Assembly: GCA_963724765.1 (NCBI GenBank)
Contig: CAVRVY010000001.1
Location: 448,001 to 512,000 of the forward strand
Direction of reading: 5' to 3'
From: an uncultured delta proteobacterium
GTDB lineage: Bacteria; Desulfobacterota; Binatia; Binatales; Binataceae
DNA: 64,000 nucleotides
Each line of letters starts with the position of its first letter. The first letter of the stretch is position 1. A program made the translations under genes and the position numbers. Shown piece after piece: positions 1-64,000 of this stretch. The notes below the pieces were generated by a model, which did no database searches, was not told where the DNA came from, and saw only the letters and a list, made by a program, of their open reading frames with translations.

Positions 1-52
1 GCTGCGATTGCCGCGGCGACGGTGCTCGCGCGCGCGTCGGACGCTGCGTTGC

Positions 53-598
53 TCAGTGCGGGAACAGATGTTGAACGACGTGCGGCGCCAGCAGATAGAT
101 GATCCCGCCCGCCAGCACCAGCAGGGCGGGATTAATATGCCGCCAGAGCAGCAGGCAGAAGACTGACGCGGCGATCAGCAGGCTGGTCAGGTTGAAAATG
201 GACAGCCGCGCGATCGCGTAAGTACCCGCCACCATCAGGCCGATCGCCACCGGCGCCATCCCGTGCTGAACCGCCGCCCGCCACGGCGAGTCTTTAAAAT
301 GGGCCCACAGCCGGTTTGCCATCAGGGTGAGGATGCAGTCGGGCAGAAAGAAGGCCAGCCCCACTACCAGCGCGCCCATCGCGCCGGCCATCTTCTGGCC
401 GATTAGCAGCACCATCAGCATGTTCGGCCCCGGCGCGACCTGGCCGAGGCTGTAGATGTCGCGGAACTGGCCTGCGGTGATCCAGTGAAATTGATAGACC
501 GTCATGTGCTCCATCTCGGGCAGCACCGCCGTGCCTCCGCCCACCGCGAGGATCGCGAGCAGCATGAACACCCAGCTCAGGTTGAGCAATTTCGCCAT
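53..598 (-). CDS. chrA: Short-chain chromate transporter (CHR family), second subunit
   Basis: AVGGG..VLP and GQVAPGP motifs, very hydrophobic. Start moved to ATG at 598 (MAKLLN). Confidence 0.85.
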   Translation of the reverse strand: MAKLLNLSWVFMLLAILAVGGGTAVLPEMEHMTVYQFHWITAGQFRDIYSLGQVAPGPNMLMVLLIGQKMAGAMGALVVGLAFFLPDCILTLMANRLWAHFKDSPWRAAVQHGMAPVAIGLMVAGTYAIARLSIFNLTSLLIAASVFCLLLWRHINPALLVLAGGIIYLLAPHVVQHLFPH

Positions 599-620
599 CG
601 TCGTGGGTCCCCGTTGCGGC

Positions 621-1268
621 TCAGTGGCGGAGGCTAATGTAGCGTCGATGGCGCAGGCGCTCACGCAGATGGCGGGTGCGTTCCTCCAGTGACTCATGCC
701 TGGCGCCCGGCCGGTAGAGCAATACCGCGGCCGAGCCGATTACCAGGAGCACGATGTAAAGCGGAATGTGCAGGATACTCACCGCGACGAACGTCGCCGC
801 GATGATCGCAAGGTCAAGTGGCTTGACGAACTGCTTATGTCCGAGCTGCAGCGTCACCGTGCTCAGCAGTCCGACCGCCGCCGCCGCTACGCCGATCAGG
901 AACGCTCTGATCTGCGGATTGTGAGATTGCTCCTGCCAAAACGCGCCCAGGCCCATGATGACGACCACTCCGGGCAGCACCAGGCCCGCGACCGCTACGA
1001 TTGCGCCGGGAATACCGCGCAGGTTGTCGCCGATGATCACGCTCATGTTGACCGCGTTGAGCCCCGGCAGGGTCTGGCTTATCTCGAGCGCGTCGAGGAA
1101 CGCCTCGTCATCGAGCCATTTGGTGTCGCTGACCGTGTACTCGCGGAGATAGGCGACCACCCCGCCGCCGAAGCTTATCGCCCCGGCCGTCAGGAAGGTC
1201 CAGAAAATCATTCCTAGCGAAACCGGTGCGCCCGATCCCTCCTCAGCCACGGCGCTCGCGTCATTCAT
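621..1268 (-). CDS. chrA: Short-chain chromate transporter (CHR family), first subunit
   Basis: SFGGG and SQTLPG motifs; tandem with the second CHR half-gene. Confidence 0.88.
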   Translation of the reverse strand: MNDASAVAEEGSGAPVSLGMIFWTFLTAGAISFGGGVVAYLREYTVSDTKWLDDEAFLDALEISQTLPGLNAVNMSVIIGDNLRGIPGAIVAVAGLVLPGVVVIMGLGAFWQEQSHNPQIRAFLIGVAAAAVGLLSTVTLQLGHKQFVKPLDLAIIAATFVAVSILHIPLYIVLLVIGSAAVLLYRPGARHESLEERTRHLRERLRHRRYISLRH

Positions 1269-2148
1269 GATGATTGACCGGCTTGCGTCCCATCCCGTAA
1301 ACCATCGCGGTCTTGGTGGTGCCCATCGCGACCAAATCGCTACACTCCAACTGGATACCCTCGAAGAACTTCTCCGACAGCTCGCGCGGCTTGCGATGCA
1401 GCGAAGCGAGGCCCTCGAATCTGAGCTGGTAGCCGAACTCGGCGATCATGTCGCGTCCGGTCGAGCGGTTGCGCCACACCCCCACCGAGGCCTTGCACTG
1501 CGCCTTGCCGCCGAAGTCCAGTTCGCCGAGATGAACCAGCGTTTCGTCCACGGTCACGTCATTGACAATACCCAGCGTGGCCTTGGGATTGGCGCCGCGC
1601 ACCTTCTGCAGGGCGGGAAAGACCTGCGAGATGATCTCGAAGCGTTGGGTCAGGATGACGTTGGGCGTGTCGAGCTCACAGCCGTTGGCGTAGAGCATCC
1701 GCATGCCCGCCAGCTTGTCCTTGAGCTGGAGAACCTCTTCCTTGAATTTGATGGTGTAGATGCACGGCAGCAACGGATGCATGTCGACCGCGGCGGCGGC
1801 CTTCGCTTCGGGATTGCGGTAACGGATGGTCAGTTCGAAGTTCGGCTCGGGATGGCCCTTCTTGAAGAAGGTCCGTTTACGCAGGATGAAGCCGTCGGTG
1901 TAGAGCTTGAAGTGCGGCGTGTCGTAAAAGACGACCTCGCGCACATGCGGCTCGTGCTTCTCAGACTTTTGCAGTTGAATTCCCAGCCCCTTGGCGACGT
2001 GATGGGCGTGCTTGTAGAACTTGTGAAAGCCGTCCTCGTCGGCGAAGCGCTCGGGCTTCAGCAGCAGTTTATACTCCCGGTAATGGATCTGAGCTTCTGG
2101 ACCGAACTCGCCCGTTTCCCGCTTGTGACTTTCCTCTCCGTGGCTCAT
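1261..2148 (-). CDS. Hypothetical protein, CYTH/triphosphate-tunnel-like
   Basis: N-terminal REYK (ExK), FYDT, ILRKR and C-terminal TKT pattern; overlaps the chr start. Confidence 0.6.
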   Translation of the reverse strand: MSHGEESHKRETGEFGPEAQIHYREYKLLLKPERFADEDGFHKFYKHAHHVAKGLGIQLQKSEKHEPHVREVVFYDTPHFKLYTDGFILRKRTFFKKGHPEPNFELTIRYRNPEAKAAAAVDMHPLLPCIYTIKFKEEVLQLKDKLAGMRMLYANGCELDTPNVILTQRFEIISQVFPALQKVRGANPKATLGIVNDVTVDETLVHLGELDFGGKAQCKASVGVWRNRSTGRDMIAEFGYQLRFEGLASLHRKPRELSEKFFEGIQLECSDLVAMGTTKTAMVYGMGRKPVNHHE

Positions 2149-2347
2149 GATTTGCGGCTACTCCCACCCCCCCCCGAGTTGCGAGCAATGTTGTCGAAAC
2201 TTTATACGAGGTTGCGAGGCTCGTTCCACGGCGGCCGCAGCCTGACCGCCTCTCATCAGCCGATCACCAGCATGACGAACCCGAGTATCAGTACGATCTG
2301 GCACGGTCAATGATGCTAAGCGTCGCTAGCGGCCGGAGGACAAGGCC

Positions 2348-2617
2348 CTACGGCTCGTTCGATACCTCAAATTCGATACCGCCGATTCTTTTTGCGACGG
2401 CGTTGTAGAGCCAGCACAGAATGGCGGTGAAGATGAATGCGCCCACGGCATAAAACACCGGCGCGAGTATCACCATGAGCAAGCTTCGGTGGCCGTGGCC
2501 TCTCGCTGCCGGCGCGAATACGAAGAAAAGCACCATAAAAAACAGGCCGAAAAAGAAGTAAAGGGTCCCCATGACCTTCGAGGTCTGAAGCACCCCAAAC
2601 GATTTGATTTGTCGCAT
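2348..2617 (-). CDS. Small two-TM membrane protein (DUF3566-like)
   Basis: Two hydrophobic segments ending LYNAVAKRIGGIEFE; GGAGA RBS. Confidence 0.7.
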   Translation of the reverse strand: MRQIKSFGVLQTSKVMGTLYFFFGLFFMVLFFVFAPAARGHGHRSLLMVILAPVFYAVGAFIFTAILCWLYNAVAKRIGGIEFEVSNEP

Positions 2618-2680
2618 CGCCTGGTCTCCAGTGAATCGATTCCGCGGCGTTCAACGCGATGAGAGGCTCGCCGCGCGAGC

Positions 2681-3592
2681 CTAAAACTTAATCTCGCGTA
2701 AAAACGGGCGCAGCGCTTCGACCAGCCCGCGCGGATTGTCGCCCTGTACCGTGTGCGCCGCGTCCTCGACTCGCATCCAGCGCCCGTCGGGCAGCGCGCT
2801 CGCGAAACTCGCCGCGCTCTCGTCGGTCAGCACGTCGCTCCTGGCGCCGCGCAGCACCAACGTCGGGCAGGTCATGTGAGCGACCTCGTTCATGATCTCC
2901 GCCTGGCGCGCGCGCATCGAGTCGGGCGTGGGGCGGACGCGATTCGGGTCGTGCTTCCAGGTCCACTTGCCGTTGGGCAGCTCGCGCAGATTATGCAGCA
3001 GGCTGCGGCGCAGCAGCGCCGGGTTGCGCAGCGGATTGAACGCCATCGCGCGCTCTACGAACGCGTCGACCGAGTCCAGTTCGCGGTCCTGGGCGAGGAA
3101 GTTGCCGATGCGCGCGGTGCCGCTGGGGTTCAGCTCGGGCGCGATATCGACCAGCATCAGCCCGGCCATCCGGCGCGCGAACTTAGCCGCGTACGCCATC
3201 GCCGCAAACCCACCCATCGAATGACCGACCACCAGCGGGCGCTTGAGGCCGAGCTTCTCGATGAAGTCCTCGATGTCGCGCACTTGGCTCGGCAGGCTAT
3301 AGTCGCCGACCGGCGACCATTCGCTGTCGCCGTGGCCGCGCTGGTCGAGCGCGATGCAGTGGTATTCGCCGCGCAGCGCCAGGCATACGAGATCCCAGGT
3401 ATGCGCGTTGAGACCGCCGCCGTGAAGGAAAAGTATCGGACGGCGCTCGGCGGCGCCCCAGTCGAGGTAATGGAAGCGCATCCGGTTGACCACGACATCG
3501 TGGTCCTCGGGGAGAGTGAAACGCGGCACTTCGAGCCCGGCGACCTCAGCGGCCAGCTTCAGGTGCTCGAGTTGTTCCGATGCTTCCAGCAT
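2681..3592 (-). CDS. Alpha/beta hydrolase
   Basis: FLHGGG, DQRGHG, GHSMGG nucleophile elbow and C-terminal His. Start at ATG 3592 after GAGGA. Confidence 0.9.
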   Translation of the reverse strand: MLEASEQLEHLKLAAEVAGLEVPRFTLPEDHDVVVNRMRFHYLDWGAAERRPILFLHGGGLNAHTWDLVCLALRGEYHCIALDQRGHGDSEWSPVGDYSLPSQVRDIEDFIEKLGLKRPLVVGHSMGGFAAMAYAAKFARRMAGLMLVDIAPELNPSGTARIGNFLAQDRELDSVDAFVERAMAFNPLRNPALLRRSLLHNLRELPNGKWTWKHDPNRVRPTPDSMRARQAEIMNEVAHMTCPTLVLRGARSDVLTDESAASFASALPDGRWMRVEDAAHTVQGDNPRGLVEALRPFLREIKF

Positions 3593-3724
3593 GGTTCGTT
3601 CGTCCTCGCGATCGGTTTCGTTGTGCGTCCGGCGCGCCGGATCGCTCACAGTTGAATCTTATTTGTTTATCAAAGCCCGCGCTGCGCCCGCCAGCACGCT
3701 CACCGGTAATGAACTTGTAGCGGT

Positions 3725-3782
3725 CGAACGGTTCCCTGGCACACATTTGCTTGCGAACGGTTCCCTGGCAGACATTTGCTTG
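3725..3782 (+). repeat. 29-bp tandem duplication upstream of the cox operon
   Basis: CGAACGGTTCCCTGGCA(C/G)ACATTTGCTTG at 3725-3753 and 3754-3782, one mismatch. Confidence 0.9.
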
Positions 3783-3877
3783 CAATTTGCCGCGTCCGAA
3801 GGTTACCCTTTGTGCGTCCGAGGTGGCATTTCGAAGTGTCGCGATGCGTTTGCGCGGCGCCAGTGGTTGGGGTGGTC

Positions 3878-4804
3878 ATGCCTGGGCCGTATACCGCTAA
3901 CGCGTTCACCCTCGCTCCAGCATCGCCGCAAGCGGCTGCCATTTCCAACCTCTTCGTCGGCACGCTGATTTTTCTCGGCGTGATCCTCCTGCTGGTCAGC
4001 TTTCTCGTCATCTTCGCGATCGTCCGCTATCGGGACCGGCCGGGAGCACCCGAGGCGCAACAGAACTTCGGCCGGAGAAAGCTCGAAATCATCTGGACGG
4101 TCGTGCCGATCCTGTCCCTGATCGTGCTGGCGAGTTTCATGGTCCGGACCATGGCCGCCGGCGATCCAGCAAGTGCCGACGCCAAGCCAGACCTGAGGAT
4201 CGTCGCTCACCAATGGTGGTGGGAGATTTACTATCTCAAGGCCGGCGTGGTCACCGCCAACGAGATACACATTCCGGTTGGTAAACGACTGCTAGTGGAT
4301 TTTCGCTCGGCCGATGTGATCCATGACTTTTGGGCGCCGGACCTGGGGCGCAAGATCGACATCGTGCCGGGCCATCCCAACCGCCTATGGCTCGAGGCCG
4401 ACCATGGCGGCACTTATCTTGGAGCTTGCGCCGAGTTCTGCGGCAACGAGCATGCGTGGATGCGCTTTCTGGTGATCGCGGATCCGCCCGAGAAGTTCGC
4501 GGCCTGGATAAAAGAGCAGGCGGGCGCTCCGCCCAAGCCCGCCACGGCGGATGAGCAGCTCGGCGCGAAGATTTACCGCGAGCGCATTTGTACCAACTGC
4601 CATCTGCGCAGCGTTGGCCCAGACCTCACGCACATCGCCAGCCGCCGGCTGCTGGCGGCGGGCGCGCTCGAGAACACGCCGGAAAACCTCGCGGCCTGGC
4701 TGCGCGATCCCGACCGCTTCAAACCCGGCAGCAACATGCCCGACTTCAAGCTGAGCGACGACGAAGTCCGCGCACTAATGGCGTACCTGGAGACGCAAAA
4801 ATGA
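3878..4804 (+). CDS. coxB: Cytochrome c oxidase subunit II with C-terminal cytochrome c (caa3 type)
   Basis: HQWWW, DVIH, CuA motif CAEFCGNEHAWM, heme motif CTNCH. Start uncertain. Confidence 0.93.
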   Translation: MPGPYTANAFTLAPASPQAAAISNLFVGTLIFLGVILLLVSFLVIFAIVRYRDRPGAPEAQQNFGRRKLEIIWTVVPILSLIVLASFMVRTMAAGDPASADAKPDLRIVAHQWWWEIYYLKAGVVTANEIHIPVGKRLLVDFRSADVIHDFWAPDLGRKIDIVPGHPNRLWLEADHGGTYLGACAEFCGNEHAWMRFLVIADPPEKFAAWIKEQAGAPPKPATADEQLGAKIYRERICTNCHLRSVGPDLTHIASRRLLAAGALENTPENLAAWLRDPDRFKPGSNMPDFKLSDDEVRALMAYLETQK

Positions 4805-6483
4805 AAGAGGCGGCGATTCCCGAGGCACTCGGAGGCGAGTCGTTCGAGCTCGAAGCGCGCGAGGGCTGGCTTAGCTGGATCACCTCGGTCGACCACAAGC
4901 AGCTCGGGATAATGTACCTGCTCGGCTCGTTCTTCTTTTTCGTGGTCGGCGGCGTGCTCGCGCTGCTGATGCGCGTGCAGCTCGCCGTGCCCAATAACCA
5001 TTTCTTGAGCCCGCAGATATACAACCAGCTTTTCACCATGCATGGCACCACAATGGTATTCCTGGTGCTGGTGCCGATGCTGGTCGGGTTCGCGACGTAC
5101 ATGGTGCCGCTGATGATCGGCGCGCGCGACATGGCCTTTCCGCGGCTCAACGCGCTGAGTTTCTGGGTGCAGATTTTCGGCGGCTTGATGCTCTACTTCA
5201 GCTTCGCCACCAGCGGCATCAATGGCGGCGCGCCGGCGGTGGGATGGTTCGCGTATGCGCCGCTCAGCGAAACAGCATTTTCCTACGGACCCGGCGTGAA
5301 CTATTGGATACTCGGTTTGCTTGGGATCGGCGTGGGCACGCTCACCGCCGGACTCAACCTGATCGCGACGGTCATCTGCTTGCGCGCGCCCGGAATGAGC
5401 ATCCGGCGTGTGCCGCTATTCGTCTGGATGACGCTGATAACGGCCTTCCTGATCGTGGTAGTGATGCCCATACTCAATGCGGCGCTGGTGATGCTGCTTA
5501 TCGACCGCCTGCTCAACGCGCACTTCTTTCGGGCCGATACCGGCGGCTCGGCGGTGCTGTGGCAGCACGTCTTCTGGGCCTTCGGCCATCCCGAAGTCTA
5601 CATCATGATCCTGCCGGCTTTCGGAATCATCTCCGAGGTTATACCGGTATTCTCGGGCAAGCCGATTTACGGCTACGATTTCGTCGCCGCCTCAACCCTG
5701 GCGATCGCGTTCCTGAGCCTCGCCGTGTGGGCGCATCACATGTTCGCAGTTGGGCTCGGCCATACCTTCGATCTGTTCTTCGCCGTTTGCAGCATGGCGA
5801 TCGCGGTGCCCACGGGAGTGAAGATTTTCAATTGGACTGCGACGATGTACCAGGGCCGGATACGCTTTACGACCTCGATGCTGTTCGCGCTGGGATTCCT
5901 TCTGATGTTCACCATCGGAGGGCTTTCGGGCGTCGCCTTTGCGGTGGTGCCGATCGACTGGCAGGCGACCGACAGCTATTTCGTGGTCGCGCACATCCAC
6001 TATGTGCTCTTCGGCGGCACGATGTTCGGGCTGTTCGCCGGCGTCTATTACTGGTTTCCAAAGATCAGCGGCCGGATGCTCGACGAGCGCTGGGGCCAGG
6101 TGCATTTCTGGCTGACGCTCATCGGATTCAATCTGACCTTCATGATCCAGCACGTGCTCGGAATGTTCGGGATGCCGCGCCGGGTGTTTACCTATCCAGC
6201 GCTGCCGGGCTGGGGGGCGATGAACATGATTTCAACCGTCGGCGCGTTCGTGCTCGCGTTCTCGGTGTTGATCTTCATTATCAACCTGGCGATTTCGCTG
6301 CGCTCGGGCAAAGTCGCGGGCGACAATCCCTGGAATGCATGGACGCTGGAATGGGCGACCAGTTCTCCGCCGCCGGTGGAGAATTTCACGGATGGCGTGC
6401 CGCCGATTCGAGGTCGACGGCCACTGTGGGATCTCGCCCATCCGGATCGCACCGACGCAATGATGATGAAGCTGGCGGGGTGA
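4801..6483 (+). CDS. ctaD: Cytochrome c oxidase subunit I (A1 type)
   Basis: DHKQLG, TMHGT, WAFGHPEVY, WAHH, VAHIHY, GMPRR. ATG overlaps the coxB stop. Confidence 0.97.
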   Translation: MKEAAIPEALGGESFELEAREGWLSWITSVDHKQLGIMYLLGSFFFFVVGGVLALLMRVQLAVPNNHFLSPQIYNQLFTMHGTTMVFLVLVPMLVGFATYMVPLMIGARDMAFPRLNALSFWVQIFGGLMLYFSFATSGINGGAPAVGWFAYAPLSETAFSYGPGVNYWILGLLGIGVGTLTAGLNLIATVICLRAPGMSIRRVPLFVWMTLITAFLIVVVMPILNAALVMLLIDRLLNAHFFRADTGGSAVLWQHVFWAFGHPEVYIMILPAFGIISEVIPVFSGKPIYGYDFVAASTLAIAFLSLAVWAHHMFAVGLGHTFDLFFAVCSMAIAVPTGVKIFNWTATMYQGRIRFTTSMLFALGFLLMFTIGGLSGVAFAVVPIDWQATDSYFVVAHIHYVLFGGTMFGLFAGVYYWFPKISGRMLDERWGQVHFWLTLIGFNLTFMIQHVLGMFGMPRRVFTYPALPGWGAMNMISTVGAFVLAFSVLIFIINLAISLRSGKVAGDNPWNAWTLEWATSSPPPVENFTDGVPPIRGRRPLWDLAHPDRTDAMMMKLAG

Positions 6484-6492
6484 ACGACGGCG

Positions 6493-7050
6493 ATGCCTGA
6501 CAAGACCAAGCTCGGAGTCGGCCTTTTCCTTCTGTCCGAGGCGAATTTTTTTCTTATTCTACTGGTCGCCTACGTGTACTTCCATTCCCTGCCCAGCGAC
6601 GGACCAAGCGCCGCCAACAGCCTCAATCCGATACGCACGCTCGGGTTCAGCATCTGCCTATTCCTGAGCAGCGCGACCATTCACATGGCCGGACGCAGCT
6701 TCAGGCTCGGTGCACGCCGCGGCGTTGGCGTATGGCTCGCGCTGACGGCCGCGCTCGGCGCGATCTTTCTTTTTGGCCAGGCGCGCGAGTACCTGGGACT
6801 CTTCGCGCACGGAGTTGATATCAGCACCAACCTGTTTGGCTCGACGTTCTTTACCCTGACCGGCTTTCATGGCCTGCACGTGCTAGTCGGATTGTGTGCG
6901 CTGGGGGCGCTACTGGGTATCGTGATAAGCGGGCGGCTCGGCGAGATCAAACCGTCCGGCTTCGAGGCCGTGAGTATGTACTGGCATTTCGTCGACGCGG
7001 TGTGGGTGGTGATCTTCGCGGTGGTCTATCTGTGGCCGCTGGTCGCATAG
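6493..7050 (+). CDS. ctaE: Cytochrome c oxidase subunit III
   Basis: FLLSE, LTGFHGLHV and YWHFVD motifs. Confidence 0.93.
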   Translation: MPDKTKLGVGLFLLSEANFFLILLVAYVYFHSLPSDGPSAANSLNPIRTLGFSICLFLSSATIHMAGRSFRLGARRGVGVWLALTAALGAIFLFGQAREYLGLFAHGVDISTNLFGSTFFTLTGFHGLHVLVGLCALGALLGIVISGRLGEIKPSGFEAVSMYWHFVDAVWVVIFAVVYLWPLVA

Positions 7051-7085
7051 CGGCCCAAATCTGCTGAGAAACGCCGCCAATTAAA

Positions 7086-7889
7086 ATGGCCGAGATACTG
7101 CGAGCGTGGGACCCGGACCTGTCCGTGCTAATCGGATGCGCGGCGCTGCTGGCGGCGTACTGCAGCGCGCATCGCTACGATCTCTCTCGTGCGGCTTGGT
7201 TCGTCGCCGGAGTGGCCGTGCTGCTGTTCGCGCTGATCTCTCCGCTCGACACGCTCGGCGACGAATATTTGTTCAGCGCCCACATGCTCCAGCATCTGCT
7301 GCTCGAGCTCGCGGTGCCGCCGCTGCTGCTGCTCGGCATCACGCCGCGCTTCGCGCGGACGGTGCTCGATTGCCGCCCGCTCGGGCGCGTCGAGCGCGTG
7401 CTGGGAAATCCGCTGGTGGCCTGGACGCTCGGAGTGGCGACACTCGCGTTATGGCATCTGCCGCGGCTCTTCGATGCCGCGCTCGGCAACGAATATATCC
7501 ACATCGTCGAGCATCTGTGTTTCATGGTGACCGCGACGATATTCTGGTGGCCGGTCCTGGCGCCGCTGCCGCAGTGCCGGATCTCGCCGCTGTTGGCGCA
7601 GCTCTATCTGTTCGGCGGCGCGATGGCTAGCACGCTGCTGGGCATCTGGCTGACCTTCGCCCCCACCATCCTCTATGCGCCCTATCTGCATCCCGACGAC
7701 TCGCTGCACCTTGCGGCGTTGCTGCGGGTGGGGTGGGGCCTGACGCCGGCGCTCGACCAGCAGGTGGGCGGGCTCCTGATGTGGGTGGGCGGCGGTTTCG
7801 TGTTCCTGGCGATGATGGTCGTGCTGCTCCTGCAATGGTTCGGCATGGCCGAGACGGACGGCGTCGCGCCCGCGGCGGCGAGCCTTTAG
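7086..7889 (+). CDS. ctaG: caa3-type oxidase assembly factor (CtaG family)
   Basis: FSAHMLQHLLL, LWHLP and DQQVGGLLMW motifs. Confidence 0.88.
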   Translation: MAEILRAWDPDLSVLIGCAALLAAYCSAHRYDLSRAAWFVAGVAVLLFALISPLDTLGDEYLFSAHMLQHLLLELAVPPLLLLGITPRFARTVLDCRPLGRVERVLGNPLVAWTLGVATLALWHLPRLFDAALGNEYIHIVEHLCFMVTATIFWWPVLAPLPQCRISPLLAQLYLFGGAMASTLLGIWLTFAPTILYAPYLHPDDSLHLAALLRVGWGLTPALDQQVGGLLMWVGGGFVFLAMMVVLLLQWFGMAETDGVAPAAASL

Positions 7890-7900
7890 GAGGCAATCGG

Positions 7901-8128
7901 ATGGCCCTTGAAGACGGACCGGCATCGCGCGGCCGCGAAGCAGGCGAGTGGAGTACGCCGCTGCCGGAAAAGACTCCGCCGGCAACCTACGCGCCGTTTT
8001 TCCTTGCGCTCGGCATAACGTTCCTGCTTTTCGGAGTAGTCAGTTCCTATGTATTTTCGGCTGCGGGCTTCGTTCTGATAGTAGCGTCGATTAGCAAGTG
8101 GATGGGAGAATTGTTACATGGCGAATGA
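7901..8128 (+). CDS. Small two-TM protein, probable oxidase subunit IV
   Basis: AGGAGG RBS; PPATYAPFFLALG..W pattern; lies inside the operon. Confidence 0.65.
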   Translation: MALEDGPASRGREAGEWSTPLPEKTPPATYAPFFLALGITFLLFGVVSSYVFSAAGFVLIVASISKWMGELLHGE

Positions 8129-8636
8129 AACGCAGGAGCCCAGCCGCGGCGAAGCGTTGAGCCCCGAACGCCGCCGCTTCATGGGACGGCTCAGTATCGC
8201 GCTCTCCGCAGTCGCCGCCGCCATCGTCGGCGTCCCGGTCGTCGGATTCATCCTCGGCCCGCTGTTCGTCACCGAGAAGGACGTGTGGCGCGCGGTGGGC
8301 GCGGCCGACAGCTTCAAGCCCGGCGAGACCGTCAGCGTCAGCTTCCTCGATCCGTCACCGATGGCGTGGGCGGGCGTGAGTGCGATGACCGCGGCGTGGC
8401 TGCGGCGCCTGGAGTCCGGCGGCTTTGTCGCCTTCTCGGTCAACTGCGCGCATCTCGGATGCCCCGTGCGATGGCTGCCGAAGGCCGATCTGTTCATGTG
8501 CCCCTGCCATGGAGGCGTCTATTACGCCGACGGCAGCGTGGCCGCCGGTCCGCCGCCGCGCGGATTGTTCAAGTATCCGGTCCGCGTGCGCGATGGAAAG
8601 GTCGAAATCCTCGCCAGCGCGGTTCCCATCGAATAG
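8118..8636 (+). CDS. qcrA: Rieske 2Fe-2S subunit of cytochrome bc complex
   Basis: Tat-like RRRFM plus TM; CAHLGC and CPCHGG motifs. Confidence 0.93.
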   Translation: MANETQEPSRGEALSPERRRFMGRLSIALSAVAAAIVGVPVVGFILGPLFVTEKDVWRAVGAADSFKPGETVSVSFLDPSPMAWAGVSAMTAAWLRRLESGGFVAFSVNCAHLGCPVRWLPKADLFMCPCHGGVYYADGSVAAGPPPRGLFKYPVRVRDGKVEILASAVPIE

Positions 8637-8654
8637 CCACGCGGGAGATCGAGA

Positions 8655-10142
8655 GTGATCAGGAAAATCTTCAGACAGGCCGTCGACGCGTTCGAGGAGC
8701 GCACCGGCCTGATCAAGTTTTTCGGCGACTTGGCGAAGCATCCGGTGCCGCCCAACACCGGATGGTGGTACGTCTTCGGCAGCGCGGTGCTGGTCGCTTT
8801 CATGCTGCAGGTGGTGACCGGGATTGCGCTGGCGACGCGCTACGTAGCGTCGTCGGGGTCGGCCTACCAGGTCCTCCAGTTCATAACTTACAAAGCGGTG
8901 CTGGGAAACTTCCTGCGTGGGATGCACTTCTTCGGCGCCTCGGCGATGATCCTGCTGGTCGGCATACACATGATCCAGGTTTTCCTGATGGGCTGTTACA
9001 AGTACCCGCGGGAATTCAACTGGATAAGCGGCGTGATGCTGCTGTTCATCACGGTCGCGATGGGTTTCAGCGGGCAACTGCTGCGTTGGGACCAGACCGC
9101 GGTGTGGGCCACGGTGCTCGCGGCCGAGATGCTGGGGCGCACGCCGTTTATCGGCACCTACCTCGCGCGCTTTCTGCTCGGCGGCAAGACGCTGGGCGGT
9201 GCGACGCTCAGCCGCTTTTTTGCCTTCCACGTATTTTTCCTGCCGGCCATGATCTTCTCGCTCGTCGCCCTTCATCTCTATCTCGTCTTCCATGACGGTA
9301 TCTCGTCGCCCCCGGTGCCCGGCGAAAAGGTCAATCCAAAGACCTATCGCGCCGAATATGAAAAGCTGCTCGAGGAGCGCGGCGTGCCGTTCTGGCCCGA
9401 TGCGGCGTGGCGCGACGTGGTGGTCGCCGTCGGCGTGGTCATCACTATCGCGGCGCTGGCCTACTTCGTCGGGCCACCCGAACTCGGCAAGCCTCCTAAT
9501 CCAAGCCTGCTCGCCAACGAGCCGCGCCCGGACTGGTATATGCTGTGGTACTTCGCCGTGCTGGCGCTGCTGCCGCGCGGGATGGAATCGGTATTCATGA
9601 TCGCGGCCCCATTGTCGGCGATCGTCTTTCTGCTGATGGTGCCGGTGCTGTGGAACAAGGGCGAACGCCATCCCTCACGCCGTCCATGGGCGGTCGCCGC
9701 CGTCCTCATGATAGTGCTGAGCATAGCCGGGTTCTGGATCGAAGGATCGATATCGCCCTGGTCGCCGAAGTTCGACGCTCAGCCGCTGTCCGCCGCCCTG
9801 GTAGGCACGACCGCCATGCCGGTCGTCACGGGGGCGCAGCTTTTTCATGACAAGGGATGCGAGTTCTGCCACACGATCGACGGCCACGGCGGGATGCGCG
9901 GTCCCGACCTGACGGAGGTGGCGCATCGCCTCAGCGTAAACGACATCCGAATCAAAATCGCCAACGGCGGTGGCAACATGCCGGCCTTCGCGGGAATCCT
10001 GACCCACGACGATCTCGACAACCTGGTGGCTTTTCTCGAGTCGCGGGTGACGCTTCCGCCGGCGCAGACCTCGAGCGCCGCCGGCACCGCGGCAGTAGTG
10101 CAGTCCGCGAGCGCTCCGGCCGCCGGCGGTCACAAACCTTAG
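8655..10142 (+). CDS. qcrB: Cytochrome b fused to C-terminal cytochrome c
   Basis: Four heme-b His positions, PDWY Qo motif, CEFCH and GNMP in the C-terminal domain. Confidence 0.92.
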   Translation: MIRKIFRQAVDAFEERTGLIKFFGDLAKHPVPPNTGWWYVFGSAVLVAFMLQVVTGIALATRYVASSGSAYQVLQFITYKAVLGNFLRGMHFFGASAMILLVGIHMIQVFLMGCYKYPREFNWISGVMLLFITVAMGFSGQLLRWDQTAVWATVLAAEMLGRTPFIGTYLARFLLGGKTLGGATLSRFFAFHVFFLPAMIFSLVALHLYLVFHDGISSPPVPGEKVNPKTYRAEYEKLLEERGVPFWPDAAWRDVVVAVGVVITIAALAYFVGPPELGKPPNPSLLANEPRPDWYMLWYFAVLALLPRGMESVFMIAAPLSAIVFLLMVPVLWNKGERHPSRRPWAVAAVLMIVLSIAGFWIEGSISPWSPKFDAQPLSAALVGTTAMPVVTGAQLFHDKGCEFCHTIDGHGGMRGPDLTEVAHRLSVNDIRIKIANGGGNMPAFAGILTHDDLDNLVAFLESRVTLPPAQTSSAAGTAAVVQSASAPAAGGHKP

Positions 10143-10324
10143 GCGATCGCGGTAGTTCCAGTTACGCGGGATGTGGCGGTTCTGGTCACGAGCCGGCGCG
10201 CCGGCGTCTTTGCCCCCGCCAGCCCCTTTCTTTTTCATGAACATGCGGTAAGGGCTAGACCCTCGTACCACAGCGCAGACGTGGGCTATGCGTACCCAAA
10301 TCGGAGGGTCGGAAATTCCAGTTC
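10138..10324 (+). repeat. Degenerate copy of the tRNA-Lys upstream region, with a possible tRNA relic
   Basis: CTTAG..ATCGCGG(T/C)AGTTCCAGTTA(C/T)GCG and CGCCGGCGTCTTTGC match 11536-11594. AATCGGAGGGTC at 10299 resembles tRNA AATCAGAGGGTC. Confidence 0.55.
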
Positions 10325-10603
10325 TCACTCGATAAGGAGGAAGCAGATCGTGTCAAGGACTCTATCTATCGCTTCGATTCTTATACTGACACTGGTAATA
10401 CTTGGAAAATCGGAGACTTCCGTTCGAGCCGCTGTTGCGCCATCCTCTGCGAACGATGTTGTCTCGCGCCTTGTTCGACACGGTCTCCTTGCCCACACTT
10501 CCCACGTCCCTGGGCATGCCTTCCGCGCCCGGGCATCGGCTCTGTGTCAGGCGCTGCTTCGGCAGTCATCCGAACGCCGATTAGCTTTTCGTAAAACGCC
10601 GAT

Positions 10604-10909
10604 TCAGCTCTTGCAGAACTTGCCGAAAAGACTGCCGCCGTCGAGGCATCCATCGGCATCGAGGTTGAACACTTCCTGCTGCCCATTGACGATGAGGAGC
10701 ACCTGCTTGCCGTCGATCTTGTAACTGCCTCGCACCGTCTGCTCCATCATGTAGAGGTTGACTGCGTCGCCCGACAAAAATTCGAGCTTCTGCATGACCA
10801 GGCCGTTGCCCATCCCGCCGCCTTTCGGGAGATAGGTTCCGCTGAGGCTGTTGTGACTACAACCGGATGCGAAAAGACACAGCAGCGCGGCAAATATGAT
10901 CGATTTCAT
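10604..10909 (-). CDS. Small lipoprotein, unknown function
   Basis: Signal peptide with lipobox-like ASGC; AGGGGA RBS. Confidence 0.7.
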   Translation of the reverse strand: MKSIIFAALLCLFASGCSHNSLSGTYLPKGGGMGNGLVMQKLEFLSGDAVNLYMMEQTVRGSYKIDGKQVLLIVNGQQEVFNLDADGCLDGGSLFGKFCKS

Positions 10910-11100
10910 GGATATCCCCTTGACTTCGGCGGCTGATGCCGCAACCTTTGGTCAAATCGCGCAGTCATAGAAGCGTAGCGCCCGAGTTCATGTCAAGCGC
11001 ACTAATCCGCTTCGAGTCAAATTTGCTTGCCGCCCGTTCTTGCCTTGGCCGTTAGTCATGCGCTAGTTGTGCGATCCCAACGGCGTATGGAGAGAGCCTC

Positions 11101-11427
11101 ATGATTTATGAGTTACGCGTATATCATTGCGTTCCCGGCCGGCTTCCGGCCTTAATCAAGCGTTTCGAATCCGTCACCATGCGGCTGTTCGAGAAGCATG
11201 GCTTCCACCAGACGGGCTTCTGGACGGTCGCGATCGGAGAATCGAACCAGGATTTGATCTATATACTGCAATGGGAATCGCTCGCGGATCGCGAAAAGAG
11301 GTTCGCGGCCTTTCAGGCTGACCCTGAATGGATCGAGGCGCGCCGCAAGAGTGAAGAGGACGGTCCGCTGGTCGCGTCGATCAGCAACACCATCATGACG
11401 CCGACCGCATTCTCGGCGGCGCGATGA
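11101..11427 (+). CDS. NIPSNAP family protein
   Basis: MIYELRVY..PGR, GFW, F.ADPEW and PT.FS pattern. Confidence 0.9.
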   Translation: MIYELRVYHCVPGRLPALIKRFESVTMRLFEKHGFHQTGFWTVAIGESNQDLIYILQWESLADREKRFAAFQADPEWIEARRKSEEDGPLVASISNTIMTPTAFSAAR

Positions 11428-11577
11428 GGCCCTCGAGCCGAAATTGGACGCCCAGCCGCTGTACCCCGCGTTGGTGAGTACGACCAGCACTCCGCTTCAT
11501 CGGCGCGCCAGTTTTTTTATGACAAGAGAAACGGGCTTAGCGAATCGCGGCAGTTCCAGTTATGCGCCGCCGGCGTC

Positions 11578-11606
11578 TTTGCGCCCGATGCCAGTTCGCG
11601 TAGACT
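11578..11606 (+). promoter_or_regulatory. Putative sigma70 promoter of tRNA-Lys
   Basis: TTTGCG-N17-TAGACT, 11 nt before the tRNA. Confidence 0.45.
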
Positions 11607-11617
11607 CCTGTGCGCAC

Positions 11618-11694
11618 GAGCCGTTAGCTCAGGCCGGTAGAGCATCTGACTTTTAATCAGAGGGTCCCGGGTTCGAGTCCCGGACGGCTCACCA
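11618..11694 (+). tRNA. tRNA-Lys (anticodon TTT)
   Basis: Acceptor GAGCCGT/ACGGCTC, anticodon arm TCTGA-CTTTTAA-TCAGA, T arm CCGGG-TTCGAGT-CCCGG, encoded CCA. Confidence 0.97.
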
Positions 11695-11707
11695 CCTAAC
11701 CCTAAGA

Positions 11708-11782
11708 AATCAAAGAGTTTTTCGAGCGTACTGGGCCGAGTCGGCAAACGCCTGCAAGCTGTTAGGGCACAATTAGGGCACA
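11708..11782 (+). promoter_or_regulatory. att-arm-like region: IHF-like site plus tandem integrase arm-type repeats
   Basis: AATCAAAGAGTTT (near WATCAANNNNTTR) at 11708; TTAGGGCACA at 11762-11771 and 11773-11782. Confidence 0.55.
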
Positions 11783-11796
11783 GCTGACCGCCGGAA

Positions 11797-11848
11797 ACGA
11801 CTGGAGCGGCTTGGATGGTTTGATCGAAGTTTAGGTATGGTTTGATCT
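11797..11848 (+). repeat. TSD plus element end with two tandem putative transposase-binding sites (R-like end)
   Basis: ACGAC|TGGAGCGGCTT GGATGGTTTGATC; ATGGTTTGATC at 11815 and 11837 (22-bp period). Confidence 0.85.
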
Positions 11849-11949
11849 GCCGCTTAAGGGGCGAAAACGGCCTCATTATGACCCTTGGAAACGACCCTCA
11901 AGGCCGCCAGCAGGAGGTCGCGAACTATAAGTGCAGCTTATCGAGTAAC

Positions 11950-12804
11950 TCATTGCGCCTTCAACTCATCAAGACGAGTCGGATTTTTCGCGGCCGCCGG
12001 CGCGATCCGCTCGACGGCGCGCGCGATCTCCGGCGCGGCGCTAGCCAGCTTCTCGGCCAAGGACTGTTCGGCCGCGTACTTGATGCCCGCGATACCTGGG
12101 TTATTCGCGAAGCCCGGATCGATGCCGACAGGGATTTCCGAAACAGCGCCAGTGCGCGGATTCTCATAGCTATAGGTTGGCGACGCCGGCGCGGCCGCGC
12201 GGAGCTGGTAGCCGTCGCGGTCGAGGTCCTTCTCGCCCAGCGAATCCGCATAGCACTTGCAATTCCATCCGTTCGGCGGATAGTGCGTGTCCCACCAGGG
12301 ATCGTTGGCGCGCAATACCGTGCCGCTCCAGTCCAGATGCTCCGGGCGCGGATGCGGGTCGGGATCGACATAACGCAGGTACGGCAGGATCTGTTTCGTG
12401 CGCTGCACCTGCGCCCATGAGCCGGCCGAGAGCGACGTGCGCAGATTGGTATCGTAGATCGTCTGCAGCCGGCGCACCGAACCGAGCTGGACCTCGCGCA
12501 CCTTGCCGGTGAGCGGGTCTTTCATCATCTGCCGTCCCCACCATCCCTTCGCGCGCAGAACGGGCTCGAGCGCATCGCGGAACTCCTCGAACGGGATACC
12601 CTCGGCGATCGCTTTGTCGACGGCGCCGCGGATGTCCTCGAGCAGGTCGACTGTCATCGCCTTTGCGACAGTGAAAGCGCGCGCGTGCTCGTCCTGCCAC
12701 ACGTCGCGCCAATCGAATCCGATCTTGAAGCCCTTGCGGCGGAAGAACTCGATCGCGTCTTCCGGCGGCAGCGCCGCGAACTCGAAGTCTCCGGCCGACG
12801 TCAT
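11950..12804 (-). CDS. Phage head morphogenesis protein (Mu gpF/gp30, SPP1 gp7 family)
   Basis: EAIEFFRRK..FDW, AFTVAK, RLQTIYDTN, RPEH and WWDTHYPPNGWNCKC patterns. Confidence 0.92.
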   Translation of the reverse strand: MTSAGDFEFAALPPEDAIEFFRRKGFKIGFDWRDVWQDEHARAFTVAKAMTVDLLEDIRGAVDKAIAEGIPFEEFRDALEPVLRAKGWWGRQMMKDPLTGKVREVQLGSVRRLQTIYDTNLRTSLSAGSWAQVQRTKQILPYLRYVDPDPHPRPEHLDWSGTVLRANDPWWDTHYPPNGWNCKCYADSLGEKDLDRDGYQLRAAAPASPTYSYENPRTGAVSEIPVGIDPGFANNPGIAGIKYAAEQSLAEKLASAAPEIARAVERIAPAAAKNPTRLDELKAQ

Positions 12805-13196
12805 GCGAGCACCTTCGCCGGGTCGATCGGAATCAGTAGGCAAATGTAATCGGGGTCGCCGACTAACCCGGCTCGGCTCGGATGAGGATCGTGAACGAGT
12901 CGCCCCTTGCGATAGACGACCGAGTGCTTCACCCCGCGCGGGCTATCGCCATGCGCCAGGTATAGGCAGTCGGGTTCGAGCACGAGCGATTCGCGCTGAA
13001 TCTCCAGCACCACGAATCCGCGACCGCGCAGGTATCGATAGAACATGCCCCAGAAACCGATTTCTTCGGGCGCCTCCTGGAAGTTTGGGACATCCTCGAG
13101 CTCAAGCTCTAGAATGCTGGCGACAGTCGCTTGCAGGCAGTTCCCTCTCGTGCCGGCGTCCTTGTCGTAGAAGCGATTCTGATCGACCGGCTTCAC
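12801..13196 (-). CDS. Phage hypothetical protein with C39-peptidase-like motifs
   Basis: GTG start after GGAGGAGG; Q..GNC.QA.VAS, HSVV and HDP; coupled to both neighbours. Confidence 0.7.
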   Translation of the reverse strand: MKPVDQNRFYDKDAGTRGNCLQATVASILELELEDVPNFQEAPEEIGFWGMFYRYLRGRGFVVLEIQRESLVLEPDCLYLAHGDSPRGVKHSVVYRKGRLVHDPHPSRAGLVGDPDYICLLIPIDPAKVLA

Positions 13197-14130
13197 TTCC
13201 TCCTCCGCTTGGCGATCGTCTTTCCCGGCACGCCGACCTGGCCGGCCACGTTGGCGTTGAAACACGCGTGCGCGAGCAGGTCCACCATTTTCGACAAGTT
13301 CATCTCCGGGACCGCCGCGACCGCTATCTCGAGCAGCTCCGGGTAGCTCGTCGCCGCGCGCATCTTCGTGAGCCACGGCCAGATGATCGGCGCCATCGCC
13401 TCATCCGAGTACTCGTCGCGCAGCTTCTCGACGAAGCGGTCGATCGCGTCCTGTCCCTTGCGCGCCGGCCGTGCTGCGTGGGCCGAGCGATTCGAGGCGT
13501 CATTCAAATCTCCGTCGACGTCGGTGAACGCACCGGCAAGACCCGGAGCGCCGATCGCCGTCGACGGCTCGGGACTTGGCGCCGGGGCTGGCGGCTTGGG
13601 TGCGTCGGTGCCCGCGATCTTCTCCACTGGATGCAGCATCGGCCGTGTATCGTCCGGGTCGGGTAACCCGAACTTATCCAGGATGGTCTTTTCGTTGACG
13701 CGCATCCCGCGATCGATGAACGTCTGCACCGACTCGGAGAAAAGTTTCAGGTCTTCCTTTTCAGGGTAGCCCAGCACGATCCGCGGATAGCGGCGCTTCG
13801 GTCCGATATTCAGATCGACAATCGGTTTTATCAGGTCGCGATTGAGCGCACCGCTCAGGCGGCGCGCATCGTCCTGGCTGAGGTCGCGGCGCACCGCATC
13901 ATGTACTTCGGCCGCCGCGCGCGAGCCGCTGCCGCGCGGAAGCTGCGTAGTCAGCGTCTGTCCCAGCACGCCGATACTCAGTTGCTTGTCGACGTACTCG
14001 CAGAATTGCTCGTACAGCTTCTCGCTCGCCGTGGTCTGCTTGTTCTCGATGAACTCGATCATCATCGAGTCCGGAATGATACACGCGGCGTCCGTGCCGA
14101 TATTGGTTACCGCGCGCAGCAGCGAGGACC
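13193..14130 (-). pseudogene. 5'-truncated Mu gp29-like portal protein (DUF935)
   Basis: LLRAVTNIGTDAACIIP..IEF, VLGQTLT and GSRAAAEVHDAVRRD motifs. Similarity stops near 14130 and the N-terminal part is absent. Confidence 0.85.
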
Positions 14131-14161
14131 TGCGCTGGGGTCGCATCGGATAATTGGGGTT

Positions 14162-14377
14162 ATGGCTACTCAGACCCAAAGGAACTGGACCGCGCATATC
14201 GTGGTTAGTTCCGAGCACGCTGGTCTGCGGCCGCATTTCAAGCGGCTTGAGGCCGAGCTGCTTCACGCGCTCGCGCGCATCGATGATCCTCGGATGGTCG
14301 CGAAATATCTAGACTCGCTTGTGACCACCAGCCGCGTATGGGTGAAAGCGCGCGAGGTCTACGCTTCGCGAAGGTGA
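14162..14377 (+). CDS. Phage hypothetical protein
   Basis: 71-aa ORF (MATQTQ...) heading a tightly packed + strand run. Confidence 0.5.
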   Translation: MATQTQRNWTAHIVVSSEHAGLRPHFKRLEAELLHALARIDDPRMVAKYLDSLVTTSRVWVKAREVYASRR

Positions 14378-14381
14378 GGTG

Positions 14382-14465
14382 ATGGAGCTGCCGGTCTTGA
14401 TCGCTATTGGTCTGGCGCTTGGCACTGTCGCGTTCTACATCGATCAGTATCTGCGCAAGAAGTGA
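14382..14465 (+). CDS. Small single-TM peptide (27 aa)
   Basis: GAGGT RBS; MELPVLIAIGLALGTVAFYIDQYLRKK; fills the gap between neighbours. Confidence 0.45.
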   Translation: MELPVLIAIGLALGTVAFYIDQYLRKK

Positions 14466-14469
14466 GTTT

Positions 14470-14637
14470 ATGGAAGCGAGCTACGCAGCGGCCGAAATCT
14501 GGCGCCTCCATCGCGAGGGCCAGGACGTGGTGATCGAGGTGCACTCGCGCGAGCTCGACCGCTGGATCGAGCTCAAGCTGACCCGCGCCCAGGCGCTCAC
14601 CTTCGTGGTGGAGTTCGCGCGGGTCACTCGCGACTAA
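14470..14637 (+). CDS. Phage hypothetical protein
   Basis: 55-aa ORF, packed in operon. Confidence 0.5.
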   Translation: MEASYAAAEIWRLHREGQDVVIEVHSRELDRWIELKLTRAQALTFVVEFARVTRD

Positions 14638-14819
14638 AGGAAATTCGGTCGCCATGCAATCCCCGAAATATATTCCAGTGTTCACGATTCGATTGCCGCT
14701 GGCGGGCCAGAGCCTGGCCTTCATGGGCGACGCGCAGATCGGAGTCGATGGCCGCGTGCCGCGCGAGCTCATGATTAAGATGCTCGAGCACGCGGTGTCG
14801 GTGCTCAAGGGCAGAACTG

Positions 14820-15053
14820 ATGCTCGGTGCAGTCGACAAAGGATGCATCGTCTGCGGCGTGCGCGCGATGGTGCTCTGCCCCTCCTGCGAATCCGACTAT
14901 CAGAAATATCTCGCCGGCCGGAAACCGCGCGAAGGCACGCGCGCCGGCATGAGCAGCCAGCCGGTGAAATCTGGGCATCCCGCCAAGCCCTGGTCGCGCT
15001 TTCAATGGGCCGCTTTTCAGCGCACCCGCCGCGAACGAGGAGGCCGCAACTGA
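14820..15053 (+). CDS. Small phage Zn-finger-like protein
   Basis: CIVC...CPSC. Overlaps ORF 14654-15070, whose 5' part may also be coding. Confidence 0.45.
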   Translation: MLGAVDKGCIVCGVRAMVLCPSCESDYQKYLAGRKPREGTRAGMSSQPVKSGHPAKPWSRFQWAAFQRTRRERGGRN

Positions 15054-15054
15054 G

Positions 15055-15453
15055 ATGGCTGCGAGACTAATCGGCTTACGGGAGCGCCTGAAGAAATCCC
15101 TTGAAGGTCATCGCGTGGACCAAATTGCTGAAGAGCTGAAGCTTACTCCTTCAGCCGTATACGGTTGGCTGGAGGGGATGCGTGAGCCACGCTTGGAAGC
15201 ATTGAGCCGATTCGCGCTGGCTACTGGAGTTACCTTTGGATGGCTGGTGACCGGTGAGCGCCCGATGACTGGCTCAATTCCAATTCCAATGCTGCTCTGG
15301 TGCCCGCAGTGCCACGAACGCCATATCGACGCCGGCGAATTTGCGCACAAGTCCCATCACACACATGCCTGTCAATTCTGCGGCCACGTCTGGCGACCAG
15401 CGCTCGTTGAAACCGTTGGCGTTCAGTTTTTGCCGGGGTTCAAAGACGAATGA
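15055..15453 (+). CDS. XRE-type HTH protein fused to Zn-ribbon domain
   Basis: IAEELKLTPSAVYGWLEG.REP...WLVTG followed by CPQC..HID..HACQFCGHVW. Confidence 0.75.
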   Translation: MAARLIGLRERLKKSLEGHRVDQIAEELKLTPSAVYGWLEGMREPRLEALSRFALATGVTFGWLVTGERPMTGSIPIPMLLWCPQCHERHIDAGEFAHKSHHTHACQFCGHVWRPALVETVGVQFLPGFKDE

Positions 15454-15540
15454 CAGCGAAACTCCAGATCGCATCCGACCTCGCGCTGGAGAGGCAAAAT
15501 GAACTGGCACAACAGTACTTTAGGCACATTCGGCGGAAAT

Positions 15541-16008
15541 ATGAACGCCAATAGCCAAATCGATTCGGCGATCGCGCGGCGCGAGCGGATCAAAGCGATC
15601 CACGTGCTGAAAAAGCAGCTCGGACTCGACGATGAGACCTATCGCCTGATGCTGCGCAAGATAACCGGCAAGGATTCGTCCGCTGCAATGAACTCCGGAG
15701 AGCATCGCGGCGTGCTCGACGAGATGCGCCGGCTGCTGAACGGCCATGCGTGGCCGTCCGCCCGCGTGCGGCCGCCCGGCGACGCTGCGGCGACGCCTGG
15801 CGCGGGGCAGCTCGCCAAGATTCGCGCGCTCTGGGCCGATCTGCGCGAGGCCGGCGCGCTGAAAGACGGCTCGGACCGAGGGCTCAGGCAATTCGTGCGC
15901 CGGGTCACCGGCCGCGACGCGATCGAATGGCTTTCGGCGGCCGACGCCAACAAGGTGATCGAAGGGCTCAAGTCGTGGCTGGCGCGGACTCGCGCGCCGG
16001 CCGCGTGA
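15541..16008 (+). CDS. gemA: Mu GemA/gp16-like protein (DUF1018)
   Basis: IHV.KKQLGLDDETYR.ML..TGKDS, KIRALW and KVIEGLK.W patterns. Confidence 0.88.
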   Translation: MNANSQIDSAIARRERIKAIHVLKKQLGLDDETYRLMLRKITGKDSSAAMNSGEHRGVLDEMRRLLNGHAWPSARVRPPGDAAATPGAGQLAKIRALWADLREAGALKDGSDRGLRQFVRRVTGRDAIEWLSAADANKVIEGLKSWLARTRAPAA

Positions 16009-16059
16009 ATCGATACGCGGCGGATGTGGACGTGGCAAGGGGCGGGGGGAAAACCGTGG

Positions 16060-16392
16060 ATGTCGACATTCGACAGGCTGGTTGACGCGATCGGCCGCGC
16101 GGCGGCCGAAAAACTGGTCGAAGAATTTGGCGGACGGAGGATTTACGTGCCGGTGACGGCGGCGCCTGAATCGCCGATCGCGATGGCTATCGGAATTGCC
16201 GCGGCGCGTACTCTTTCGCGCATCTTTGGCAGCGAAAGACTCGACGTGCCGGCGAGAATGGGAGCCCTTCGCGAGCGTATCCTGCGCCTGCGCGACAACG
16301 GCAACGATGTTGATACTATTGCACGCGCCCTGCGATGTACCCGCCAGCGCGTTTACCAAATTCTGGGGAAAAATTTTACCCGTACAGAATAG
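16060..16392 (+). CDS. Mor/C-family phage transcription activator
   Basis: IG..AA.KLV.EFGG.RIYVP, a repeated unit, and C-terminal HTH (IARAL.CT.Q.VYQIL). Confidence 0.85.
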   Translation: MSTFDRLVDAIGRAAAEKLVEEFGGRRIYVPVTAAPESPIAMAIGIAAARTLSRIFGSERLDVPARMGALRERILRLRDNGNDVDTIARALRCTRQRVYQILGKNFTRTE

Positions 16393-16417
16393 GCGCTGCG
16401 ACGGCTACGCTGCCATC

Positions 16418-16936
16418 GTGGCTGTAATCTATCCAATTGGCTTTCAACGCGCTGTCGAGCGCGTGCTGCAGGACGAAGGAGGCTATTCATGCGTTCCTGG
16501 TGACCCGGGCGGCGAGACCAATTTCGGTATATCGAAACGGGCATATCCGAATCTCGATATCGCCAAGCTGACGCGGGACGAGACGATCGCGATCTACTGG
16601 CGCGACTGGTGGCATCGGTACGGCTTCGACCGCATCCAGAACGAAGCGATCGGCGCAAAGCTGTTCGACCTGGCGGTGGATATCGGTGCCGACCATGCGA
16701 TCAAATGTCTCCAGCGCGCGCTGCGCGCGTATGGCGTAGACGGGATCGTCGAGGATGGCATCCTCGGAACTGTGACGTTCAGCAAGACCAATAGCTGCAC
16801 AAATTGGATGGCCCTGCTGGTCGGCCTCAGATGCGAGGCGGCCGGCTATTACCGCACGCTCGCGCTCGAGCGCGGCCGGCGCAAGGATGGCGATCACGAA
16901 TTTCTCGAGGGATGGCTCAACCGGGCCTATGAGTAG
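16418..16936 (+). CDS. Endolysin, glycoside hydrolase family 108
   Basis: EGGY...DPGGETNFGI, LQRAL, DGILG and GWLNR. Start approximate. Confidence 0.9.
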   Translation: MAVIYPIGFQRAVERVLQDEGGYSCVPGDPGGETNFGISKRAYPNLDIAKLTRDETIAIYWRDWWHRYGFDRIQNEAIGAKLFDLAVDIGADHAIKCLQRALRAYGVDGIVEDGILGTVTFSKTNSCTNWMALLVGLRCEAAGYYRTLALERGRRKDGDHEFLEGWLNRAYE

Positions 16937-17237
16937 CGCCGCCATCCTCATCGTATTGCTCCTGCTGCTGCCATTGGCGGGATGCGCCGGAGTGCAGAAG
17001 AGAGACGCCGAGTATGCTTCGTGTCCCACGGGCAAAATCTGCGCATACGATATCCGAACCGGGAAGCATTGGTTTCAACGCGTCTTCAGCCAGCCGCATC
17101 GCGTGCTCGTGTATCGCGACGATAAGGGCGTTCTTCATCCGCCGATCGTTGAGGAGAGCCAGGGCGACATGCTGGAGGAAATGTCCGGACCGCTCAGCGG
17201 AATCGCCAGCCACGTCACGATTCCGGTCATACCGTAG
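16929..17237 (+). CDS. Phage lipoprotein in lysis cassette
   Basis: Signal peptide plus LAGC lipobox; overlaps the lysin stop. Confidence 0.65.
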   Translation: MSSAAILIVLLLLLPLAGCAGVQKRDAEYASCPTGKICAYDIRTGKHWFQRVFSQPHRVLVYRDDKGVLHPPIVEESQGDMLEEMSGPLSGIASHVTIPVIP

Positions 17238-17246
17238 GAAAAGCAA

Positions 17247-17549
17247 ATGGGCCCACTGAGTATCGATTGGCTATATCACCTGCTCGTGCCGCTGGCGATC
17301 GGATTCATCGCCGCCGTCTTCAACTGTATCGCGAAGAAACACGGCTTCTCGATGGATTGCGTATATGAGGGTGTCGGCTTCATGGGCGGCACGATGGGAC
17401 TTTGGTTGACGGCGCTGTTTCACACGCCGCCGGGCAAGGTGATGGTGCCGGCGGGCTCGGATGCGGCGGCGCAGGCGGCCAGGGATGCGCAGAGCGCGGC
17501 AAAAAAGGCGGCGGATGCGGGATCGAAGAATAGCGGCCTTAATTTTTAG
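17247..17549 (+). CDS. Membrane protein, putative holin or i-spanin
   Basis: Two hydrophobic segments and an Ala-rich tail; lies in the lysis region. Confidence 0.55.
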   Translation: MGPLSIDWLYHLLVPLAIGFIAAVFNCIAKKHGFSMDCVYEGVGFMGGTMGLWLTALFHTPPGKVMVPAGSDAAAQAARDAQSAAKKAADAGSKNSGLNF

Positions 17550-17850
17550 CGCGCTATGCGCCGGATGCTCGCCGTCGCTGGTCTCGCTCAAGGGGACGAT
17601 GCCGCAGCTCGCGCCGCCGGCGCAGCCGTGCGGCGAGTTCGCGTTCCCGGAGCCGGACGCGATGCCCAAGGTTCCGGTCATTCATGCCGTGCGATGCCCT
17701 GGCTATGCCGCATGTTTCGACGCGGCGAACGCCGCCATGTTGCATCGCAAGATCGGCGCGCTTATGGCCGACGACGTCTATATACGCAGTTTGTATGCGA
17801 ACGAGGTTGCGGCGTACCGCAACCAGATCGATAAGGAGACCCGTCAATGA
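17515..17850 (+). CDS. Lipoprotein, putative o-spanin
   Basis: MRDRRIAALIFSALCAGC lipobox; Pro/Cys-rich; overlaps the upstream membrane gene. Confidence 0.55.
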   Translation: MRDRRIAALIFSALCAGCSPSLVSLKGTMPQLAPPAQPCGEFAFPEPDAMPKVPVIHAVRCPGYAACFDAANAAMLHRKIGALMADDVYIRSLYANEVAAYRNQIDKETRQ

Positions 17851-18383
17851 GTTTACTTTCAGGTATCGAGTCAGTCGCAGGCGACGTGCTTTCGGGGATC
17901 GAGGCGCTGATTCCTGTGCAGATGAAATCCGATCTGGGCGGTTTCGCCAGCACCGCGATCGCCGCCATCAAGCATGACGCGGCGGGCCTCGGAGCCGACG
18001 TCGGAGCGCTCGCGAAAGAGGATTTCGCCGCGATCTGGGCTGCAATCAGGACGACCGCGAGCAACGTCGTATCCGACCCGGTGCTCGCAACAGATCTTTT
18101 CACCGGGCAGGTTTCCGCCGCGGTTGCCGAATTGGGCACCGACGCGGCCAAGTCGCTCGTCCCCGCGCTGAAGGTGGTCGGCAAGAACACGTTGACCACG
18201 CTGACGAGCATGGCGGTGACGACGGCCAAGGCGGCGGCGAGCCAGGTGGTTGCCGCGGCGGCGCCGGTTATCGCGGACGTCAATGCGGCCGCTGCGACTG
18301 CCGCTCCCGCGGCGGCAGCTCCGGCTGCAGTGGCGGCAGCACCAGCAGCGGCGCCCTCAGCCACTCCAGCGTCGACCAAGTAA
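17847..18383 (+). CDS. Ala-rich phage hypothetical protein
   Basis: AAGGAG RBS, ATGA overlap, low-complexity Ala/Pro tail. Confidence 0.65.
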   Translation: MSLLSGIESVAGDVLSGIEALIPVQMKSDLGGFASTAIAAIKHDAAGLGADVGALAKEDFAAIWAAIRTTASNVVSDPVLATDLFTGQVSAAVAELGTDAAKSLVPALKVVGKNTLTTLTSMAVTTAKAAASQVVAAAAPVIADVNAAAATAAPAAAAPAAVAAAPAAAPSATPASTK

Positions 18384-18392
18384 GCTGCCGGC

Positions 18393-18686
18393 GTGGACTG
18401 GTCGAGCATCGGCGTATTCGTCGCGGCGGCGCTGAGCTTCGCCGGGCTGAACCTCGGCGCTCTCAAGTGGCTGCTCGATCGCCATGATTCCGCGGCCAGC
18501 AAAACCGAGGATCAGATCGCCGAACTGATCAAGGGTATGTACGAGCTGAGAGCCAATCTACCGCTTGAATACGTCAGGCGCGAAGATTGGCTCCGGTTCG
18601 GCGCGACGTTGGACGCAAAAATGGATGCGATGCGCGCCGAGATGCGCGAGTGGATTGCGGAGTTGAAAAGGACCAGCAATGTCTGA
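18393..18686 (+). CDS. Mu gp25-like membrane protein
   Basis: N-terminal TM, LPLEYVRREDW; position before gp26/gp27. Confidence 0.7.
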   Translation: MDWSSIGVFVAAALSFAGLNLGALKWLLDRHDSAASKTEDQIAELIKGMYELRANLPLEYVRREDWLRFGATLDAKMDAMRAEMREWIAELKRTSNV

Positions 18687-18990
18687 CGCATTCGACCTCG
18701 AACAGAAGCAACGGGAAGCCGCGCGATGGCGCGTGCTGCGCGTGCTTGACGCAGGCCGTCCGATCGGCGTCAGCGATGCGATTATCTGGCGCGTGCTGAA
18801 CGATATCCAGATTCCCTTTTCGGTAAACCAGATCAGGCGCGAACTGACTTATCTGCGCGACCTTCGGCTGATCGAAATCGAGGAAATTGGATCTGACTGG
18901 ACCGCCAAGTTGACCGCGACCGGCGTGGACGTCGTCGAATATACAATCGCCGCGCCGCCCGGGATCGCGCGGCCGAAGAAATACTGGTAA
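18679..18990 (+). CDS. Mu gp26-like protein
   Basis: RWRVLRVL, RRELTYL, LTATGVDVVE and PGIARP patterns. Confidence 0.8.
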   Translation: MSDAFDLEQKQREAARWRVLRVLDAGRPIGVSDAIIWRVLNDIQIPFSVNQIRRELTYLRDLRLIEIEEIGSDWTAKLTATGVDVVEYTIAAPPGIARPKKYW

Positions 18991-18993
18991 GCC

Positions 18994-19524
18994 ATGCCGG
19001 CGCGCTCAAAAATCTCGCGCCTGCCGGAGGACATGCGCGGAAGGCTCAACGGGCGACTCATCGCGGGCGGATTCAGCGACTACAAGTCTCTCGCGCAGTG
19101 GCTGGCCGATGAGGGCTACGAGATCAGCCGATGCGCGGTGCAGCGCTATGGCGCGAAGCTTGAAGAGCGGCTCGAAGCGGTCAAGATCGCGACCGAACAG
19201 GCGCGCGCGATCGTCGAAGTCTCGCCCGACCGCGAAGGCGCGATGAGCGACGCGCTGATGCGCCTGGTGCAGGAGAAGTATATCGAGCTGCTCGTCGCGC
19301 TCGATACCGCCGACGTTGACGTGCTCAAGAAGATCGCGCATCCAGTGGCCAATATGGTGCGCGCGTCGGTTAATCAAAAGCGGCTGATGCAGCAGATGCG
19401 CGAGAAGCTTGCCGATCAGCTCAAGACCGCCGGCCAGAAAGTCGCCGAAGCTGCCAGCCAGGGCGGACTGTCTCCGGACGCCGAGAAAAAGATTCGCGAC
19501 GCGCTGCTGGATATTCGCGTATGA
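18994..19524 (+). CDS. Mu gp27-like terminase small subunit (DUF3486)
   Basis: SKISRLP, FSDY..LA.WL..GYEISR.AV.RYG and GLSPD patterns. Confidence 0.88.
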   Translation: MPARSKISRLPEDMRGRLNGRLIAGGFSDYKSLAQWLADEGYEISRCAVQRYGAKLEERLEAVKIATEQARAIVEVSPDREGAMSDALMRLVQEKYIELLVALDTADVDVLKKIAHPVANMVRASVNQKRLMQQMREKLADQLKTAGQKVAEAASQGGLSPDAEKKIRDALLDIRV

Positions 19525-19814
19525 GCAAGCTCGGGCCTTTCCTTCGCAAAGCTCAAGACCGATATCTGCACTTCTGTCCCGCCTGCGAAGAGGTGCATCC
19601 TATCGGACTGTCCTGGACCTTCGACGGCAATCTTGAAGCGCCCACCTTCGCCCCGAGCGTACGTCATACCATCTATCCGCTCAGTACCACGCCAGCGGCT
19701 CCGCGCATTTGTCACTACTTTATTCGTGCCGGGCGCATTGAGTTTTGCGGCGATTGTACGCATGAGTTCGCGGGCAAGATTGTACCGCTTGTGCCGCTAC
19801 CGGTGCCGCCATGA
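19521..19814 (+). CDS. Cys/His-rich protein (DUF6527-like)
   Basis: FCPAC..H, WTFDGN..PTFAPSV and CHYFI..G.IEFC.DCTH patterns. Confidence 0.75.
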   Translation: MSKLGPFLRKAQDRYLHFCPACEEVHPIGLSWTFDGNLEAPTFAPSVRHTIYPLSTTPAAPRICHYFIRAGRIEFCGDCTHEFAGKIVPLVPLPVPP

Positions 19815-21346
19815 GTGAACTGTCATCGGTGCTGCTGCCGTATCAGCGGAAGTGGATTGCCGACACCGCGCCGATCAAGGTCTACGAGAAATCCCGGCGT
19901 ATCGGTATCACCTGGAGCGAGGCGGCTGACTGCACGCTCACGGCGGCCGGGCGCGACGGGATGGATACCTGGTACATCGGCTATAACAGAGAGATGGCGC
20001 TCGAGTTCGTCGAGACGGCCGCCGGATGGGCGAAGCGGTTCAAGCGCGCCGCCGAAGCGATCGAGGAAGAAATAATTAAGGACGAGGATAAAGACATCCT
20101 CGCTTATCGGATTCGCTTTTCGTCCGGCCACAAGATCGTCGCGCTCAGCTCACGGCCGTCGAACCTGCGCGGCAAGCAGGGCCGCGCGGTGATCGACGAG
20201 GCGGCTTTCCATGAGGACTTGCCCGAGCTGCTCAAGGCAGCGCTCGCGTTTACGGTCTGGGGCGGCCGGGTGCATATCATCTCGACCCACAACGGCGCCG
20301 ACAACCCGTTCAATGAGCTGGTAACCGACATCCGCGCCGGCAGGAAGCCCTATTCGCTACATCGCACGACGCTCGACGATGCGCTCGGCGAGGGTCTCTA
20401 TCGCGCAATCTGCCGAGTGCTCAAAAGAGACTGGACCGGCGATGCGGAAAAAGAATGGCGCGCGCAGGTCTTCGCCGATTATGGCGACTACGCCGATGAG
20501 GAATTACTGTGCGTCCCGCGCGCCAGCTCGGGAGCCTTCCTGCCGTCGACGCTAATCGAAAGCCGAATGCGCGAAGAAATCCCGGTCGCTCGCTTCGACA
20601 TGACTGCGATGTCGATGACCTTTATTGAGCGCGGCCAGGACGCGTTGCGCCGGACGGCCGAGGACTGGTGCGAAGAGCATTTGAAACCGCTTTTAGGGCG
20701 GCTTAATACGGGCCTGATGAGCTGCTTCGGCGAGGACTTCGGGCGCTCGGGCGACCTCACCGTGATATGGACGTTGCAGATAGGCCAGGGGCTCATGCGA
20801 CGCACGCCGTTCGTGGTCGAGCTCCGCAACGTGCCCTTCAAGCAGCAGGAACAGGTCCTTTTCTACATCGCCGACCGGCTTCCGCGGTTCATTGCCGGGG
20901 CGATGGACGCTCGCGGCAATGGCCAGTACCTGGCTGAGCAGGCCGCGCTGCGTTATGGTTCGCGCGTCGAGCAGGTGATGCTCTCGACCGAGTGGTATCG
21001 CGACAATATGCCGCGCTATAAGGCCGCTTTCGAGGATGGCGGTATCGAGCTGCCGAAAGACGCCGACATCCTGGCGGATCATCGGGCGTTGGTGATGGAA
21101 CGCGGCGTGGCTAGGATTCCGGAGGGCCGGCGTGGCCGCGGTCACGATGGCGGCCAGCGGCACGGTGACTCGGCGATCGCCGGCGCTCTCGCCTTTTACG
21201 CCAGCACCCTCAACCCGGCGCAGTATGCCTACACGCCGGCGCCAGCGGCACGTCGTCGCGTCGATGAATCGGCGCCGGATGATGAAGAGCAGGGGCGTCG
21301 CGATCCATTCTGGCGTCGTCTGGGCGGTCGACTGCGTGCCAGCTGA
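19811..21346 (+). CDS. Terminase large subunit (Mu gp28-like)
   Basis: LLPYQ, EKSRRIGITW, VIDEAAF, DFGRSGDL, DARGNG and HGDSA motifs. Confidence 0.95.
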   Translation: MSELSSVLLPYQRKWIADTAPIKVYEKSRRIGITWSEAADCTLTAAGRDGMDTWYIGYNREMALEFVETAAGWAKRFKRAAEAIEEEIIKDEDKDILAYRIRFSSGHKIVALSSRPSNLRGKQGRAVIDEAAFHEDLPELLKAALAFTVWGGRVHIISTHNGADNPFNELVTDIRAGRKPYSLHRTTLDDALGEGLYRAICRVLKRDWTGDAEKEWRAQVFADYGDYADEELLCVPRASSGAFLPSTLIESRMREEIPVARFDMTAMSMTFIERGQDALRRTAEDWCEEHLKPLLGRLNTGLMSCFGEDFGRSGDLTVIWTLQIGQGLMRRTPFVVELRNVPFKQQEQVLFYIADRLPRFIAGAMDARGNGQYLAEQAALRYGSRVEQVMLSTEWYRDNMPRYKAAFEDGGIELPKDADILADHRALVMERGVARIPEGRRGRGHDGGQRHGDSAIAGALAFYASTLNPAQYAYTPAPAARRRVDESAPDDEEQGRRDPFWRRLGGRLRAS

Positions 21347-21415
21347 TGCCCGGCGAGGTGAGAGTATTTGCCACATCCGAAGCGGCGTCGGCCCGCGAAC
21401 CTAATTGAATCTCCG

Positions 21416-21781
21416 ATGTCGAAAAACAAGAAATCGAAACGCGGTAAGCTTTGGAAAGCGTCGCCGCTGCCTACAGATCAGCATCCACCGGCATGGCTGA
21501 ACGGCGACCTTCGAGGGCTAGATCCCGGCATCCGCAAAGCCGTCGAACGGCTCCAAGCCGAAGGGATCGAAACGTTCGAGTCCTGCGAAGGCGGCCCGGG
21601 GCACTCCTACCCAGAGCCGAGCGTCAGGTTTTACGGAACGCCCGAAGCGGGCTGGCGCGCTGTCGGTGTCTGCCTAGCCTACGGGCTGCCGATCCTGTTC
21701 CTGCGGCGCATCTGGTCCATACTGGACGGCAACGAGCCGAACGGACCGCATTGGGAAATCGTATTTAGAGCACGCAATTAG
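21416..21781 (+). CDS. Hypothetical protein with TYW3-like N-terminal motif
   Basis: LDPGIRKAVERL..GIETFESCEG. Start uncertain. Confidence 0.6.
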   Translation: MSKNKKSKRGKLWKASPLPTDQHPPAWLNGDLRGLDPGIRKAVERLQAEGIETFESCEGGPGHSYPEPSVRFYGTPEAGWRAVGVCLAYGLPILFLRRIWSILDGNEPNGPHWEIVFRARN

Positions 21782-21951
21782 CCCAGCTTGATGCACTCAT
21801 CGCAGCGCGGCTTGCCCCCGGTCGAGTTGCGAATGAGGTGTTGTGGCTTAATGCGCTTCCCATATGGGCAATCGTCGTGATCGTGGTAAACGTTCCGGTG
21901 GCTGGGCGGATACTCCATCGAGTTCGTATGATACGAGGCTACCTTGGCCAT
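21778..21951 (-). CDS. Small Cys/His-rich hypothetical protein (57 aa)
   Basis: GGAGG RBS; YH..VYHDHDDC..G..I..GGKPRCDEC. Confidence 0.65.
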   Translation of the reverse strand: MAKVASYHTNSMEYPPSHRNVYHDHDDCPYGKRIKPQHLIRNSTGGKPRCDECIKLG

Positions 21952-22026
21952 CGTTCGTGCCTCCTGGTAGAAGCGATTCTTATGACCTTGCCAGCGACAT
22001 TTCGAAGCGAAATCACCCATTTCTTG

Positions 22027-22349
22027 AGTTTCAAGTTAGTTTAAAGTTAGGAAATTGCGAAAATCACGTAACTATATAAATTATCAGCGATTTTTTGTAA
22101 CTTTAAACTCGATCAGGCAGTTGGGGATGGTTTGATCTTTAGTTTAAAGTTCGCCGGATTGACATCTGAATGCTTGCGTTAGCGACGGTAAGCGACGACG
22201 CAAAATTAAGGACCCTCCGCCCTCCTGAGCTCCCATTCGGTTGCCGAAAACCCTGAATAATCCTTTTGTTCGGCGCATAAAGGCGCGGCAAGGCTCGCCT
22301 CATCTCGGTTGCCCCGGAGAGATCAAACCATCCCGTTCCCCCCAACGAC
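22027..22349. repeat. Element end (L-like) with binding-site repeats and TSD
   Basis: GGGATGGTTTGATCT at 22124-22138 and inverted at 22320-22334. AGTTT(A/C)AAGTT at 22027, 22038, 22141 and inverted at 22099. CA at 22343-22344 followed by ACGAC. Confidence 0.85.
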
Positions 22350-22675
22350 GCTCAGACCAGCTTATCACCGCTCAGGCAGTCGAGATTCCGGCGGGAAGTT
22401 CCCGACCGCAGTCTCTTAATTCCGACAGCATTCGATTTTGAGCGGCGGGGCCGGGTGATTATCGCGATGGGGGTGTAGATAAATACTGGTACCACTCGGT
22501 ATCAATGCACTCACGCGACTGAAGGCCACCAAGCCCGCGTTCGCCAAGGCTTGATCCGTATCGAGCGCAACCAAGTGCGCGGGCTCATCGTATCTGTCAC
22601 CAAAGCACTGGACATCGTTCGGAACGCATCTGCCTGAGGCAATCAGGGCGGCGCTCGGCCAAGGAAGACCCAGAA

Positions 22676-22954
22676 GTGGAATATCGTCTACCCTTTGGGG
22701 GTCTGGCGTTCTACGAAGACGCCCTGTTGGACCTTTTTCAGAAATACCCGCCGTCGTCTTCCCTGATCTCGGTCACGATTCACGAAGCCGGCAGGGGCGT
22801 GGGCACCTATACAGTCCATCACGCGTGGCCACCAGGCAGCTGGAGCGCTGCCGACATCGCCAAGTTTATCGCTCGCAAGATCTGGCAAGCGTATACAGCT
22901 CACGCCAGGCAGGCGTTTGATAGCGTGACGATCGAGTTTTCGACGTCCGGTTGA
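22676..22954 (+). CDS. Hypothetical protein
   Basis: 92-aa ORF with no motif recognised. Confidence 0.35.
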   Translation: MEYRLPFGGLAFYEDALLDLFQKYPPSSSLISVTIHEAGRGVGTYTVHHAWPPGSWSAADIAKFIARKIWQAYTAHARQAFDSVTIEFSTSG

Positions 22955-23373
22955 CCTTGGCGGCAGCGCGCAGCTTGCGCTCGGGGATCTTGCGCGCGCC
23001 TCCTCGACTACCAGCTTCGACCGGCGTTGCACCCTCGGCCACCATCGCCCGCTGATCGTCGCTCAAGTTGCGGGGCCGAGTTGGTTCTCTTCGATCCCCA
23101 GCTTGGCGAGCAGGGCCTTGCGCGCGAACTCGCGTCAGGCTTCGTCTATGCCCAGCACCTCAGCCAGAGGGCGTGCTTCTCTGTACCGGCCCAGCCGACC
23201 AGCAGGAGTGCAGCGGCGTCGGCTTTCGTGCCGCTTTAGGTCGGCGCTTTCGGGTCGATTGGCGAGGTGCGACACGGCTACATGCGGTGCATACTTGCCA
23301 CGATTGAAAGATGACCTCCCAGATTTAGGCGTTAATATGCGAGTTACTATTAGGAAATTTACAGGCTTTCGCG

Positions 23374-23389
23374 TGGCACGCGAATTGCT
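23374..23389 (+). promoter_or_regulatory. sigma54 (-24/-12) promoter of tadG-tadE
   Basis: TGGCACGCGAATTGCT matches TGGCACG-N4-TTGCW exactly, about 60 nt before the ATG. Confidence 0.75.
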
Positions 23390-23449
23390 GCGGCTGACGG
23401 TCGGAAATCCTTGTTCGCCGATTTCAGGGGAGGGTCATCCTTGGAGGGT

Positions 23450-24448
23450 ATGAAGATGATCAGCATCTGCCGCGGCCAGATAGCCGCTCTGTATGCCGTC
23501 ATACTTGTGACCCTGGTCGGCGCGATCGCTCTCGGTACCGATGTCGCAGCGATGTACGTTAACTGGCAGCACATGCAAAAGGTCGCGGATGCTGCTGCGT
23601 TGGCCGGCGCGAATTATCTCGCCGGATACACCTTTAGCGGCACAGCCGCCTCCGGTTGTGGTAGCGAGTCGGACGCAGCGAAAACAGCCGCCTGCACGTA
23701 TGCCTCTAACAATGGATTGGCCGCGGCCGGTCTTACCATCAACGAGCCGACCGCAACAACCATTCGTGTGGTGGCGCAAGAAACCGGTCTTCCCTACTAT
23801 TTCGGGAAGGTGCTCGGCCTCAACACGTATACTGTATCGGCAGGCGCCACCGCTACGGCAGGCGGGCCAATTGGTACCGTTACCCAAGGTCTGTTCCCGG
23901 TGGGACTTCAATGCACCGCCCCATGCAGTCTATCAAGTCTTGATCCAGGGCAATCCGTGTCGTTCGGCTCGAAGTTTGTCGGCGGTCTCGCGCCGGGTAA
24001 CTGGCAGTGGCTGGGTCTCGGGGGAGAAGGCGCTTCCACTCTGGGCAGCAACATCGAGTATGGTGCGACGAGCTCCTACACAATCGGCCAAACCATCAAC
24101 TCGTCACCTGGCAACAAAGGCAATTCGGGGCCTGTGAAGAGTGGTTTGGCGGCCAGGTTAAGCAGTTGCGAATCCATCTCTGATCCGTGCACCAGCGGTG
24201 GCGGGAACTCGAATAATATTCCGCCCGGCGATCCATGCCTGGTAGTCGTGCCGGCGGTTGACTATAGCGGGTGCACTGGGAACTGCACCTTGACGATCGA
24301 AGGGTTTGCCGAGATATACCTGGAGCCAGCCACCACCACCAGCACCAACATCAACGGATGTTTCGTGTCGGCAGTCGTCCCTAATACAATAGCATCTTCG
24401 TCGGCGCCGGCGCTGGGAGCATTGCAGGTACCCGTTCTGATCCAGTAG
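23450..24448 (+). CDS. TadG-like Flp pilus assembly protein
   Basis: RGQ plus TM, Q..ADAAALAGA, Cys-rich C-terminal domain with PGN..W; GGAGG RBS. Confidence 0.85.
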   Translation: MKMISICRGQIAALYAVILVTLVGAIALGTDVAAMYVNWQHMQKVADAAALAGANYLAGYTFSGTAASGCGSESDAAKTAACTYASNNGLAAAGLTINEPTATTIRVVAQETGLPYYFGKVLGLNTYTVSAGATATAGGPIGTVTQGLFPVGLQCTAPCSLSSLDPGQSVSFGSKFVGGLAPGNWQWLGLGGEGASTLGSNIEYGATSSYTIGQTINSSPGNKGNSGPVKSGLAARLSSCESISDPCTSGGGNSNNIPPGDPCLVVVPAVDYSGCTGNCTLTIEGFAEIYLEPATTTSTNINGCFVSAVVPNTIASSSAPALGALQVPVLIQ

Positions 24449-24460
24449 TGGGAAAGTTCT

Positions 24461-25000
24461 ATGGTCAACCGATATGATGCGAAGCAGAGTGCCAGCGTAA
24501 ACAACTATTCGCCGGCGGCAATGACGGTGCTCCGGCGGAGCTCCGGATCGCGTCTGCCCAGGAGCAGAATCAGCCGGGGGCAGGCGGCGGCTGAATTCGC
24601 GCTGATTGCGCCCGTCGTGATAATTGTGATGCTGGTTGGCGTGCAGTTTGCGCTGATCGGCCAGGCGGCTTTGGCGCTTAGCCAGGGAGCATCCGCGCTC
24701 GCGCGCTATGCCGCGGTGAATCCCGGAGTGGTAGGTTCGAATGGCACGGTCACTTTGACCGCCCCGATAAAACAGTTATTGTCCTCTTCCATCCTTAGCC
24801 ACGGCGGCGATGATCTCACTGTGACGATCGCTTCGTATTCGGGGACCACAACCACCACCACCAATTCACCGCAATACACCGATCGGCTTGTCGTTAGTCT
24901 AAGCTACAACGCCGCCAGTAAGATCGCACTGCCGAACCCATTCTTCGGGGTTAGCTTCCCAACCGCCCTGAGCGCGTCGGACTCACAAATGTACGAGTGA
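24461..25000 (+). CDS. TadE-like pseudopilin
   Basis: RGQAAAEFALIAP prepilin motif, ARYAA. Start uncertain. Confidence 0.85.
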   Translation: MVNRYDAKQSASVNNYSPAAMTVLRRSSGSRLPRSRISRGQAAAEFALIAPVVIIVMLVGVQFALIGQAALALSQGASALARYAAVNPGVVGSNGTVTLTAPIKQLLSSSILSHGGDDLTVTIASYSGTTTTTTNSPQYTDRLVVSLSYNAASKIALPNPFFGVSFPTALSASDSQMYE

Positions 25001-25331
25001 ATGGGAGAACGCGGACCCTGCGCGGCTATGAGGACCTGCTCGAGGCAGCGGCTCAGTCTGACACGCGAAGCCCTTTGACATCGCGTCGCGGACTATGAAG
25101 CAGGTCGGACAGCGCGCCTGGACGCGCCGGCGATTTTCGCTCGCCTCAAAGCCGCGCCTGCGCAGTGCGCCTACGCTCTTCGTTTCGACCACCAACCGCT
25201 CCTCGCTTTTACGTCGTTTACTTTCGAAAGTAATGGCCCACGACATCGACTTATGAGCACGATTGCGTTCGCGGACCTTGGCTCGACGCTTCATCTCGGT
25301 TCGCCATTCTCTCGACGGCCGCCAAGCGCAC

Positions 25332-25404
25332 GAGCCGTTAGCTCAGGCGGGTAGAGCATCTGTCTTTTAATCAGAGGGTCCTGATTCGAGTCCCGGACGG
25401 CTCA
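25332..25404 (+). pseudogene. Degenerate full-length copy of tRNA-Lys(TTT)
   Basis: Matches 11618-11691 plus the GCGCAC leader. Anticodon-stem A>T, disrupted T stem (CTGA for CCGGG), no CCA. Confidence 0.88.
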
Positions 25405-25526
25405 CTCCAAAATTCCGCGGCTCGGCTGAATTCAGCGACCCGGCAAAATTTAGCGGCTGGGAATGAACTTGAACCAAGGTCTTCGCTCGATTCGCTCGAA
25501 CGACACCTTGCGGACACATTTGCTGT

Positions 25527-25742
25527 TCAGGCGCTGGTCAGGTCGCTATTGAGGCCACTGCCCAGAACCACCGCGCTTTTCCCGATGGACTCGTATGCCG
25601 CGAAAGCCGCTATCGAGAGCGACGCAAAAATAAGAGCGTATTCGGCCAATGTCTGACCGCTCGGGGTCTCGCGTAACCTAATATACGACTTAAGCACGCG
25701 ATCGTTCACGCTGCGTGGCGTAAAACTTTTTTTCTTGAACAT
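25527..25742 (-). CDS. Flp family type IVb pilin
   Basis: SGQTLAEYALI Flp motif. Confidence 0.75.
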   Translation of the reverse strand: MFKKKSFTPRSVNDRVLKSYIRLRETPSGQTLAEYALIFASLSIAAFAAYESIGKSAVVLGSGLNSDLTSA

Positions 25743-26201
25743 AGATTCATCTTAGGATCGCAGTAGCAATAGGTGTCAATCAGAAACCTTCAGGAACTCC
25801 TGACTGGCGTAATGCGCTCGCATGAATGTGGAATAGGCGGGCCAAGCTGAGAACAGGCATCCATAACTTCAATCGGAGATCGTTGGGGAAACGGCGCCAT
25901 CCCAAACCAGGGGTAGTGGGAAACAGAGCCGCGCGCTCGCTCTGTCGAAACGTCCACGCCCTTCGGTGCAAAAAATGCGCGTGACCATAGGCGGTGAGTG
26001 CTCTAGTCGCAGTGGCCTTTTTTGAACAAGGGTCAAAATGTTCTCTGGGAGACCAAAATGCCTGTGTTCCTTAATTTGATGACCTACGCGAGGGCCGCAA
26101 GATGCGCGTTGGTACCTCGATCAATCGCTCGCGCGATGCCATCAGTGGAAGGCACAGAAAGGCAGACGGGACGTGCAGTCGAGACATTCGATAAGAAAAG
26201 A

Positions 26202-26232
26202 AAAAGCCCCCGAATCGGCTCCGAGGGCTTTT
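26202..26232 (-). terminator. Rho-independent terminator after second Flp pilin
   Basis: AAAAGCCC...GGGCTTTT hairpin followed by a T-rich run on the - strand. Confidence 0.55.
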
Positions 26233-26271
26233 GGACCTGCTTTGCCACAGGTCCCAACGATTGAGAGGTCT

Positions 26272-26463
26272 TTACGCGTTGGTCAGAGCGGAATCGACGC
26301 CACTGGCGAGCGAACCGATGTTGTTGCCCAGCGCACGGTAGGTGCCGTAAACCACGACCGCGATGGCCGCCAGGATGAGCGCGTATTCCGTCATGGTCTG
26401 GCCACGAGTGTTGCGAACCACGGACTCACGCGCGCGGATGAACATCTTCGTCACTGCTTCCAT
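26272..26463 (-). CDS. Flp family type IVb pilin
   Basis: RGQTMTEYALILAAIAVVV; AAGGAGA RBS. Confidence 0.9.
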   Translation of the reverse strand: MEAVTKMFIRARESVVRNTRGQTMTEYALILAAIAVVVYGTYRALGNNIGSLASGVDSALTNA

Positions 26464-26869
26464 TTTCATATCTCCTTTTTTAACGCCCATTTTGGGCACC
26501 GTTGAGGCTATACTTTTTGCTTTGTCTTGTCTAGAGATGAAAATAACTTAATCCGCATCTCAAAGCAACTCTTAACGTCTATAGAGTCTGTTGTGTTTAT
26601 TGCCGTCTTTGTCTAGCAATCATTATCAAAACTGTACGGCGACAGGACACCATTCCTCGAGCGCTGGTTGTCGGTTCAATCGCTCAGGCCAGCATTAGAG
26701 GACCAGCGGGGCCTCAAGCGACCACATGATCGGGCCTTAGTTGACGAGCCGGGGGGAACAACGGTTCTCTATCAACTGCTACTTCGATCTGCCCTGACCA
26801 AGGCGGTGAACATCTTGTGCCGAATGCCGCGGGCAGCGTCAGCGAAACGTTTCGCTGGAGGAAGAACAG

Positions 26870-28240
26870 ATGACGCGCAGTTTGGGACAGCATGCGGTTG
26901 TGATCGGCGGTAGCATGGCGGGTTTGATGAGCGCGACGGTGCTGGCCGACTACTTCAACCGCGTCACCGTGTTCGAGCGCGATCAGATCGAAGATCGGCC
27001 CGTGCTTCACAAGTCAGTCCCACAGGGGAATCATATCCACGCCTTGTTACTCAGCGGGCAGCACGTGATGTCGTTGCTCTATCCCGGCTTCACCGAAGAA
27101 CTGACGCGGCTCGGCGCCGTCCGTTTCAGACCGGGCATCGACATCGCCTTTTACGGTCCCAATGGTAAGGGATACAACGCAACCCGGTCTGTAACGGAGC
27201 CTCGCGACCTTGGGCTTGAGGGACACATTATGAGTCGCGGGCTGCTCGAATATCATGTCAGACGGCGGACGGTTGCGCTCGCAAACGTGAAGCTCGAGAC
27301 GGGCGCTGCGATCGAAGGGCTGGTTCACGATAGCGGGCGGATTCGCGGCGTGTGCCGCAAACGTGCGGCGGGCACAGAGTCAGTCGCGGCTGACCTGGTG
27401 ATCGACGCGGGCGGGCGCAGTTCTCATGCCACGCGCTGGCTGGTTGAGATGGGAGTGCCGGCTCCCGAGGAAACGACCATCGGAGTCGACTTCGCCTATA
27501 CCAGCACCATGTATCGCAAGCCCGATTCCGACCACGAATCGGAACCACTGCTGCTCGTTGGCGGGCCGCCGCCCGAACACACGAGGGCGGCAGGGCTGTT
27601 CGAGATCGAGAATCGCACCTGGCACGTGAGTTTGGCCGGCCGTTTCGGTGATTATCCTCCAACTGACGAAGCCGGATTTCTTGCCTTCGCAAAGGCGCAG
27701 CCTTCTCCCAAGCTCTACGAGCTGATCAAGGATGCCGAACGTATCGCCGACATCACCCATCATCGCTTCCCGACCAGCGTCTGGCGGCACTACGAACGGA
27801 TGCCGTCCTTTCCCGAGGGGCTGCTGATTTTGGGAGATGCGATCTGCAGCTTTAATCCGGTCTATGGGCAGGGCATGAGCTCCGCCGCGCTGCAGGCCGC
27901 GACGCTGCAGAAGGTTCTCCGCGAGCGCGCGGCGCAATCTCGCGGGCTCGACGGGTTGGCCTCGGCTTTTTTTCCAAACGCGGCGCAGGCAGTGAGCGCG
28001 CCGTGGACCTTGGCCGCGAACTTCGATTTCGCGTACCCGCAAACCAAGGGCAAACGTCCGCCCGGCCTGGCGGAAGGCGCTGGCTATTTCGCGGCGCTGG
28101 ATTCTCTGCAGGCCGAGGACATCAACGTGCAGCGGCTGGTCACGGAGGTGTTTCAGCTAACCAAGCCGATATCGGCGCTGCGCGAGGAGCCTCTATTGAG
28201 CCGGATTCTGGCCCGCCTGCAGCGCCCGCCTCGCGCCTGA
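26870..28240 (+). CDS. FAD-dependent oxidoreductase/monooxygenase
   Basis: VIGGSMAG, VPQG.H, IDAGGR and GDA..FNPVYGQG motifs. Confidence 0.9.
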   Translation: MTRSLGQHAVVIGGSMAGLMSATVLADYFNRVTVFERDQIEDRPVLHKSVPQGNHIHALLLSGQHVMSLLYPGFTEELTRLGAVRFRPGIDIAFYGPNGKGYNATRSVTEPRDLGLEGHIMSRGLLEYHVRRRTVALANVKLETGAAIEGLVHDSGRIRGVCRKRAAGTESVAADLVIDAGGRSSHATRWLVEMGVPAPEETTIGVDFAYTSTMYRKPDSDHESEPLLLVGGPPPEHTRAAGLFEIENRTWHVSLAGRFGDYPPTDEAGFLAFAKAQPSPKLYELIKDAERIADITHHRFPTSVWRHYERMPSFPEGLLILGDAICSFNPVYGQGMSSAALQAATLQKVLRERAAQSRGLDGLASAFFPNAAQAVSAPWTLAANFDFAYPQTKGKRPPGLAEGAGYFAALDSLQAEDINVQRLVTEVFQLTKPISALREEPLLSRILARLQRPPRA

Positions 28241-28304
28241 AGCGCGATTCTCTCGGTCCAATCGATTGTTACAGGCCGTCGGGCGCGTCTTAGCGCCATG
28301 CGAG

Positions 28305-28331
28305 GTAACTAATCGCCATGGCGCGGAGAAC
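28305..28331 (+). promoter_or_regulatory. Putative ECF (SigF-type) promoter
   Basis: GTAACT-N16-AGAAC; the same motif occurs before msrA. Confidence 0.5.
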
Positions 28332-28462
28332 TTCAGACCAGGGAACTTTGGCCTCGGATGGTTGGTCTTTCGCTGAAACTATATCTCGGCGCATCCTCGC
28401 TGCCGTTTGTTGCGGCAAGCGGCGCCCCGTGCTGTCCTTATGAATCTTGCGTCGAGCGTCCG

Positions 28463-29062
28463 ATGGAAAACGCCGGCGCACTGACCAATGGCAGCGCCGC
28501 CGGAATGAAAAAGGTCGACGACGCCGCGCGGCTGGAGCGCACGCGCAGGCGCGCCCATCTGATGGAGCGCCTGCAGCAGGGTGATGCCGATGCCTGCCGC
28601 CTTTTGCTGGACGATGTCGGTCCCGCAGTGACTCGTTTCCTGCGCGCGCGCGTCGCTGTCGACGAGGTTGAGGACGTTTACCAGGAAACCTTCATGGCGC
28701 TGTTCCAGGCGCGCCATACCTACGAGGCCGGCCGTCCGCTCGAGCCATGGTTGTTCGCGATCGCACGCAATGTCGCGGCCGACCATTCGCGGCGGCGCTG
28801 GTCGCGGGCGACTTGGGAAGAATTGACGGCCGACTTGCCCGAACGCGCAGAGGGCGACTCGCCAGCCGCTCCGCCCGAAATCGAAGAATTTCTGACCAGG
28901 CTTCCGCCGGCGCAGCGCGAGGCGTTCGAGATGCTCAAGCTCGACGGGATGACGCTGGAGGCCGCGGCCGGCCGCGCCGGCGTCACGGTGGGCGCGTTGA
29001 AGGTCCGGGCGCATCGCGCCTACAAGGCGTTGCGAAAACTGATCGGTGGAGAAAGTGACTAA
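28463..29062 (+). CDS. ECF sigma factor (SigF/ECF16-like)
   Basis: EDVYQETF, HTYE..RP..PWLFAIARN and ALKVRAHR; adjacent NrsF-like gene. Start uncertain. Confidence 0.9.
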   Translation: MENAGALTNGSAAGMKKVDDAARLERTRRRAHLMERLQQGDADACRLLLDDVGPAVTRFLRARVAVDEVEDVYQETFMALFQARHTYEAGRPLEPWLFAIARNVAADHSRRRWSRATWEELTADLPERAEGDSPAAPPEIEEFLTRLPPAQREAFEMLKLDGMTLEAAAGRAGVTVGALKVRAHRAYKALRKLIGGESD

Positions 29063-29064
29063 AA

Positions 29065-29748
29065 GTGGCTGAAGCGCCGCAAATGACCCACGCGCAGCGC
29101 CATCGCCTGCTGATCGAGGCGTTCGCCGCCAACGTCAGGCCGGTGCGGCCGCTATGGCCCGTGCGCGTGCGCCTGGGGCTTTGGCTATTGCTCGAATCGA
29201 TCGTACTGCTGTGGGTCGCGACTCATACCGCCAACGACTTCATCCGCAAGCTCGGTCATCCCGACTACGCACTCGAGGTGGCGTTTTTCGCCGCCGCCGC
29301 GACGCTCGCGGCGATGATGGCGCTGCGCGCGGCAATTCCGGGGCGGCGGGCCGGTCCGCGTGAAGTCGCGCTCTGCATCGTGCTGGTGCTGATTGGAACC
29401 GCGCTGGTGATGGTTGCCGAACCGGCACGCATCGGCTATCCGCTTGGCGAATTTTTGCACGTGGGGCTCGGCTGCGCTCTTCAGACCTGCATACTGGCCG
29501 CGCTGCCATGGATAGCGCTTTGGTGGGCGGTCAAGCGCGGTGCTCCGATGCATGGCGCCGCCGCCGGAGCATTGACCGGGGCAGCCGCGCTGCTCTTTTC
29601 GTTTGCGCTGATGCGTATAGGATGCCCGATCGACGAGCCTTTGCACCTCATTACCTGGCATCTCCTGCCCGCGCTCGCGCTTACTGCGCTATCCGCCCTG
29701 GCCGGCGCCGCGTGGCTCGGTTTTCGCGCGCGCGGTCAACGAGTATGA
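29065..29748 (+). CDS. NrsF-like (DUF1109) membrane anti-sigma factor
   Basis: Multi-TM, PVRP, conserved C, RGAP and CP.D..H..WH. Confidence 0.85.
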   Translation: MAEAPQMTHAQRHRLLIEAFAANVRPVRPLWPVRVRLGLWLLLESIVLLWVATHTANDFIRKLGHPDYALEVAFFAAAATLAAMMALRAAIPGRRAGPREVALCIVLVLIGTALVMVAEPARIGYPLGEFLHVGLGCALQTCILAALPWIALWWAVKRGAPMHGAAAGALTGAAALLFSFALMRIGCPIDEPLHLITWHLLPALALTALSALAGAAWLGFRARGQRV

Positions 29749-29789
29749 CTGAGGTATAAGCGGGGCACGACCGGGTGTGACTGCCCGAC

Positions 29790-29815
29790 GTAACTTTCCC
29801 GATGCGCGTGAGAAC
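29790..29815 (+). promoter_or_regulatory. Putative ECF (SigF-type) promoter of msrA
   Basis: GTAACT-N15-AGAAC. Confidence 0.45.
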
Positions 29816-29887
29816 CATACTGTGAGGCAAGCGCTCCCCAAAGACACGGCACGATCCGAAAAACCGGGGCTCGCGCGATCCACAATT

Positions 29888-30541
29888 ATGGTTATTCGTC
29901 GATTCCGGACTTTTGTCTTGCTCGCGCTAACTGCAGTCGCCATGCTTGCGACGGTTGCCGCTGTATCGCTGCAGGCGGCTGAAAGCGCGCCACAGAGTGC
30001 TGGTGCGCAACAGACGGCGGTCTTTGCCGGCGGGTGCTTCTGGGGCGTGGACGCCGTCTTCAAGCACGTCAAGGGCGTGGACCGGGTAATCTCCGGCTAT
30101 GCGGGAGGTGGCGCATCGACTGCGCAGTACGAGGTGGTGAGCACCGGGACGACCGGGCACGCGGAATCCGTGGAGGTCACCTACGATCCGACCCAGGTGT
30201 CGTACAGCGATCTGCTCAAGGTATTCTTTTACGCCGCGCATGATCCGACGCAGCTCAACCGGCAGGGGCCCGATTCGGGTACGCAATACCGCTCGGCGAT
30301 TTTCTTTACGAATGCGGAGCAGAAAAAGATCGCTGACGAGTATATCGCTCAACTCGATCAGACAAAGGCATTCCCCGAGCCAATCGTCACCCAGGTAGTT
30401 CCGCTCAAGGGCTTCTATCCGGCCGAAGCGTACCATCAGGATTACCTCGCGCGGCATCCCGATAATCCCTACATCGTTATCAACGACCTGCCCAAGCTCG
30501 AGCTGCTGCGCGAAAAATTCCCCCAGCTCTACAAACCGTAA
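29888..30541 (+). CDS. msrA: Peptide-methionine (S)-S-oxide reductase, with signal peptide
   Basis: GGCFWG, GHAE, RQGPD.GTQYRS and AE.YHQ motifs. Confidence 0.95.
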   Translation: MVIRRFRTFVLLALTAVAMLATVAAVSLQAAESAPQSAGAQQTAVFAGGCFWGVDAVFKHVKGVDRVISGYAGGGASTAQYEVVSTGTTGHAESVEVTYDPTQVSYSDLLKVFFYAAHDPTQLNRQGPDSGTQYRSAIFFTNAEQKKIADEYIAQLDQTKAFPEPIVTQVVPLKGFYPAEAYHQDYLARHPDNPYIVINDLPKLELLREKFPQLYKP

Positions 30542-30700
30542 ACGATCGGCGGCGATCGCCGCGCCTGACGCGCCGAACGGACCATTAGATAACCAACGGT
30601 GCGCCGGCGAGTTCTCCCGGATCCGTGTGTCTCTCTGCGCGCGTGAAACGCTAACGCCGAGTGGCCGGGTCATGCTACGCTGCGCGGCTTGAGAGGTCAC

Positions 30701-31867
30701 ATGAAAGCCATCGCTAAACGCCTTGCGCCGATCGTTAAGATCCTTCTGGCGATCCTTCTGGGAGTGGCAGCTTGTGAAGCAACGAGTGCGCTTGCCCAGA
30801 TGCCGCCCCAGGAGCAAGTCACCATCCTCGAGCTGCCGCCGGTCTCGCCGCACTGGATTGCCGCGACCTCGTTCGGCGGTTCGATAATGGTCACGCCGAT
30901 CACGCTTATCGATGGCGATTCATTACAGGTGCTAGGCATGATTACCGGCGGACTGACCGCAATGTTCGCGGCGTCACCCGACCACAAGCAGTTCTACACC
31001 GCGGACACCTTCTACTCGCGCGCGATTCGCGGCGATCGCACCGACACGGTGACGATCTATGACGCACGCAAACTCGCTCCGGCTTCCGAAATCGTGATTC
31101 CCAACAGGCGCCAGCTTGCGGTCCAGGACGCCACCGCGATGAACGTCACTCCGGACGGGCGCTTTCTGCTCTACTCGAACCTGACTCCGGCAACCTCGAT
31201 CACGGCGGTCGACCTGCAAGCCAACAAGGTCGCCGGCGAGATCCAGATTCCCGGCTGCTCTGAGGTCCTGATGCTCGGGGCGCGCGAGTTCGCCTCGGTG
31301 TGCGCCGACGGCTCGATGCTGACCACGCAATTCGACGACAACGGCAAGACCACCGAACAAAAGCGCACCGCCAAGCCGTTCTTCGACGTCGAGAAGGACC
31401 CGGTCTTCGCCTTGCCTGCGATGATTGAAAAGCAGGCTTACTTCGTCAGCTATCACGGGGTTGTTTACCCGATGGACATGTCGTCGAGTCCGTCGACCCC
31501 GGGCGATTCGTGGCCACTGGTGACTGACAAGGAAAAGCAGGAAGGTTGGCGGCCCGGCGGATGGCAGCCGGTGTCGTACCATGCCGAGGACCATCTGCTT
31601 TTTGTTTTAATGCATCGCGGCGGCGAGTGGACGCATAAGAAAGCCGGGAGCGAAGTGTGGGTGTTCAACGTGCACCAGCACAGCCGCGTCACGCGGATTC
31701 CGCTGCCCGTAGAGGCAAATTCGATTCGGGTGACCCAGGACAGCAAGCCGCTCCTGTTCGCGGCCTCCACGCGCGAGGGAGTGATACAGGTATTTTCGGC
31801 GCAGGACGGCAAATACCAGGGCAAGATCGAAGAAATGGGACAGCCGTATACTTTGTACGGTCTGTGA
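30701..31867 (+). CDS. Amine dehydrogenase heavy chain (MauB/AauB-like beta-propeller)
   Basis: YSR..RG.RTD, N.TPA.S, PGC, C.DG, WRPGGWQ, LMH and THK..G.EVWV patterns. Confidence 0.85.
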   Translation: MKAIAKRLAPIVKILLAILLGVAACEATSALAQMPPQEQVTILELPPVSPHWIAATSFGGSIMVTPITLIDGDSLQVLGMITGGLTAMFAASPDHKQFYTADTFYSRAIRGDRTDTVTIYDARKLAPASEIVIPNRRQLAVQDATAMNVTPDGRFLLYSNLTPATSITAVDLQANKVAGEIQIPGCSEVLMLGAREFASVCADGSMLTTQFDDNGKTTEQKRTAKPFFDVEKDPVFALPAMIEKQAYFVSYHGVVYPMDMSSSPSTPGDSWPLVTDKEKQEGWRPGGWQPVSYHAEDHLLFVLMHRGGEWTHKKAGSEVWVFNVHQHSRVTRIPLPVEANSIRVTQDSKPLLFAASTREGVIQVFSAQDGKYQGKIEEMGQPYTLYGL

Positions 31868-31958
31868 CCCCGAATTGACGCTCCGGAAGAATAACCCGCA
31901 AAACTAGAAGTGGCCGCGCAGAGTGACTAAGCGCAAAAGTGACTGAGAAGGAGATACG

Positions 31959-32831
31959 ATGGAAATCGGCAAGCTCGGTGCGTTCTGCTTCATGGATGCG
32001 ATGCCCGCGCCGGAGAGCGCCGCATTCTGTCGCCGGGTCGAGCGGATGGGCTACAAGGTCATCTGGTCGCCCGAGGCCTGGGGACGCGAGCCCTTCGCGC
32101 ACGGCGGCTATCTGCTCGCGAACACCGATAGTCTGATTTATGCAACCGGTATTGCCAACGTCTGGGTGCGCGATCCGCTGGCGATGGCCTCGGCGGCCAA
32201 AACGCTGGCCGAACTCGCGCCGGACCGCTTCATCCTCGGCATCGGCGTAAGCCATCGCTCGCTGGTCGAGGATCTGCGCGGGCACAAGTACGTCAAGCCC
32301 TTCAGCTATCTCAGCGAGTACATCCCGCGGATGAAATCGTCACTGTACAAGGCGGTTGCCCCCAAGGCTGAGCCGCCGCTGGTGATCGCGGCGTTGCATC
32401 CCAAATCGCTCGGCCTGGCCGCGCGCGAAGCCCAGGGCACGCATACCTACATGTGTCTCCCGCCGCATACCAAACAGGCGCGCGCCATCATGGGCCCCGA
32501 TAAATGGGTATGCGCGAGCGTGGTCGTTATCCTCGAGCGCGACGCCGCCAAGGCGCGCGCCCGCGCCCGCGAGCATCTGAGCTTTTACGCCAACCAGGAT
32601 AACTATCGCAGGATCCTGATGGCGCAGGGCTTCACGGCGGCGGATTTCGAAAACGGATGCAGCGATCGTCTGATTGATGCGGTGATCGCCTGGGGTAGCG
32701 AGGACAAGGTTAAGGAGCGGATCGATGCTCAGCTCGCGGCCGGCGCGAATCATGTTTGCCTGATGCCCTTGCGCTGCGACGATGTCGCGCTGCCCGATGA
32801 GCGTGCGCTGGAAGCATTCGCTCCGCGCTGA
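31959..32831 (+). CDS. LLM-class (F420-dependent-like) oxidoreductase
   Basis: PEAWGRE, ATGIAN, RFILGIGVSH and AGANHVC patterns. Confidence 0.88.
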   Translation: MEIGKLGAFCFMDAMPAPESAAFCRRVERMGYKVIWSPEAWGREPFAHGGYLLANTDSLIYATGIANVWVRDPLAMASAAKTLAELAPDRFILGIGVSHRSLVEDLRGHKYVKPFSYLSEYIPRMKSSLYKAVAPKAEPPLVIAALHPKSLGLAAREAQGTHTYMCLPPHTKQARAIMGPDKWVCASVVVILERDAAKARARAREHLSFYANQDNYRRILMAQGFTAADFENGCSDRLIDAVIAWGSEDKVKERIDAQLAAGANHVCLMPLRCDDVALPDERALEAFAPR

Positions 32832-32953
32832 TGCGCGCGCTCCGATGCCAGCTCGCTGATTGTGCGTCATCCGCGCGGGATTGAATGGCCATTGACGAGA
32901 TTACCGTCGTGCATAGGGCCGGATACGCTGGTGGGCGCGATCTTTCCGGCATC

Positions 32954-33562
32954 CTAACGCTCATTCATCGCGGCCTTCACACCAGGCACGGCCGATCTCA
33001 TGAAAGACACTCGACACGAGGTTTCGAGGAGGTGGGTCAAATACAGGCATTCATGCAGCGTTTCAGCCAAGGAGAACGTACCGTGGCCTCGGACCGCGAC
33101 AATTTTCGCTTCCTTTAATGCACCCGCAATCTGCACTGCATCCTCGCCCAGCCTTTCCTGGTCTCGGGATTCGAGGACTCGCGTTCGCCCGAGAGCGTCT
33201 TTGGCCTCATTATAGCTGGGAGAAATGTGGTCCTCCCAAATCCAAGTGGCCGCAATTGTGCAAGGCCCATGACAATGCAGAATGGCGCCGCGCTGGTGAT
33301 CGTTCACTCCAAGATATATGGCGCGATGAACATAAAATTCGCACGAGGCTTCGCCTCTTTCTGTCTCCCTGAAATCCATCGCGATCAGATCGGTCTCCGA
33401 ATTGAGCTCTCTCAGAGATCGTCCGGTCTTGGTAATCAGAATGTGCCGGTTGGGAAGCAAAACCGACATATTGCCCGACTTCAAAGAGTTGAGGCCGAGG
33501 TCCCACGTAGCCTGGCCGACTCTGACGAACTCGGCGCCACTAATCGAGGAATCCTGATTCAT
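32954..33562 (-). CDS. Class II aldolase/adducin family protein
   Basis: SGNMS, E..VH.AIY, HCH and RGHG motifs. Confidence 0.85.
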   Translation of the reverse strand: MNQDSSISGAEFVRVGQATWDLGLNSLKSGNMSVLLPNRHILITKTGRSLRELNSETDLIAMDFRETERGEASCEFYVHRAIYLGVNDHQRGAILHCHGPCTIAATWIWEDHISPSYNEAKDALGRTRVLESRDQERLGEDAVQIAGALKEAKIVAVRGHGTFSLAETLHECLYLTHLLETSCRVSFMRSAVPGVKAAMNER

Positions 33563-33641
33563 GATTGCGACCTCGTGCGTCTCTTCCTATAGATCGTAAA
33601 ATCGCTTCCGAGCTTGCCACGCAGGTCTGTACTTAGCGGGC

Positions 33642-35378
33642 TCAAATCGCGCGGCGCATATGCCGCTTGTTCGAGCCATTTCCGTGCCGCAGCAACAAAC
33701 CTGGCGTGAACTTCGTCGGCTCGCCATCCACGAACGTGACCTCGCCGTTGACCATGATGTAGCGGTAGCCGCGGGCGCGTTGCACGCGCCGCCATTCGCC
33801 CCCCGGAAGGTCGTGCACCACCGCGCTCGGTTCGATCCCCAAACTGGCGTAGTCGTACATGACGATATCCGCCGCATATCCTTCGCGCAGCACGCCGCGG
33901 TCCGAAAGCCCCGCGCAGGTCGCCGGCCACGTGCTCAATTTCCAATGGGCCTCCTCCAGAGTTAGCATCCCCTGGTCGCGGGTGAATGAGGCCAAAAATT
34001 CGGTCGGATAGCGTCCGCCGCAGAAGAATTTGGTGTGCGCGCCGCCGTCGGAGAGGCCCGGAATTGTATATGGATAGTTGACGACTTCCTTTAGCAGGTC
34101 CAGGCGGGTATGCGGCGGTGGCGCGTCGAACACCGTGCGCAATTCATCGGCAATCGCGATTTCGAGCATCGTATCGACGATATGCCCGTCCGTCTTCCTG
34201 CCGGCGTCCCTCAGGGTCATACCCTCCAGGTGCTTGAACCGAGGCGTAAAAACCTTTTGGATTACGAAATTCTCCAGATCCCCGGTCACCATTCGCTGAC
34301 CGTCGGCGTAATCCCTGAGTTTCGCGCGGCGACATGGGTCACTCAGCTTCATCAGCCGCTCCTGAGTGCTGCCCAGGGTGGCCTCGCGCCAGGCTTCGGA
34401 GTCGTCAAACAGGTTCCAGTCCGCAAAAGTAAAGGTGAAGCTGGTGGTGTTGGTATGAGCCTGCGGATAGACGCGCAGTCCCCTGGCATGGCAGTGGTCG
34501 AACCAGGCAATCAGAAATCGATGGATTTGCGGTTCGCGATCAAATGAGACGAGCGCCTGGTAGAGCAGCGGGCGCCGGCTCAGTTCGGCGAGGGTCTCGA
34601 TCTCTTTCAGATCGTGAAAGGGATCCGCGGTGGCCATCGACAGTTGCATAAAACCCGAATTGCGCCGGCCGAGTTCGCGGGCTAGGTTGCGGCAGGTTTC
34701 GTCGCCCATTACGTCGGTGACCATTGGCGTGCCGTCATAATCGCGCTGGAGGCACACCGGACCGTCCGGGTGCAGACGCTGCGCCGACCAACCGCATCCG
34801 CCGGCGTCCATCGCTTCGCTGAAGAGGCGAACTATCTCGCGCTCTTCGGCGGCGGTGGGCGTCCGATGCTTGGCCTCCTCGGGACTTCCTATGACCCACG
34901 TGATGAGCGGACCGAGCGGGACACACGGCAGCAGATTGACGGCCTTGGGCTGGCGATCCAGGCTGTCGAGAAACTGCGGAAACGTCACCCAATCCCACGG
35001 CAGACCGGCCTTCATCGAGGCATACGGAATGGACTCCAGGCGAGTCATGGTAAGCATCGCACGCTCGCGCTGTTCCGGCCGCACCGGGGCGAAGCCGAAG
35101 CCGCAATTGCCGATCGCGACCGAGGTCACGCCATGCCATCCCGAAATCGAGCAGTGGGGATCCCAAAAAACCTGCGCGTCGTAGTGAGTGTGCAGGTCGA
35201 TGAATCCAGGTGCGACAATCAAGCCGGAAGCATCGATCTCGCTGGCGCCTTCACCGGCGTCCAAGTTGCCAATCTCGGCAATCCTCCCATCCTTGATTCC
35301 GAGGTCGCCGCGATAACGGGGCGCGCGGGTCCCGTCGATGATCATGCCGTTCTTAACGACCGTGTCGAACCTGGGCAT
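33642..35378 (-). CDS. N-acyl-D-amino-acid deacylase family amidohydrolase
   Basis: PGFIDLHTHYD, GNCG and SDGGAH motifs. Confidence 0.9.
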   Translation of the reverse strand: MPRFDTVVKNGMIIDGTRAPRYRGDLGIKDGRIAEIGNLDAGEGASEIDASGLIVAPGFIDLHTHYDAQVFWDPHCSISGWHGVTSVAIGNCGFGFAPVRPEQRERAMLTMTRLESIPYASMKAGLPWDWVTFPQFLDSLDRQPKAVNLLPCVPLGPLITWVIGSPEEAKHRTPTAAEEREIVRLFSEAMDAGGCGWSAQRLHPDGPVCLQRDYDGTPMVTDVMGDETCRNLARELGRRNSGFMQLSMATADPFHDLKEIETLAELSRRPLLYQALVSFDREPQIHRFLIAWFDHCHARGLRVYPQAHTNTTSFTFTFADWNLFDDSEAWREATLGSTQERLMKLSDPCRRAKLRDYADGQRMVTGDLENFVIQKVFTPRFKHLEGMTLRDAGRKTDGHIVDTMLEIAIADELRTVFDAPPPHTRLDLLKEVVNYPYTIPGLSDGGAHTKFFCGGRYPTEFLASFTRDQGMLTLEEAHWKLSTWPATCAGLSDRGVLREGYAADIVMYDYASLGIEPSAVVHDLPGGEWRRVQRARGYRYIMVNGEVTFVDGEPTKFTPGLLLRHGNGSNKRHMRRAI

Positions 35379-36149
35379 TCACTGGTCCTCTGCGGTTCGG
35401 GACTAAACCGCTATCGACAATCTGTGACTTTTATCTAGGACTTCCATTTCACTCTGATTTCGGGCTGACACCAACGGCCTGCCTGTTCGTTTGTACCAAT
35501 AACCTTCGGCAGCAGCGAAGCCCCCGACACATCGGGATATCGCTCATTTTTCCATAGAATGCCGAAAATTGAGGGCCGGTTGGCGCAGAGGGGGGCTGAA
35601 TCTGGGGCCAGCCAGAGCGCTTTCGGTGTCGTTGAAGCTTAGCGCAGGCATAGCCGGGGCATCGCTGCCGGCAGGAACAACCGCCTCCTAGCGCTATAGA
35701 CGAACAATTAGCTCACCCTTTCCGACGTTGCGCAACGCCGACTTTCGGTCGCGACAGAGAACACGCCGACCGGGCAGGGTTGAGCTGTGACCGCTCGGTC
35801 AACGTGCGCTATCTCTGTACGTCCTGGAGCTTGGGCAGTTTCTGCTGTCATGAGCGCGCCCAACTCGCAAAAATGGGAGAGATCGGCGGATCGAAACCCG
35901 TCTCCTCCTTGCGCCGAAGTCGAACATACGGTGCGGTCCGCTCGTGTCGGTTCCTGCACCGATGGCGTTCGCTGTACCTTCTGAAAAGTCACGCTTGAAA
36001 AAAGGATCGCGAGAATCGTAAGCTCCGGCAAGTCTAGTCGAGATTCGACGAGCACGGTAACGTGCTCCAGGGCTGAGCCGCGCGCGAGGCCGCGGGTCCC
36101 GCTGCCTCGGTTCGCCGCTCGCAGGCATGACAGCAAAACGGAGCACGCC

Positions 36150-36833
36150 ATGACATCGAAGCCTGCCGAATTCCGAGCCGACGAGGCGGCCCTGGTGATC
36201 ATCGACACCCAGGAAAAATGGGTGCCCATGATACCCAACCGGCACACGGTGATTGCCAACATGCGGACCCTGATCAAGTTGGCTCGATGCTTCGAGATGC
36301 CGATCGTGGTGGCGGAGCATCTGCCGTGGGTGATCGGCGAGACGGTGAAGGAGTTGCGCGAGCTCCTGGATTCCAAAACACCAGTCATTAAAAAGATCGT
36401 TTACAATACCTTCGACGATCCGCGCTTCGCCCAGGCGATCGAGCGGACTGGGCGCAAGCAGCTTCTGTTCTGCGGCATCGAGACTCATGTCTGCCTTGGA
36501 CTTCCCGCGCTGGAGGCGGTACGGCGCGGCTACCAGGTTTTCGTGGCGGCGGATTGCACGGGGGCTCAAACGGAGACCGATCGCGATATCGCGTTCCAAC
36601 GTTTCTGGCAGGCGGGGATCGTCCCCACCACCTGGAACACCATAGCTTTCGAAGGGTTGCGCAATATCGAGCTGCACGAAGGCATTCCGGCCAACGCGCG
36701 GTCGCAGGGAGTAAGCAACATTTGGCTCGAGGCGCTGCCTCACGTGCTAAATCAGTTCGCCTATCAGGCCGACAAAGACCCCGCCCGCCAGAGCGCGCCG
36801 CAGGCGTCACCCGGTCGGCGGCGCAGCGCTTAG
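36150..36833 (+). CDS. Isochorismatase family hydrolase
   Basis: IIDTQEK and GIETHVC motifs. Confidence 0.85.
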   Translation: MTSKPAEFRADEAALVIIDTQEKWVPMIPNRHTVIANMRTLIKLARCFEMPIVVAEHLPWVIGETVKELRELLDSKTPVIKKIVYNTFDDPRFAQAIERTGRKQLLFCGIETHVCLGLPALEAVRRGYQVFVAADCTGAQTETDRDIAFQRFWQAGIVPTTWNTIAFEGLRNIELHEGIPANARSQGVSNIWLEALPHVLNQFAYQADKDPARQSAPQASPGRRRSA

Positions 36834-36872
36834 TCCAAGGCCGGCCGCAAGGAGCGAGAAGGACGCAAGCTC

Positions 36873-37364
36873 ATGGCCAGCGACCCGCCAGGCGATCGCA
36901 AACCACCATCGGCGCCGCCGCCGAGTGGCGAAGGTCACCTCCGCACCGTCCATCACGAAGGCTACGACCCCGGCATCAAGTCTCTGTTCGTGCCCGCGAT
37001 CAAGGTCGAGGCCGGCAAACTGGTATTTATCTCGGGCGTGACCTGCGCGCCGGTCTATCATCAGCATCCGCATCGGCCGGAAGACTTCGACGCGATACCC
37101 TCCGACGCTGCCGGACAAGCCGCGATAACCTACCGCCACCTGGGCCAGGCACTCGCCGCTGCAGGCTGCAAGCCTTCGCATGTGGTTTCGCTCACCCGCT
37201 TTCTGACCAATCTGGCCGAGGATCAGGACGCTATCAACCGTGTCCAGGGCGAGTTCTTCAACGGCCATCTGCCTACCAGCACCACGGTGGAAGTAAACCG
37301 GATGGCCACTGATCCGCGAATCAGACTTGAGATCCAGGCAATCGCGGTGGCTCCTCCCTCATAG
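36873..37364 (+). CDS. RidA family protein
   Basis: VFISG, PTST.VEV and LEIQAIA motifs. Confidence 0.85.
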   Translation: MASDPPGDRKPPSAPPPSGEGHLRTVHHEGYDPGIKSLFVPAIKVEAGKLVFISGVTCAPVYHQHPHRPEDFDAIPSDAAGQAAITYRHLGQALAAAGCKPSHVVSLTRFLTNLAEDQDAINRVQGEFFNGHLPTSTTVEVNRMATDPRIRLEIQAIAVAPPS

Positions 37365-37864
37365 AAATTTCTCGGAAATTTCTCGCCTGGTTGAGGGCGC
37401 TCAAGTTGCTCAGTGACGGCGGCAAGCGGAAAGCGTCCCCACGTCGCCACGTGATGATCACCTGCGTCGTCCCGATGCAGATTAGACCGCGCGGCGCCGG
37501 GGTGCGTTTCGTCATCAAAGCAAATGGCTTGGCCTGCGCCGCACGCCGATCGCGCCGCTGAAAGCTGTTAACGGGCGCATTAATTTTCGACCCAGGAAAC
37601 GTCAACCGCCCAATCGCCTCACATAACGCACCTCGAACCGTTTCGCGCGGTTAAAATTCGCGTATGAGCGCGGGCCTATTGAATTGTTAATCTTACAATT
37701 CAGGCTCATCGCTTTTGTCCGAAACGCATTGACTTATTGATGCGATAATCGATCCCCTATGCTTAAACAGGGGCGTATGTCTAGGATCGTCAGCTTTGTG
37801 ACGGCGTGCGCACAGGCTGAGTCCAGCGCGCGACTATTCGCAAACGCTCAAAGGGAGAAAGCGA

Positions 37865-38509
37865 ATGAGAACCACGCTTAACACGGTTGTGGTCGGACTG
37901 GGTCTGCTTATTGTCACAAGCAGTGCGTGGGGCCAGACGGAACCTGGAGTGGTATCAGGAAGACCTGGCAAATGTAAGCCAATAGTCAATGCGGCCTTGA
38001 TGATATCGGGTGGTGAGAAGCTCCAATGCACTTTTGGCAATATCGATGATGTTTATGTTGTCGCAGTAAATGTATCAACTAAATCAAAACCTCGTAGGTA
38101 CATACTAAGCAGCGCCGAGGGCTGCGTGGTGCTGCCTATCACAGCAGCGCTCGGGACGCATATAGAGGTGACAGGGGTTTTGCAGGATACCGACGCAGAG
38201 CCGGGAGCTAGCGGCCTTAGCGACAGCGCATCCTCCGTTAGCGAGAATTGCTTCAATGTCGAGGGATTTTCGGTCGGACTGGGAGCTAACAGCCAATCTG
38301 AATACAATCCGCAAGATCCCGCCAATATCATTAACGCTCAGGGATATGGTTTTTTTTGGTATGACTCCGACAGCGATTTGAAACCGGGACCGTACGATTA
38401 TACGGTCGTGGGCTGCTCGGGGCACTCCTGTCCAACTAAAGCGACGTACTACAACACTGACAGCTTACCGGTTCCACCGGCCTGCGCAGTATTAGACCCA
38501 CTTTCATAA
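37865..38509 (+). CDS. Secreted Cys-containing hypothetical protein
   Basis: Signal peptide (AWG), GGGAGA RBS, visibly lower GC than flanks. Confidence 0.65.
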   Translation: MRTTLNTVVVGLGLLIVTSSAWGQTEPGVVSGRPGKCKPIVNAALMISGGEKLQCTFGNIDDVYVVAVNVSTKSKPRRYILSSAEGCVVLPITAALGTHIEVTGVLQDTDAEPGASGLSDSASSVSENCFNVEGFSVGLGANSQSEYNPQDPANIINAQGYGFFWYDSDSDLKPGPYDYTVVGCSGHSCPTKATYYNTDSLPVPPACAVLDPLS

Positions 38510-38553
38510 AAAAACTGATTTCTGATGTTGCGCTTTGTCATCGAGTTCGGGTT

Positions 38554-41500
38554 TCATATCCGTGATCCCATGATTGACGTACGGCCGCCCGGGGTTCTCC
38601 GGCTCCGTTCCTTCATGATCGCGAAAAGCACCGGTACGAGTATCAGGACGTGAATCGTCGAGGTGATCATTCCACCGACGATCGGAGCTGCAATCGGCTT
38701 TATCACGTCTGAGCCGATTCCCGACTCCCACAGGATCGGAGCGAGGCTCAGCATCACGACTGTTACGGTCATCAGCTTAGGTCGAAGCCGCTGCACTGCG
38801 CCCTCGATTACCGCCAACTCGATTTCTTCATGAGTCAGCTCGCCTACGGCGATGTGACGATTCAGCGCTTCGTGAAGATAGATGACCATGACGACGCCGG
38901 TTTCGACGGCGATTCCAAACAACGCGATGTACCCGACCCACACGGCGACGCTGAAGTTGAAGTTCATCATGTACTGAAGCAGTAGCCCGCCCGTCATCGC
39001 GTACACGGTCGGAAGAATCAGTACGATCGCTTCAGTCGCGGACCGGAAAAGCATGTAGAGCAAGACAAATATCAGACCGAAGACGATCGGCAGGATGAGC
39101 ATCAGGCGCTTTCGCGCGCGCAACTGGAACTCGTACTCTCCCGACCATTTCAGGTTGTATCCGGCGGGCAGACGCAGATGCCGATCGAGCGCCCGCTGCG
39201 CTTTGTTAACGTAGGTGCCGTAATCCGAAGTTGCGAGATCGACATAGACGTAGCCGGTCAGGAGCCCGTCTTCGTCTCGTATCATCGATGGCCCCGGGCT
39301 CAAACTGATATGCGCGACTTCGCCGAGCGGGATCTGCGCTCCACTAGGCGTCATGATCAATATTCGACGCTGTGCGTTCAGGTCGTTCCGATAGTCCGCG
39401 AGATAGCGCACGTTGATCGGGTAGCGCTCACGGCCTTCGACCGTCGTCGCGATATTCTCGCCGCCCATACCGGAGCTGACCGCCCGCTGAACGTCTCCGA
39501 CGGTCAGGCCATATCTCGCAGCGACAGGGCGATCGACATCAACGTTGATGTAGAATCCTTGAGAGACTCGTTCGGCGAAAATTCCTCGCGTGCCTGGGAC
39601 GCGACCGAGTATTTCCTCGATCTGAGAACCAATCTGCTGAATCCGGTCGACGTCGGGCCCCTGAATTTTGAGTCCGACGGGAGTTTTGATACCGGTCAAC
39701 TCCATGTCGAGCCGGTTCTCGACCGGCATCGTCCATGAGTTGGACAGCCCTGGGAAGTGCAGCCTGTCGTCCATTTCGGCGATGAGCTGATCGTAGGTCA
39801 TGCCCTTTCGCCATTGATCGCGCGGCTTGAGCATGATCGTCGTGTCGTACATGTCCAGCGGTGCGTTGTCGGTGGCGCTGTCCGAACGTCCGACGGAGCC
39901 GAATACGCTTTCGACCTCGGGAAACGTGCGGATGATCTGATCCTGCCTTTGCATCAAATCTACCGCTGACGAGATCGAAATCCCCGGCAGGGTGGTCGGC
40001 ATGTAGAGACTCGACCCCTCATACAGCGGCGGCATGAACTGGCTGCCGATTTTCAAAAGCAGCGGAATTGTGAGCAGCAGGAAAATCACGTTGGCCGCGA
40101 TCGTCAGCGCGCGATGACGCAGGCACCATCGGATCACCGACAGATAGATGGCGTGGAAGAAACGCGAAATGGGGTTGTCGTCCTCGGGGCGCAGGCGCTT
40201 GCCGCGGATGAACAGGACCATAAGCACGGGGACCACGGTGATCGCGAGAACCGAGGAGAAGGCGATGGCGAAAGATTTAATGTAGGCGAGCGGACGAAAC
40301 ATCCGCCCCTCCTGCGATTCGAGCAGGAACACCGGCAGGAACGAGACGACAATAATAATCAGCGAGAAGAAGATCGGGCGGCCGACCTGTTTCGCAGCCG
40401 ATAGCAGGATTCGCTGTCGTTCGGGTCCGGAAACCGACTCGCCTTTCATGGACGCCTGATGCTGCATCTCCGAGAGATGCCGGTACCCGTTTTCGACCAT
40501 AACAATCGAAGCGTCGACCAGTACACCTATAGCCAGCGCCAACCCGCCCAACGACATGATGTTGGAGCTGATCTGCAGATAGTACATCGGGATGAACGTC
40601 GCGATGACCGCGATCGGCAGCGCAAGGATCGGGATCAGCGCCGAACGCACGTGAAAGAGAAAAACGATGATCACGAGACTTACAATGATAGCCTCTTCGA
40701 GCAGGTCGCGTTTCAGGGTGTTGATCGATTCCTGGATGAGTCCGGAACGGTCGTAGCCGGCGACGATTTTGACTCCTCGCCGCATAGTCTTTTGAATCTG
40801 ATCGAGCTTCTGCTTGACCCCGTCGATGACGGTGAGGGCGTTCTGCTCATAGCGCATCACGACGATACCGCCGACCGTCTCGCCGTCGCCATTCCACCCA
40901 GCGGCTCCTTCGCGCAAGTCGGGTCCCAGGCTGACCACACCTAAGTCTCTTATAAGCACCGGTGTGCCGTTGTTGGTTGTCACCGAAATGTTTTCAAGGT
41001 CCGCTATCGAATGGACGTAGCCGAGGCCGCGGATCATGTAATCCGCTCCCGACATCTCGAGGACGCGCCCACCGATCTCACCGTTGCTGTCGCGGATCTT
41101 GTCGATCACGGTCTCCAGCGGGACCTTGAGCGCCAGCAGCCGATTCGGATCGAGTTTGACCTGGTACTGCTTGACGAAGCCGCCGATAGTCGCGACCTCC
41201 GAAACTCCAGGCACGGTTTCAAGCGCATAGCGCACATTCCAATCCTGCAAGCTGCGCAGGTCAGCGAGACTGTGAGTATGGCTCTTATCGACAAGCGCGT
41301 ATTCGTACACCCAGCCAGCACCGGTGGCGTCCGGGCCAATTGCGGGAGTCACGCCAGAGGGAAGCTTGCCGGTTATCTGCTGCAGGTATTCCAGCACACG
41401 GCTCCGCGCCCAATAGATATCGGTGCCGTCTTCGAACACAACGAACACATACGAGTCGTTGGGCATCGTCTGCGCACGGACCGCCTTCACGTGTGGCGCG

Positions 41501-41724
41501 GCTAGCATCGCGGTGACAATAGGATAGGTCACCTGGTCCTCGATAAGATTGGGCGGCTGGCCGATCCATTGAGTGTGGATGATCACCTGGACGTCGGAGA
41601 TGTCCGGCAGAGCGTCGAGCGGGATTCGATCGAGAGACCAGATGCCCGCGACTACGAGCGCCAGCACGCCGAAGAACAGCAGGAAGCGGTTCGAATTACA
41701 CCAGTCGATAGTTCGCTCGATCAT
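38554..41724 (-). CDS. cusA: CusA/SilA heavy-metal RND transporter
   Basis: DALPDISDVQV, GPDATG, LVDASIVMVEN, Met sites LYMP/DMYDT/WTMP, RLRPKLMT. Confidence 0.95.
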   Translation of the reverse strand: MIERTIDWCNSNRFLLFFGVLALVVAGIWSLDRIPLDALPDISDVQVIIHTQWIGQPPNLIEDQVTYPIVTAMLAAPHVKAVRAQTMPNDSYVFVVFEDGTDIYWARSRVLEYLQQITGKLPSGVTPAIGPDATGAGWVYEYALVDKSHTHSLADLRSLQDWNVRYALETVPGVSEVATIGGFVKQYQVKLDPNRLLALKVPLETVIDKIRDSNGEIGGRVLEMSGADYMIRGLGYVHSIADLENISVTTNNGTPVLIRDLGVVSLGPDLREGAAGWNGDGETVGGIVVMRYEQNALTVIDGVKQKLDQIQKTMRRGVKIVAGYDRSGLIQESINTLKRDLLEEAIIVSLVIIVFLFHVRSALIPILALPIAVIATFIPMYYLQISSNIMSLGGLALAIGVLVDASIVMVENGYRHLSEMQHQASMKGESVSGPERQRILLSAAKQVGRPIFFSLIIIVVSFLPVFLLESQEGRMFRPLAYIKSFAIAFSSVLAITVVPVLMVLFIRGKRLRPEDDNPISRFFHAIYLSVIRWCLRHRALTIAANVIFLLLTIPLLLKIGSQFMPPLYEGSSLYMPTTLPGISISSAVDLMQRQDQIIRTFPEVESVFGSVGRSDSATDNAPLDMYDTTIMLKPRDQWRKGMTYDQLIAEMDDRLHFPGLSNSWTMPVENRLDMELTGIKTPVGLKIQGPDVDRIQQIGSQIEEILGRVPGTRGIFAERVSQGFYINVDVDRPVAARYGLTVGDVQRAVSSGMGGENIATTVEGRERYPINVRYLADYRNDLNAQRRILIMTPSGAQIPLGEVAHISLSPGPSMIRDEDGLLTGYVYVDLATSDYGTYVNKAQRALDRHLRLPAGYNLKWSGEYEFQLRARKRLMLILPIVFGLIFVLLYMLFRSATEAIVLILPTVYAMTGGLLLQYMMNFNFSVAVWVGYIALFGIAVETGVVMVIYLHEALNRHIAVGELTHEEIELAVIEGAVQRLRPKLMTVTVVMLSLAPILWESGIGSDVIKPIAAPIVGGMITSTIHVLILVPVLFAIMKERSRRTPGGRTSIMGSRI

Positions 41725-41734
41725 GCCTCTCCCC

Positions 41735-43219
41735 TCACATCGCCATGGAGCCACTGGCTGACACGTCCATCTGCTTGGTCGCGATCGGATGGCCGTCCTT
41801 CGACGCGGAGATCGTCAGGCTCCAGGTGCCTCCGCTAGGCAGTTCGACATTCGCGGCGTACACACCGTTTCCTTGATCATCTGCGGCGCTTTGCGCACGC
41901 ATCGCCGCCATTCCCATTGCCGGCATCGCCGCCATATACAAGGACACCGTCACTTGCGCGCCCGAGATCGGCGCGCCCGTGGAATCGTGCAGCGTCACGA
42001 TCGCTTTGTTGTGGCCGCGCACCATAGGAGTCGGGTCGCTCGCGAACTCGATGCTGGCTCGGGGAACAGCTTCGGCCGTCTGTCCAGCGGCACTGGCGCC
42101 GATGCCCGCCGGAGGCGGCACGAACGCTCCCGCAGCCGCTTGGAGCTGACTTTCCGAATCGATCAGAAAATTCGCGGAGCTGACGATCTGCTGACCCGGC
42201 GCGAGTCCCTTGAGCACTATGAATTCGTCGCCGACATGCTGTCCCAACTCGACTTCGGCGGGAGTAAGGTACCCGTCGCCGCGGTCGATGAAGGCGACGT
42301 TGTGCGTGCCGGTGCGCAGAACACCGGCGTCCGGGATGACGGTTTGCTCGCCCATCGGGAGGTCGAGAGCAACGTGAGCGAACATCCCCGGAAGAAGCTG
42401 GCCCTTTGGGTTGTCGAACTCGCATCGGACCTTAGCGGTGCGAGTCATCGGATCGATTTGCGGCCAGATGAAATCGACGCGGCCGTCGAAGCTCGTGCCC
42501 GGGTATGCGTCGACGGTAACAGTCGCAGGATCGCCGGAACGGACTTTGCCGATCTCGTCCTGAAACACTGCCGCGTAGATCCACACCTTCGACAGGTCTG
42601 TGATCGTGAACAGGCGCGTGTCCGGCTGCACGTACATGTTGGGCAGCGCGTTACGCTCGACGATGTATCCGCTCATGGGCGAGTCGATTTCGACGGCACG
42701 GCGGACTGAGCGCTCGCGTTCCAGCCGCGCAATCTCGCGCGGCGACACTCCCCAGAGCTTGAGACGTTCCGCGGCGGAATCCACCAGCGATGAGGCATCG
42801 GTGGTTACATCGGCCACGGAGCTATCCTCGACGCGCTTGCGAGCTTCGAGGGCGAGCAAGTATTCGTTCTCGGTGCTCAGGAGGTCCGGGCTGTAAATCG
42901 TAAACAGCGGCTGGCCGCGGCGGACGTGTTGATATGTCGAATTCGCAAACACCTGCTCGATCCAACCGGCGAAACGCGTTTGTACGTAGCCTTGCAGTCG
43001 TTCGTCGGTCTCGATGTTCCCGGTAGTCTCGAGGCGGTCATTCACGTCCTTTTGCACCACGGTCGCGAACTTGAGTCCGATCAATTGCCGCCGCTCCGGT
43101 GTGATCCGGATTGGAGCAAGCTGGGAATCAGCTCCGAAAGCGATTGGCGTCGCGAGGGGCAAAAGCAATGCCAGCGCCACGACTATGCCGAGTCGGTGTT
43201 GTGAAGATGTGCGATTCAT
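41735..43219 (-). CDS. cusB: CusB-like periplasmic adaptor with C-terminal Met-rich YtkA/FixH-like domain
   Basis: IYSPDL, TRTAKVR, LLPGM and NFLIDSES; tail MAAMPAMGM..W.L.I. Confidence 0.9.
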   Translation of the reverse strand: MNRTSSQHRLGIVVALALLLPLATPIAFGADSQLAPIRITPERRQLIGLKFATVVQKDVNDRLETTGNIETDERLQGYVQTRFAGWIEQVFANSTYQHVRRGQPLFTIYSPDLLSTENEYLLALEARKRVEDSSVADVTTDASSLVDSAAERLKLWGVSPREIARLERERSVRRAVEIDSPMSGYIVERNALPNMYVQPDTRLFTITDLSKVWIYAAVFQDEIGKVRSGDPATVTVDAYPGTSFDGRVDFIWPQIDPMTRTAKVRCEFDNPKGQLLPGMFAHVALDLPMGEQTVIPDAGVLRTGTHNVAFIDRGDGYLTPAEVELGQHVGDEFIVLKGLAPGQQIVSSANFLIDSESQLQAAAGAFVPPPAGIGASAAGQTAEAVPRASIEFASDPTPMVRGHNKAIVTLHDSTGAPISGAQVTVSLYMAAMPAMGMAAMRAQSAADDQGNGVYAANVELPSGGTWSLTISASKDGHPIATKQMDVSASGSMAM

Positions 43220-44520
43220 TTTCGGTCACCGATCACTTGCTGGATTTTGGCGATCGCGATCTCGTGGTCGGCGAGGCTGCGGTAGTACTCTTGGCGGAGG
43301 TTCTGCAAATCGAGAACCGACGAAAGCAGCGTCTGGAAATCGACTTTGCCGACTCGATACGCAGCCATAGCCGAGGCCTCGGACGTTTCAGCCTGCGGAA
43401 TCAGACCGTCGCGATAGATGGACATGATTCGTTCCGAAGTGTGCATAGCGATCAGACTGCTTTCTCCTGCGGAGGAGACTTGCAGTTGCGTTGCACGCGT
43501 CTGCGCGCGGGCGGACTCGGCCTCAAGCGCGGCCTGCTCGATCGCGGGCGTTTGCCTGCGCCAGAAATAGAGCGGAACCTTCGCGCCAAGGCTCAGCATG
43601 TAGTAGTCGCGAAATCCGGGGCCGGTTTTTTGATAGGAATAACCGACGGTGAAATCCGGCCAGTACCCCTGACGCGCGAGCTTCAACGTGTCCGAGCTGC
43701 GTGCTTCCATCGCGCGATCCGCGGCGAGGTCGGGGGAGCCGACGTCGGCCAGCTGCGCGAGCTGCGATGTGCCGAGCTGCAGATGCGTCGCTTCGACCTC
43801 GCCGATGTCGATATTGCGCGAGTCAGAATCGCGCCCGAGGATCTGCTTGAGTTCGAGCTGTTCCTGGTCCTCTTCCTGATGGTGAATCGCGTGCTCCTTC
43901 AGGATCTCGGTGGTCTTAAGCTGCGCTTTGATAAGGTCCTGCTGCAGGCCTTTTCCAACGCGGTAGCGGGTTTCCGCGATCTGCTGGATCTGCCGGAGCT
44001 CCTCCTGATCGCGATCGAGAATCTTGAGCGTCCTTCCGTGATAGAAGAGCTCGTAATAAATCTCTTTGACCTTTTCCTCGACTTCGCGCTCGGCGGCTTC
44101 GTAGCGATACCGGGCGTAGTCGGCGTCTCTTTCCGCTTCGGACTTCTGCAAGCGAAACTTGCCGGGACCCGGGATGTCCTGTGAGGCACCGAAGCCGGTG
44201 TAATAAAAGTCGCTGCTCTCATAACCCGAGAATGGCTGCGGACTTCCGACCGTGAAATGCTGGAGCGACACCTGCGGATCGGGTAGTGTCGCCACCTGGA
44301 TCGGCACGCGAGTGAGCGCCTGCCAGTGCTCTCGCGCGGCGATTACGCCGGGATTGTTAGCAACCGCCTCCCGCACCAGAGCATCGAGGTTCGACGCCGT
44401 ATCTCCGGTTAGAAGCGGAATAGTTTGTGCATTCGCTTGCGATATCGGAGCACATGCGATCGCAACCAGAATCAGGATCACGGCGTGCCGCTTCGCGACA
44501 AGCCGACCAAGTCTCTCCAT
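43216..44520 (-). CDS. TolC family outer membrane protein
   Basis: NNP..A, LPDP, PGK, AYRVGK.DF; first gene of the RND operon. Confidence 0.9.
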   Translation of the reverse strand: MERLGRLVAKRHAVILILVAIACAPISQANAQTIPLLTGDTASNLDALVREAVANNPGVIAAREHWQALTRVPIQVATLPDPQVSLQHFTVGSPQPFSGYESSDFYYTGFGASQDIPGPGKFRLQKSEAERDADYARYRYEAAEREVEEKVKEIYYELFYHGRTLKILDRDQEELRQIQQIAETRYRVGKGLQQDLIKAQLKTTEILKEHAIHHQEEDQEQLELKQILGRDSDSRNIDIGEVEATHLQLGTSQLAQLADVGSPDLAADRAMEARSSDTLKLARQGYWPDFTVGYSYQKTGPGFRDYYMLSLGAKVPLYFWRRQTPAIEQAALEAESARAQTRATQLQVSSAGESSLIAMHTSERIMSIYRDGLIPQAETSEASAMAAYRVGKVDFQTLLSSVLDLQNLRQEYYRSLADHEIAIAKIQQVIGDRK

Positions 44521-44676
44521 ATAACCACCTGGATCGCGTTAGGCCGTCAGACCATCGGCGCTTCACGCCGAGGCGAAGGTCCTACTTGAAATTCAAGACA
44601 GACGCCGCGGTATTTGCTGGTGACCAGCGAATACGGCTGCGCGAGCCTCAGGGACAGTCCGCGATCGCGACGGTGG

Positions 44677-45030
44677 TCAGATTTGTCGAGAACAGAGCAG
44701 CGAGAGGGGATCGAGATTGAGATAGAGATCCTGATGCCAATCGAATTGAAGCGGCGAATTGATCGACACCGCGGATTTCAGCCGAACCATCGTGATTATT
44801 GGCGGTTCCACCGCAGGCGTCGGCATCGATGACAGGAGAAGCGCGCTCGAGGTATCAGTCGAAATATTGCAGCAACTCACCGTGCCAGTGTCGCTATTCC
44901 ACGGACAGATCGTCGAGCAACAATTCCCGGATACAGCTTGAACGGGAGAACAGGCGGCGCCCGCGGTGATCGCCGGAAGCGAGCTGGCAAACACTAAAAT
45001 CAGGAGCACGACTGAAAGTATGCGCCGCAC
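44677..45030 (-). CDS. Small Cys-rich exported protein upstream of the Cus operon
   Basis: Signal-like N-terminus, two CC pairs, C-terminal LLCSRQI. Confidence 0.55.
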   Translation of the reverse strand: MRRILSVVLLILVFASSLPAITAGAACSPVQAVSGNCCSTICPWNSDTGTVSCCNISTDTSSALLLSSMPTPAVEPPIITMVRLKSAVSINSPLQFDWHQDLYLNLDPLSLLCSRQI

Positions 45031-45203
45031 GCGATCAACCTATTCGAGTTGAAGATTGCCGACAAGGCTCCGGAAGTCGAGGCGTGGTTCTCGGCCTCCT
45101 TCGGATTTCGACTCTAAGCGGAATGAACTTCCCACGGCGCGCGCCGAAGCTGACATCGTCCCCAAGGTCTTTACTGCCGTTCGTGGTGAGACTGGATCTC
45201 TCG

Positions 45204-46297
45204 TTATGAAGACGGGACGATAGTTCCTATTGAGTGGGCGTAAAACTTCCTTTGCATCCAGCGGGCTACGTCCACCAAGCCGATCATCACCGGTACTTCT
45301 ATAAGGGGTCCGATAACCGCGGCGAACGCTGCGCCACTATTAATCCCAAACGTCGAAACGGCAACCGCTATCGCGAGTTCGAAATTGTTTGACGCAGCGG
45401 TAAAAGAAAGTGTCGCAGTCTGCGGATAAGTTGCTCCGGCCGCCCGACTCAGGACGAACGACAATGCAAACATGATCGCGAAATACAGCAGCAGCGGGAC
45501 GGCGATGCGGACCACATCAAACGGAAGTTGGAGGATAGCGGCGCCCTTAATCGAAAACATCACGACGATCGTGAAAAGCAGAAAGATCAAGGTGAGCGGG
45601 CTGATCTTCGGAATGAAGTGCTGCCGGTACCAATCTTTCCCTTTCAAGCTGGTTAGGACTTTCCATGTCGCGAAACCCGCGACGAACGGAACGCCGAGAT
45701 AGATGCCGACGCTTTCAGCGATATCGGCAATCGTTACGTGCACGGTCGCTGCGGTGAGGCCGAGCCATCTGGGAAGGACCGTTATGAACACGAACGCATA
45801 AATCGAAAAAACAGCACTTGGAAAATCGAGTTGAAGGCGACTAAGCCGGCACAGTAATCGGCATCGCCCTCGGCCAAATCGTTCCATACGATGACCATCG
45901 CGATGCAGCGGGCTAGACCGATCAGGATTAGTCCGACCATGTACTCCGGCCGGTCGCGCAGAAAGACGATCGCGAGGCCAAACATCAGGATCGGGCCGAT
46001 GATCCAGTTCTGGACCAGCGAAAGAGTTAAAATCTTCCAGTTCCCGAACACATCACCGAACTCGTCGTAGTTCACCTTCGCGAGCGGCGGATACATCATC
46101 AGGATCAGACCGATCGCAATCGGAACTGAGGTCGTTCCGACAGTCAGGCGATCGAATGTGATCTTCACACCGGGAAAGCTGCTACCGAGCATCACGCCGA
46201 CGGCCATGGCGAGAAAGATCCAGAGCGTCAGATATCTGTCCAAAAAGGACAGTCTTCGCAGCGTCGGCGCGTTCGCAAGCGTTAGAGTGGCGCTCAT
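45204..46297 (-). pseudogene. acr3: Acr3 arsenite efflux pump, frameshifted
   Basis: [31 protein letters not shown] and GPLIEVP. One T is missing in the run at 45806-45811 (FQVLFFSIY needs T7). Confidence 0.9.
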
Positions 46298-46517
46298 TCG
46301 TGGGCTCCTATCCGCACGGCACGGGCCCGGACAGGCCCAAAAATCCGTATCTTTCAGACGTTCGCAGAATTTTACTCCGGTACATCAACCGAGCGAATCC
46401 GCCATCACGAATTCCAGTTCTGCGGAACGAAGCATTCCAAGATCTTGAGGGCTTTCCGACGGTCATGGCTGCTTAACGTAACGTACGGTCGATACTAGGA
46501 GTTGTGAATCCTATCAC

Positions 46518-46537
46518 GATTTCATATATATGGAATC
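46518..46537. promoter_or_regulatory. Putative ArsR operator
   Basis: Near-perfect palindrome GATTTCATATATATGGAATC abutting the arsR ATG. Confidence 0.6.
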
Positions 46538-47365
46538 ATGACAAAAGCAAACGTCGTCGCCGCATTGGCCGCGCTCGCACAGGAGACTCGTCTTGATATC
46601 CTCCGCCTTTTGGTCGAGCGAGGTCTCGAAGGAATGCCCGCCGGAGAAATTGGTGAGCGCCTGAAGTTGCCTTCGCCTACCCTGTCATTCCATCTCAATC
46701 AGCTCAGGCACACCGGCCTGGTAACTTCGCGCCGGCAGAGCAGGCTGATCATCTACGGCGCCAAGTTCCGCACGATGAATGGCCTGATCGAATATCTCAC
46801 CGAGAATTGCTGCGCGGGCGAAGCGAGCAATGCAATTCACGGCCGCCCAAAAGGCGTAGCGCCCGGACGCGAATTGAACGTTCTCTTCCTGTGCACCAAC
46901 AACTCCGCTCGCAGCATTATGGCGGAGTGCGCAATGAATCGATGGGGCGGCGGCAAATTTCACGCTTTCAGCGCCGGCAGCAAGCCGCGCGGAACCGTTC
47001 ATCCGATCACCCTCCAGGTGCTGGAAGAACTTAATTACGAGACGGAGGGATTGCGAAGCAAAGACTGGAACGAGTTTGCTCAGCCCGACAGCGCACCCCT
47101 TGATTTCGTTTTTACCCTCTGCGACCGCGCCGCGGCCGAGATCTGCCCGACCTGGCCGGGCCAACCGATAAGAGCGCATTGGGGCGTTCAGGATCCCGTT
47201 GTAGTCGCCGATACGAACGGGGCGAAGCGAAAAGCGTTCGTCAAGGTTTACGCCGAGTTGGAGCAGCGCATCAGAATCTTCACTGCTTTGCCCATCGAGA
47301 CGCTCGAGCGTTTCGCCCTCGAACGCTGGGTGACCGAACTCGGCAAATTGAATCTGGCTGCGTGA
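46538..47365 (+). CDS. arsC: ArsR repressor fused to thioredoxin-type arsenate reductase
   Basis: [19 protein letters not shown], then [17 protein letters not shown] and HWG..DP. Confidence 0.92.
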
Positions 47366-48429
47366 TGGAGACAGGAGCGGCCTTGCCTGTACGCGTTGGC
47401 ATTAACGGGTTTGGACGGATGGGTCGGCTCGCATTGCGCGCCGCGTTCGACAACCCCCAGATTCAGATTGTCCATGTCAACGAGTTGAAAGGCGGCCCCG
47501 GGACCGCCGCTCACCTGCTCGAATTCGATAGCGTGCATGGCCGCTGGCGCGTGCCGATAGCACCGGAAGCGCACGGGCTCAAAATAAACGGCGATCGCGT
47601 CGGCTACAGCAACTTCAACGCTCCAGGCGCAGTGCCGTGGGACCAGGCCGGGATCGAAATCGTTCTCGAATGTTCGGGCAAGTTCCTTACTCCGGAGGCG
47701 TTGCAGCCGTATTTCCAGCGGGGTGTCCGCAAAGTGGTGGTAGCCGCGCCGGTAAAGCAGGGCGCGCTGAATGTCGTGATGGGCGTCAACGATCAGTTGT
47801 ATGACCCTGAACGGCACCACATAGTCACTGCCGCCTCGTGCACCACCAATTGCCTGGCCCCCGTGGTCAAAGTCATCCAGCAAAAACTCGGCATCCGGCA
47901 CGGCATCATCACCACCATCCACGACGTGACCAATACCCAAACGGTGGTGGACCGGCCTCACAAGGATCTGCGGCGGGCGCGGTCTGCGCTGATGTCGCTG
48001 GTGCCGACTACTACCGGCTCGGCAACCGCCATCGGTCTCATTTACCCAGAGCTGCAAGGGAAACTTAACGGCCTGGCGATTCGTGTTCCCCTGCTGAATG
48101 CTTCGCTGACCGATTGCGTTTTCGAGGTCGCGCGATCGACCACCGCGGCAGAGGTCAACAAATGCCTGCAGGAGGCGGCGGAGGGGGAACTCCGAGGCAT
48201 CCTGGGTTTCGAGGAACGTCCGCTGGTCTCGGTCGACTACGTGAACGACCCACGATCCTCGATCGTCGATGGCCCTTCGACCATGGTCGTCGACGGCACG
48301 CAAGTCAAAGTTCTGGCTTGGTACGACAACGAGTGGGGCTACGTAAATCGGCTGGTCGAATTGGCGACGAAGGTCGCCGCCAGCTTGTCTGCGATGCGGC
48401 GGAGAGCTGCAAGTTGTTTGGGACAGTGA
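47365..48429 (+). CDS. ArsJ-associated glyceraldehyde-3-phosphate dehydrogenase
   Basis: [16 protein letters not shown] and WYDNE; directly upstream of arsJ. Confidence 0.93.
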
Positions 48430-49673
48430 GAAATGCCGTACGCAATTATGCCCTGGTCACTGGAGCCTACTGGGGCTTCACGCTCACCGACGGCGCTCTT
48501 AGAATGCTGGTGCTCTTGCACTTCGACCGGCTTGGATACAGCGCGGTCGAGATTGCTTTCCTGTTTCTGTTCTACGAATTTTTCGGCATTGTCACGAACC
48601 TGCTTGGTGGCTGGATAGCCGCGCGCTCCGGATTGAAAGTCACCCTGTACGGCGGTTTGCTTCTGCAAATCGTCGCGTTGATCATGCTCGCCTACCTGCA
48701 GCCGGCCTGGGCTCGATTGACCTCGGTCGCGTATGTCATGGCGGCACAGGCGCTCTCCGGAATCGCCAAGGACCTGACCAAGATGAGCGCCAAGAGCGCC
48801 ATCAAAGTCGTGGTCCCGCAAGGCGAGGACGGGGCCCTCTTCAAATGGGTGGCGCGGCTGACCGGATCCAAGAATGCGCTCAAGGGAGCCGGCTTCTTCC
48901 TCGGGGCGGCCCTTCTTACCGCACTTGGTTTTGTTGGGTCGCTCCTCGCGATGGCCGTGGGTCTCGCGATCGTGCTGCTCGGCACCGTGGCCGCGCTTCC
49001 GAGCGCAATGGGCAAGGCGAAATCGAAGATCAAGTTCACGACTTTGTTTTCTAAGAGCGCCGCGGTGAATTGGCTTTCCGCCGCGCGGCTGTTTTTGTTC
49101 TCTGCGCGCGATGTCTGGTTCGTCGTAGGGTTGCCGGTGTTCCTGGCCTCGACGCTTGGTTGGAGCTTCATGCAAGTCGGGGCCTTCGTCGCCGCGTGGT
49201 TCGTTGGCTACGGCATGATCCAGGCAATCGTGCCTGAAATTCTCCGTCAATTGGGCGCGCGTCAGGGCGTGACCGGAGACACAGCGCGCCTCTGGGCCTT
49301 CGTATTGACCGTCATTCCCGCTGCTTTGGCGTCGGCACTCGAGTTTGGCGCGCGGCCGGCTCCGGCACTTATGATCGGGCTCGGGATCTTCATGATCGTC
49401 TTTGCGATCAATTCCGCCGTGCACTCGTATCTTATTCTTGCCTACTCCGAAGACGATGAAGTCGCGACGAACGTGGGCTTCTATTACATGGCCAACGCCG
49501 GCGGCAGACTTCTGGGCACGCTGCTCTCCGGTGTGATTTTCGAAGCCTATGGATTTACCGGTTGTCTGCTGGCGTCGGGTTTGCTGGTGCTGGCTGCCGG
49601 TCTTTTGTCCTTCAATTTGCCTCGCGTCCGAGCAATTCCCCTGACCGTCAAATTGAAAGAGGCTGACGCCTGA
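48426..49673 (+). CDS. arsJ: Organoarsenical (1-arseno-3-phosphoglycerate) efflux MFS permease
   Basis: [34 protein letters not shown] and [11 protein letters not shown] overlaps the gapdh stop. Confidence 0.93.
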
Positions 49674-49753
49674 GCTGAGGTCACGCTCCGTAAACATCGG
49701 ACCTGGAAGCTCGCGTCAGGTCCTCCAAGACCAAGCGATCGACGGAGAAGTTC

Positions 49754-50926
49754 GTGAAAAGTGAAGCTGCATTGAAAATAACAACTGCGGTTTTCCTGCT
49801 CGCTCTGTTGCCTACGTCAATACCTATTGCCGCAGCACAAACGGATCGGCTGGTGATAAATGGCGATGGCTCAACCTTCGCCTATCCAATGTACAGCAAA
49901 TGGATCGAGGAATATCAGAAGGACAATCCGGCGGTGCATTTCAGTTACGTTTCGAACGGCTCGGGCGCCGGCATCCACGACGTTATGCTGGGCACAGTCG
50001 ACTTTGCCGGCACTGACGGTCCGCTGAACAAAACACAGATGTTGGACTTCAGCACTCATCGGAACTGCGAGGTTCTCCACTTCCCGACCGCCCTGGGAGC
50101 GGATGTTCCCATATACAATATCCCGGGAGTGATTCAGGAGCTCAATTTCACTCCTCAGGCCCTCGCGGGCATATATCTCGGAACCATTACTAAATGGAAT
50201 GATCCCGAGATTGCCAAACCCAATCCGAACGTATCGCTGCCTGCCAACGATATTGTAGTTGTCCATCGGCAAGACGGAAGCGGAACCACCTACGTGTGGA
50301 CCGACTATCTAACCAAAGTCAGCTCGGATTGGCAGCAGCGTGTAGGAACCGGCATCTCGGTCATGTGGCCGGTTGGGAACGCGGCTAAGGGCAACGAAGG
50401 AGTTGTCCAGGTGGTCGCACACACGCCCTATTCGATCGGGTATTCCGAGCTCACGTATGCGGTCCGGAACCGGTTGCTCTACGGGAGCGTAGCCAACCGC
50501 AGTAGGCAATTCATCAAGGCCGATCTGGCGAGCGTCACTGCGGCTGCGGCGGGCGTCGCGGACAAGATGCCTGCGGATTTTCGCGTCTCGATTACCGACG
50601 CGCCCGGTGAAGAAGCCTACCCCATCTCGAGCTTCACCTGGATGCTGATACCTTCCGTTATAACCGACTCGGCGAAGCGCACTGCAATCATAAAGTTTCT
50701 GCGGTGGAGCTTGACCAAAGGCCAGGATTACCTCGAACCCCTGTCCTATGCCCGACTTCCCAGCGCCGTAATCGTCAAGGAAGAGAAGGCGATCGACAGA
50801 ATAAAATCGTCGAGCGGAAGGGAAGCAGCTCAAGAGAGTGCGAAAGTTGTTGCCACGCGAGGCGTCATTCAGAGGTACCACGACGCGATAGCGGTCTGCG
50901 ACATCAGAAATGCCAGTTTTGACTAA
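49754..50926 (+). CDS. pstS: Phosphate-binding protein
   Basis: GSTF.YP, GSGAG, DFAGTD, HR.DGSGTT, KGNEGV and YPIS motifs. Confidence 0.93.
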   Translation: MKSEAALKITTAVFLLALLPTSIPIAAAQTDRLVINGDGSTFAYPMYSKWIEEYQKDNPAVHFSYVSNGSGAGIHDVMLGTVDFAGTDGPLNKTQMLDFSTHRNCEVLHFPTALGADVPIYNIPGVIQELNFTPQALAGIYLGTITKWNDPEIAKPNPNVSLPANDIVVVHRQDGSGTTYVWTDYLTKVSSDWQQRVGTGISVMWPVGNAAKGNEGVVQVVAHTPYSIGYSELTYAVRNRLLYGSVANRSRQFIKADLASVTAAAAGVADKMPADFRVSITDAPGEEAYPISSFTWMLIPSVITDSAKRTAIIKFLRWSLTKGQDYLEPLSYARLPSAVIVKEEKAIDRIKSSSGREAAQESAKVVATRGVIQRYHDAIAVCDIRNASFD

Positions 50927-51022
50927 GAAGGCGCTCGCTTGAAAAGCCCGGCGCCCGGTGGACTCGCGGTTTCGGTTCAGAGTTCGACGCAAAAGTTCGA
51001 TCAAACCAATGAGAGAAAATTC

Positions 51023-51220
51023 ATGAAAGCCAGAACCCCAAATCTGAGTCAGAAAGATTGGGAACTCTGCTGCACCTATCTCGAGGAAATGAAGCAAAAG
51101 GGCCTTTCGACCCACGAACCATGGGAATTTGAACTTGAGGCCTGGGCGGCGGACCCAAATCGTCATCCGAGGGGATCCACGATCGCCAAGCTGCGCCTCC
51201 GCTTCTCCAACCGTGCGTGA
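51023..51220 (+). CDS. Small hypothetical protein
   Basis: 65-aa ORF with a CC pair; no family recognised. Confidence 0.3.
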   Translation: MKARTPNLSQKDWELCCTYLEEMKQKGLSTHEPWEFELEAWAADPNRHPRGSTIAKLRLRFSNRA

Positions 51221-51337
51221 TGCAGAAATTCTCAACGCTGCTGCTCTCCCCACTGACACGGTACAACACTCACTAGGTTCGCGCTGGCACGACGGGTCAT
51301 CGTCTCGTGGCCGCCGCAGAAACTTGATCTGTCCCAC

Positions 51338-51357
51338 ATTTCTATGATACTAGAAAT
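51338..51357. promoter_or_regulatory. Putative ArsR operator
   Basis: ATTTCTA-N6-TAGAAAT, 6 nt before the arsR ATG. Confidence 0.6.
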
Positions 51358-51363
51358 ATCGTA

Positions 51364-51762
51364 ATGAAGCGGCGAATCGAACAGTTCAGCGCCCTAGGCC
51401 AGGAGGACCGCCTGGAGATCTTCCGCCTGCTAGTGCGCGCGGGGCCGCAGGGCAACTGCGTCGACGAGATCAAGCGCCGGCTCAAGATGGCGGGCTCCAC
51501 CCTTTCCCATCATCTCGACGCGCTGACTCGCTCCGGCCTGCTCGCAGCACGGCGCTCCGGTCGCTTCATCTTCTACGCCGTCAACTGGCGCGAGACTGGG
51601 AACCTGATTCGCTTTCTCACCGAGGATTGTTGCGCCGAGATGCACACAAGGCTCGCTCAGACCGCTGGCTCACAGCCGCCAGATAGACGTGGCACCAATC
51701 AAGATTCGTGTTGCGAAGAGGATCAATCGGCCGCCACAAGCACCATGCGCATGCGGCCCTAA
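51364..51762 (+). CDS. arsR: ArsR family repressor
   Basis: RLEIFRLLVRAG, TLSHHL and FLTEDCC. Confidence 0.9.
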   Translation: MKRRIEQFSALGQEDRLEIFRLLVRAGPQGNCVDEIKRRLKMAGSTLSHHLDALTRSGLLAARRSGRFIFYAVNWRETGNLIRFLTEDCCAEMHTRLAQTAGSQPPDRRGTNQDSCCEEDQSAATSTMRMRP

Positions 51763-51782
51763 ACTGCTGGGAGGCGAGAAAA

Positions 51783-52601
51783 ATGGGAGACCAGCCCACG
51801 ATAAAGGAACAGGTCAGGGAAAATTACGCGCGCGCCGCGCGCCGCGTCGTCAACCAGGAAAGTACCTCGTGCTGTGGCACGGCCGCTCCCGCGGGAAATC
51901 CGATCACCTCGAATCTGTACGCGGACGGCGAAACCGCCGCGCTTCCGGCTCAGGCGGTCGCCGCGTCGCTCGGCTGCGGTAATCCGACTGCGCTCGCCGA
52001 GCTTCGGCCGGGCGATACGGTGCTCGACCTCGGCTCCGGCGGCGGCATCGACGTGCTGCTCTCCGCGCGCCGCGTCGGCCCCACCGGCAAAGCCTACGGC
52101 CTCGACATGACCGACGAAATGCTTGCCCTGGCGCGCGAGAACCAGCGCAAGGCGGGGGCGCAAAACGTCGAGTTCCTGAAGGGCGAGATCGAGAACATCC
52201 CGCTGCCCGATAACTCGGTGGACGTGATCATTTCCAACTGTGTGATCAATCTTTCGGGCGACAAGGATCGCGTGCTGGCCGAAGCGTTTCGCGTGCTGCG
52301 CCCCGGGGGCCGCTTCGCGGTCTCGGACGTGGTAGTGCGCGGCGAGGTCCCGGCCGCCATCCGCCGCAGCGTGGAGTTGTGGATCGGATGCGTCGCCGGA
52401 GCGCTGGAAGAATCGGAGTACCGGGCGAAATTGAGCAGCGCCGGATTTGAGCAGGTCAAGGTCGAGCCGACGCGCATCTATCGAGCGTCCGACGCCATGG
52501 AGTTTTTCAGCCGAGCTGACCTCGACGTCGAAACAATCGCGCCTCTCGTCGACGGCAAATTCATGAGCGCCTTCGTGCGCGCTCGCAAACCAATCTCGTA
52601 G
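51783..52601 (+). CDS. arsM: Arsenite S-adenosylmethyltransferase
   Basis: [26 protein letters not shown] and WIGCVAGA. Confidence 0.95.
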
Positions 52602-52710
52602 GGCTGCTCCATGGCAACGTCCGAAATATCGAGACGGTCTACTGCTGCCGCATGCCGCGTCGGGGAAATTTTCTTTGGCGACCCTGCATCGCGGCGAAGT
52701 GAGCAAACTC

Positions 52711-53544
52711 ATGCAGAACAATCACGAATCTGAGCTGTTGGTGACGACGGACTGGTTGGCGGCGCATCTTGACGATCTCGACATCCGTGTCGTTGATACG
52801 CGCAAGGGAGATGGCTACGCGATAGCGCACATGCCTGGCGCGGTCCGCTATCCGGCGCCCATAACCCCATTTCTCAAGGAAAACGGTCGCGTGCCGAGCG
52901 CCGAAAAGTTCGCCGGGATCATGTCAGAGATAGGAGTCGGCGACGAGAATCTCGTTGTCGCGTACGACGATGGAAACAACCTTTTCGCGGCGCGTCTCTG
53001 GTGGGCGCTAAATTATTATGGACATCGCAGAGTGAAGCTGGTGGATGGAGGGTGGGATCTCTGGTTATCAGAAGGTCGCCCCGTCACGGATGCGCCAGAA
53101 AGCGCGAGTCCCGCTCGCTTCACTCCGAAGATCGACGACCACTGTATTGCCGAAGGGGAAACGGTCACAGCGGCGATCGGAAATCCAGCTTGCGGTATTC
53201 TCGACGTTAGATCGGACAAGGAGTGGACCGGCGCCGATCCGATGGGCACGAAGCGCGGCGGACACATTCCAGGCGCGCTTCACTTGGAGTGGCGCGAGAC
53301 GATCGATCAGGCGAGCAAGCGCTTCAAACCCGCGCCGGTGTTGCGACAGATGTTCGCGAAGGCAGGGCTCTCGCCGGAAAAGGAAGTTATCACGTACTGC
53401 CAGGGCGGCATCCGGGCGGCTCACACCGCATTCGCCCTGCGGTTGGCCGGCTACGACCACGTCCGAAACTACGAGCGTTCCTGGGCCGAATGGGGCAACC
53501 GCGAGGACCTTCCGATAGAGCGCCCGCAAGGAGCCGCGAAGTGA
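52711..53544 (+). CDS. Two-domain sulfurtransferase (rhodanese)
   Basis: [29 protein letters not shown] and YE.SW.EW. Confidence 0.92.
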
Positions 53545-54389
53545 GGGGGCTGCTCTTCCTGTGCGTCCAGAACTCCGCCCGGAGCCAGATGGCGGAAGGG
53601 CTAGCGCGCAGGATTTTCGAAGATGCCGTGCGCGTACAAAGCGCCGGCTCGCGACCGGCCGGAGTCGATTCGCTCGCGGTCGCTGCGATGGCGGAGATTG
53701 GGATCGACATTTCCGCTCAGACATCAAAATCGGTCGAGAGCATCGATCCGCATAGCGTCGATACGGTGATCACGCTTTGCGCCGGGGAAGTATGTCCGGC
53801 CTTCTTAGGCAATGCTCGGCGGCTGCATTAGTCGATTGGGGACCCGGCTGCAGCAGGTCCCTCGCTTAGCGATGGCGGTCGGCTCCCAAAGTTTAGGGTC
53901 GCTCGGGATCAGATCAAAGCACGGCTTGAGGTGCTGGCTGCGTTGCGTGATGTTCCACTTGGTCCGGCCGCCGTGGAATTTCATTCCAGTATCCGAGTGC
54001 ACGATCTGGCCCGCAGCGCGCGGTTCTATTCCTGGTTGCTGGGGACTCAGCCGCGCGAATGGACCCATCGCTACGTGACCTTCATCTGCCCCGAACTCAG
54101 ACTTAACTTTGTACTGTTGGTATCGGACGGGAAGGAGCTCCATCACGACACGCTGTACCATTTCGGCATCGCGCTGTCGGACAGGCGTGCCGTAATCGCG
54201 GCCTATCACCGCGCACGCGAGGTAGGATTGCACATCGAAAAACCGGCTCGCACTACGTGGACTGGGACCCCGCTGCATGAGCTCTGGCTCGAAGATCCTG
54301 ATGGCAACCTGATCGAACTCTACGCCCGTCTGACCGAAGAAGAGATCGCTGAACGCCCGGCCGACGCACAACCTGTGTGGCTGGCATGA
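53541..54389 (+). pseudogene. ArsC (LMW-PTP fold) fused to VOC/glyoxalase domain, interrupted by in-frame TAG
   Basis: [14 protein letters not shown]...RLH*SIGDP (TAG 53829-53831 at the conserved Trp). The frame continues into the VOC domain ending DPDGNLIELY. Confidence 0.85.
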
Positions 54390-54436
54390 TCCAGGGACGA
54401 TTCGTTGACAACTGAGATTGAGCAAATGGAAAGGTT

Positions 54437-54793
54437 GGATGTGTCGCCGGAGCGCTGGAAGAGTCGGAGTACCGCGCGAAATTGATCAGCGCCGGATTTG
54501 AACAGGTCGACCTGGAGCCGCCGCGCATCTATCGCCCGGCCGACGCCAGAGGGTTTTTCACCCGTGCGAACCTCGACGTCGAAAAAATCGCGCCTCTGCT
54601 CGACGGCAAATTCATGAGCGCCTTCGTGCGCGCTCGCAAACCAATCTCGTAGGGCTGCTCCATCGCAACGTCCGAAATATCGAGACGGTCTACTGCTGCC
54701 GCATGCCGCGTCGGGGAAATTCTCTTTGGCGACCCTACATCGCGGCGAAGTGAGCAAACTCATGCAGAACAATCACGAATCTGAGCTGTTGGT
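54437..54793 (+). repeat. 357-bp direct repeat of arsM 3' end, intergenic region and rhodanese start
   Basis: Ungapped match to 52386-52742 (offset 2051). Confidence 0.95.
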
Positions 54794-54985
54794 TGTCTCA
54801 CTCGACAAGGACTACCGAGACTTGCCCCGATCCAAGCACCCAGGATCGGAAGAGTCGTCGAAATCGCGAAGGTCGCTGGCCTGCATCACCGCTACAAACG
54901 GCTCGCTGTCTGACTTGTACTAGCTCCGCTAACCAACGGCGGCTTGCAGCCCATACGCCGGTACACACAAAAACGGTCCAGCGCC

Positions 54986-55768
54986 TTAGAAGGTCCATCC
55001 GACAATCGACTTGAGAAACACCCCGTTACTCGCGCGCGTCACCCCGAGTCCGACGCCGAGATTCAGTTCAAGTTGCGGAATGAAATAGAAATTCAGAGTC
55101 GGCACGATGAAATGCTGCTGCTCCTGCGGCTTTTCCAGCGGCTGAATAGGTCCCATGTCGCCGTAGTACTCGAGCGCCGGCGAAACCCAGCGGTTCAGGT
55201 CATACAGGATCTCGCCTGACGGATCGAATTGAAACCCGTGATGCGTCTGCGGGCCGCTGAACGGCTTTATCAACGGAAAGTCCGCGACCACGCGAAATGG
55301 CTTGTAGGTCGCACCGACGATCGGCCGCAGCTCAAGCGTCAGAGGATTTTCCTCAGCCGCGCGGCGCATGTAGTCGAGCTCGATATTGCCGCCGAACTGC
55401 ACTGGCCACTCGAAGGTCTGCGGGATACCGAAATGAACCTTCGTGCGCGAACCCGAGTATTCGTAATCTCCGTTCGAGAGCTTCGCTGTGGCGAAATACT
55501 GGCCGACCTCGAGCCAGCGCAGGACGCCATATGTGGCCTCGAGCGTCTCGTGTATCTGATGCACGTCCATCTGGCTTTTCGCCAACTGTCCGGTCGCGGT
55601 CGAGGTCGTGTTGGAATGGAGTTCGAGCGTCAGATGACCGACCGGCGCGGTATCGGTGTCGTAAATCTGGATTTCATAGAAGTCGATCGCCTGCAATGGA
55701 CGCGCGGCCGCCAGCATCGCGACGATGCACATCGAGAACGTGAAAACATGGCGGAAAAAATTCGTCAT
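54986..55768 (-). CDS. Putative outer-membrane beta-barrel protein
   Basis: Signal peptide, YEIQIY..ELHSN, alternating beta strands, terminal GWTF. Confidence 0.7.
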   Translation of the reverse strand: MTNFFRHVFTFSMCIVAMLAAARPLQAIDFYEIQIYDTDTAPVGHLTLELHSNTTSTATGQLAKSQMDVHQIHETLEATYGVLRWLEVGQYFATAKLSNGDYEYSGSRTKVHFGIPQTFEWPVQFGGNIELDYMRRAAEENPLTLELRPIVGATYKPFRVVADFPLIKPFSGPQTHHGFQFDPSGEILYDLNRWVSPALEYYGDMGPIQPLEKPQEQQHFIVPTLNFYFIPQLELNLGVGLGVTRASNGVFLKSIVGWTF

Positions 55769-55939
55769 GGGCTCTTGCAGCAGGTTCTTACGCGATTCCT
55801 TGAGTCCGGCGGTCGACGGCTCCACGGGGCGATCGCAGATCAGTGTCCATATCGGCGCTAACCTTGGCAATTGCCGAGACGAACCGATCGGGCAGCGGGC
55901 TCGCGGTCGGCACAGGAGCGTTCGTCGCGAGCTGATTGT

Positions 55940-56042
55940 CTGCGGTAACGGTCACAGACTGCAACTCGACGATAGGGCGGAGAGCCTCCCAGCTCAAGTC
56001 GCCAGGATTCAACGCGCGACCAGAGAGAACAACTATCTTCAT
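55940..56042 (-). pseudogene. N-terminal fragment of D-2-hydroxyacid (glycerate) dehydrogenase
   Basis: MKIVVLSGRALNPGDLSWEAL matches the family N-terminus, then similarity ends. End coordinate approximate. Confidence 0.6.
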
Positions 56043-56211
56043 GAGAGCCACCTGGATCTCGATCTCGGGCCGCTACCCACGAGTGGTGACGCGTCTAGGG
56101 ACCGGGTTCGTGGTGAGTACGATAACGGCCTCCGCTTTATCGGACAGCGCACCGTTCTAAGACGGCCTCGACACTTGCAAACTGGCATAAAATTTCCCAG
56201 CCAGATCAATC

Positions 56212-56394
56212 TGGCTGTCCGAAATTTCAAACGGCAGCGTTGAAATTCTTGGACAGACTGGAATGTCACTGAATCCCGAAGAGGCAGAAATTGGCCGAAG
56301 TCCGGTGCCATCTAATCTATCAGCGGTCGATGGCAAAGCGTTTGCTATGTCCGGTCGTCTTCAAAAATAAGTGCGCCATCGGCATCAATCCCGA
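56212..56394 (+). promoter_or_regulatory. sigma54 promoter module with upstream palindrome, copy 1
   Basis: CTGTCCGAAATTTC...GAAATTCTTGGACAG, then TGGCAAAGCGTTTGCT (GG-N10-GC) at 56331-56346. Confidence 0.65.
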
Positions 56395-56426
56395 ATCAAA
56401 CGAAGGCCGCCAAGAAACCCTCGCGC

Positions 56427-57832
56427 ATGAGTAAAAGTGCTCTCACCCTTGGTCACCTTAACATCCGGCTCGTATTGGGGCTGGCGCTGTTCCTACGCGC
56501 ACTACTCCCGATATCAGGCTATCTGTACACACGTGACGCTACCATCTTCTACACGCCTGACACCGCCACTTATATTGTTCCGGCCCGCGAGTTAGTCACC
56601 CATCACCGCTTTTTCTCCGATGGGGCACCGGAAGTCATTCGAACCCCGGGCTATCCTTTGCTGCTTACGGCTGGCCTGCTGTTGGATCGCTTGGAACTCG
56701 TTACAGTCACGCTCCAACTTTTACTTAGTTGCTTCACGTATTCATGGTATATCGGACAGCCTGTCTGTTCTTCGAGCGCGATGACATAGCTATCATTGCC
56801 GCGGTGCTGTATGCGATAGATCCGCTTTCCATATTGTTCGCAAGCCTACTCGCCCCTGAAACTCTTTTTACCGCAATAGTCATGGTCGCAGTCTACTACC
56901 TTGTGAAGTACCTGAGGCGGCAATCACCGGGGGACCTGCTTGCTTCGGCCGGCGCTCTGGCCGCCTCAGTTTATGTCCGACCGATCGGCTACTTTTTGCC
57001 ACTGATAATCGCTGCCGGGCTGGCAACATGGACGTTGATCACTTATGGGCAAAACAAGCTCGGCCTCCTAGCTCCCAGCTGTGCTTTCGTTATTGTTTCC
57101 CTGGGGCTCACCGGTCTCTGGCAGGTTCGGAACAAGGTCGAGTCAGGGTACTCTGGCTTCTCAGCCATCGCTAGCGACAATATGTACTTCATCGGAGCCG
57201 CATCGGTCCTGGCCGCCCAACAGCATGTGCCGTATTACGGGATGAGGGACCGGCTAGGCTATCAGAACCCGCGCGTTTATTTCCATGACCATCCTGAACA
57301 GAAGACCTGGTCTGTAGCGCGGAGAAGCAATTATATGAATCGGGCCGCCGAGCACATTTTGCTGGACAGCTCCTTGACTTATACTTGGATTTATCTCGAT
57401 GGCCTCCTTCGAGGCACCTTCGATCCCGCTTCTACCGAATTTCTCAGATTCTTCGACCTCTATCCTAAGGAGGGCGGTCTTCTGACAGTTGAGGTCGACA
57501 AAGGCATAGTCCCAACTATCGAAGCGCTTTACGCTAATCCACTCCTGTTTTGGAGCACGGCCATAATGCTCCCGCTGCTGCTGATATACCTGTCGTGTGC
57601 GTGCGTAACACTCTGCAGCCGGCTGATACTGAACCCTGCCATTCTCGCCGTTTCTTTAATAATGGGCTACTATATGGCTATTGCGGGTGGCCCCGGCGAC
57701 TGGGCCCGATTCCGTCATCCGGCAATGCCTATTATCTGCATGCTGGCTGGGTATGGTTCACGTGTGGCGCGGAGCCGCTGGGAACCCCCGTTTGCCGCCT
57801 GGTGTCGCATGTGTTTTCAGCAATCTCATTAG
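56427..57832 (+). pseudogene. ArnT/GT39-like membrane glycosyltransferase, frameshifted
   Basis: D..TY, RTPGYP, ETLF, VRP and ARFR.P. One base is missing near 56738 between ORFs 56427-56789 and 56729-57832. Confidence 0.8.
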
Positions 57833-58141
57833 ACAAGCTTTCAGAGTATCGAATGCGTCGTGGAGGTGGGGCCGTTCGCCGAGCGGCCGCATCGCCAGAG
57901 CGACGGGACGTGGCTCTGACTGTCCGACCATATCGGGGTGATCGCCACGCTCAGGCTGTAGGCGGCGAGCGATGCAGTAAACAGGTCGACGGCAGTCAGA
58001 GAACTGCCGGTCGTTGCGCTGGATCGGCACGACGTATGGGGCTGGTCGCAAATCCACCATTTCGCCTACAGTGCCCGTCGAGGCAGCCGGGTTTGACATC
58101 ACGAACTGATGAGCAACCGATCGTACTTCAACGGTTATCTA

Positions 58142-58326
58142 TGGCTGTCCGAAATTTCGAACGGCAGCGTTGAAATTCTCGGACAGACTGGAATGTCGGT
58201 GAATCTCAAGAGCGGAAAAATGGCCGAAGTGCCAGTGCCATTCACCGACGGTCGATGGCAGGGCGTTTGCTTTTCACGGTCTCCGATCGTCTTCGAATAT
58301 GTGCGCCACATGACCGTGAATCCCGA
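58142..58326 (+). promoter_or_regulatory. sigma54 promoter module with upstream palindrome, copy 2
   Basis: Diverged direct repeat of 56212-56394; TGGCAGGGCGTTTGCT at 58256-58271. Confidence 0.65.
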
Positions 58327-58794
58327 GGTCGTTTCCTCTCCTTTGGGCATTTTCTTTCGACGATCTTACGAGTTGCTGGCCGTACTGTGCAGTCAGCCGT
58401 TCTGGCGCTATAGTCTGCCGGGACCGGCGACAGTGATTGAAAAGCTGAAACAGAAGATGGCTGGTTTTGAGACTTATCGGCGGGTAAGGGCCACATTAAG
58501 GGTTTGGGCGTGCGGCTGCCATCCGCCGTCGCCGAAGCATCGTTTCCGGTCGCCAAGTGGATAGTTGTGAGCATCGGCGTGTCGGACGCGTCACGATGAC
58601 ACTTGTTCGCGGATGGAAAGCGCGAATGCTGGTGGATTTAGTTCAAGGAGAGATCGAAGGCACGGGGCTTGCTCAGTATCGATTAGGCTCGGCACGACCG
58701 TTCACGAAACATTTCCAGGACCAATATGCTCGAACCTCACACCAACGTAGAGCGCACAGTACTTCGGAAATAACCCAACAGCGGCGAGGGAATA

Positions 58795-59358
58795 ATGAGG
58801 TTGCTCGTCCGAAAGTCGGCGGTCTCACTGCTAATGGTCTTAGCATTGGAAGTTCTTCTGATGAGCAGTGGAGCGCTTAGTCAAGCTTTCCATCGCGATG
58901 CTGACGCGCTTTCACAAGCGAGTGTCATCTATATTGCTACGGTCCGCAAAGACGGCAATCAGAGTAAGGCGGCTCCGGTCTGGTTCACAACGGCATCAGA
59001 CGGCTTAGTCCTAATTCAAACGGCTACAACTACATGGAAGGCAAAACGGATTCGGCGTGGCAGCCCTGTTATTGTGTGGATAGGTAAGCGGGGCGGTCCC
59101 GCATTTATCGGCAAGGCAAAGATCACGAGCGATCCAGCGGTCAATAATCAGATAGTCAATGACTACCCGCAAAAATACCTTCTTGCGCGGCTTGGCTTCC
59201 ACAAGCCGACCCAGGAAATGTTCACCGAGGGACGCATTGTCGCGATAAAGATTACTCCGGTACGTGACTTGCCGGAAGGGTTTGCTTCTGCACCGGGGAC
59301 TCCGGCTCCTGAAGTAAGCGACGCGCGTGGTAATCGGACGAGCTCTTCCGCACGCTGA
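58795..59358 (+). CDS. Pyridoxamine 5'-phosphate oxidase-like (split barrel) protein
   Basis: IAT.RKDG..PVWF and K.KRIRR; N-terminal signal-like segment. Confidence 0.75.
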   Translation: MRLLVRKSAVSLLMVLALEVLLMSSGALSQAFHRDADALSQASVIYIATVRKDGNQSKAAPVWFTTASDGLVLIQTATTTWKAKRIRRGSPVIVWIGKRGGPAFIGKAKITSDPAVNNQIVNDYPQKYLLARLGFHKPTQEMFTEGRIVAIKITPVRDLPEGFASAPGTPAPEVSDARGNRTSSSAR

Positions 59359-59947
59359 TGATGCGGTTCAGGCCTTCTCGCCGAGCAAGCTCTGCCGCGT
59401 GTCGGCGCAGGCTGCGAACCTGCTGAGCGCGCTTCGTTTCGTGCTTGCGGCGGTCTGGATAGCCGCATTCATGGCCGGCGACCGCGGCTTGGGAATTCTG
59501 GGTCCGATAGCTATAGTTGGCGCGCTCTCGGATTTCCTCGATGGCCGCGTCGCGCGACGGATGCGTCGCGCCGACGGATTTGGGCGGTGGCTCGACGGGT
59601 TCGCCGATATCACCTTTGTGGCTACAGCGCTCTCATGTGAGGCGGCAGCAGGGGCAATTCCGTTCTATGTACCAACCCTCGTCGTCGTTTCATTTGGTCA
59701 ATACACGATTGACTCCATAATGATTAGTCGCTCTTTGACGCCCGTCAAGAGCCGATTCGGACATTGGGGCGGCGTGCTCAACTTCAGCCTCGTAATTGTC
59801 CTGGCATTTGCGCCACCCCCGCAGTGGCCCGGTGTTCTGATCCGCGAAGCCTCTCCGCTTCTTGCCATCTTCTATCTGGCAGCAATCGCCGAGCGGGTAC
59901 TGAGTTACTGGCGGTTGTCTCCGATTAGCCCTGTTCAGGCCGGGTAA
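59327..59947 (+). CDS. CDP-alcohol phosphatidyltransferase family protein
   Basis: ANLLSALR and DFLDG.VAR..G.WLD..AD signature. Start uncertain. Confidence 0.85.
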   Translation: MVIGRALPHADDAVQAFSPSKLCRVSAQAANLLSALRFVLAAVWIAAFMAGDRGLGILGPIAIVGALSDFLDGRVARRMRRADGFGRWLDGFADITFVATALSCEAAAGAIPFYVPTLVVVSFGQYTIDSIMISRSLTPVKSRFGHWGGVLNFSLVIVLAFAPPPQWPGVLIREASPLLAIFYLAAIAERVLSYWRLSPISPVQAG

Positions 59948-60056
59948 TGCAGCCTGCCTCAGGAGCAAAGGGTGTACTCCATTGATATGTTGATGTTCCG
60001 TGGAACACTCACTCGAATCCTTTGACTGCAGAAGAGCGCTCGGTCATGAAGATGCA

Positions 60057-61034
60057 CTAGGCGGATGGCATTTGCTGAATTGCGGTCAATTCGCGGGCCG
60101 CGCGTGCTAAGAAAAGCAGTCCAATCAATCCGTTACAGAACATAAAAGTGAAGTGTGCAGCGAGACTGTACGCCAGAATCCTCGCCTCCGGGGCACTCCC
60201 CGAAAAGAAGAGAATCCAGGCCGCCTGACTGGTACCCAGATGTGCCGCTGCGATGGGCAGCGCCGCTGCAAGAAATACGAGCGGGAGAAACAGCACCAAC
60301 TTCATGAGTGGAATGGTGATTCCGTATAATGCAAGAGCGAAGTGCTGTGTTAAAAGCGACGCAAGGAAACCGGGAGCCTTTATGCCAAGGACAACGGCGT
60401 AGTCCCATGGTCGGGCGGCTAGAAACGTGCCGGCCACAGCACCAAGCTTGCTGTCCTCAATCCATGCTCGCACCCGATTGTTCCGCCTTGCAAGCGCAAA
60501 AACACCGATGATGCTAGCGAGCGTCAACCAGGCGACAACATACGCAATTCGCAGGAAATGGACTATTTCCAGTTGTCGCGGTGAGTTAGGATGATAGAAC
60601 ACTACGCCTAGCGTCGAGAACAGGAAAAGCTGATAGATCTCCATCAGCCCGATAAGCAGAATTGAGCTGAGTATTTGGAGGAATGGAACTCCGGCCTTGC
60701 GATGCAAATACCAGGTAACGCCGCCCTGCCCGAGGTTGGTGTTGATCATTGAGAGCAGGTACATGCTGGCGCGGATCGGCATGATATCGCGAAGTCGCAT
60801 CGGGCTATTGAAGCGGCGAACGACCCACGTCAGGCAGAGAGAATCGATAATCCAATAGAAGGCACAAAACGGGAGAAAGACAACGAAGAACTTCAGCACC
60901 GGCGCCTGGGCGAGCGCCGCCGCGACATCGGCGACGGGTATGAGCCAGAAGATGAATGCAAAAATAAGTAGCGTCCCGATGTATGGAAGAGCCCTTCTCC
61001 CCAGACGTGACACAGGTGACGCAACAAACGCCAT
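60057..61034 (-). CDS. Lysylphosphatidylglycerol synthase TM (flippase-like) domain protein
   Basis: Multi-TM with LPI..HLGT.Q motif. Confidence 0.7.
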   Translation of the reverse strand: MAFVASPVSRLGRRALPYIGTLLIFAFIFWLIPVADVAAALAQAPVLKFFVVFLPFCAFYWIIDSLCLTWVVRRFNSPMRLRDIMPIRASMYLLSMINTNLGQGGVTWYLHRKAGVPFLQILSSILLIGLMEIYQLFLFSTLGVVFYHPNSPRQLEIVHFLRIAYVVAWLTLASIIGVFALARRNNRVRAWIEDSKLGAVAGTFLAARPWDYAVVLGIKAPGFLASLLTQHFALALYGITIPLMKLVLFLPLVFLAAALPIAAAHLGTSQAAWILFFSGSAPEARILAYSLAAHFTFMFCNGLIGLLFLARAARELTAIQQMPSA

Positions 61035-61349
61035 ACTATTGGACCTCAGACGGGGCTAATAATGCGCTGGATCATTATCTGACATGAGCATGGCTGCAAT
61101 GCGATTCAAGTCGCCACTCAACGCCTTGGCGAGGTGCTTGGGTTCGCAGTGAAACACGGCGACGCGCTGACGGCGGATCCGCAAATTCGGGAGGTGCTGG
61201 GCACTTCCTGGTTCGACTGCCACTCGACCCAGCAGCTCAACTGTCCCGCCCGCCCTCACTTCCAAGGTTTACTCAATTGAGCGGGAGTCTCGCGCCGCAC
61301 CCGTTACGAAGCTGCTTCCTCTCTGTGCCTGTGCTCTTGGAGTCACGAT

Positions 61350-62108
61350 TCATCGCGGCGGTACAATAATGGTCACCTTCCGCGCCTGTGGACCCATTGC
61401 CCATGTGATGTAGCCGCTCGTTTCGACCTTGACTTGAACCAAGTCGGAAACCTTGAACAGGTGCGGCGGAATTGTCCGGAGCACTGGCAGCATATAAGCA
61501 AAAATTGAGAACATCCTCGGTGAAGCCCCCGTCTCGGGCTCTCTGGTTGAGTTTATGATCTGAGTTGGTGACAGCACGTTCGGACTTTCGACACCCCATT
61601 CCACGTAAGGGACGAGAAAATCACATGCCGCTGTTACCTGATCGCCCAATAGATGACCGTGTACCTGGATCGTTATCTCGTGGAGGCTCCCTTGCACCTC
61701 CATCAGACCCGTTATCTGTCCGTAAAAATTATTTTGCGAGTCGCGAATACCCTGGATCTTCTGCGGGATGAAAGTGATTTCGGGATAGCGGGCGACATCG
61801 AGCACGCCATTCCTTATGATGGCATCGCGCAACTGTTCTTTGCTGTCCTCGCTGGCGGCGTCTATTTCGATTTTACCGGTGGCATTGCCAGTTTCGGGAT
61901 CGACGCGAATGTTTCCGCTTTTGAGTGCGAACCGGCCGTTGGTCGTGTGGAGGTTTCCTAGTAGCGTGAAATCGATATTGGTGTGCGCAGGATCGAGTTG
62001 AACAATGTCGGTCTGCGGCAGGGCATTCGATTGCGCATGGGCAATCGGAATCGGCTGTGCATTCAGGGCTGCGACTGCAGCCGCAAAAACATAGGATCTC
62101 AACATCAT
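61350..62108 (-). CDS. YceI family lipid/quinone-binding protein
   Basis: Signal peptide, LDPAHT.I.F, RD and LDV.RYP.I.F. Confidence 0.8.
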   Translation of the reverse strand: MMLRSYVFAAAVAALNAQPIPIAHAQSNALPQTDIVQLDPAHTNIDFTLLGNLHTTNGRFALKSGNIRVDPETGNATGKIEIDAASEDSKEQLRDAIIRNGVLDVARYPEITFIPQKIQGIRDSQNNFYGQITGLMEVQGSLHEITIQVHGHLLGDQVTAACDFLVPYVEWGVESPNVLSPTQIINSTREPETGASPRMFSIFAYMLPVLRTIPPHLFKVSDLVQVKVETSGYITWAMGPQARKVTIIVPPR

Positions 62109-62240
62109 AGCGCTTCGCCTATAACTCCGGGAGTTCAACTGTTGAACCTGAGCAGTCTCCCAAAACCAACCCGCGATCTCGTTAATGTCGATCGAAATTG
62201 CAGAAATGACAGAAATGATCCTCCTGACCATCTACAACTC

Positions 62241-63371
62241 CTATCTCTGAGCGGGACTCACGCAAACGAAATGGCGAGCAAATCTGGCGATAACACCAGG
62301 CGGAATGGCGCTTAGCGATAATGCCGCCGTATGAACGCCGAGCATGAACCCGAACATCTGCGATTGCGAATTCAGTGCATGTAACACCCGACGCCGTAGC
62401 CCCGCCCGAGCACCGACGCAGAGCATTAGGTTGGCCATGCGTCTAGGCACACGAGTGATATGCCGGTGAACAATCTGATATTTCGCAAGATCCTGCTGCT
62501 CGACGGCCTCGGCGAGCGTGAGGGCCTGGCGGAACCCAAGTGAAAGACCTTCGCCTGTAAGAGCGTCGACCGACCCGGAGGCGTCCCCGACTAGCGCGAC
62601 TCGGTCGCGGACGACAGAACGTATCTCGCTGGACCCGGAAACTGCTCCCCGGACGGAACTGGTCGCACGCGCACCCCTTAGGCGTCGACAAAGCTCCGGA
62701 AAGAGCTCGATCAGTTCCGCCATAGGTCCGCAATGGGCGCTTGCGAAAACTGAAATGCACACTTCGTTCCAGGCTATGGGTGTCACAACCGCCTGCCCCA
62801 GGTTATGCCAATGCACTTCGACGAAATCGGTCCACGGCCTCGCCCGGAAATGCTGCCGAAGTCCGATTCTGCGGCGAGCGTTCGAAGGTAGTCGAAATCC
62901 TGCCCATCGCCTGACGCGCGATTCGCGGCCATCTGCGCCCACGATCCATCGACATGGCACATTTCGTCCGGCTATCCGGACCCCGGCGCTGCTCACGCCA
63001 GTAACGGGCTCACCCCAGCGCGTGACGACGCCAGCTTCCTCAGCTCGAAGGGCCAACATTTGATGAAGGACGGGGCGTCGAATACCGAGACCATGTCCCA
63101 CAACTGCAGGAAAATAAGCTTCGGCGGATAATCCCGCATCTATAAAGCGGATGCCATAAAAGGGAAGAGCGTTACTATTACTAGTGTCTACTTGTACACC
63201 TAGGACACGAAGGGCCGAGACTCCTTCAGGCATAACGCCTTCGCCACAGGGCTTGTCGATCGGCGGCTGAGCCTTATCTGCGACGAGTACTTCGAGGCCA
63301 CGCTGGCGAGCTGCGATCGCAGCGGCAAGTCCGACGGGGCCGCCGCCGACAACGACAAGGTCCGGTGCCAT
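62241..63371 (-). CDS. FAD-dependent oxidoreductase (geranylgeranyl reductase/SrsC-like)
   Basis: GGGPVG, DKPCGEG, GADG and GDA.G.VDALTGEG. Confidence 0.9.
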   Translation of the reverse strand: MAPDLVVVGGGPVGLAAAIAARQRGLEVLVADKAQPPIDKPCGEGVMPEGVSALRVLGVQVDTSNSNALPFYGIRFIDAGLSAEAYFPAVVGHGLGIRRPVLHQMLALRAEEAGVVTRWGEPVTGVSSAGVRIAGRNVPCRWIVGADGRESRVRRWAGFRLPSNARRRIGLRQHFRARPWTDFVEVHWHNLGQAVVTPIAWNEVCISVFASAHCGPMAELIELFPELCRRLRGARATSSVRGAVSGSSEIRSVVRDRVALVGDASGSVDALTGEGLSLGFRQALTLAEAVEQQDLAKYQIVHRHITRVPRRMANLMLCVGARAGLRRRVLHALNSQSQMFGFMLGVHTAALSLSAIPPGVIARFARHFVCVSPAQR

Positions 63372-63375
63372 CTAC

Positions 63376-64000
63376 TTACCAGCGAATCAGAATCAATTCG
63401 GAGCAGAACCCCGGGCCCATCGCCGCAAGCAGACCGAGCGTACCCGGCTTAGGCCGACAGGACGTCATCGTCTCTTCCAGGACGAGCAACACGGACGCCG
63501 ACGATATGTTGCCGTGTCGGCGCAGACAGTCCCACGACAGCTTTAAGTCATGGTCGGAAAGACCCAGCGCGCGTTCGACCGCCTCCAAAATCTTTGGCCC
63601 GCCCGTATGAATAACCCAGTTGCCGATATCGCTCCGGCTCAGGGCAAAGTCAGCCAGAAAGCGATCGAGGTCGGCACCTAAGTGCTGCTGAATAAGCTCC
63701 GGTAGTTTCGGAGACAAAACGATCCGGAAACCCTTTTCAGAGATGTCCCAGCCCATGATCTCCTCGGAATTGGGGTAGAAGACGGAGCGAGTTCCGAGAA
63801 TTGCGGGTCCGACGGACGGCCTCTCCGCGCCAACGACGATTACCGCTGCAGCACCATCGCCAAAGAGACCTGTCGAGATCAGATTTGGAGTCGACACGTC
63901 GTCGCGCTGCAGCGTCAGCGAACAGACCTCGACCGCCAGCAGCGCGGCGGCTTGTGTGGGATAAGCCCTCACGTAGTCAGCCGCGCGGGTTAGGCCAGTC
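63376..64000 (-). CDS. Type III polyketide synthase (5' end outside window)
   Basis: VEVCSL, LFGDGA, IHTGG, GNISSAS and MGPGF; frame open to the window edge. Confidence 0.92.
   Translation of the reverse strand, partial: TGLTRAADYVRAYPTQAAALLAVEVCSLTLQRDDVSTPNLISTGLFGDGAAAVIVVGAERPSVGPAILGTRSVFYPNSEEIMGWDISEKGFRIVLSPKLPELIQQHLGADLDRFLADFALSRSDIGNWVIHTGGPKILEAVERALGLSDHDLKLSWDCLRRHGNISSASVLLVLEETMTSCRPKPGTLGLLAAMGPGFCSELILIRW

Follow-up and report, generated by a model that had tools for sequence, protein, structure and literature searches.

The transposable phages Mu and D108 have in common with the element described here TG..CA termini, a 5-bp target duplication, and several transposase-site repeats at each end, as well as homologues of GemA, Mor, gp27, gp28 (TerL), gp29 (portal), and gp30 (F). 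Laboratory mini-Mus keep both phage ends and need A and B in trans; they usually keep or receive A/B and carry no terminase. The element resembles them in that it keeps both ends and would depend on A/B in trans. In contrast to the Mu group, it is natural, its portal/F arm runs opposite to the TerL arm, and TerL and F adjoin the two ends. Inversion of whole modules relative to Mu, as in the element, is known from B3-like rearranged Mu-like phages: the immunity/early region of Pseudomonas phage B3 is reportedly inverted relative to Mu. A full Mu-like prophage in the order (G169:C22) has ner-A-B diverging from the late genes. Unlike in the B3 type, the break in the element lies between TerL and the portal, inside a normally contiguous packaging/head module. 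Of 118 known phage records whose TerL is related, 40 were listed; none of these shows the split, and in all of them TerL is mid-genome or points inward. Phage satellites (P4-like, PICI, cf-PICI, and PLE), which depend on a helper, resemble the element in the lack of capsid and tail genes, the retention of packaging-related genes, and the requirement for another element. They differ from it in that the element has no recognized integrase, primase/replicase, or helper-sensing regulator, its portal is truncated, and its architecture is not conserved. Finally, the consulted part of one account describes defective, "grounded" prophages with large internal deletions, lost mobility genes, and retained ends (PMC6379469). 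On that partial description, the likeness extends to the internal deletions, the lost mobility genes, and the intact ends and several intact genes; the element departs from it in its still exact transposon-type ends and in a terminal junction common to a diverged relative elsewhere.

The element occupies 10,543 bp (11802-22344) of a 64-kb stretch of DNA, here called the window, in a 5.4-Mb genome assembled in 4 contigs (G000; C1 to C4). It begins with TGG at 11802 and ends with CCA at 22344. Its features and immediate context, in window coordinates, are as follows.

11618-11694, plus: host tRNA-Lys(ttt) gene, context outside the element (ARAGORN)
11797-11801, no strand: left target-site duplication copy, ACGAC (sequence)
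11802-11849, plus: End1, terminus TGGAGCGG..., with two tandem transposase-site-like repeats
11950-12843, minus: MuF, gp30-like head morphogenesis protein, apparently full length (Pfam Phage_Mu_F, 2.4e-16)
13193-14266, minus: portal fragment, 3' half only (Pfam Portal_Mu, profile positions 180-336 of 336)
14267-15054, no strand: central scar between the arms, without recognizable gene
15055-15453, plus: XRE-type HTH protein (Pfam HTH_3, 7.9e-07)
15499-16008, plus: GemA, Mu gp16-like (Pfam GemA, 3.9e-32)
16024-16392, plus: Mor, middle operon activator (Pfam Mor, 5.7e-09)
16196-16936, plus: GH108 endolysin with a PG_binding_3 domain (Pfam)
16887-18990, plus: six small ORFs in close succession, which may be gp25/26-like or accessory lysis genes (16887-17237, 17247-17549, 17556-17834, 17847-18383, 18393-18686, and 18679-18990)
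18994-19524, plus: Mu gp27-like protein, small terminase-like (Pfam Phage_Mu_Gp27, 2.2e-40)
19521-19814, plus: DUF6527 protein (Pfam/PHROGs); a DNA methylase stands at the counterpart position in the related contig L028
19811-21346, plus: terminase large subunit (TerL), full length, 511 aa (phrog_2, 3.1e-37)
21400-21966, no strand: 567-bp insert, a 100% identical inverted copy of G000:C1:269823-270389
21967-22344, minus: End2 region, with a terminal site and an inverted internal site; terminus ...CCCCCCA
22345-22349, no strand: right target-site duplication copy, ACGAC (sequence)

The boundaries ACGAC/TGG...CCA/ACGAC, proposed in an earlier sequence-only reading of this DNA, are exact, and the 13-mer GGATGGTTTGATC that it had placed at an equal offset in each end indeed lies 11 nt inside each terminus (11813-11825, plus; 22321-22333, minus). 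Genome-wide, this 13-mer occurs four times in 5.4 Mb, three times in the element and once in contig C4. Exactly four copies of the 11-mer ATGGTTTGATC are present in the 64-kb window, all within the element ends (11815, 11837, 22127, and 22321), against about 0.03 expected by arithmetic. The two End1 copies are in tandem with a spacing of 22 nt, and, by comparison with the end nearest Mor in a related element, G109:C2, End1 appears R-end-like. End2 has a terminal site (22321-22331, minus) and an internal one (22127-22137, plus), within 15-nt perfect inverted arms 181 nt apart, and AT-rich small repeats are present in the same region. The termini being fixed by TG/CA and by the equal offset, a 5-mer would match on both sides by chance once in 1,024 cases (1/1024, arithmetic). 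From the TG..CA termini, the 5-bp duplication, and the repeated terminal sites, which are putative transposase-binding repeats as in Mu-like phages, we infer insertion by Mu-type DDE transposition.

The gene set listed previously (Phage_Mu_F, Portal_Mu, GemA, Mor, GH108, Phage_Mu_Gp27, and terminase) was recovered with Pfam and PHROGs, and its regulators and packaging genes (GemA, Mor, gp27, TerL, portal, and F) are those of a Mu-like phage, with half of the portal present. Colinearity with Mu did not hold. At the left end, MuF and the portal fragment are encoded by the minus strand, a point that had been overlooked: this arm has the opposite orientation to the GemA-to-TerL block, and the two arms are transcribed away from each other, each toward its own element end. 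The MuF stop codon (11950-11952) is 148 nt from the terminus, close to the earlier estimate of about 150 bp, and the protein is 49% identical to that of Shewanella phage MuM16-2 and 71-74% identical to those of G127 and G169. Portal homology (approximately 13229-14182) corresponds by tblastn to residues 282-464 of a 471-aa portal on contig C2 of G000 and to residues 316-632 of the 636-aa portal of G127; the nearest full-length portal in the protein collection has 583 aa (73% identity). No Pfam or PHROG match was found for ORFs 13901-14377, 14404-14808, 14407-14637, and 14654-15070. A tblastn search with G109 proteins gave a very weak, nonsignificant MuB-like stretch in the scar (14599-14763, plus; E = 0.084).

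In the plus-strand arm, the HTH protein weakly resembles the N-terminal part of Mu-like c repressors (29% identity to the c repressor of G109:C2, E = 1.6e-7). The true start of the endolysin is probably near 16391, judging from comparison with the L028 ORFs. ORFs 18393-18686 and 18679-18990 match phrog_462 (lipoprotein) and phrog_436, and are kept in L028 at 75% and 70%, respectively. TerL is about 46% identical to Mu TerL. No frameshifts or stops interrupt the retained genes, and 13 plus-strand genes and MuF are intact. The 567-bp insert between TerL and the right end, which had gone unmentioned, contains two small convergent genes (121 and 57 aa) without family match and is absent from L028.

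MuA, MuB, Ner, protease, capsid, and tail genes are indeed absent from the element, as judged by Pfam, PHROGs, and tblastn. No rve, Mu-transpos_C, or AAA match was found in it, and it therefore has no MuA/MuB of its own; nor does it contain a full repressor gene, besides the HTH gene that is only weakly c-like. At the genome level, Mu-transpos_C has no match in G000, compared with matches in 29 of the 165 genomes of the order, and all 16 rve matches in G000 fall in IS-sized frames no longer than 361 aa. Using A, B, and Ner of MuM16-2 and A and B of G109 as tblastn queries, we found nothing in either the element or G000. The MuA/MuB helper whose search had been suggested is thus not found in G000 by profile searches and tblastn; another genome of the order encodes a cognate-type transposase alongside the same end motif (G109:C2). 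Since transposase is absent from both the element and G000, the element is unable to move or replicate now. Likewise, no part of a virion module (protease/scaffold, capsid, or tail) has a match in the element, which is unable to build particles, and within G000, homologues of protease, capsid, and tail genes are confined to contig C2. The element does not carry the vertically inherited head-tail cluster of a gene transfer agent, as it has no head or tail genes; a comparison with gene transfer agents would concern the C2-type cluster instead.

Comparison with relatives shows the layout to be inherited. In the metagenome contig L028, a TerL 82% identical over residues 1-511 is followed by about 420 bp homologous to window positions 21347-21399 and 21967-22344. 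The End2 homology (L028 7590-8008) runs to a terminus, ...GATCAGACCATCCCGCACATCCCA, with the same 11-nt offset as in the window element. Immediately beyond its CCA is DNA 85% identical to G000:C3:566650-566748, a different host site, and the insertion lies in a protein gene. Because the TerL-End2 junction is common to this diverged, independently inserted relative, it is not a private in-place deletion. The seven genes common to L028 and the window show dN/dS values of 0.14-0.44 at dS of 0.8-1.1 (TerL, 0.14), suggesting that TerL and gp27 were under purifying selection. The End2 region also has homologues at the ends of G179:C286 and G178:C352, from two unpublished genomes.

Other relatives differ in content and break points, the TerL-End2 junction in L028 being the only shared one. 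In G127:C4, a C-terminal TerL fragment (minus) abuts a full portal (plus), followed by MuF-ART and an End1-type terminus starting TGGAGCGG, with two tandem sites. G109:C2 is an early-genes-only element, with c, ner, A (rve plus Mu-transpos_C), B, and Mor between the same type of ends, bounded by the ATGGTTTGATC motif. In the unpublished genomes, G179:C286 contains a protease fragment/MuF-ART fragment and then a GemA fragment/Mor/End2, G179:C490 contains MuF-ART and then End1, and G178:C352 contains Mor and then End2. Orphan TerL genes occur in 3 genomes of one genus, and an orphan MuF occurs in G155. MuF adjoins End1 at three loci, with spacers that are not alignable, a recurrence that is odd for independent random deletions. 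No full-length divergent-arm member was found in the 165 genomes of the order, the GTDB species representatives (MuF peptide patterns), IMG/VR, or one metagenome scan, and the parental layout is therefore reconstructed rather than observed.

Taken together, we consider it somewhat probable that the element is an internally deleted, non-autonomous, and now immobile remnant derived from a Mu-like lineage whose arms diverge in an unusual layout; it is most likely a stranded prophage with internal deletions rather than a working satellite. The element would have entered 107 bp past the 3' end of the tRNA-Lys gene by MuA-type DDE transposition. Judging from the relatives, the portal/MuF/(protease-capsid-tail) arm of the parent lineage was probably directed toward the R-type end (End1), and the opposite arm (early-GemA-Mor-lysis-gp27-TerL) probably toward End2. 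Before or after insertion, two blocks would have been lost, most simply by two deletions: one of the center (portal 5' half, repressor, Ner, MuA, MuB, and other early genes), leaving the 0.8-kb scar, and a second of everything downstream of MuF (protease, capsid, and tail). The 567-bp duplicate of a chromosomal two-gene cassette would have been gained between TerL and End2. Since the 13 plus-strand genes and MuF are intact, these losses look recent. Mobilization could occur only if a related phage supplied a transposase recognizing ATGGTTTGATC-type ends.

For a Mu-type DDE insertion without transposition or virion genes, the sequence-only reading had offered the right pair of alternatives, a deletion derivative or a helper-dependent element. 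The satellite was not borne out as the favored one: G127:C4, G109:C2, and the unpublished G178 and G179 contigs have varied contents and truncated genes, and no MuA/MuB helper is found in G000. Indeed, the relatives' differing internal deletions and truncated genes fit decay better than a conserved satellite design, although intact retained genes and purifying selection are also expected of a functional helper-dependent element. As a defective Mu-like prophage, the element is ordinary, and no new mechanism is needed. What it documents is a split of the packaging/head module between TerL and portal in a Mu-like lineage, the halves facing opposite ends.

The most serious competitor to the deleted prophage, possible but distinctly less probable, is a natural mini-Mu mobilized in trans, in which the center and the capsid/tail genes were already gone on arrival, the transposase of a co-resident or co-infecting relative did the work, and the helper has since been lost; such a mini-Mu may have been packaged earlier with flanking host DNA by a headful mechanism. 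The intact ends with four exact sites, the clean 5-bp duplication, and the intact state of all retained genes would agree with this, as would a TerL-End2 junction older than the window insertion. Several differently deleted relatives, some in unpublished genomes, keep recognizable ends at different loci, and within the order, G109:C2 pairs the same end motif with a transposase. However, G000 has a single copy, and nowhere did we find a second one sharing its internal junctions; a propagating element would not be expected to maintain a truncated portal ORF, and the TerL-End2 junction says nothing on the timing of deletion if it is the natural parent layout. The end motif (ATGGTTTGATC, 11 nt from the TG terminus) and the candidate cognate transposase of G109:C2 make end recognition directly testable. 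A broader conjecture, which we regard as doubtful, is that the order hosts a lineage of trans-mobilized natural mini-Mus inserting preferentially in tRNA 3' flanks, the window copy being helper dependent while bringing its own terminase pair, MuF, lysis genes, and Mor, with particles from a C2-type cluster (widespread, transposase-less, and MuF-less) or a superinfecting relative and movement by a relative's MuA/MuB. If the trans-mobilized, helper-dependent reading were true, this would be the first natural satellite-like derivative of a transposable phage.

A functional phage satellite, keeping Mor, the lysis genes, the terminase pair, and MuF to redirect helper capsids and tails, is unlikely. 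Its helper could be the C2 cluster of G000, which contains c, Mor, lysis genes, gp27, TerL, portal, protease, capsid, sheath, baseplate, and fibers, without MuF and without A/B; the two gene sets look complementary, and TerL and gp27 were under purifying selection in a TerL-at-end layout. Mu-like head-tail clusters without a transposase are widespread in the order, 118 of whose 165 genomes have a TerL of the C2-cluster type. Yet a 21-kb stretch interrupts the C2 cluster itself between its portal and protease genes, neither the element nor G000 has a replication or transposition function, and no integrase, primase, or replicase was found in the ORFs scanned. Moreover, the portal is half a gene, the relatives have no fixed architecture, there is no second copy in G000, and no known satellite regulator, capsid-size, or interference gene was recognized, several ORFs being without family match.

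The insertion site deserves comment. The tRNA-Lys 3' end lies 107 nt outside End1, and the position of this gene beside a cytochrome b gene is conserved in relatives of the genus, among which neither an empty site nor a full-length occupant was found; the 3 relatives holding the right-hand genes lose synteny at window position 23259. Mu-type transposition is usually described as near-random, and the clear excess of insertions beside tRNA genes in the element and its relatives is unexpected for it: 5 of about 9 independent end loci of this family are 56-192 nt from a tRNA gene 3' end. A dedicated target selector, as in Tn7-like elements, whose ends are known to have TG..CA termini, repeated sites, and 5-bp duplications, would explain this position. 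We find such an element very unlikely, since every recognizable gene is a Mu-phage gene, the G109:C2 module is c/ner/A/B with no TniQ/TnsD-like match in the 10 ORFs scanned, and no TnsA/B/C or TniQ/TnsD-type genes were found in the element. Site and orientation are not fixed either: distances to the tRNA gene vary, both end types and both orientations occur, and L028 is inserted in a protein gene. Insertion hotspots near hairpin-forming repeats, described for transposable Pseudomonas phages in the consulted part of one study (PMC5977238), offer a simpler explanation.

A misjoin behind the inverted left arm or the 567-bp repeat, which is 100% identical to a second locus and before which metagenome unitigs begin (21370, 30 nt upstream), is barely credible given that matched ends and a 5-bp duplication flank the whole unit, that the genome is in 4 contigs, that the divergent arrangement recurs in G127, and that other studies gave metagenome contigs identical to it over 21370-22182, 11912-12279, 14414-14937, and 14870-15253. 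None of the metagenome matches listed, all but 281 pieces of the total, bridges either terminus. Short, almost identical contigs covering the element and its flanks are found in 4 metagenome runs from 4 studies, and the contig over 21370-22182 spans the right edge of the 567-bp insert.

MuF polymorphic toxins occur in temperate phages, according to the portion consulted of one report (PMC5576092). The window MuF (297 aa) ends just past the MuF domain, without the C-terminal ART toxin domain of its relatives, whereas its G127 homologue is a MuF plus ADP-ribosyltransferase fusion, to which the unpublished G179 copies align over the toxin part.

Judged from its sequence, the element derives from a Mu-like transposable phage without being a complete member of that group, since the transposase and the virion module are missing. 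It resembles a mini-Mu in having ends without a transposase but differs in being natural and in carrying a terminase, MuF, and lysis genes; a limited literature search found no publication on a natural transposase-less mini-Mu or on a satellite of a transposable phage. Direct reading bore out the boundaries of the 10.5-kb element proposed by the sequence-only reading: on the left, GGAAACGAC is followed across the boundary by TGGAGCGGCTTGGATGGTTTGATC, and on the right, GATCAAACCATCCCGTTCCCCCCA is followed by ACGACGCTC. The termini lie at 11802 (End1, left) and 22344 (End2, right), giving a size of 10,543 bp, and the chance that an equal 5-mer (here ACGAC) flanks two termini so fixed is 1/1024 by our arithmetic. 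TGG opens both termini, and the 13-mer GGATGGTTTGATC comes 11 nt in at each end. The core 11-mer ATGGTTTGATC has exactly four exact copies in the 64-kb window (about 0.03 expected by chance, again by our arithmetic), all of them inside the element ends:

11815 and 11837, End1, tandem copies spaced by 22 nt
22127, plus strand, End2, internal copy, inverted relative to the terminal one
22321, minus strand, End2, terminal copy

Only exact copies were counted as evidence, because the 16 occurrences in the window with up to two mismatches are not above the number in shuffled sequence. The 13-mer occurs four times in the whole 5.4-Mb source genome (G000), three times in the element and once on contig C4. 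A tandem 11-nt repeat (TTAGGGCACAA/TTAGGGCACAG) at 11739-11790 lies 18 to 39 nt outside End1, between a tRNA-Lys gene and the insertion point.

Pfam and PHROG scans, from which the gene map was built, returned the genes that had been listed from the sequence. The Mu-colinear order assumed for them did not hold: the portal/MuF arm reads leftwards to End1, and the GemA-to-TerL arm reads rightwards to End2.

11950-12843, minus strand, MuF (Pfam and PHROG)
13193-14266, minus strand, portal fragment (positions 180-336 of the Portal_Mu profile only)
14267-15054, gap of about 0.8 kb between the arms, with no recognisable gene
plus-strand block, XRE-type HTH protein, GemA, Mor, and GH108 endolysin, in ORFs that abut or overlap
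plus-strand block, six small ORFs, two of the six with PHROG families
plus-strand block, gp27, DUF6527 protein, and then the 511-aa large terminase (TerL), ending at 21346

The portal fragment aligns to residues 282-464 of an intact 471-aa portal on contig C2. TerL lies 998 bp from End2, and 567 bp of this interval (21400-21966) are an inverted, 100% identical copy of G000:C1:269823-270389 (L001 14824-15390), consisting of exactly two small convergent genes (121 and 57 aa) without a Pfam family. The duplicate includes 16 nt upstream of each of its two genes, and its C1 copy adjoins a type IIG restriction-modification gene, an IS1595 transposase, and a PIN/DUF433 pair. The element is flanked by host cytochrome b/c, NIPSNAP, and tRNA-Lys genes on the left and by TadE/TadG-like genes and a second tRNA-Lys gene on the right.

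No element ORF matched the rve, Mu-transpos_C, AAA+ MuB-like, or Ner families in profile scans. Mu-transpos_C is likewise absent from the whole G000 assembly (97% complete, four contigs), and the search is able to detect this family, since it matches in 29 of the 165 genomes of the order. The 16 rve matches in G000 all fall in frames of at most 361 aa, i.e., of insertion sequence size. tblastn on G000 gave no match with A, B, and Ner of Shewanella phage MuM16-2, nor with A and B of a related element in another genome of the order (G109:C2); the absence of Pfam HTH_Tnp_Mu_1 matches in G000 carries no weight, as its control matched nowhere. Of the bounded elements and the MuA/MuB helper whose search had been proposed, relatives with the same end motif were found, and the helper was not found in G000. 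The genome holds a second, diverged Mu-like cluster (G000:C2, about 232400-287700; L003, L004, and L114), with 43 to 68% amino acid identity to the window genes. Its first part encodes a c-like repressor, a DnaA_C-type HTH protein, Mor, endolysin, gp27, TerL, and a full portal; after 21 kb of host-like genes, it continues with protease, capsid, gp36, tail sheath, baseplate, and fibres, and no MuA, MuB, or MuF occurs in it. TerL of the C2 type (64 to 73% identity to that of the window) is present in 118 of the 165 genomes, mostly as a single copy, and the C2-type cluster could be either a prophage of a very widespread type or a GTA-like cluster that has been domesticated.

The plus-strand block has its closest relative in an 8.2-kb public metagenome contig (L028). 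Amino acid identity between the two is 58% for GemA, 50% for Mor, 62% for the endolysin, 75% and 70% for the ORFs at 18393-18686 and 18679-18990, 66% for gp27, and 82% over all 511 residues of TerL. The 420 bp or so that follow the L028 TerL stop align with window positions 21347-21399 and 21967-22344, the 567-bp insert being absent; this stretch contains an internal site, ATGGTTTGATCTTT, and ends in GATCAGACCATCCCGCACATCCCA, with the 11-nt offset of the window. Right after CCA, L028 continues with 99 nt that are 85% identical to the end of a host protein gene on its 3' side (G000:C3:566650-566748). By this comparison, L028 inserted independently, elsewhere in the genome of a related host, and the adjacency of TerL to End2 is a shared and older feature. 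The seven genes common to both copies have dN/dS values of 0.14 to 0.44 (dS, 0.8 to 1.1) and were thus kept functional for long in this TerL-at-End2 layout. The resemblance of the L028 flank to the right flank of the window is that of chance (local score, 19, versus 17.5±2.2 for shuffled sequence). About 118 nt beyond the L028 end, in the flank, there is a similar tandem motif (compare G000:C4:1240937-1254041), with a local score of 38 versus a shuffle maximum of 27.

MuF of the left arm is present in 14 of the 165 genomes; in G155, it is an orphan. In G127:C4, a C-terminal TerL fragment (aa 219-496, 74% identity, minus strand) abuts a plus-strand portal ORF of full length (636 aa), and MuF is fused to an ADP-ribosyltransferase (L083 15153-16865; Pfam ART, 4e-12, and ADPrib_exo_Tox, 2e-8), a MuF polymorphic-toxin architecture, whereas the window MuF has no toxin domain. 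After a spacer of about 380 nt comes an End1-type terminus with two tandem sites, the reverse complement of which starts with TGGAGCGG. TerL and portal are thus divergent, as in the window, and MuF is the last gene ahead of an End1-type end. The 13-mer copy on contig C4 of G000 is a solo End1-like terminus near a tRNA-Leu(taa) gene; its right-hand host genes have homologues on the right of the G127 copy, and the two appear to occupy the same locus. This solo terminus (L005, to about 10042) has an 18-nt match to the window End1 site and lies inside a 13-kb stretch, G000:C4:1240937-1254041, that is bounded by a 22-nt direct repeat (CACCCGCACAAAACCCGCACAA) and also holds an Eco57I-like methylase.

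Three further cases come solely from unpublished genomes in short contigs (G178, G179, G137, and G180). In G179:C286, one strand carries a protease fragment with a truncated MuF-ART, and directly against them the opposite strand carries a truncated GemA together with Mor and an End2-type end; in G179:C490, MuF-ART is followed after about 440 nt by an End1-type terminus; and in G178:C352, Mor is followed by an End2-type end. The MuF-End1 spacers of the window, G127, and G179:C490 gave no alignment, so that a single origin of that junction is not demonstrable from them. A lone TerL, 70 to 72% identical to that of the window, occurs in one genus (L070, G156:C4; L071, G159:C22; L072, G158:C215), with no other Mu-like gene within the 4 to 12 kb examined on each side. 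Searches for close full-length relatives gave best matches of 46% with MuF patterns in genome contigs and 63% with TerL patterns in viral contigs. The 20 viral-contig matches to the end pattern TGG-N8-GGATGGTTTGATC were chance matches, none resembling the element in protein or DNA.

A search for the two-tandem-site pattern found six places in 5 of the 165 genomes and none with the reversed-pattern control. One of these places forms the left boundary of an 11.3-kb element, G109:C2:380545-391811 (L110 8545-19811), whose termini are TGTAGCTTTGCAGATGGTTTGATC and its near-perfect inverse. It encodes a CI-type repressor, Ner, a 620-aa rve+Mu-transpos_C transposase, a 260-aa AAA+ protein, several unknown genes, and Mor, with no lysis, head, or tail genes within its limits, and shows that a transposase family accompanies the end motif of the window. 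The end near the repressor has three direct sites and the end near Mor two tandem sites; since two tandem sites also mark the window End1, we call End1 R-like. The direct repeat on either side of the G109:C2 element measures 17 bp (GCGGGCTATTCGGCCAT) and not 5 bp, and the 46-nt end of the element recurs, as a solo copy, on G109:C1.

On balance, we consider it probable, by a modest degree, that the window element is a stranded, decaying prophage remnant. In the parent lineage, the block from the early genes through GemA, Mor, lysis, and gp27 to TerL would have been inverted relative to the block from portal and MuF through protease and capsid to tail, with TerL toward one end and the virion genes toward the R-type end. 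Internal losses would then have differed from copy to copy: the window copy would have lost its central part, with the 5' half of the portal and the repressor/Ner/A/B region, as well as all beyond MuF, and would have gained the 567-bp duplicate after these losses. This parental layout with differing losses would be the simplest history that fits all copies. Whole-module inversions occur in Mu-like phages, such as B3, and a prophage of the order (G169:C22) has ner-A-B divergent from the late genes. The main weakness is that no full-length member of the proposed layout was found across the 165 genomes of the order, the genome and viral contigs searched, one metagenome scan, and the known phage records listed. 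The losses in the window copy would be recent, because all 13 plus-strand genes and MuF are intact.

The deletions could also have come first, a pre-deleted element being mobilised in trans into the site; the data cannot tell deletion before insertion, as in a trans-moved mini-Mu, from deletion after it, and we regard this history as rather unlikely. A functional satellite seems improbable: the testable features that define satellites were not found, and the varied contents of the copies and their truncated genes (the window copy keeps only half a portal, G127 a TerL fragment, and G179 fragments of MuF and GemA), together with the lone TerL of three genomes of one genus and the orphan MuF of G155, argue for the decay of stranded prophages over a conserved satellite design. 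Autointegration or intramolecular transposition predicts the outer face of an end against internal sequence, which was not observed; two R ends from inverted duplicate copies are rejected, as End1 and End2 have only the repeats in common, and so is a site-specific invertible segment, as neither a recombinase gene nor long inverted repeats were found where the arms meet.

The insertion site was searched for by comparing window positions 9000-25500 with 40 relatives. Left-flank matches reach 11725, right-flank matches start only at 23259 and on other contigs, and each of the three relatives with the right-flank genes has different DNA upstream of them; no empty or occupied orthologous site could be defined among the 40. 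The two tRNA-Lys(ttt) genes (11618-11694 and 25332-25405) are in direct orientation and share 81 nt at 94% identity, and the 13.6 kb between them comprise the element, 0.9 kb for which relatives have no homologue, and the TadE/TadG-like genes. In the genus relatives examined, tRNA-Lys matches beside the cytochrome b gene map to a single place. Among about nine independent end loci of the element family, five lie 56 to 192 nt from a tRNA 3' end (two of the five in unpublished genomes), which by our estimate a random position would do well under 1% of the time:

window End1 (11618-11801), tRNA-Lys, 107 nt
G127 (L083 17246-17446) and G000:C4 (L005 9935-10212), counted as one locus, tRNA-Leu(taa), 112 and 192 nt
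G179:C490 (unpublished), tRNA-Ser(gct), 56 nt
G178:C352 (unpublished), tRNA-Ser(gct), 68 nt
G109:C1, tRNA-Ser(cga), 65 nt inside the second site

The remaining tRNA-adjacent ends among these five loci have the coordinates L090 4749-4896, L118 4380-4562, and L093 1490-1689. No tRNA was found in the flanking sequence examined at G109:C2, G051:C24, G178:C471 (unpublished), and the End2 flank of G179:C286 (unpublished), nor in that examined at the L028 end, where the insertion is in a protein gene. The association suggests either a preference for the region or a bias in survival; precise homing to tRNA genes is disfavoured because distances, end type, and orientation vary. Hotspots near hairpin-forming repeats are reported for transposable Pseudomonas phages (PMC5977238).

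At least part of the stretch is present in 13 public runs from nine studies. To check the assembly, contigs of four runs from four studies were compared with positions 10500-24000. Many short contigs are identical to the window, flanks included, and the same organism is therefore taken to be present in those samples. One contig (21370-22182) spans the right edge of the 567-bp insert, and further identical ones cover 11912-12279, 14414-14937, and 14870-15253; none among the pieces listed crosses either terminus or joins sequence so as to skip the entire element, which counts neither for nor against the structure. Other contigs diverge from the window after 11999/12000 (runs X2 and X7) and after 21399 (run X4), which suggests variant forms at the 3' end of MuF and at the left boundary of the 567-bp insert.
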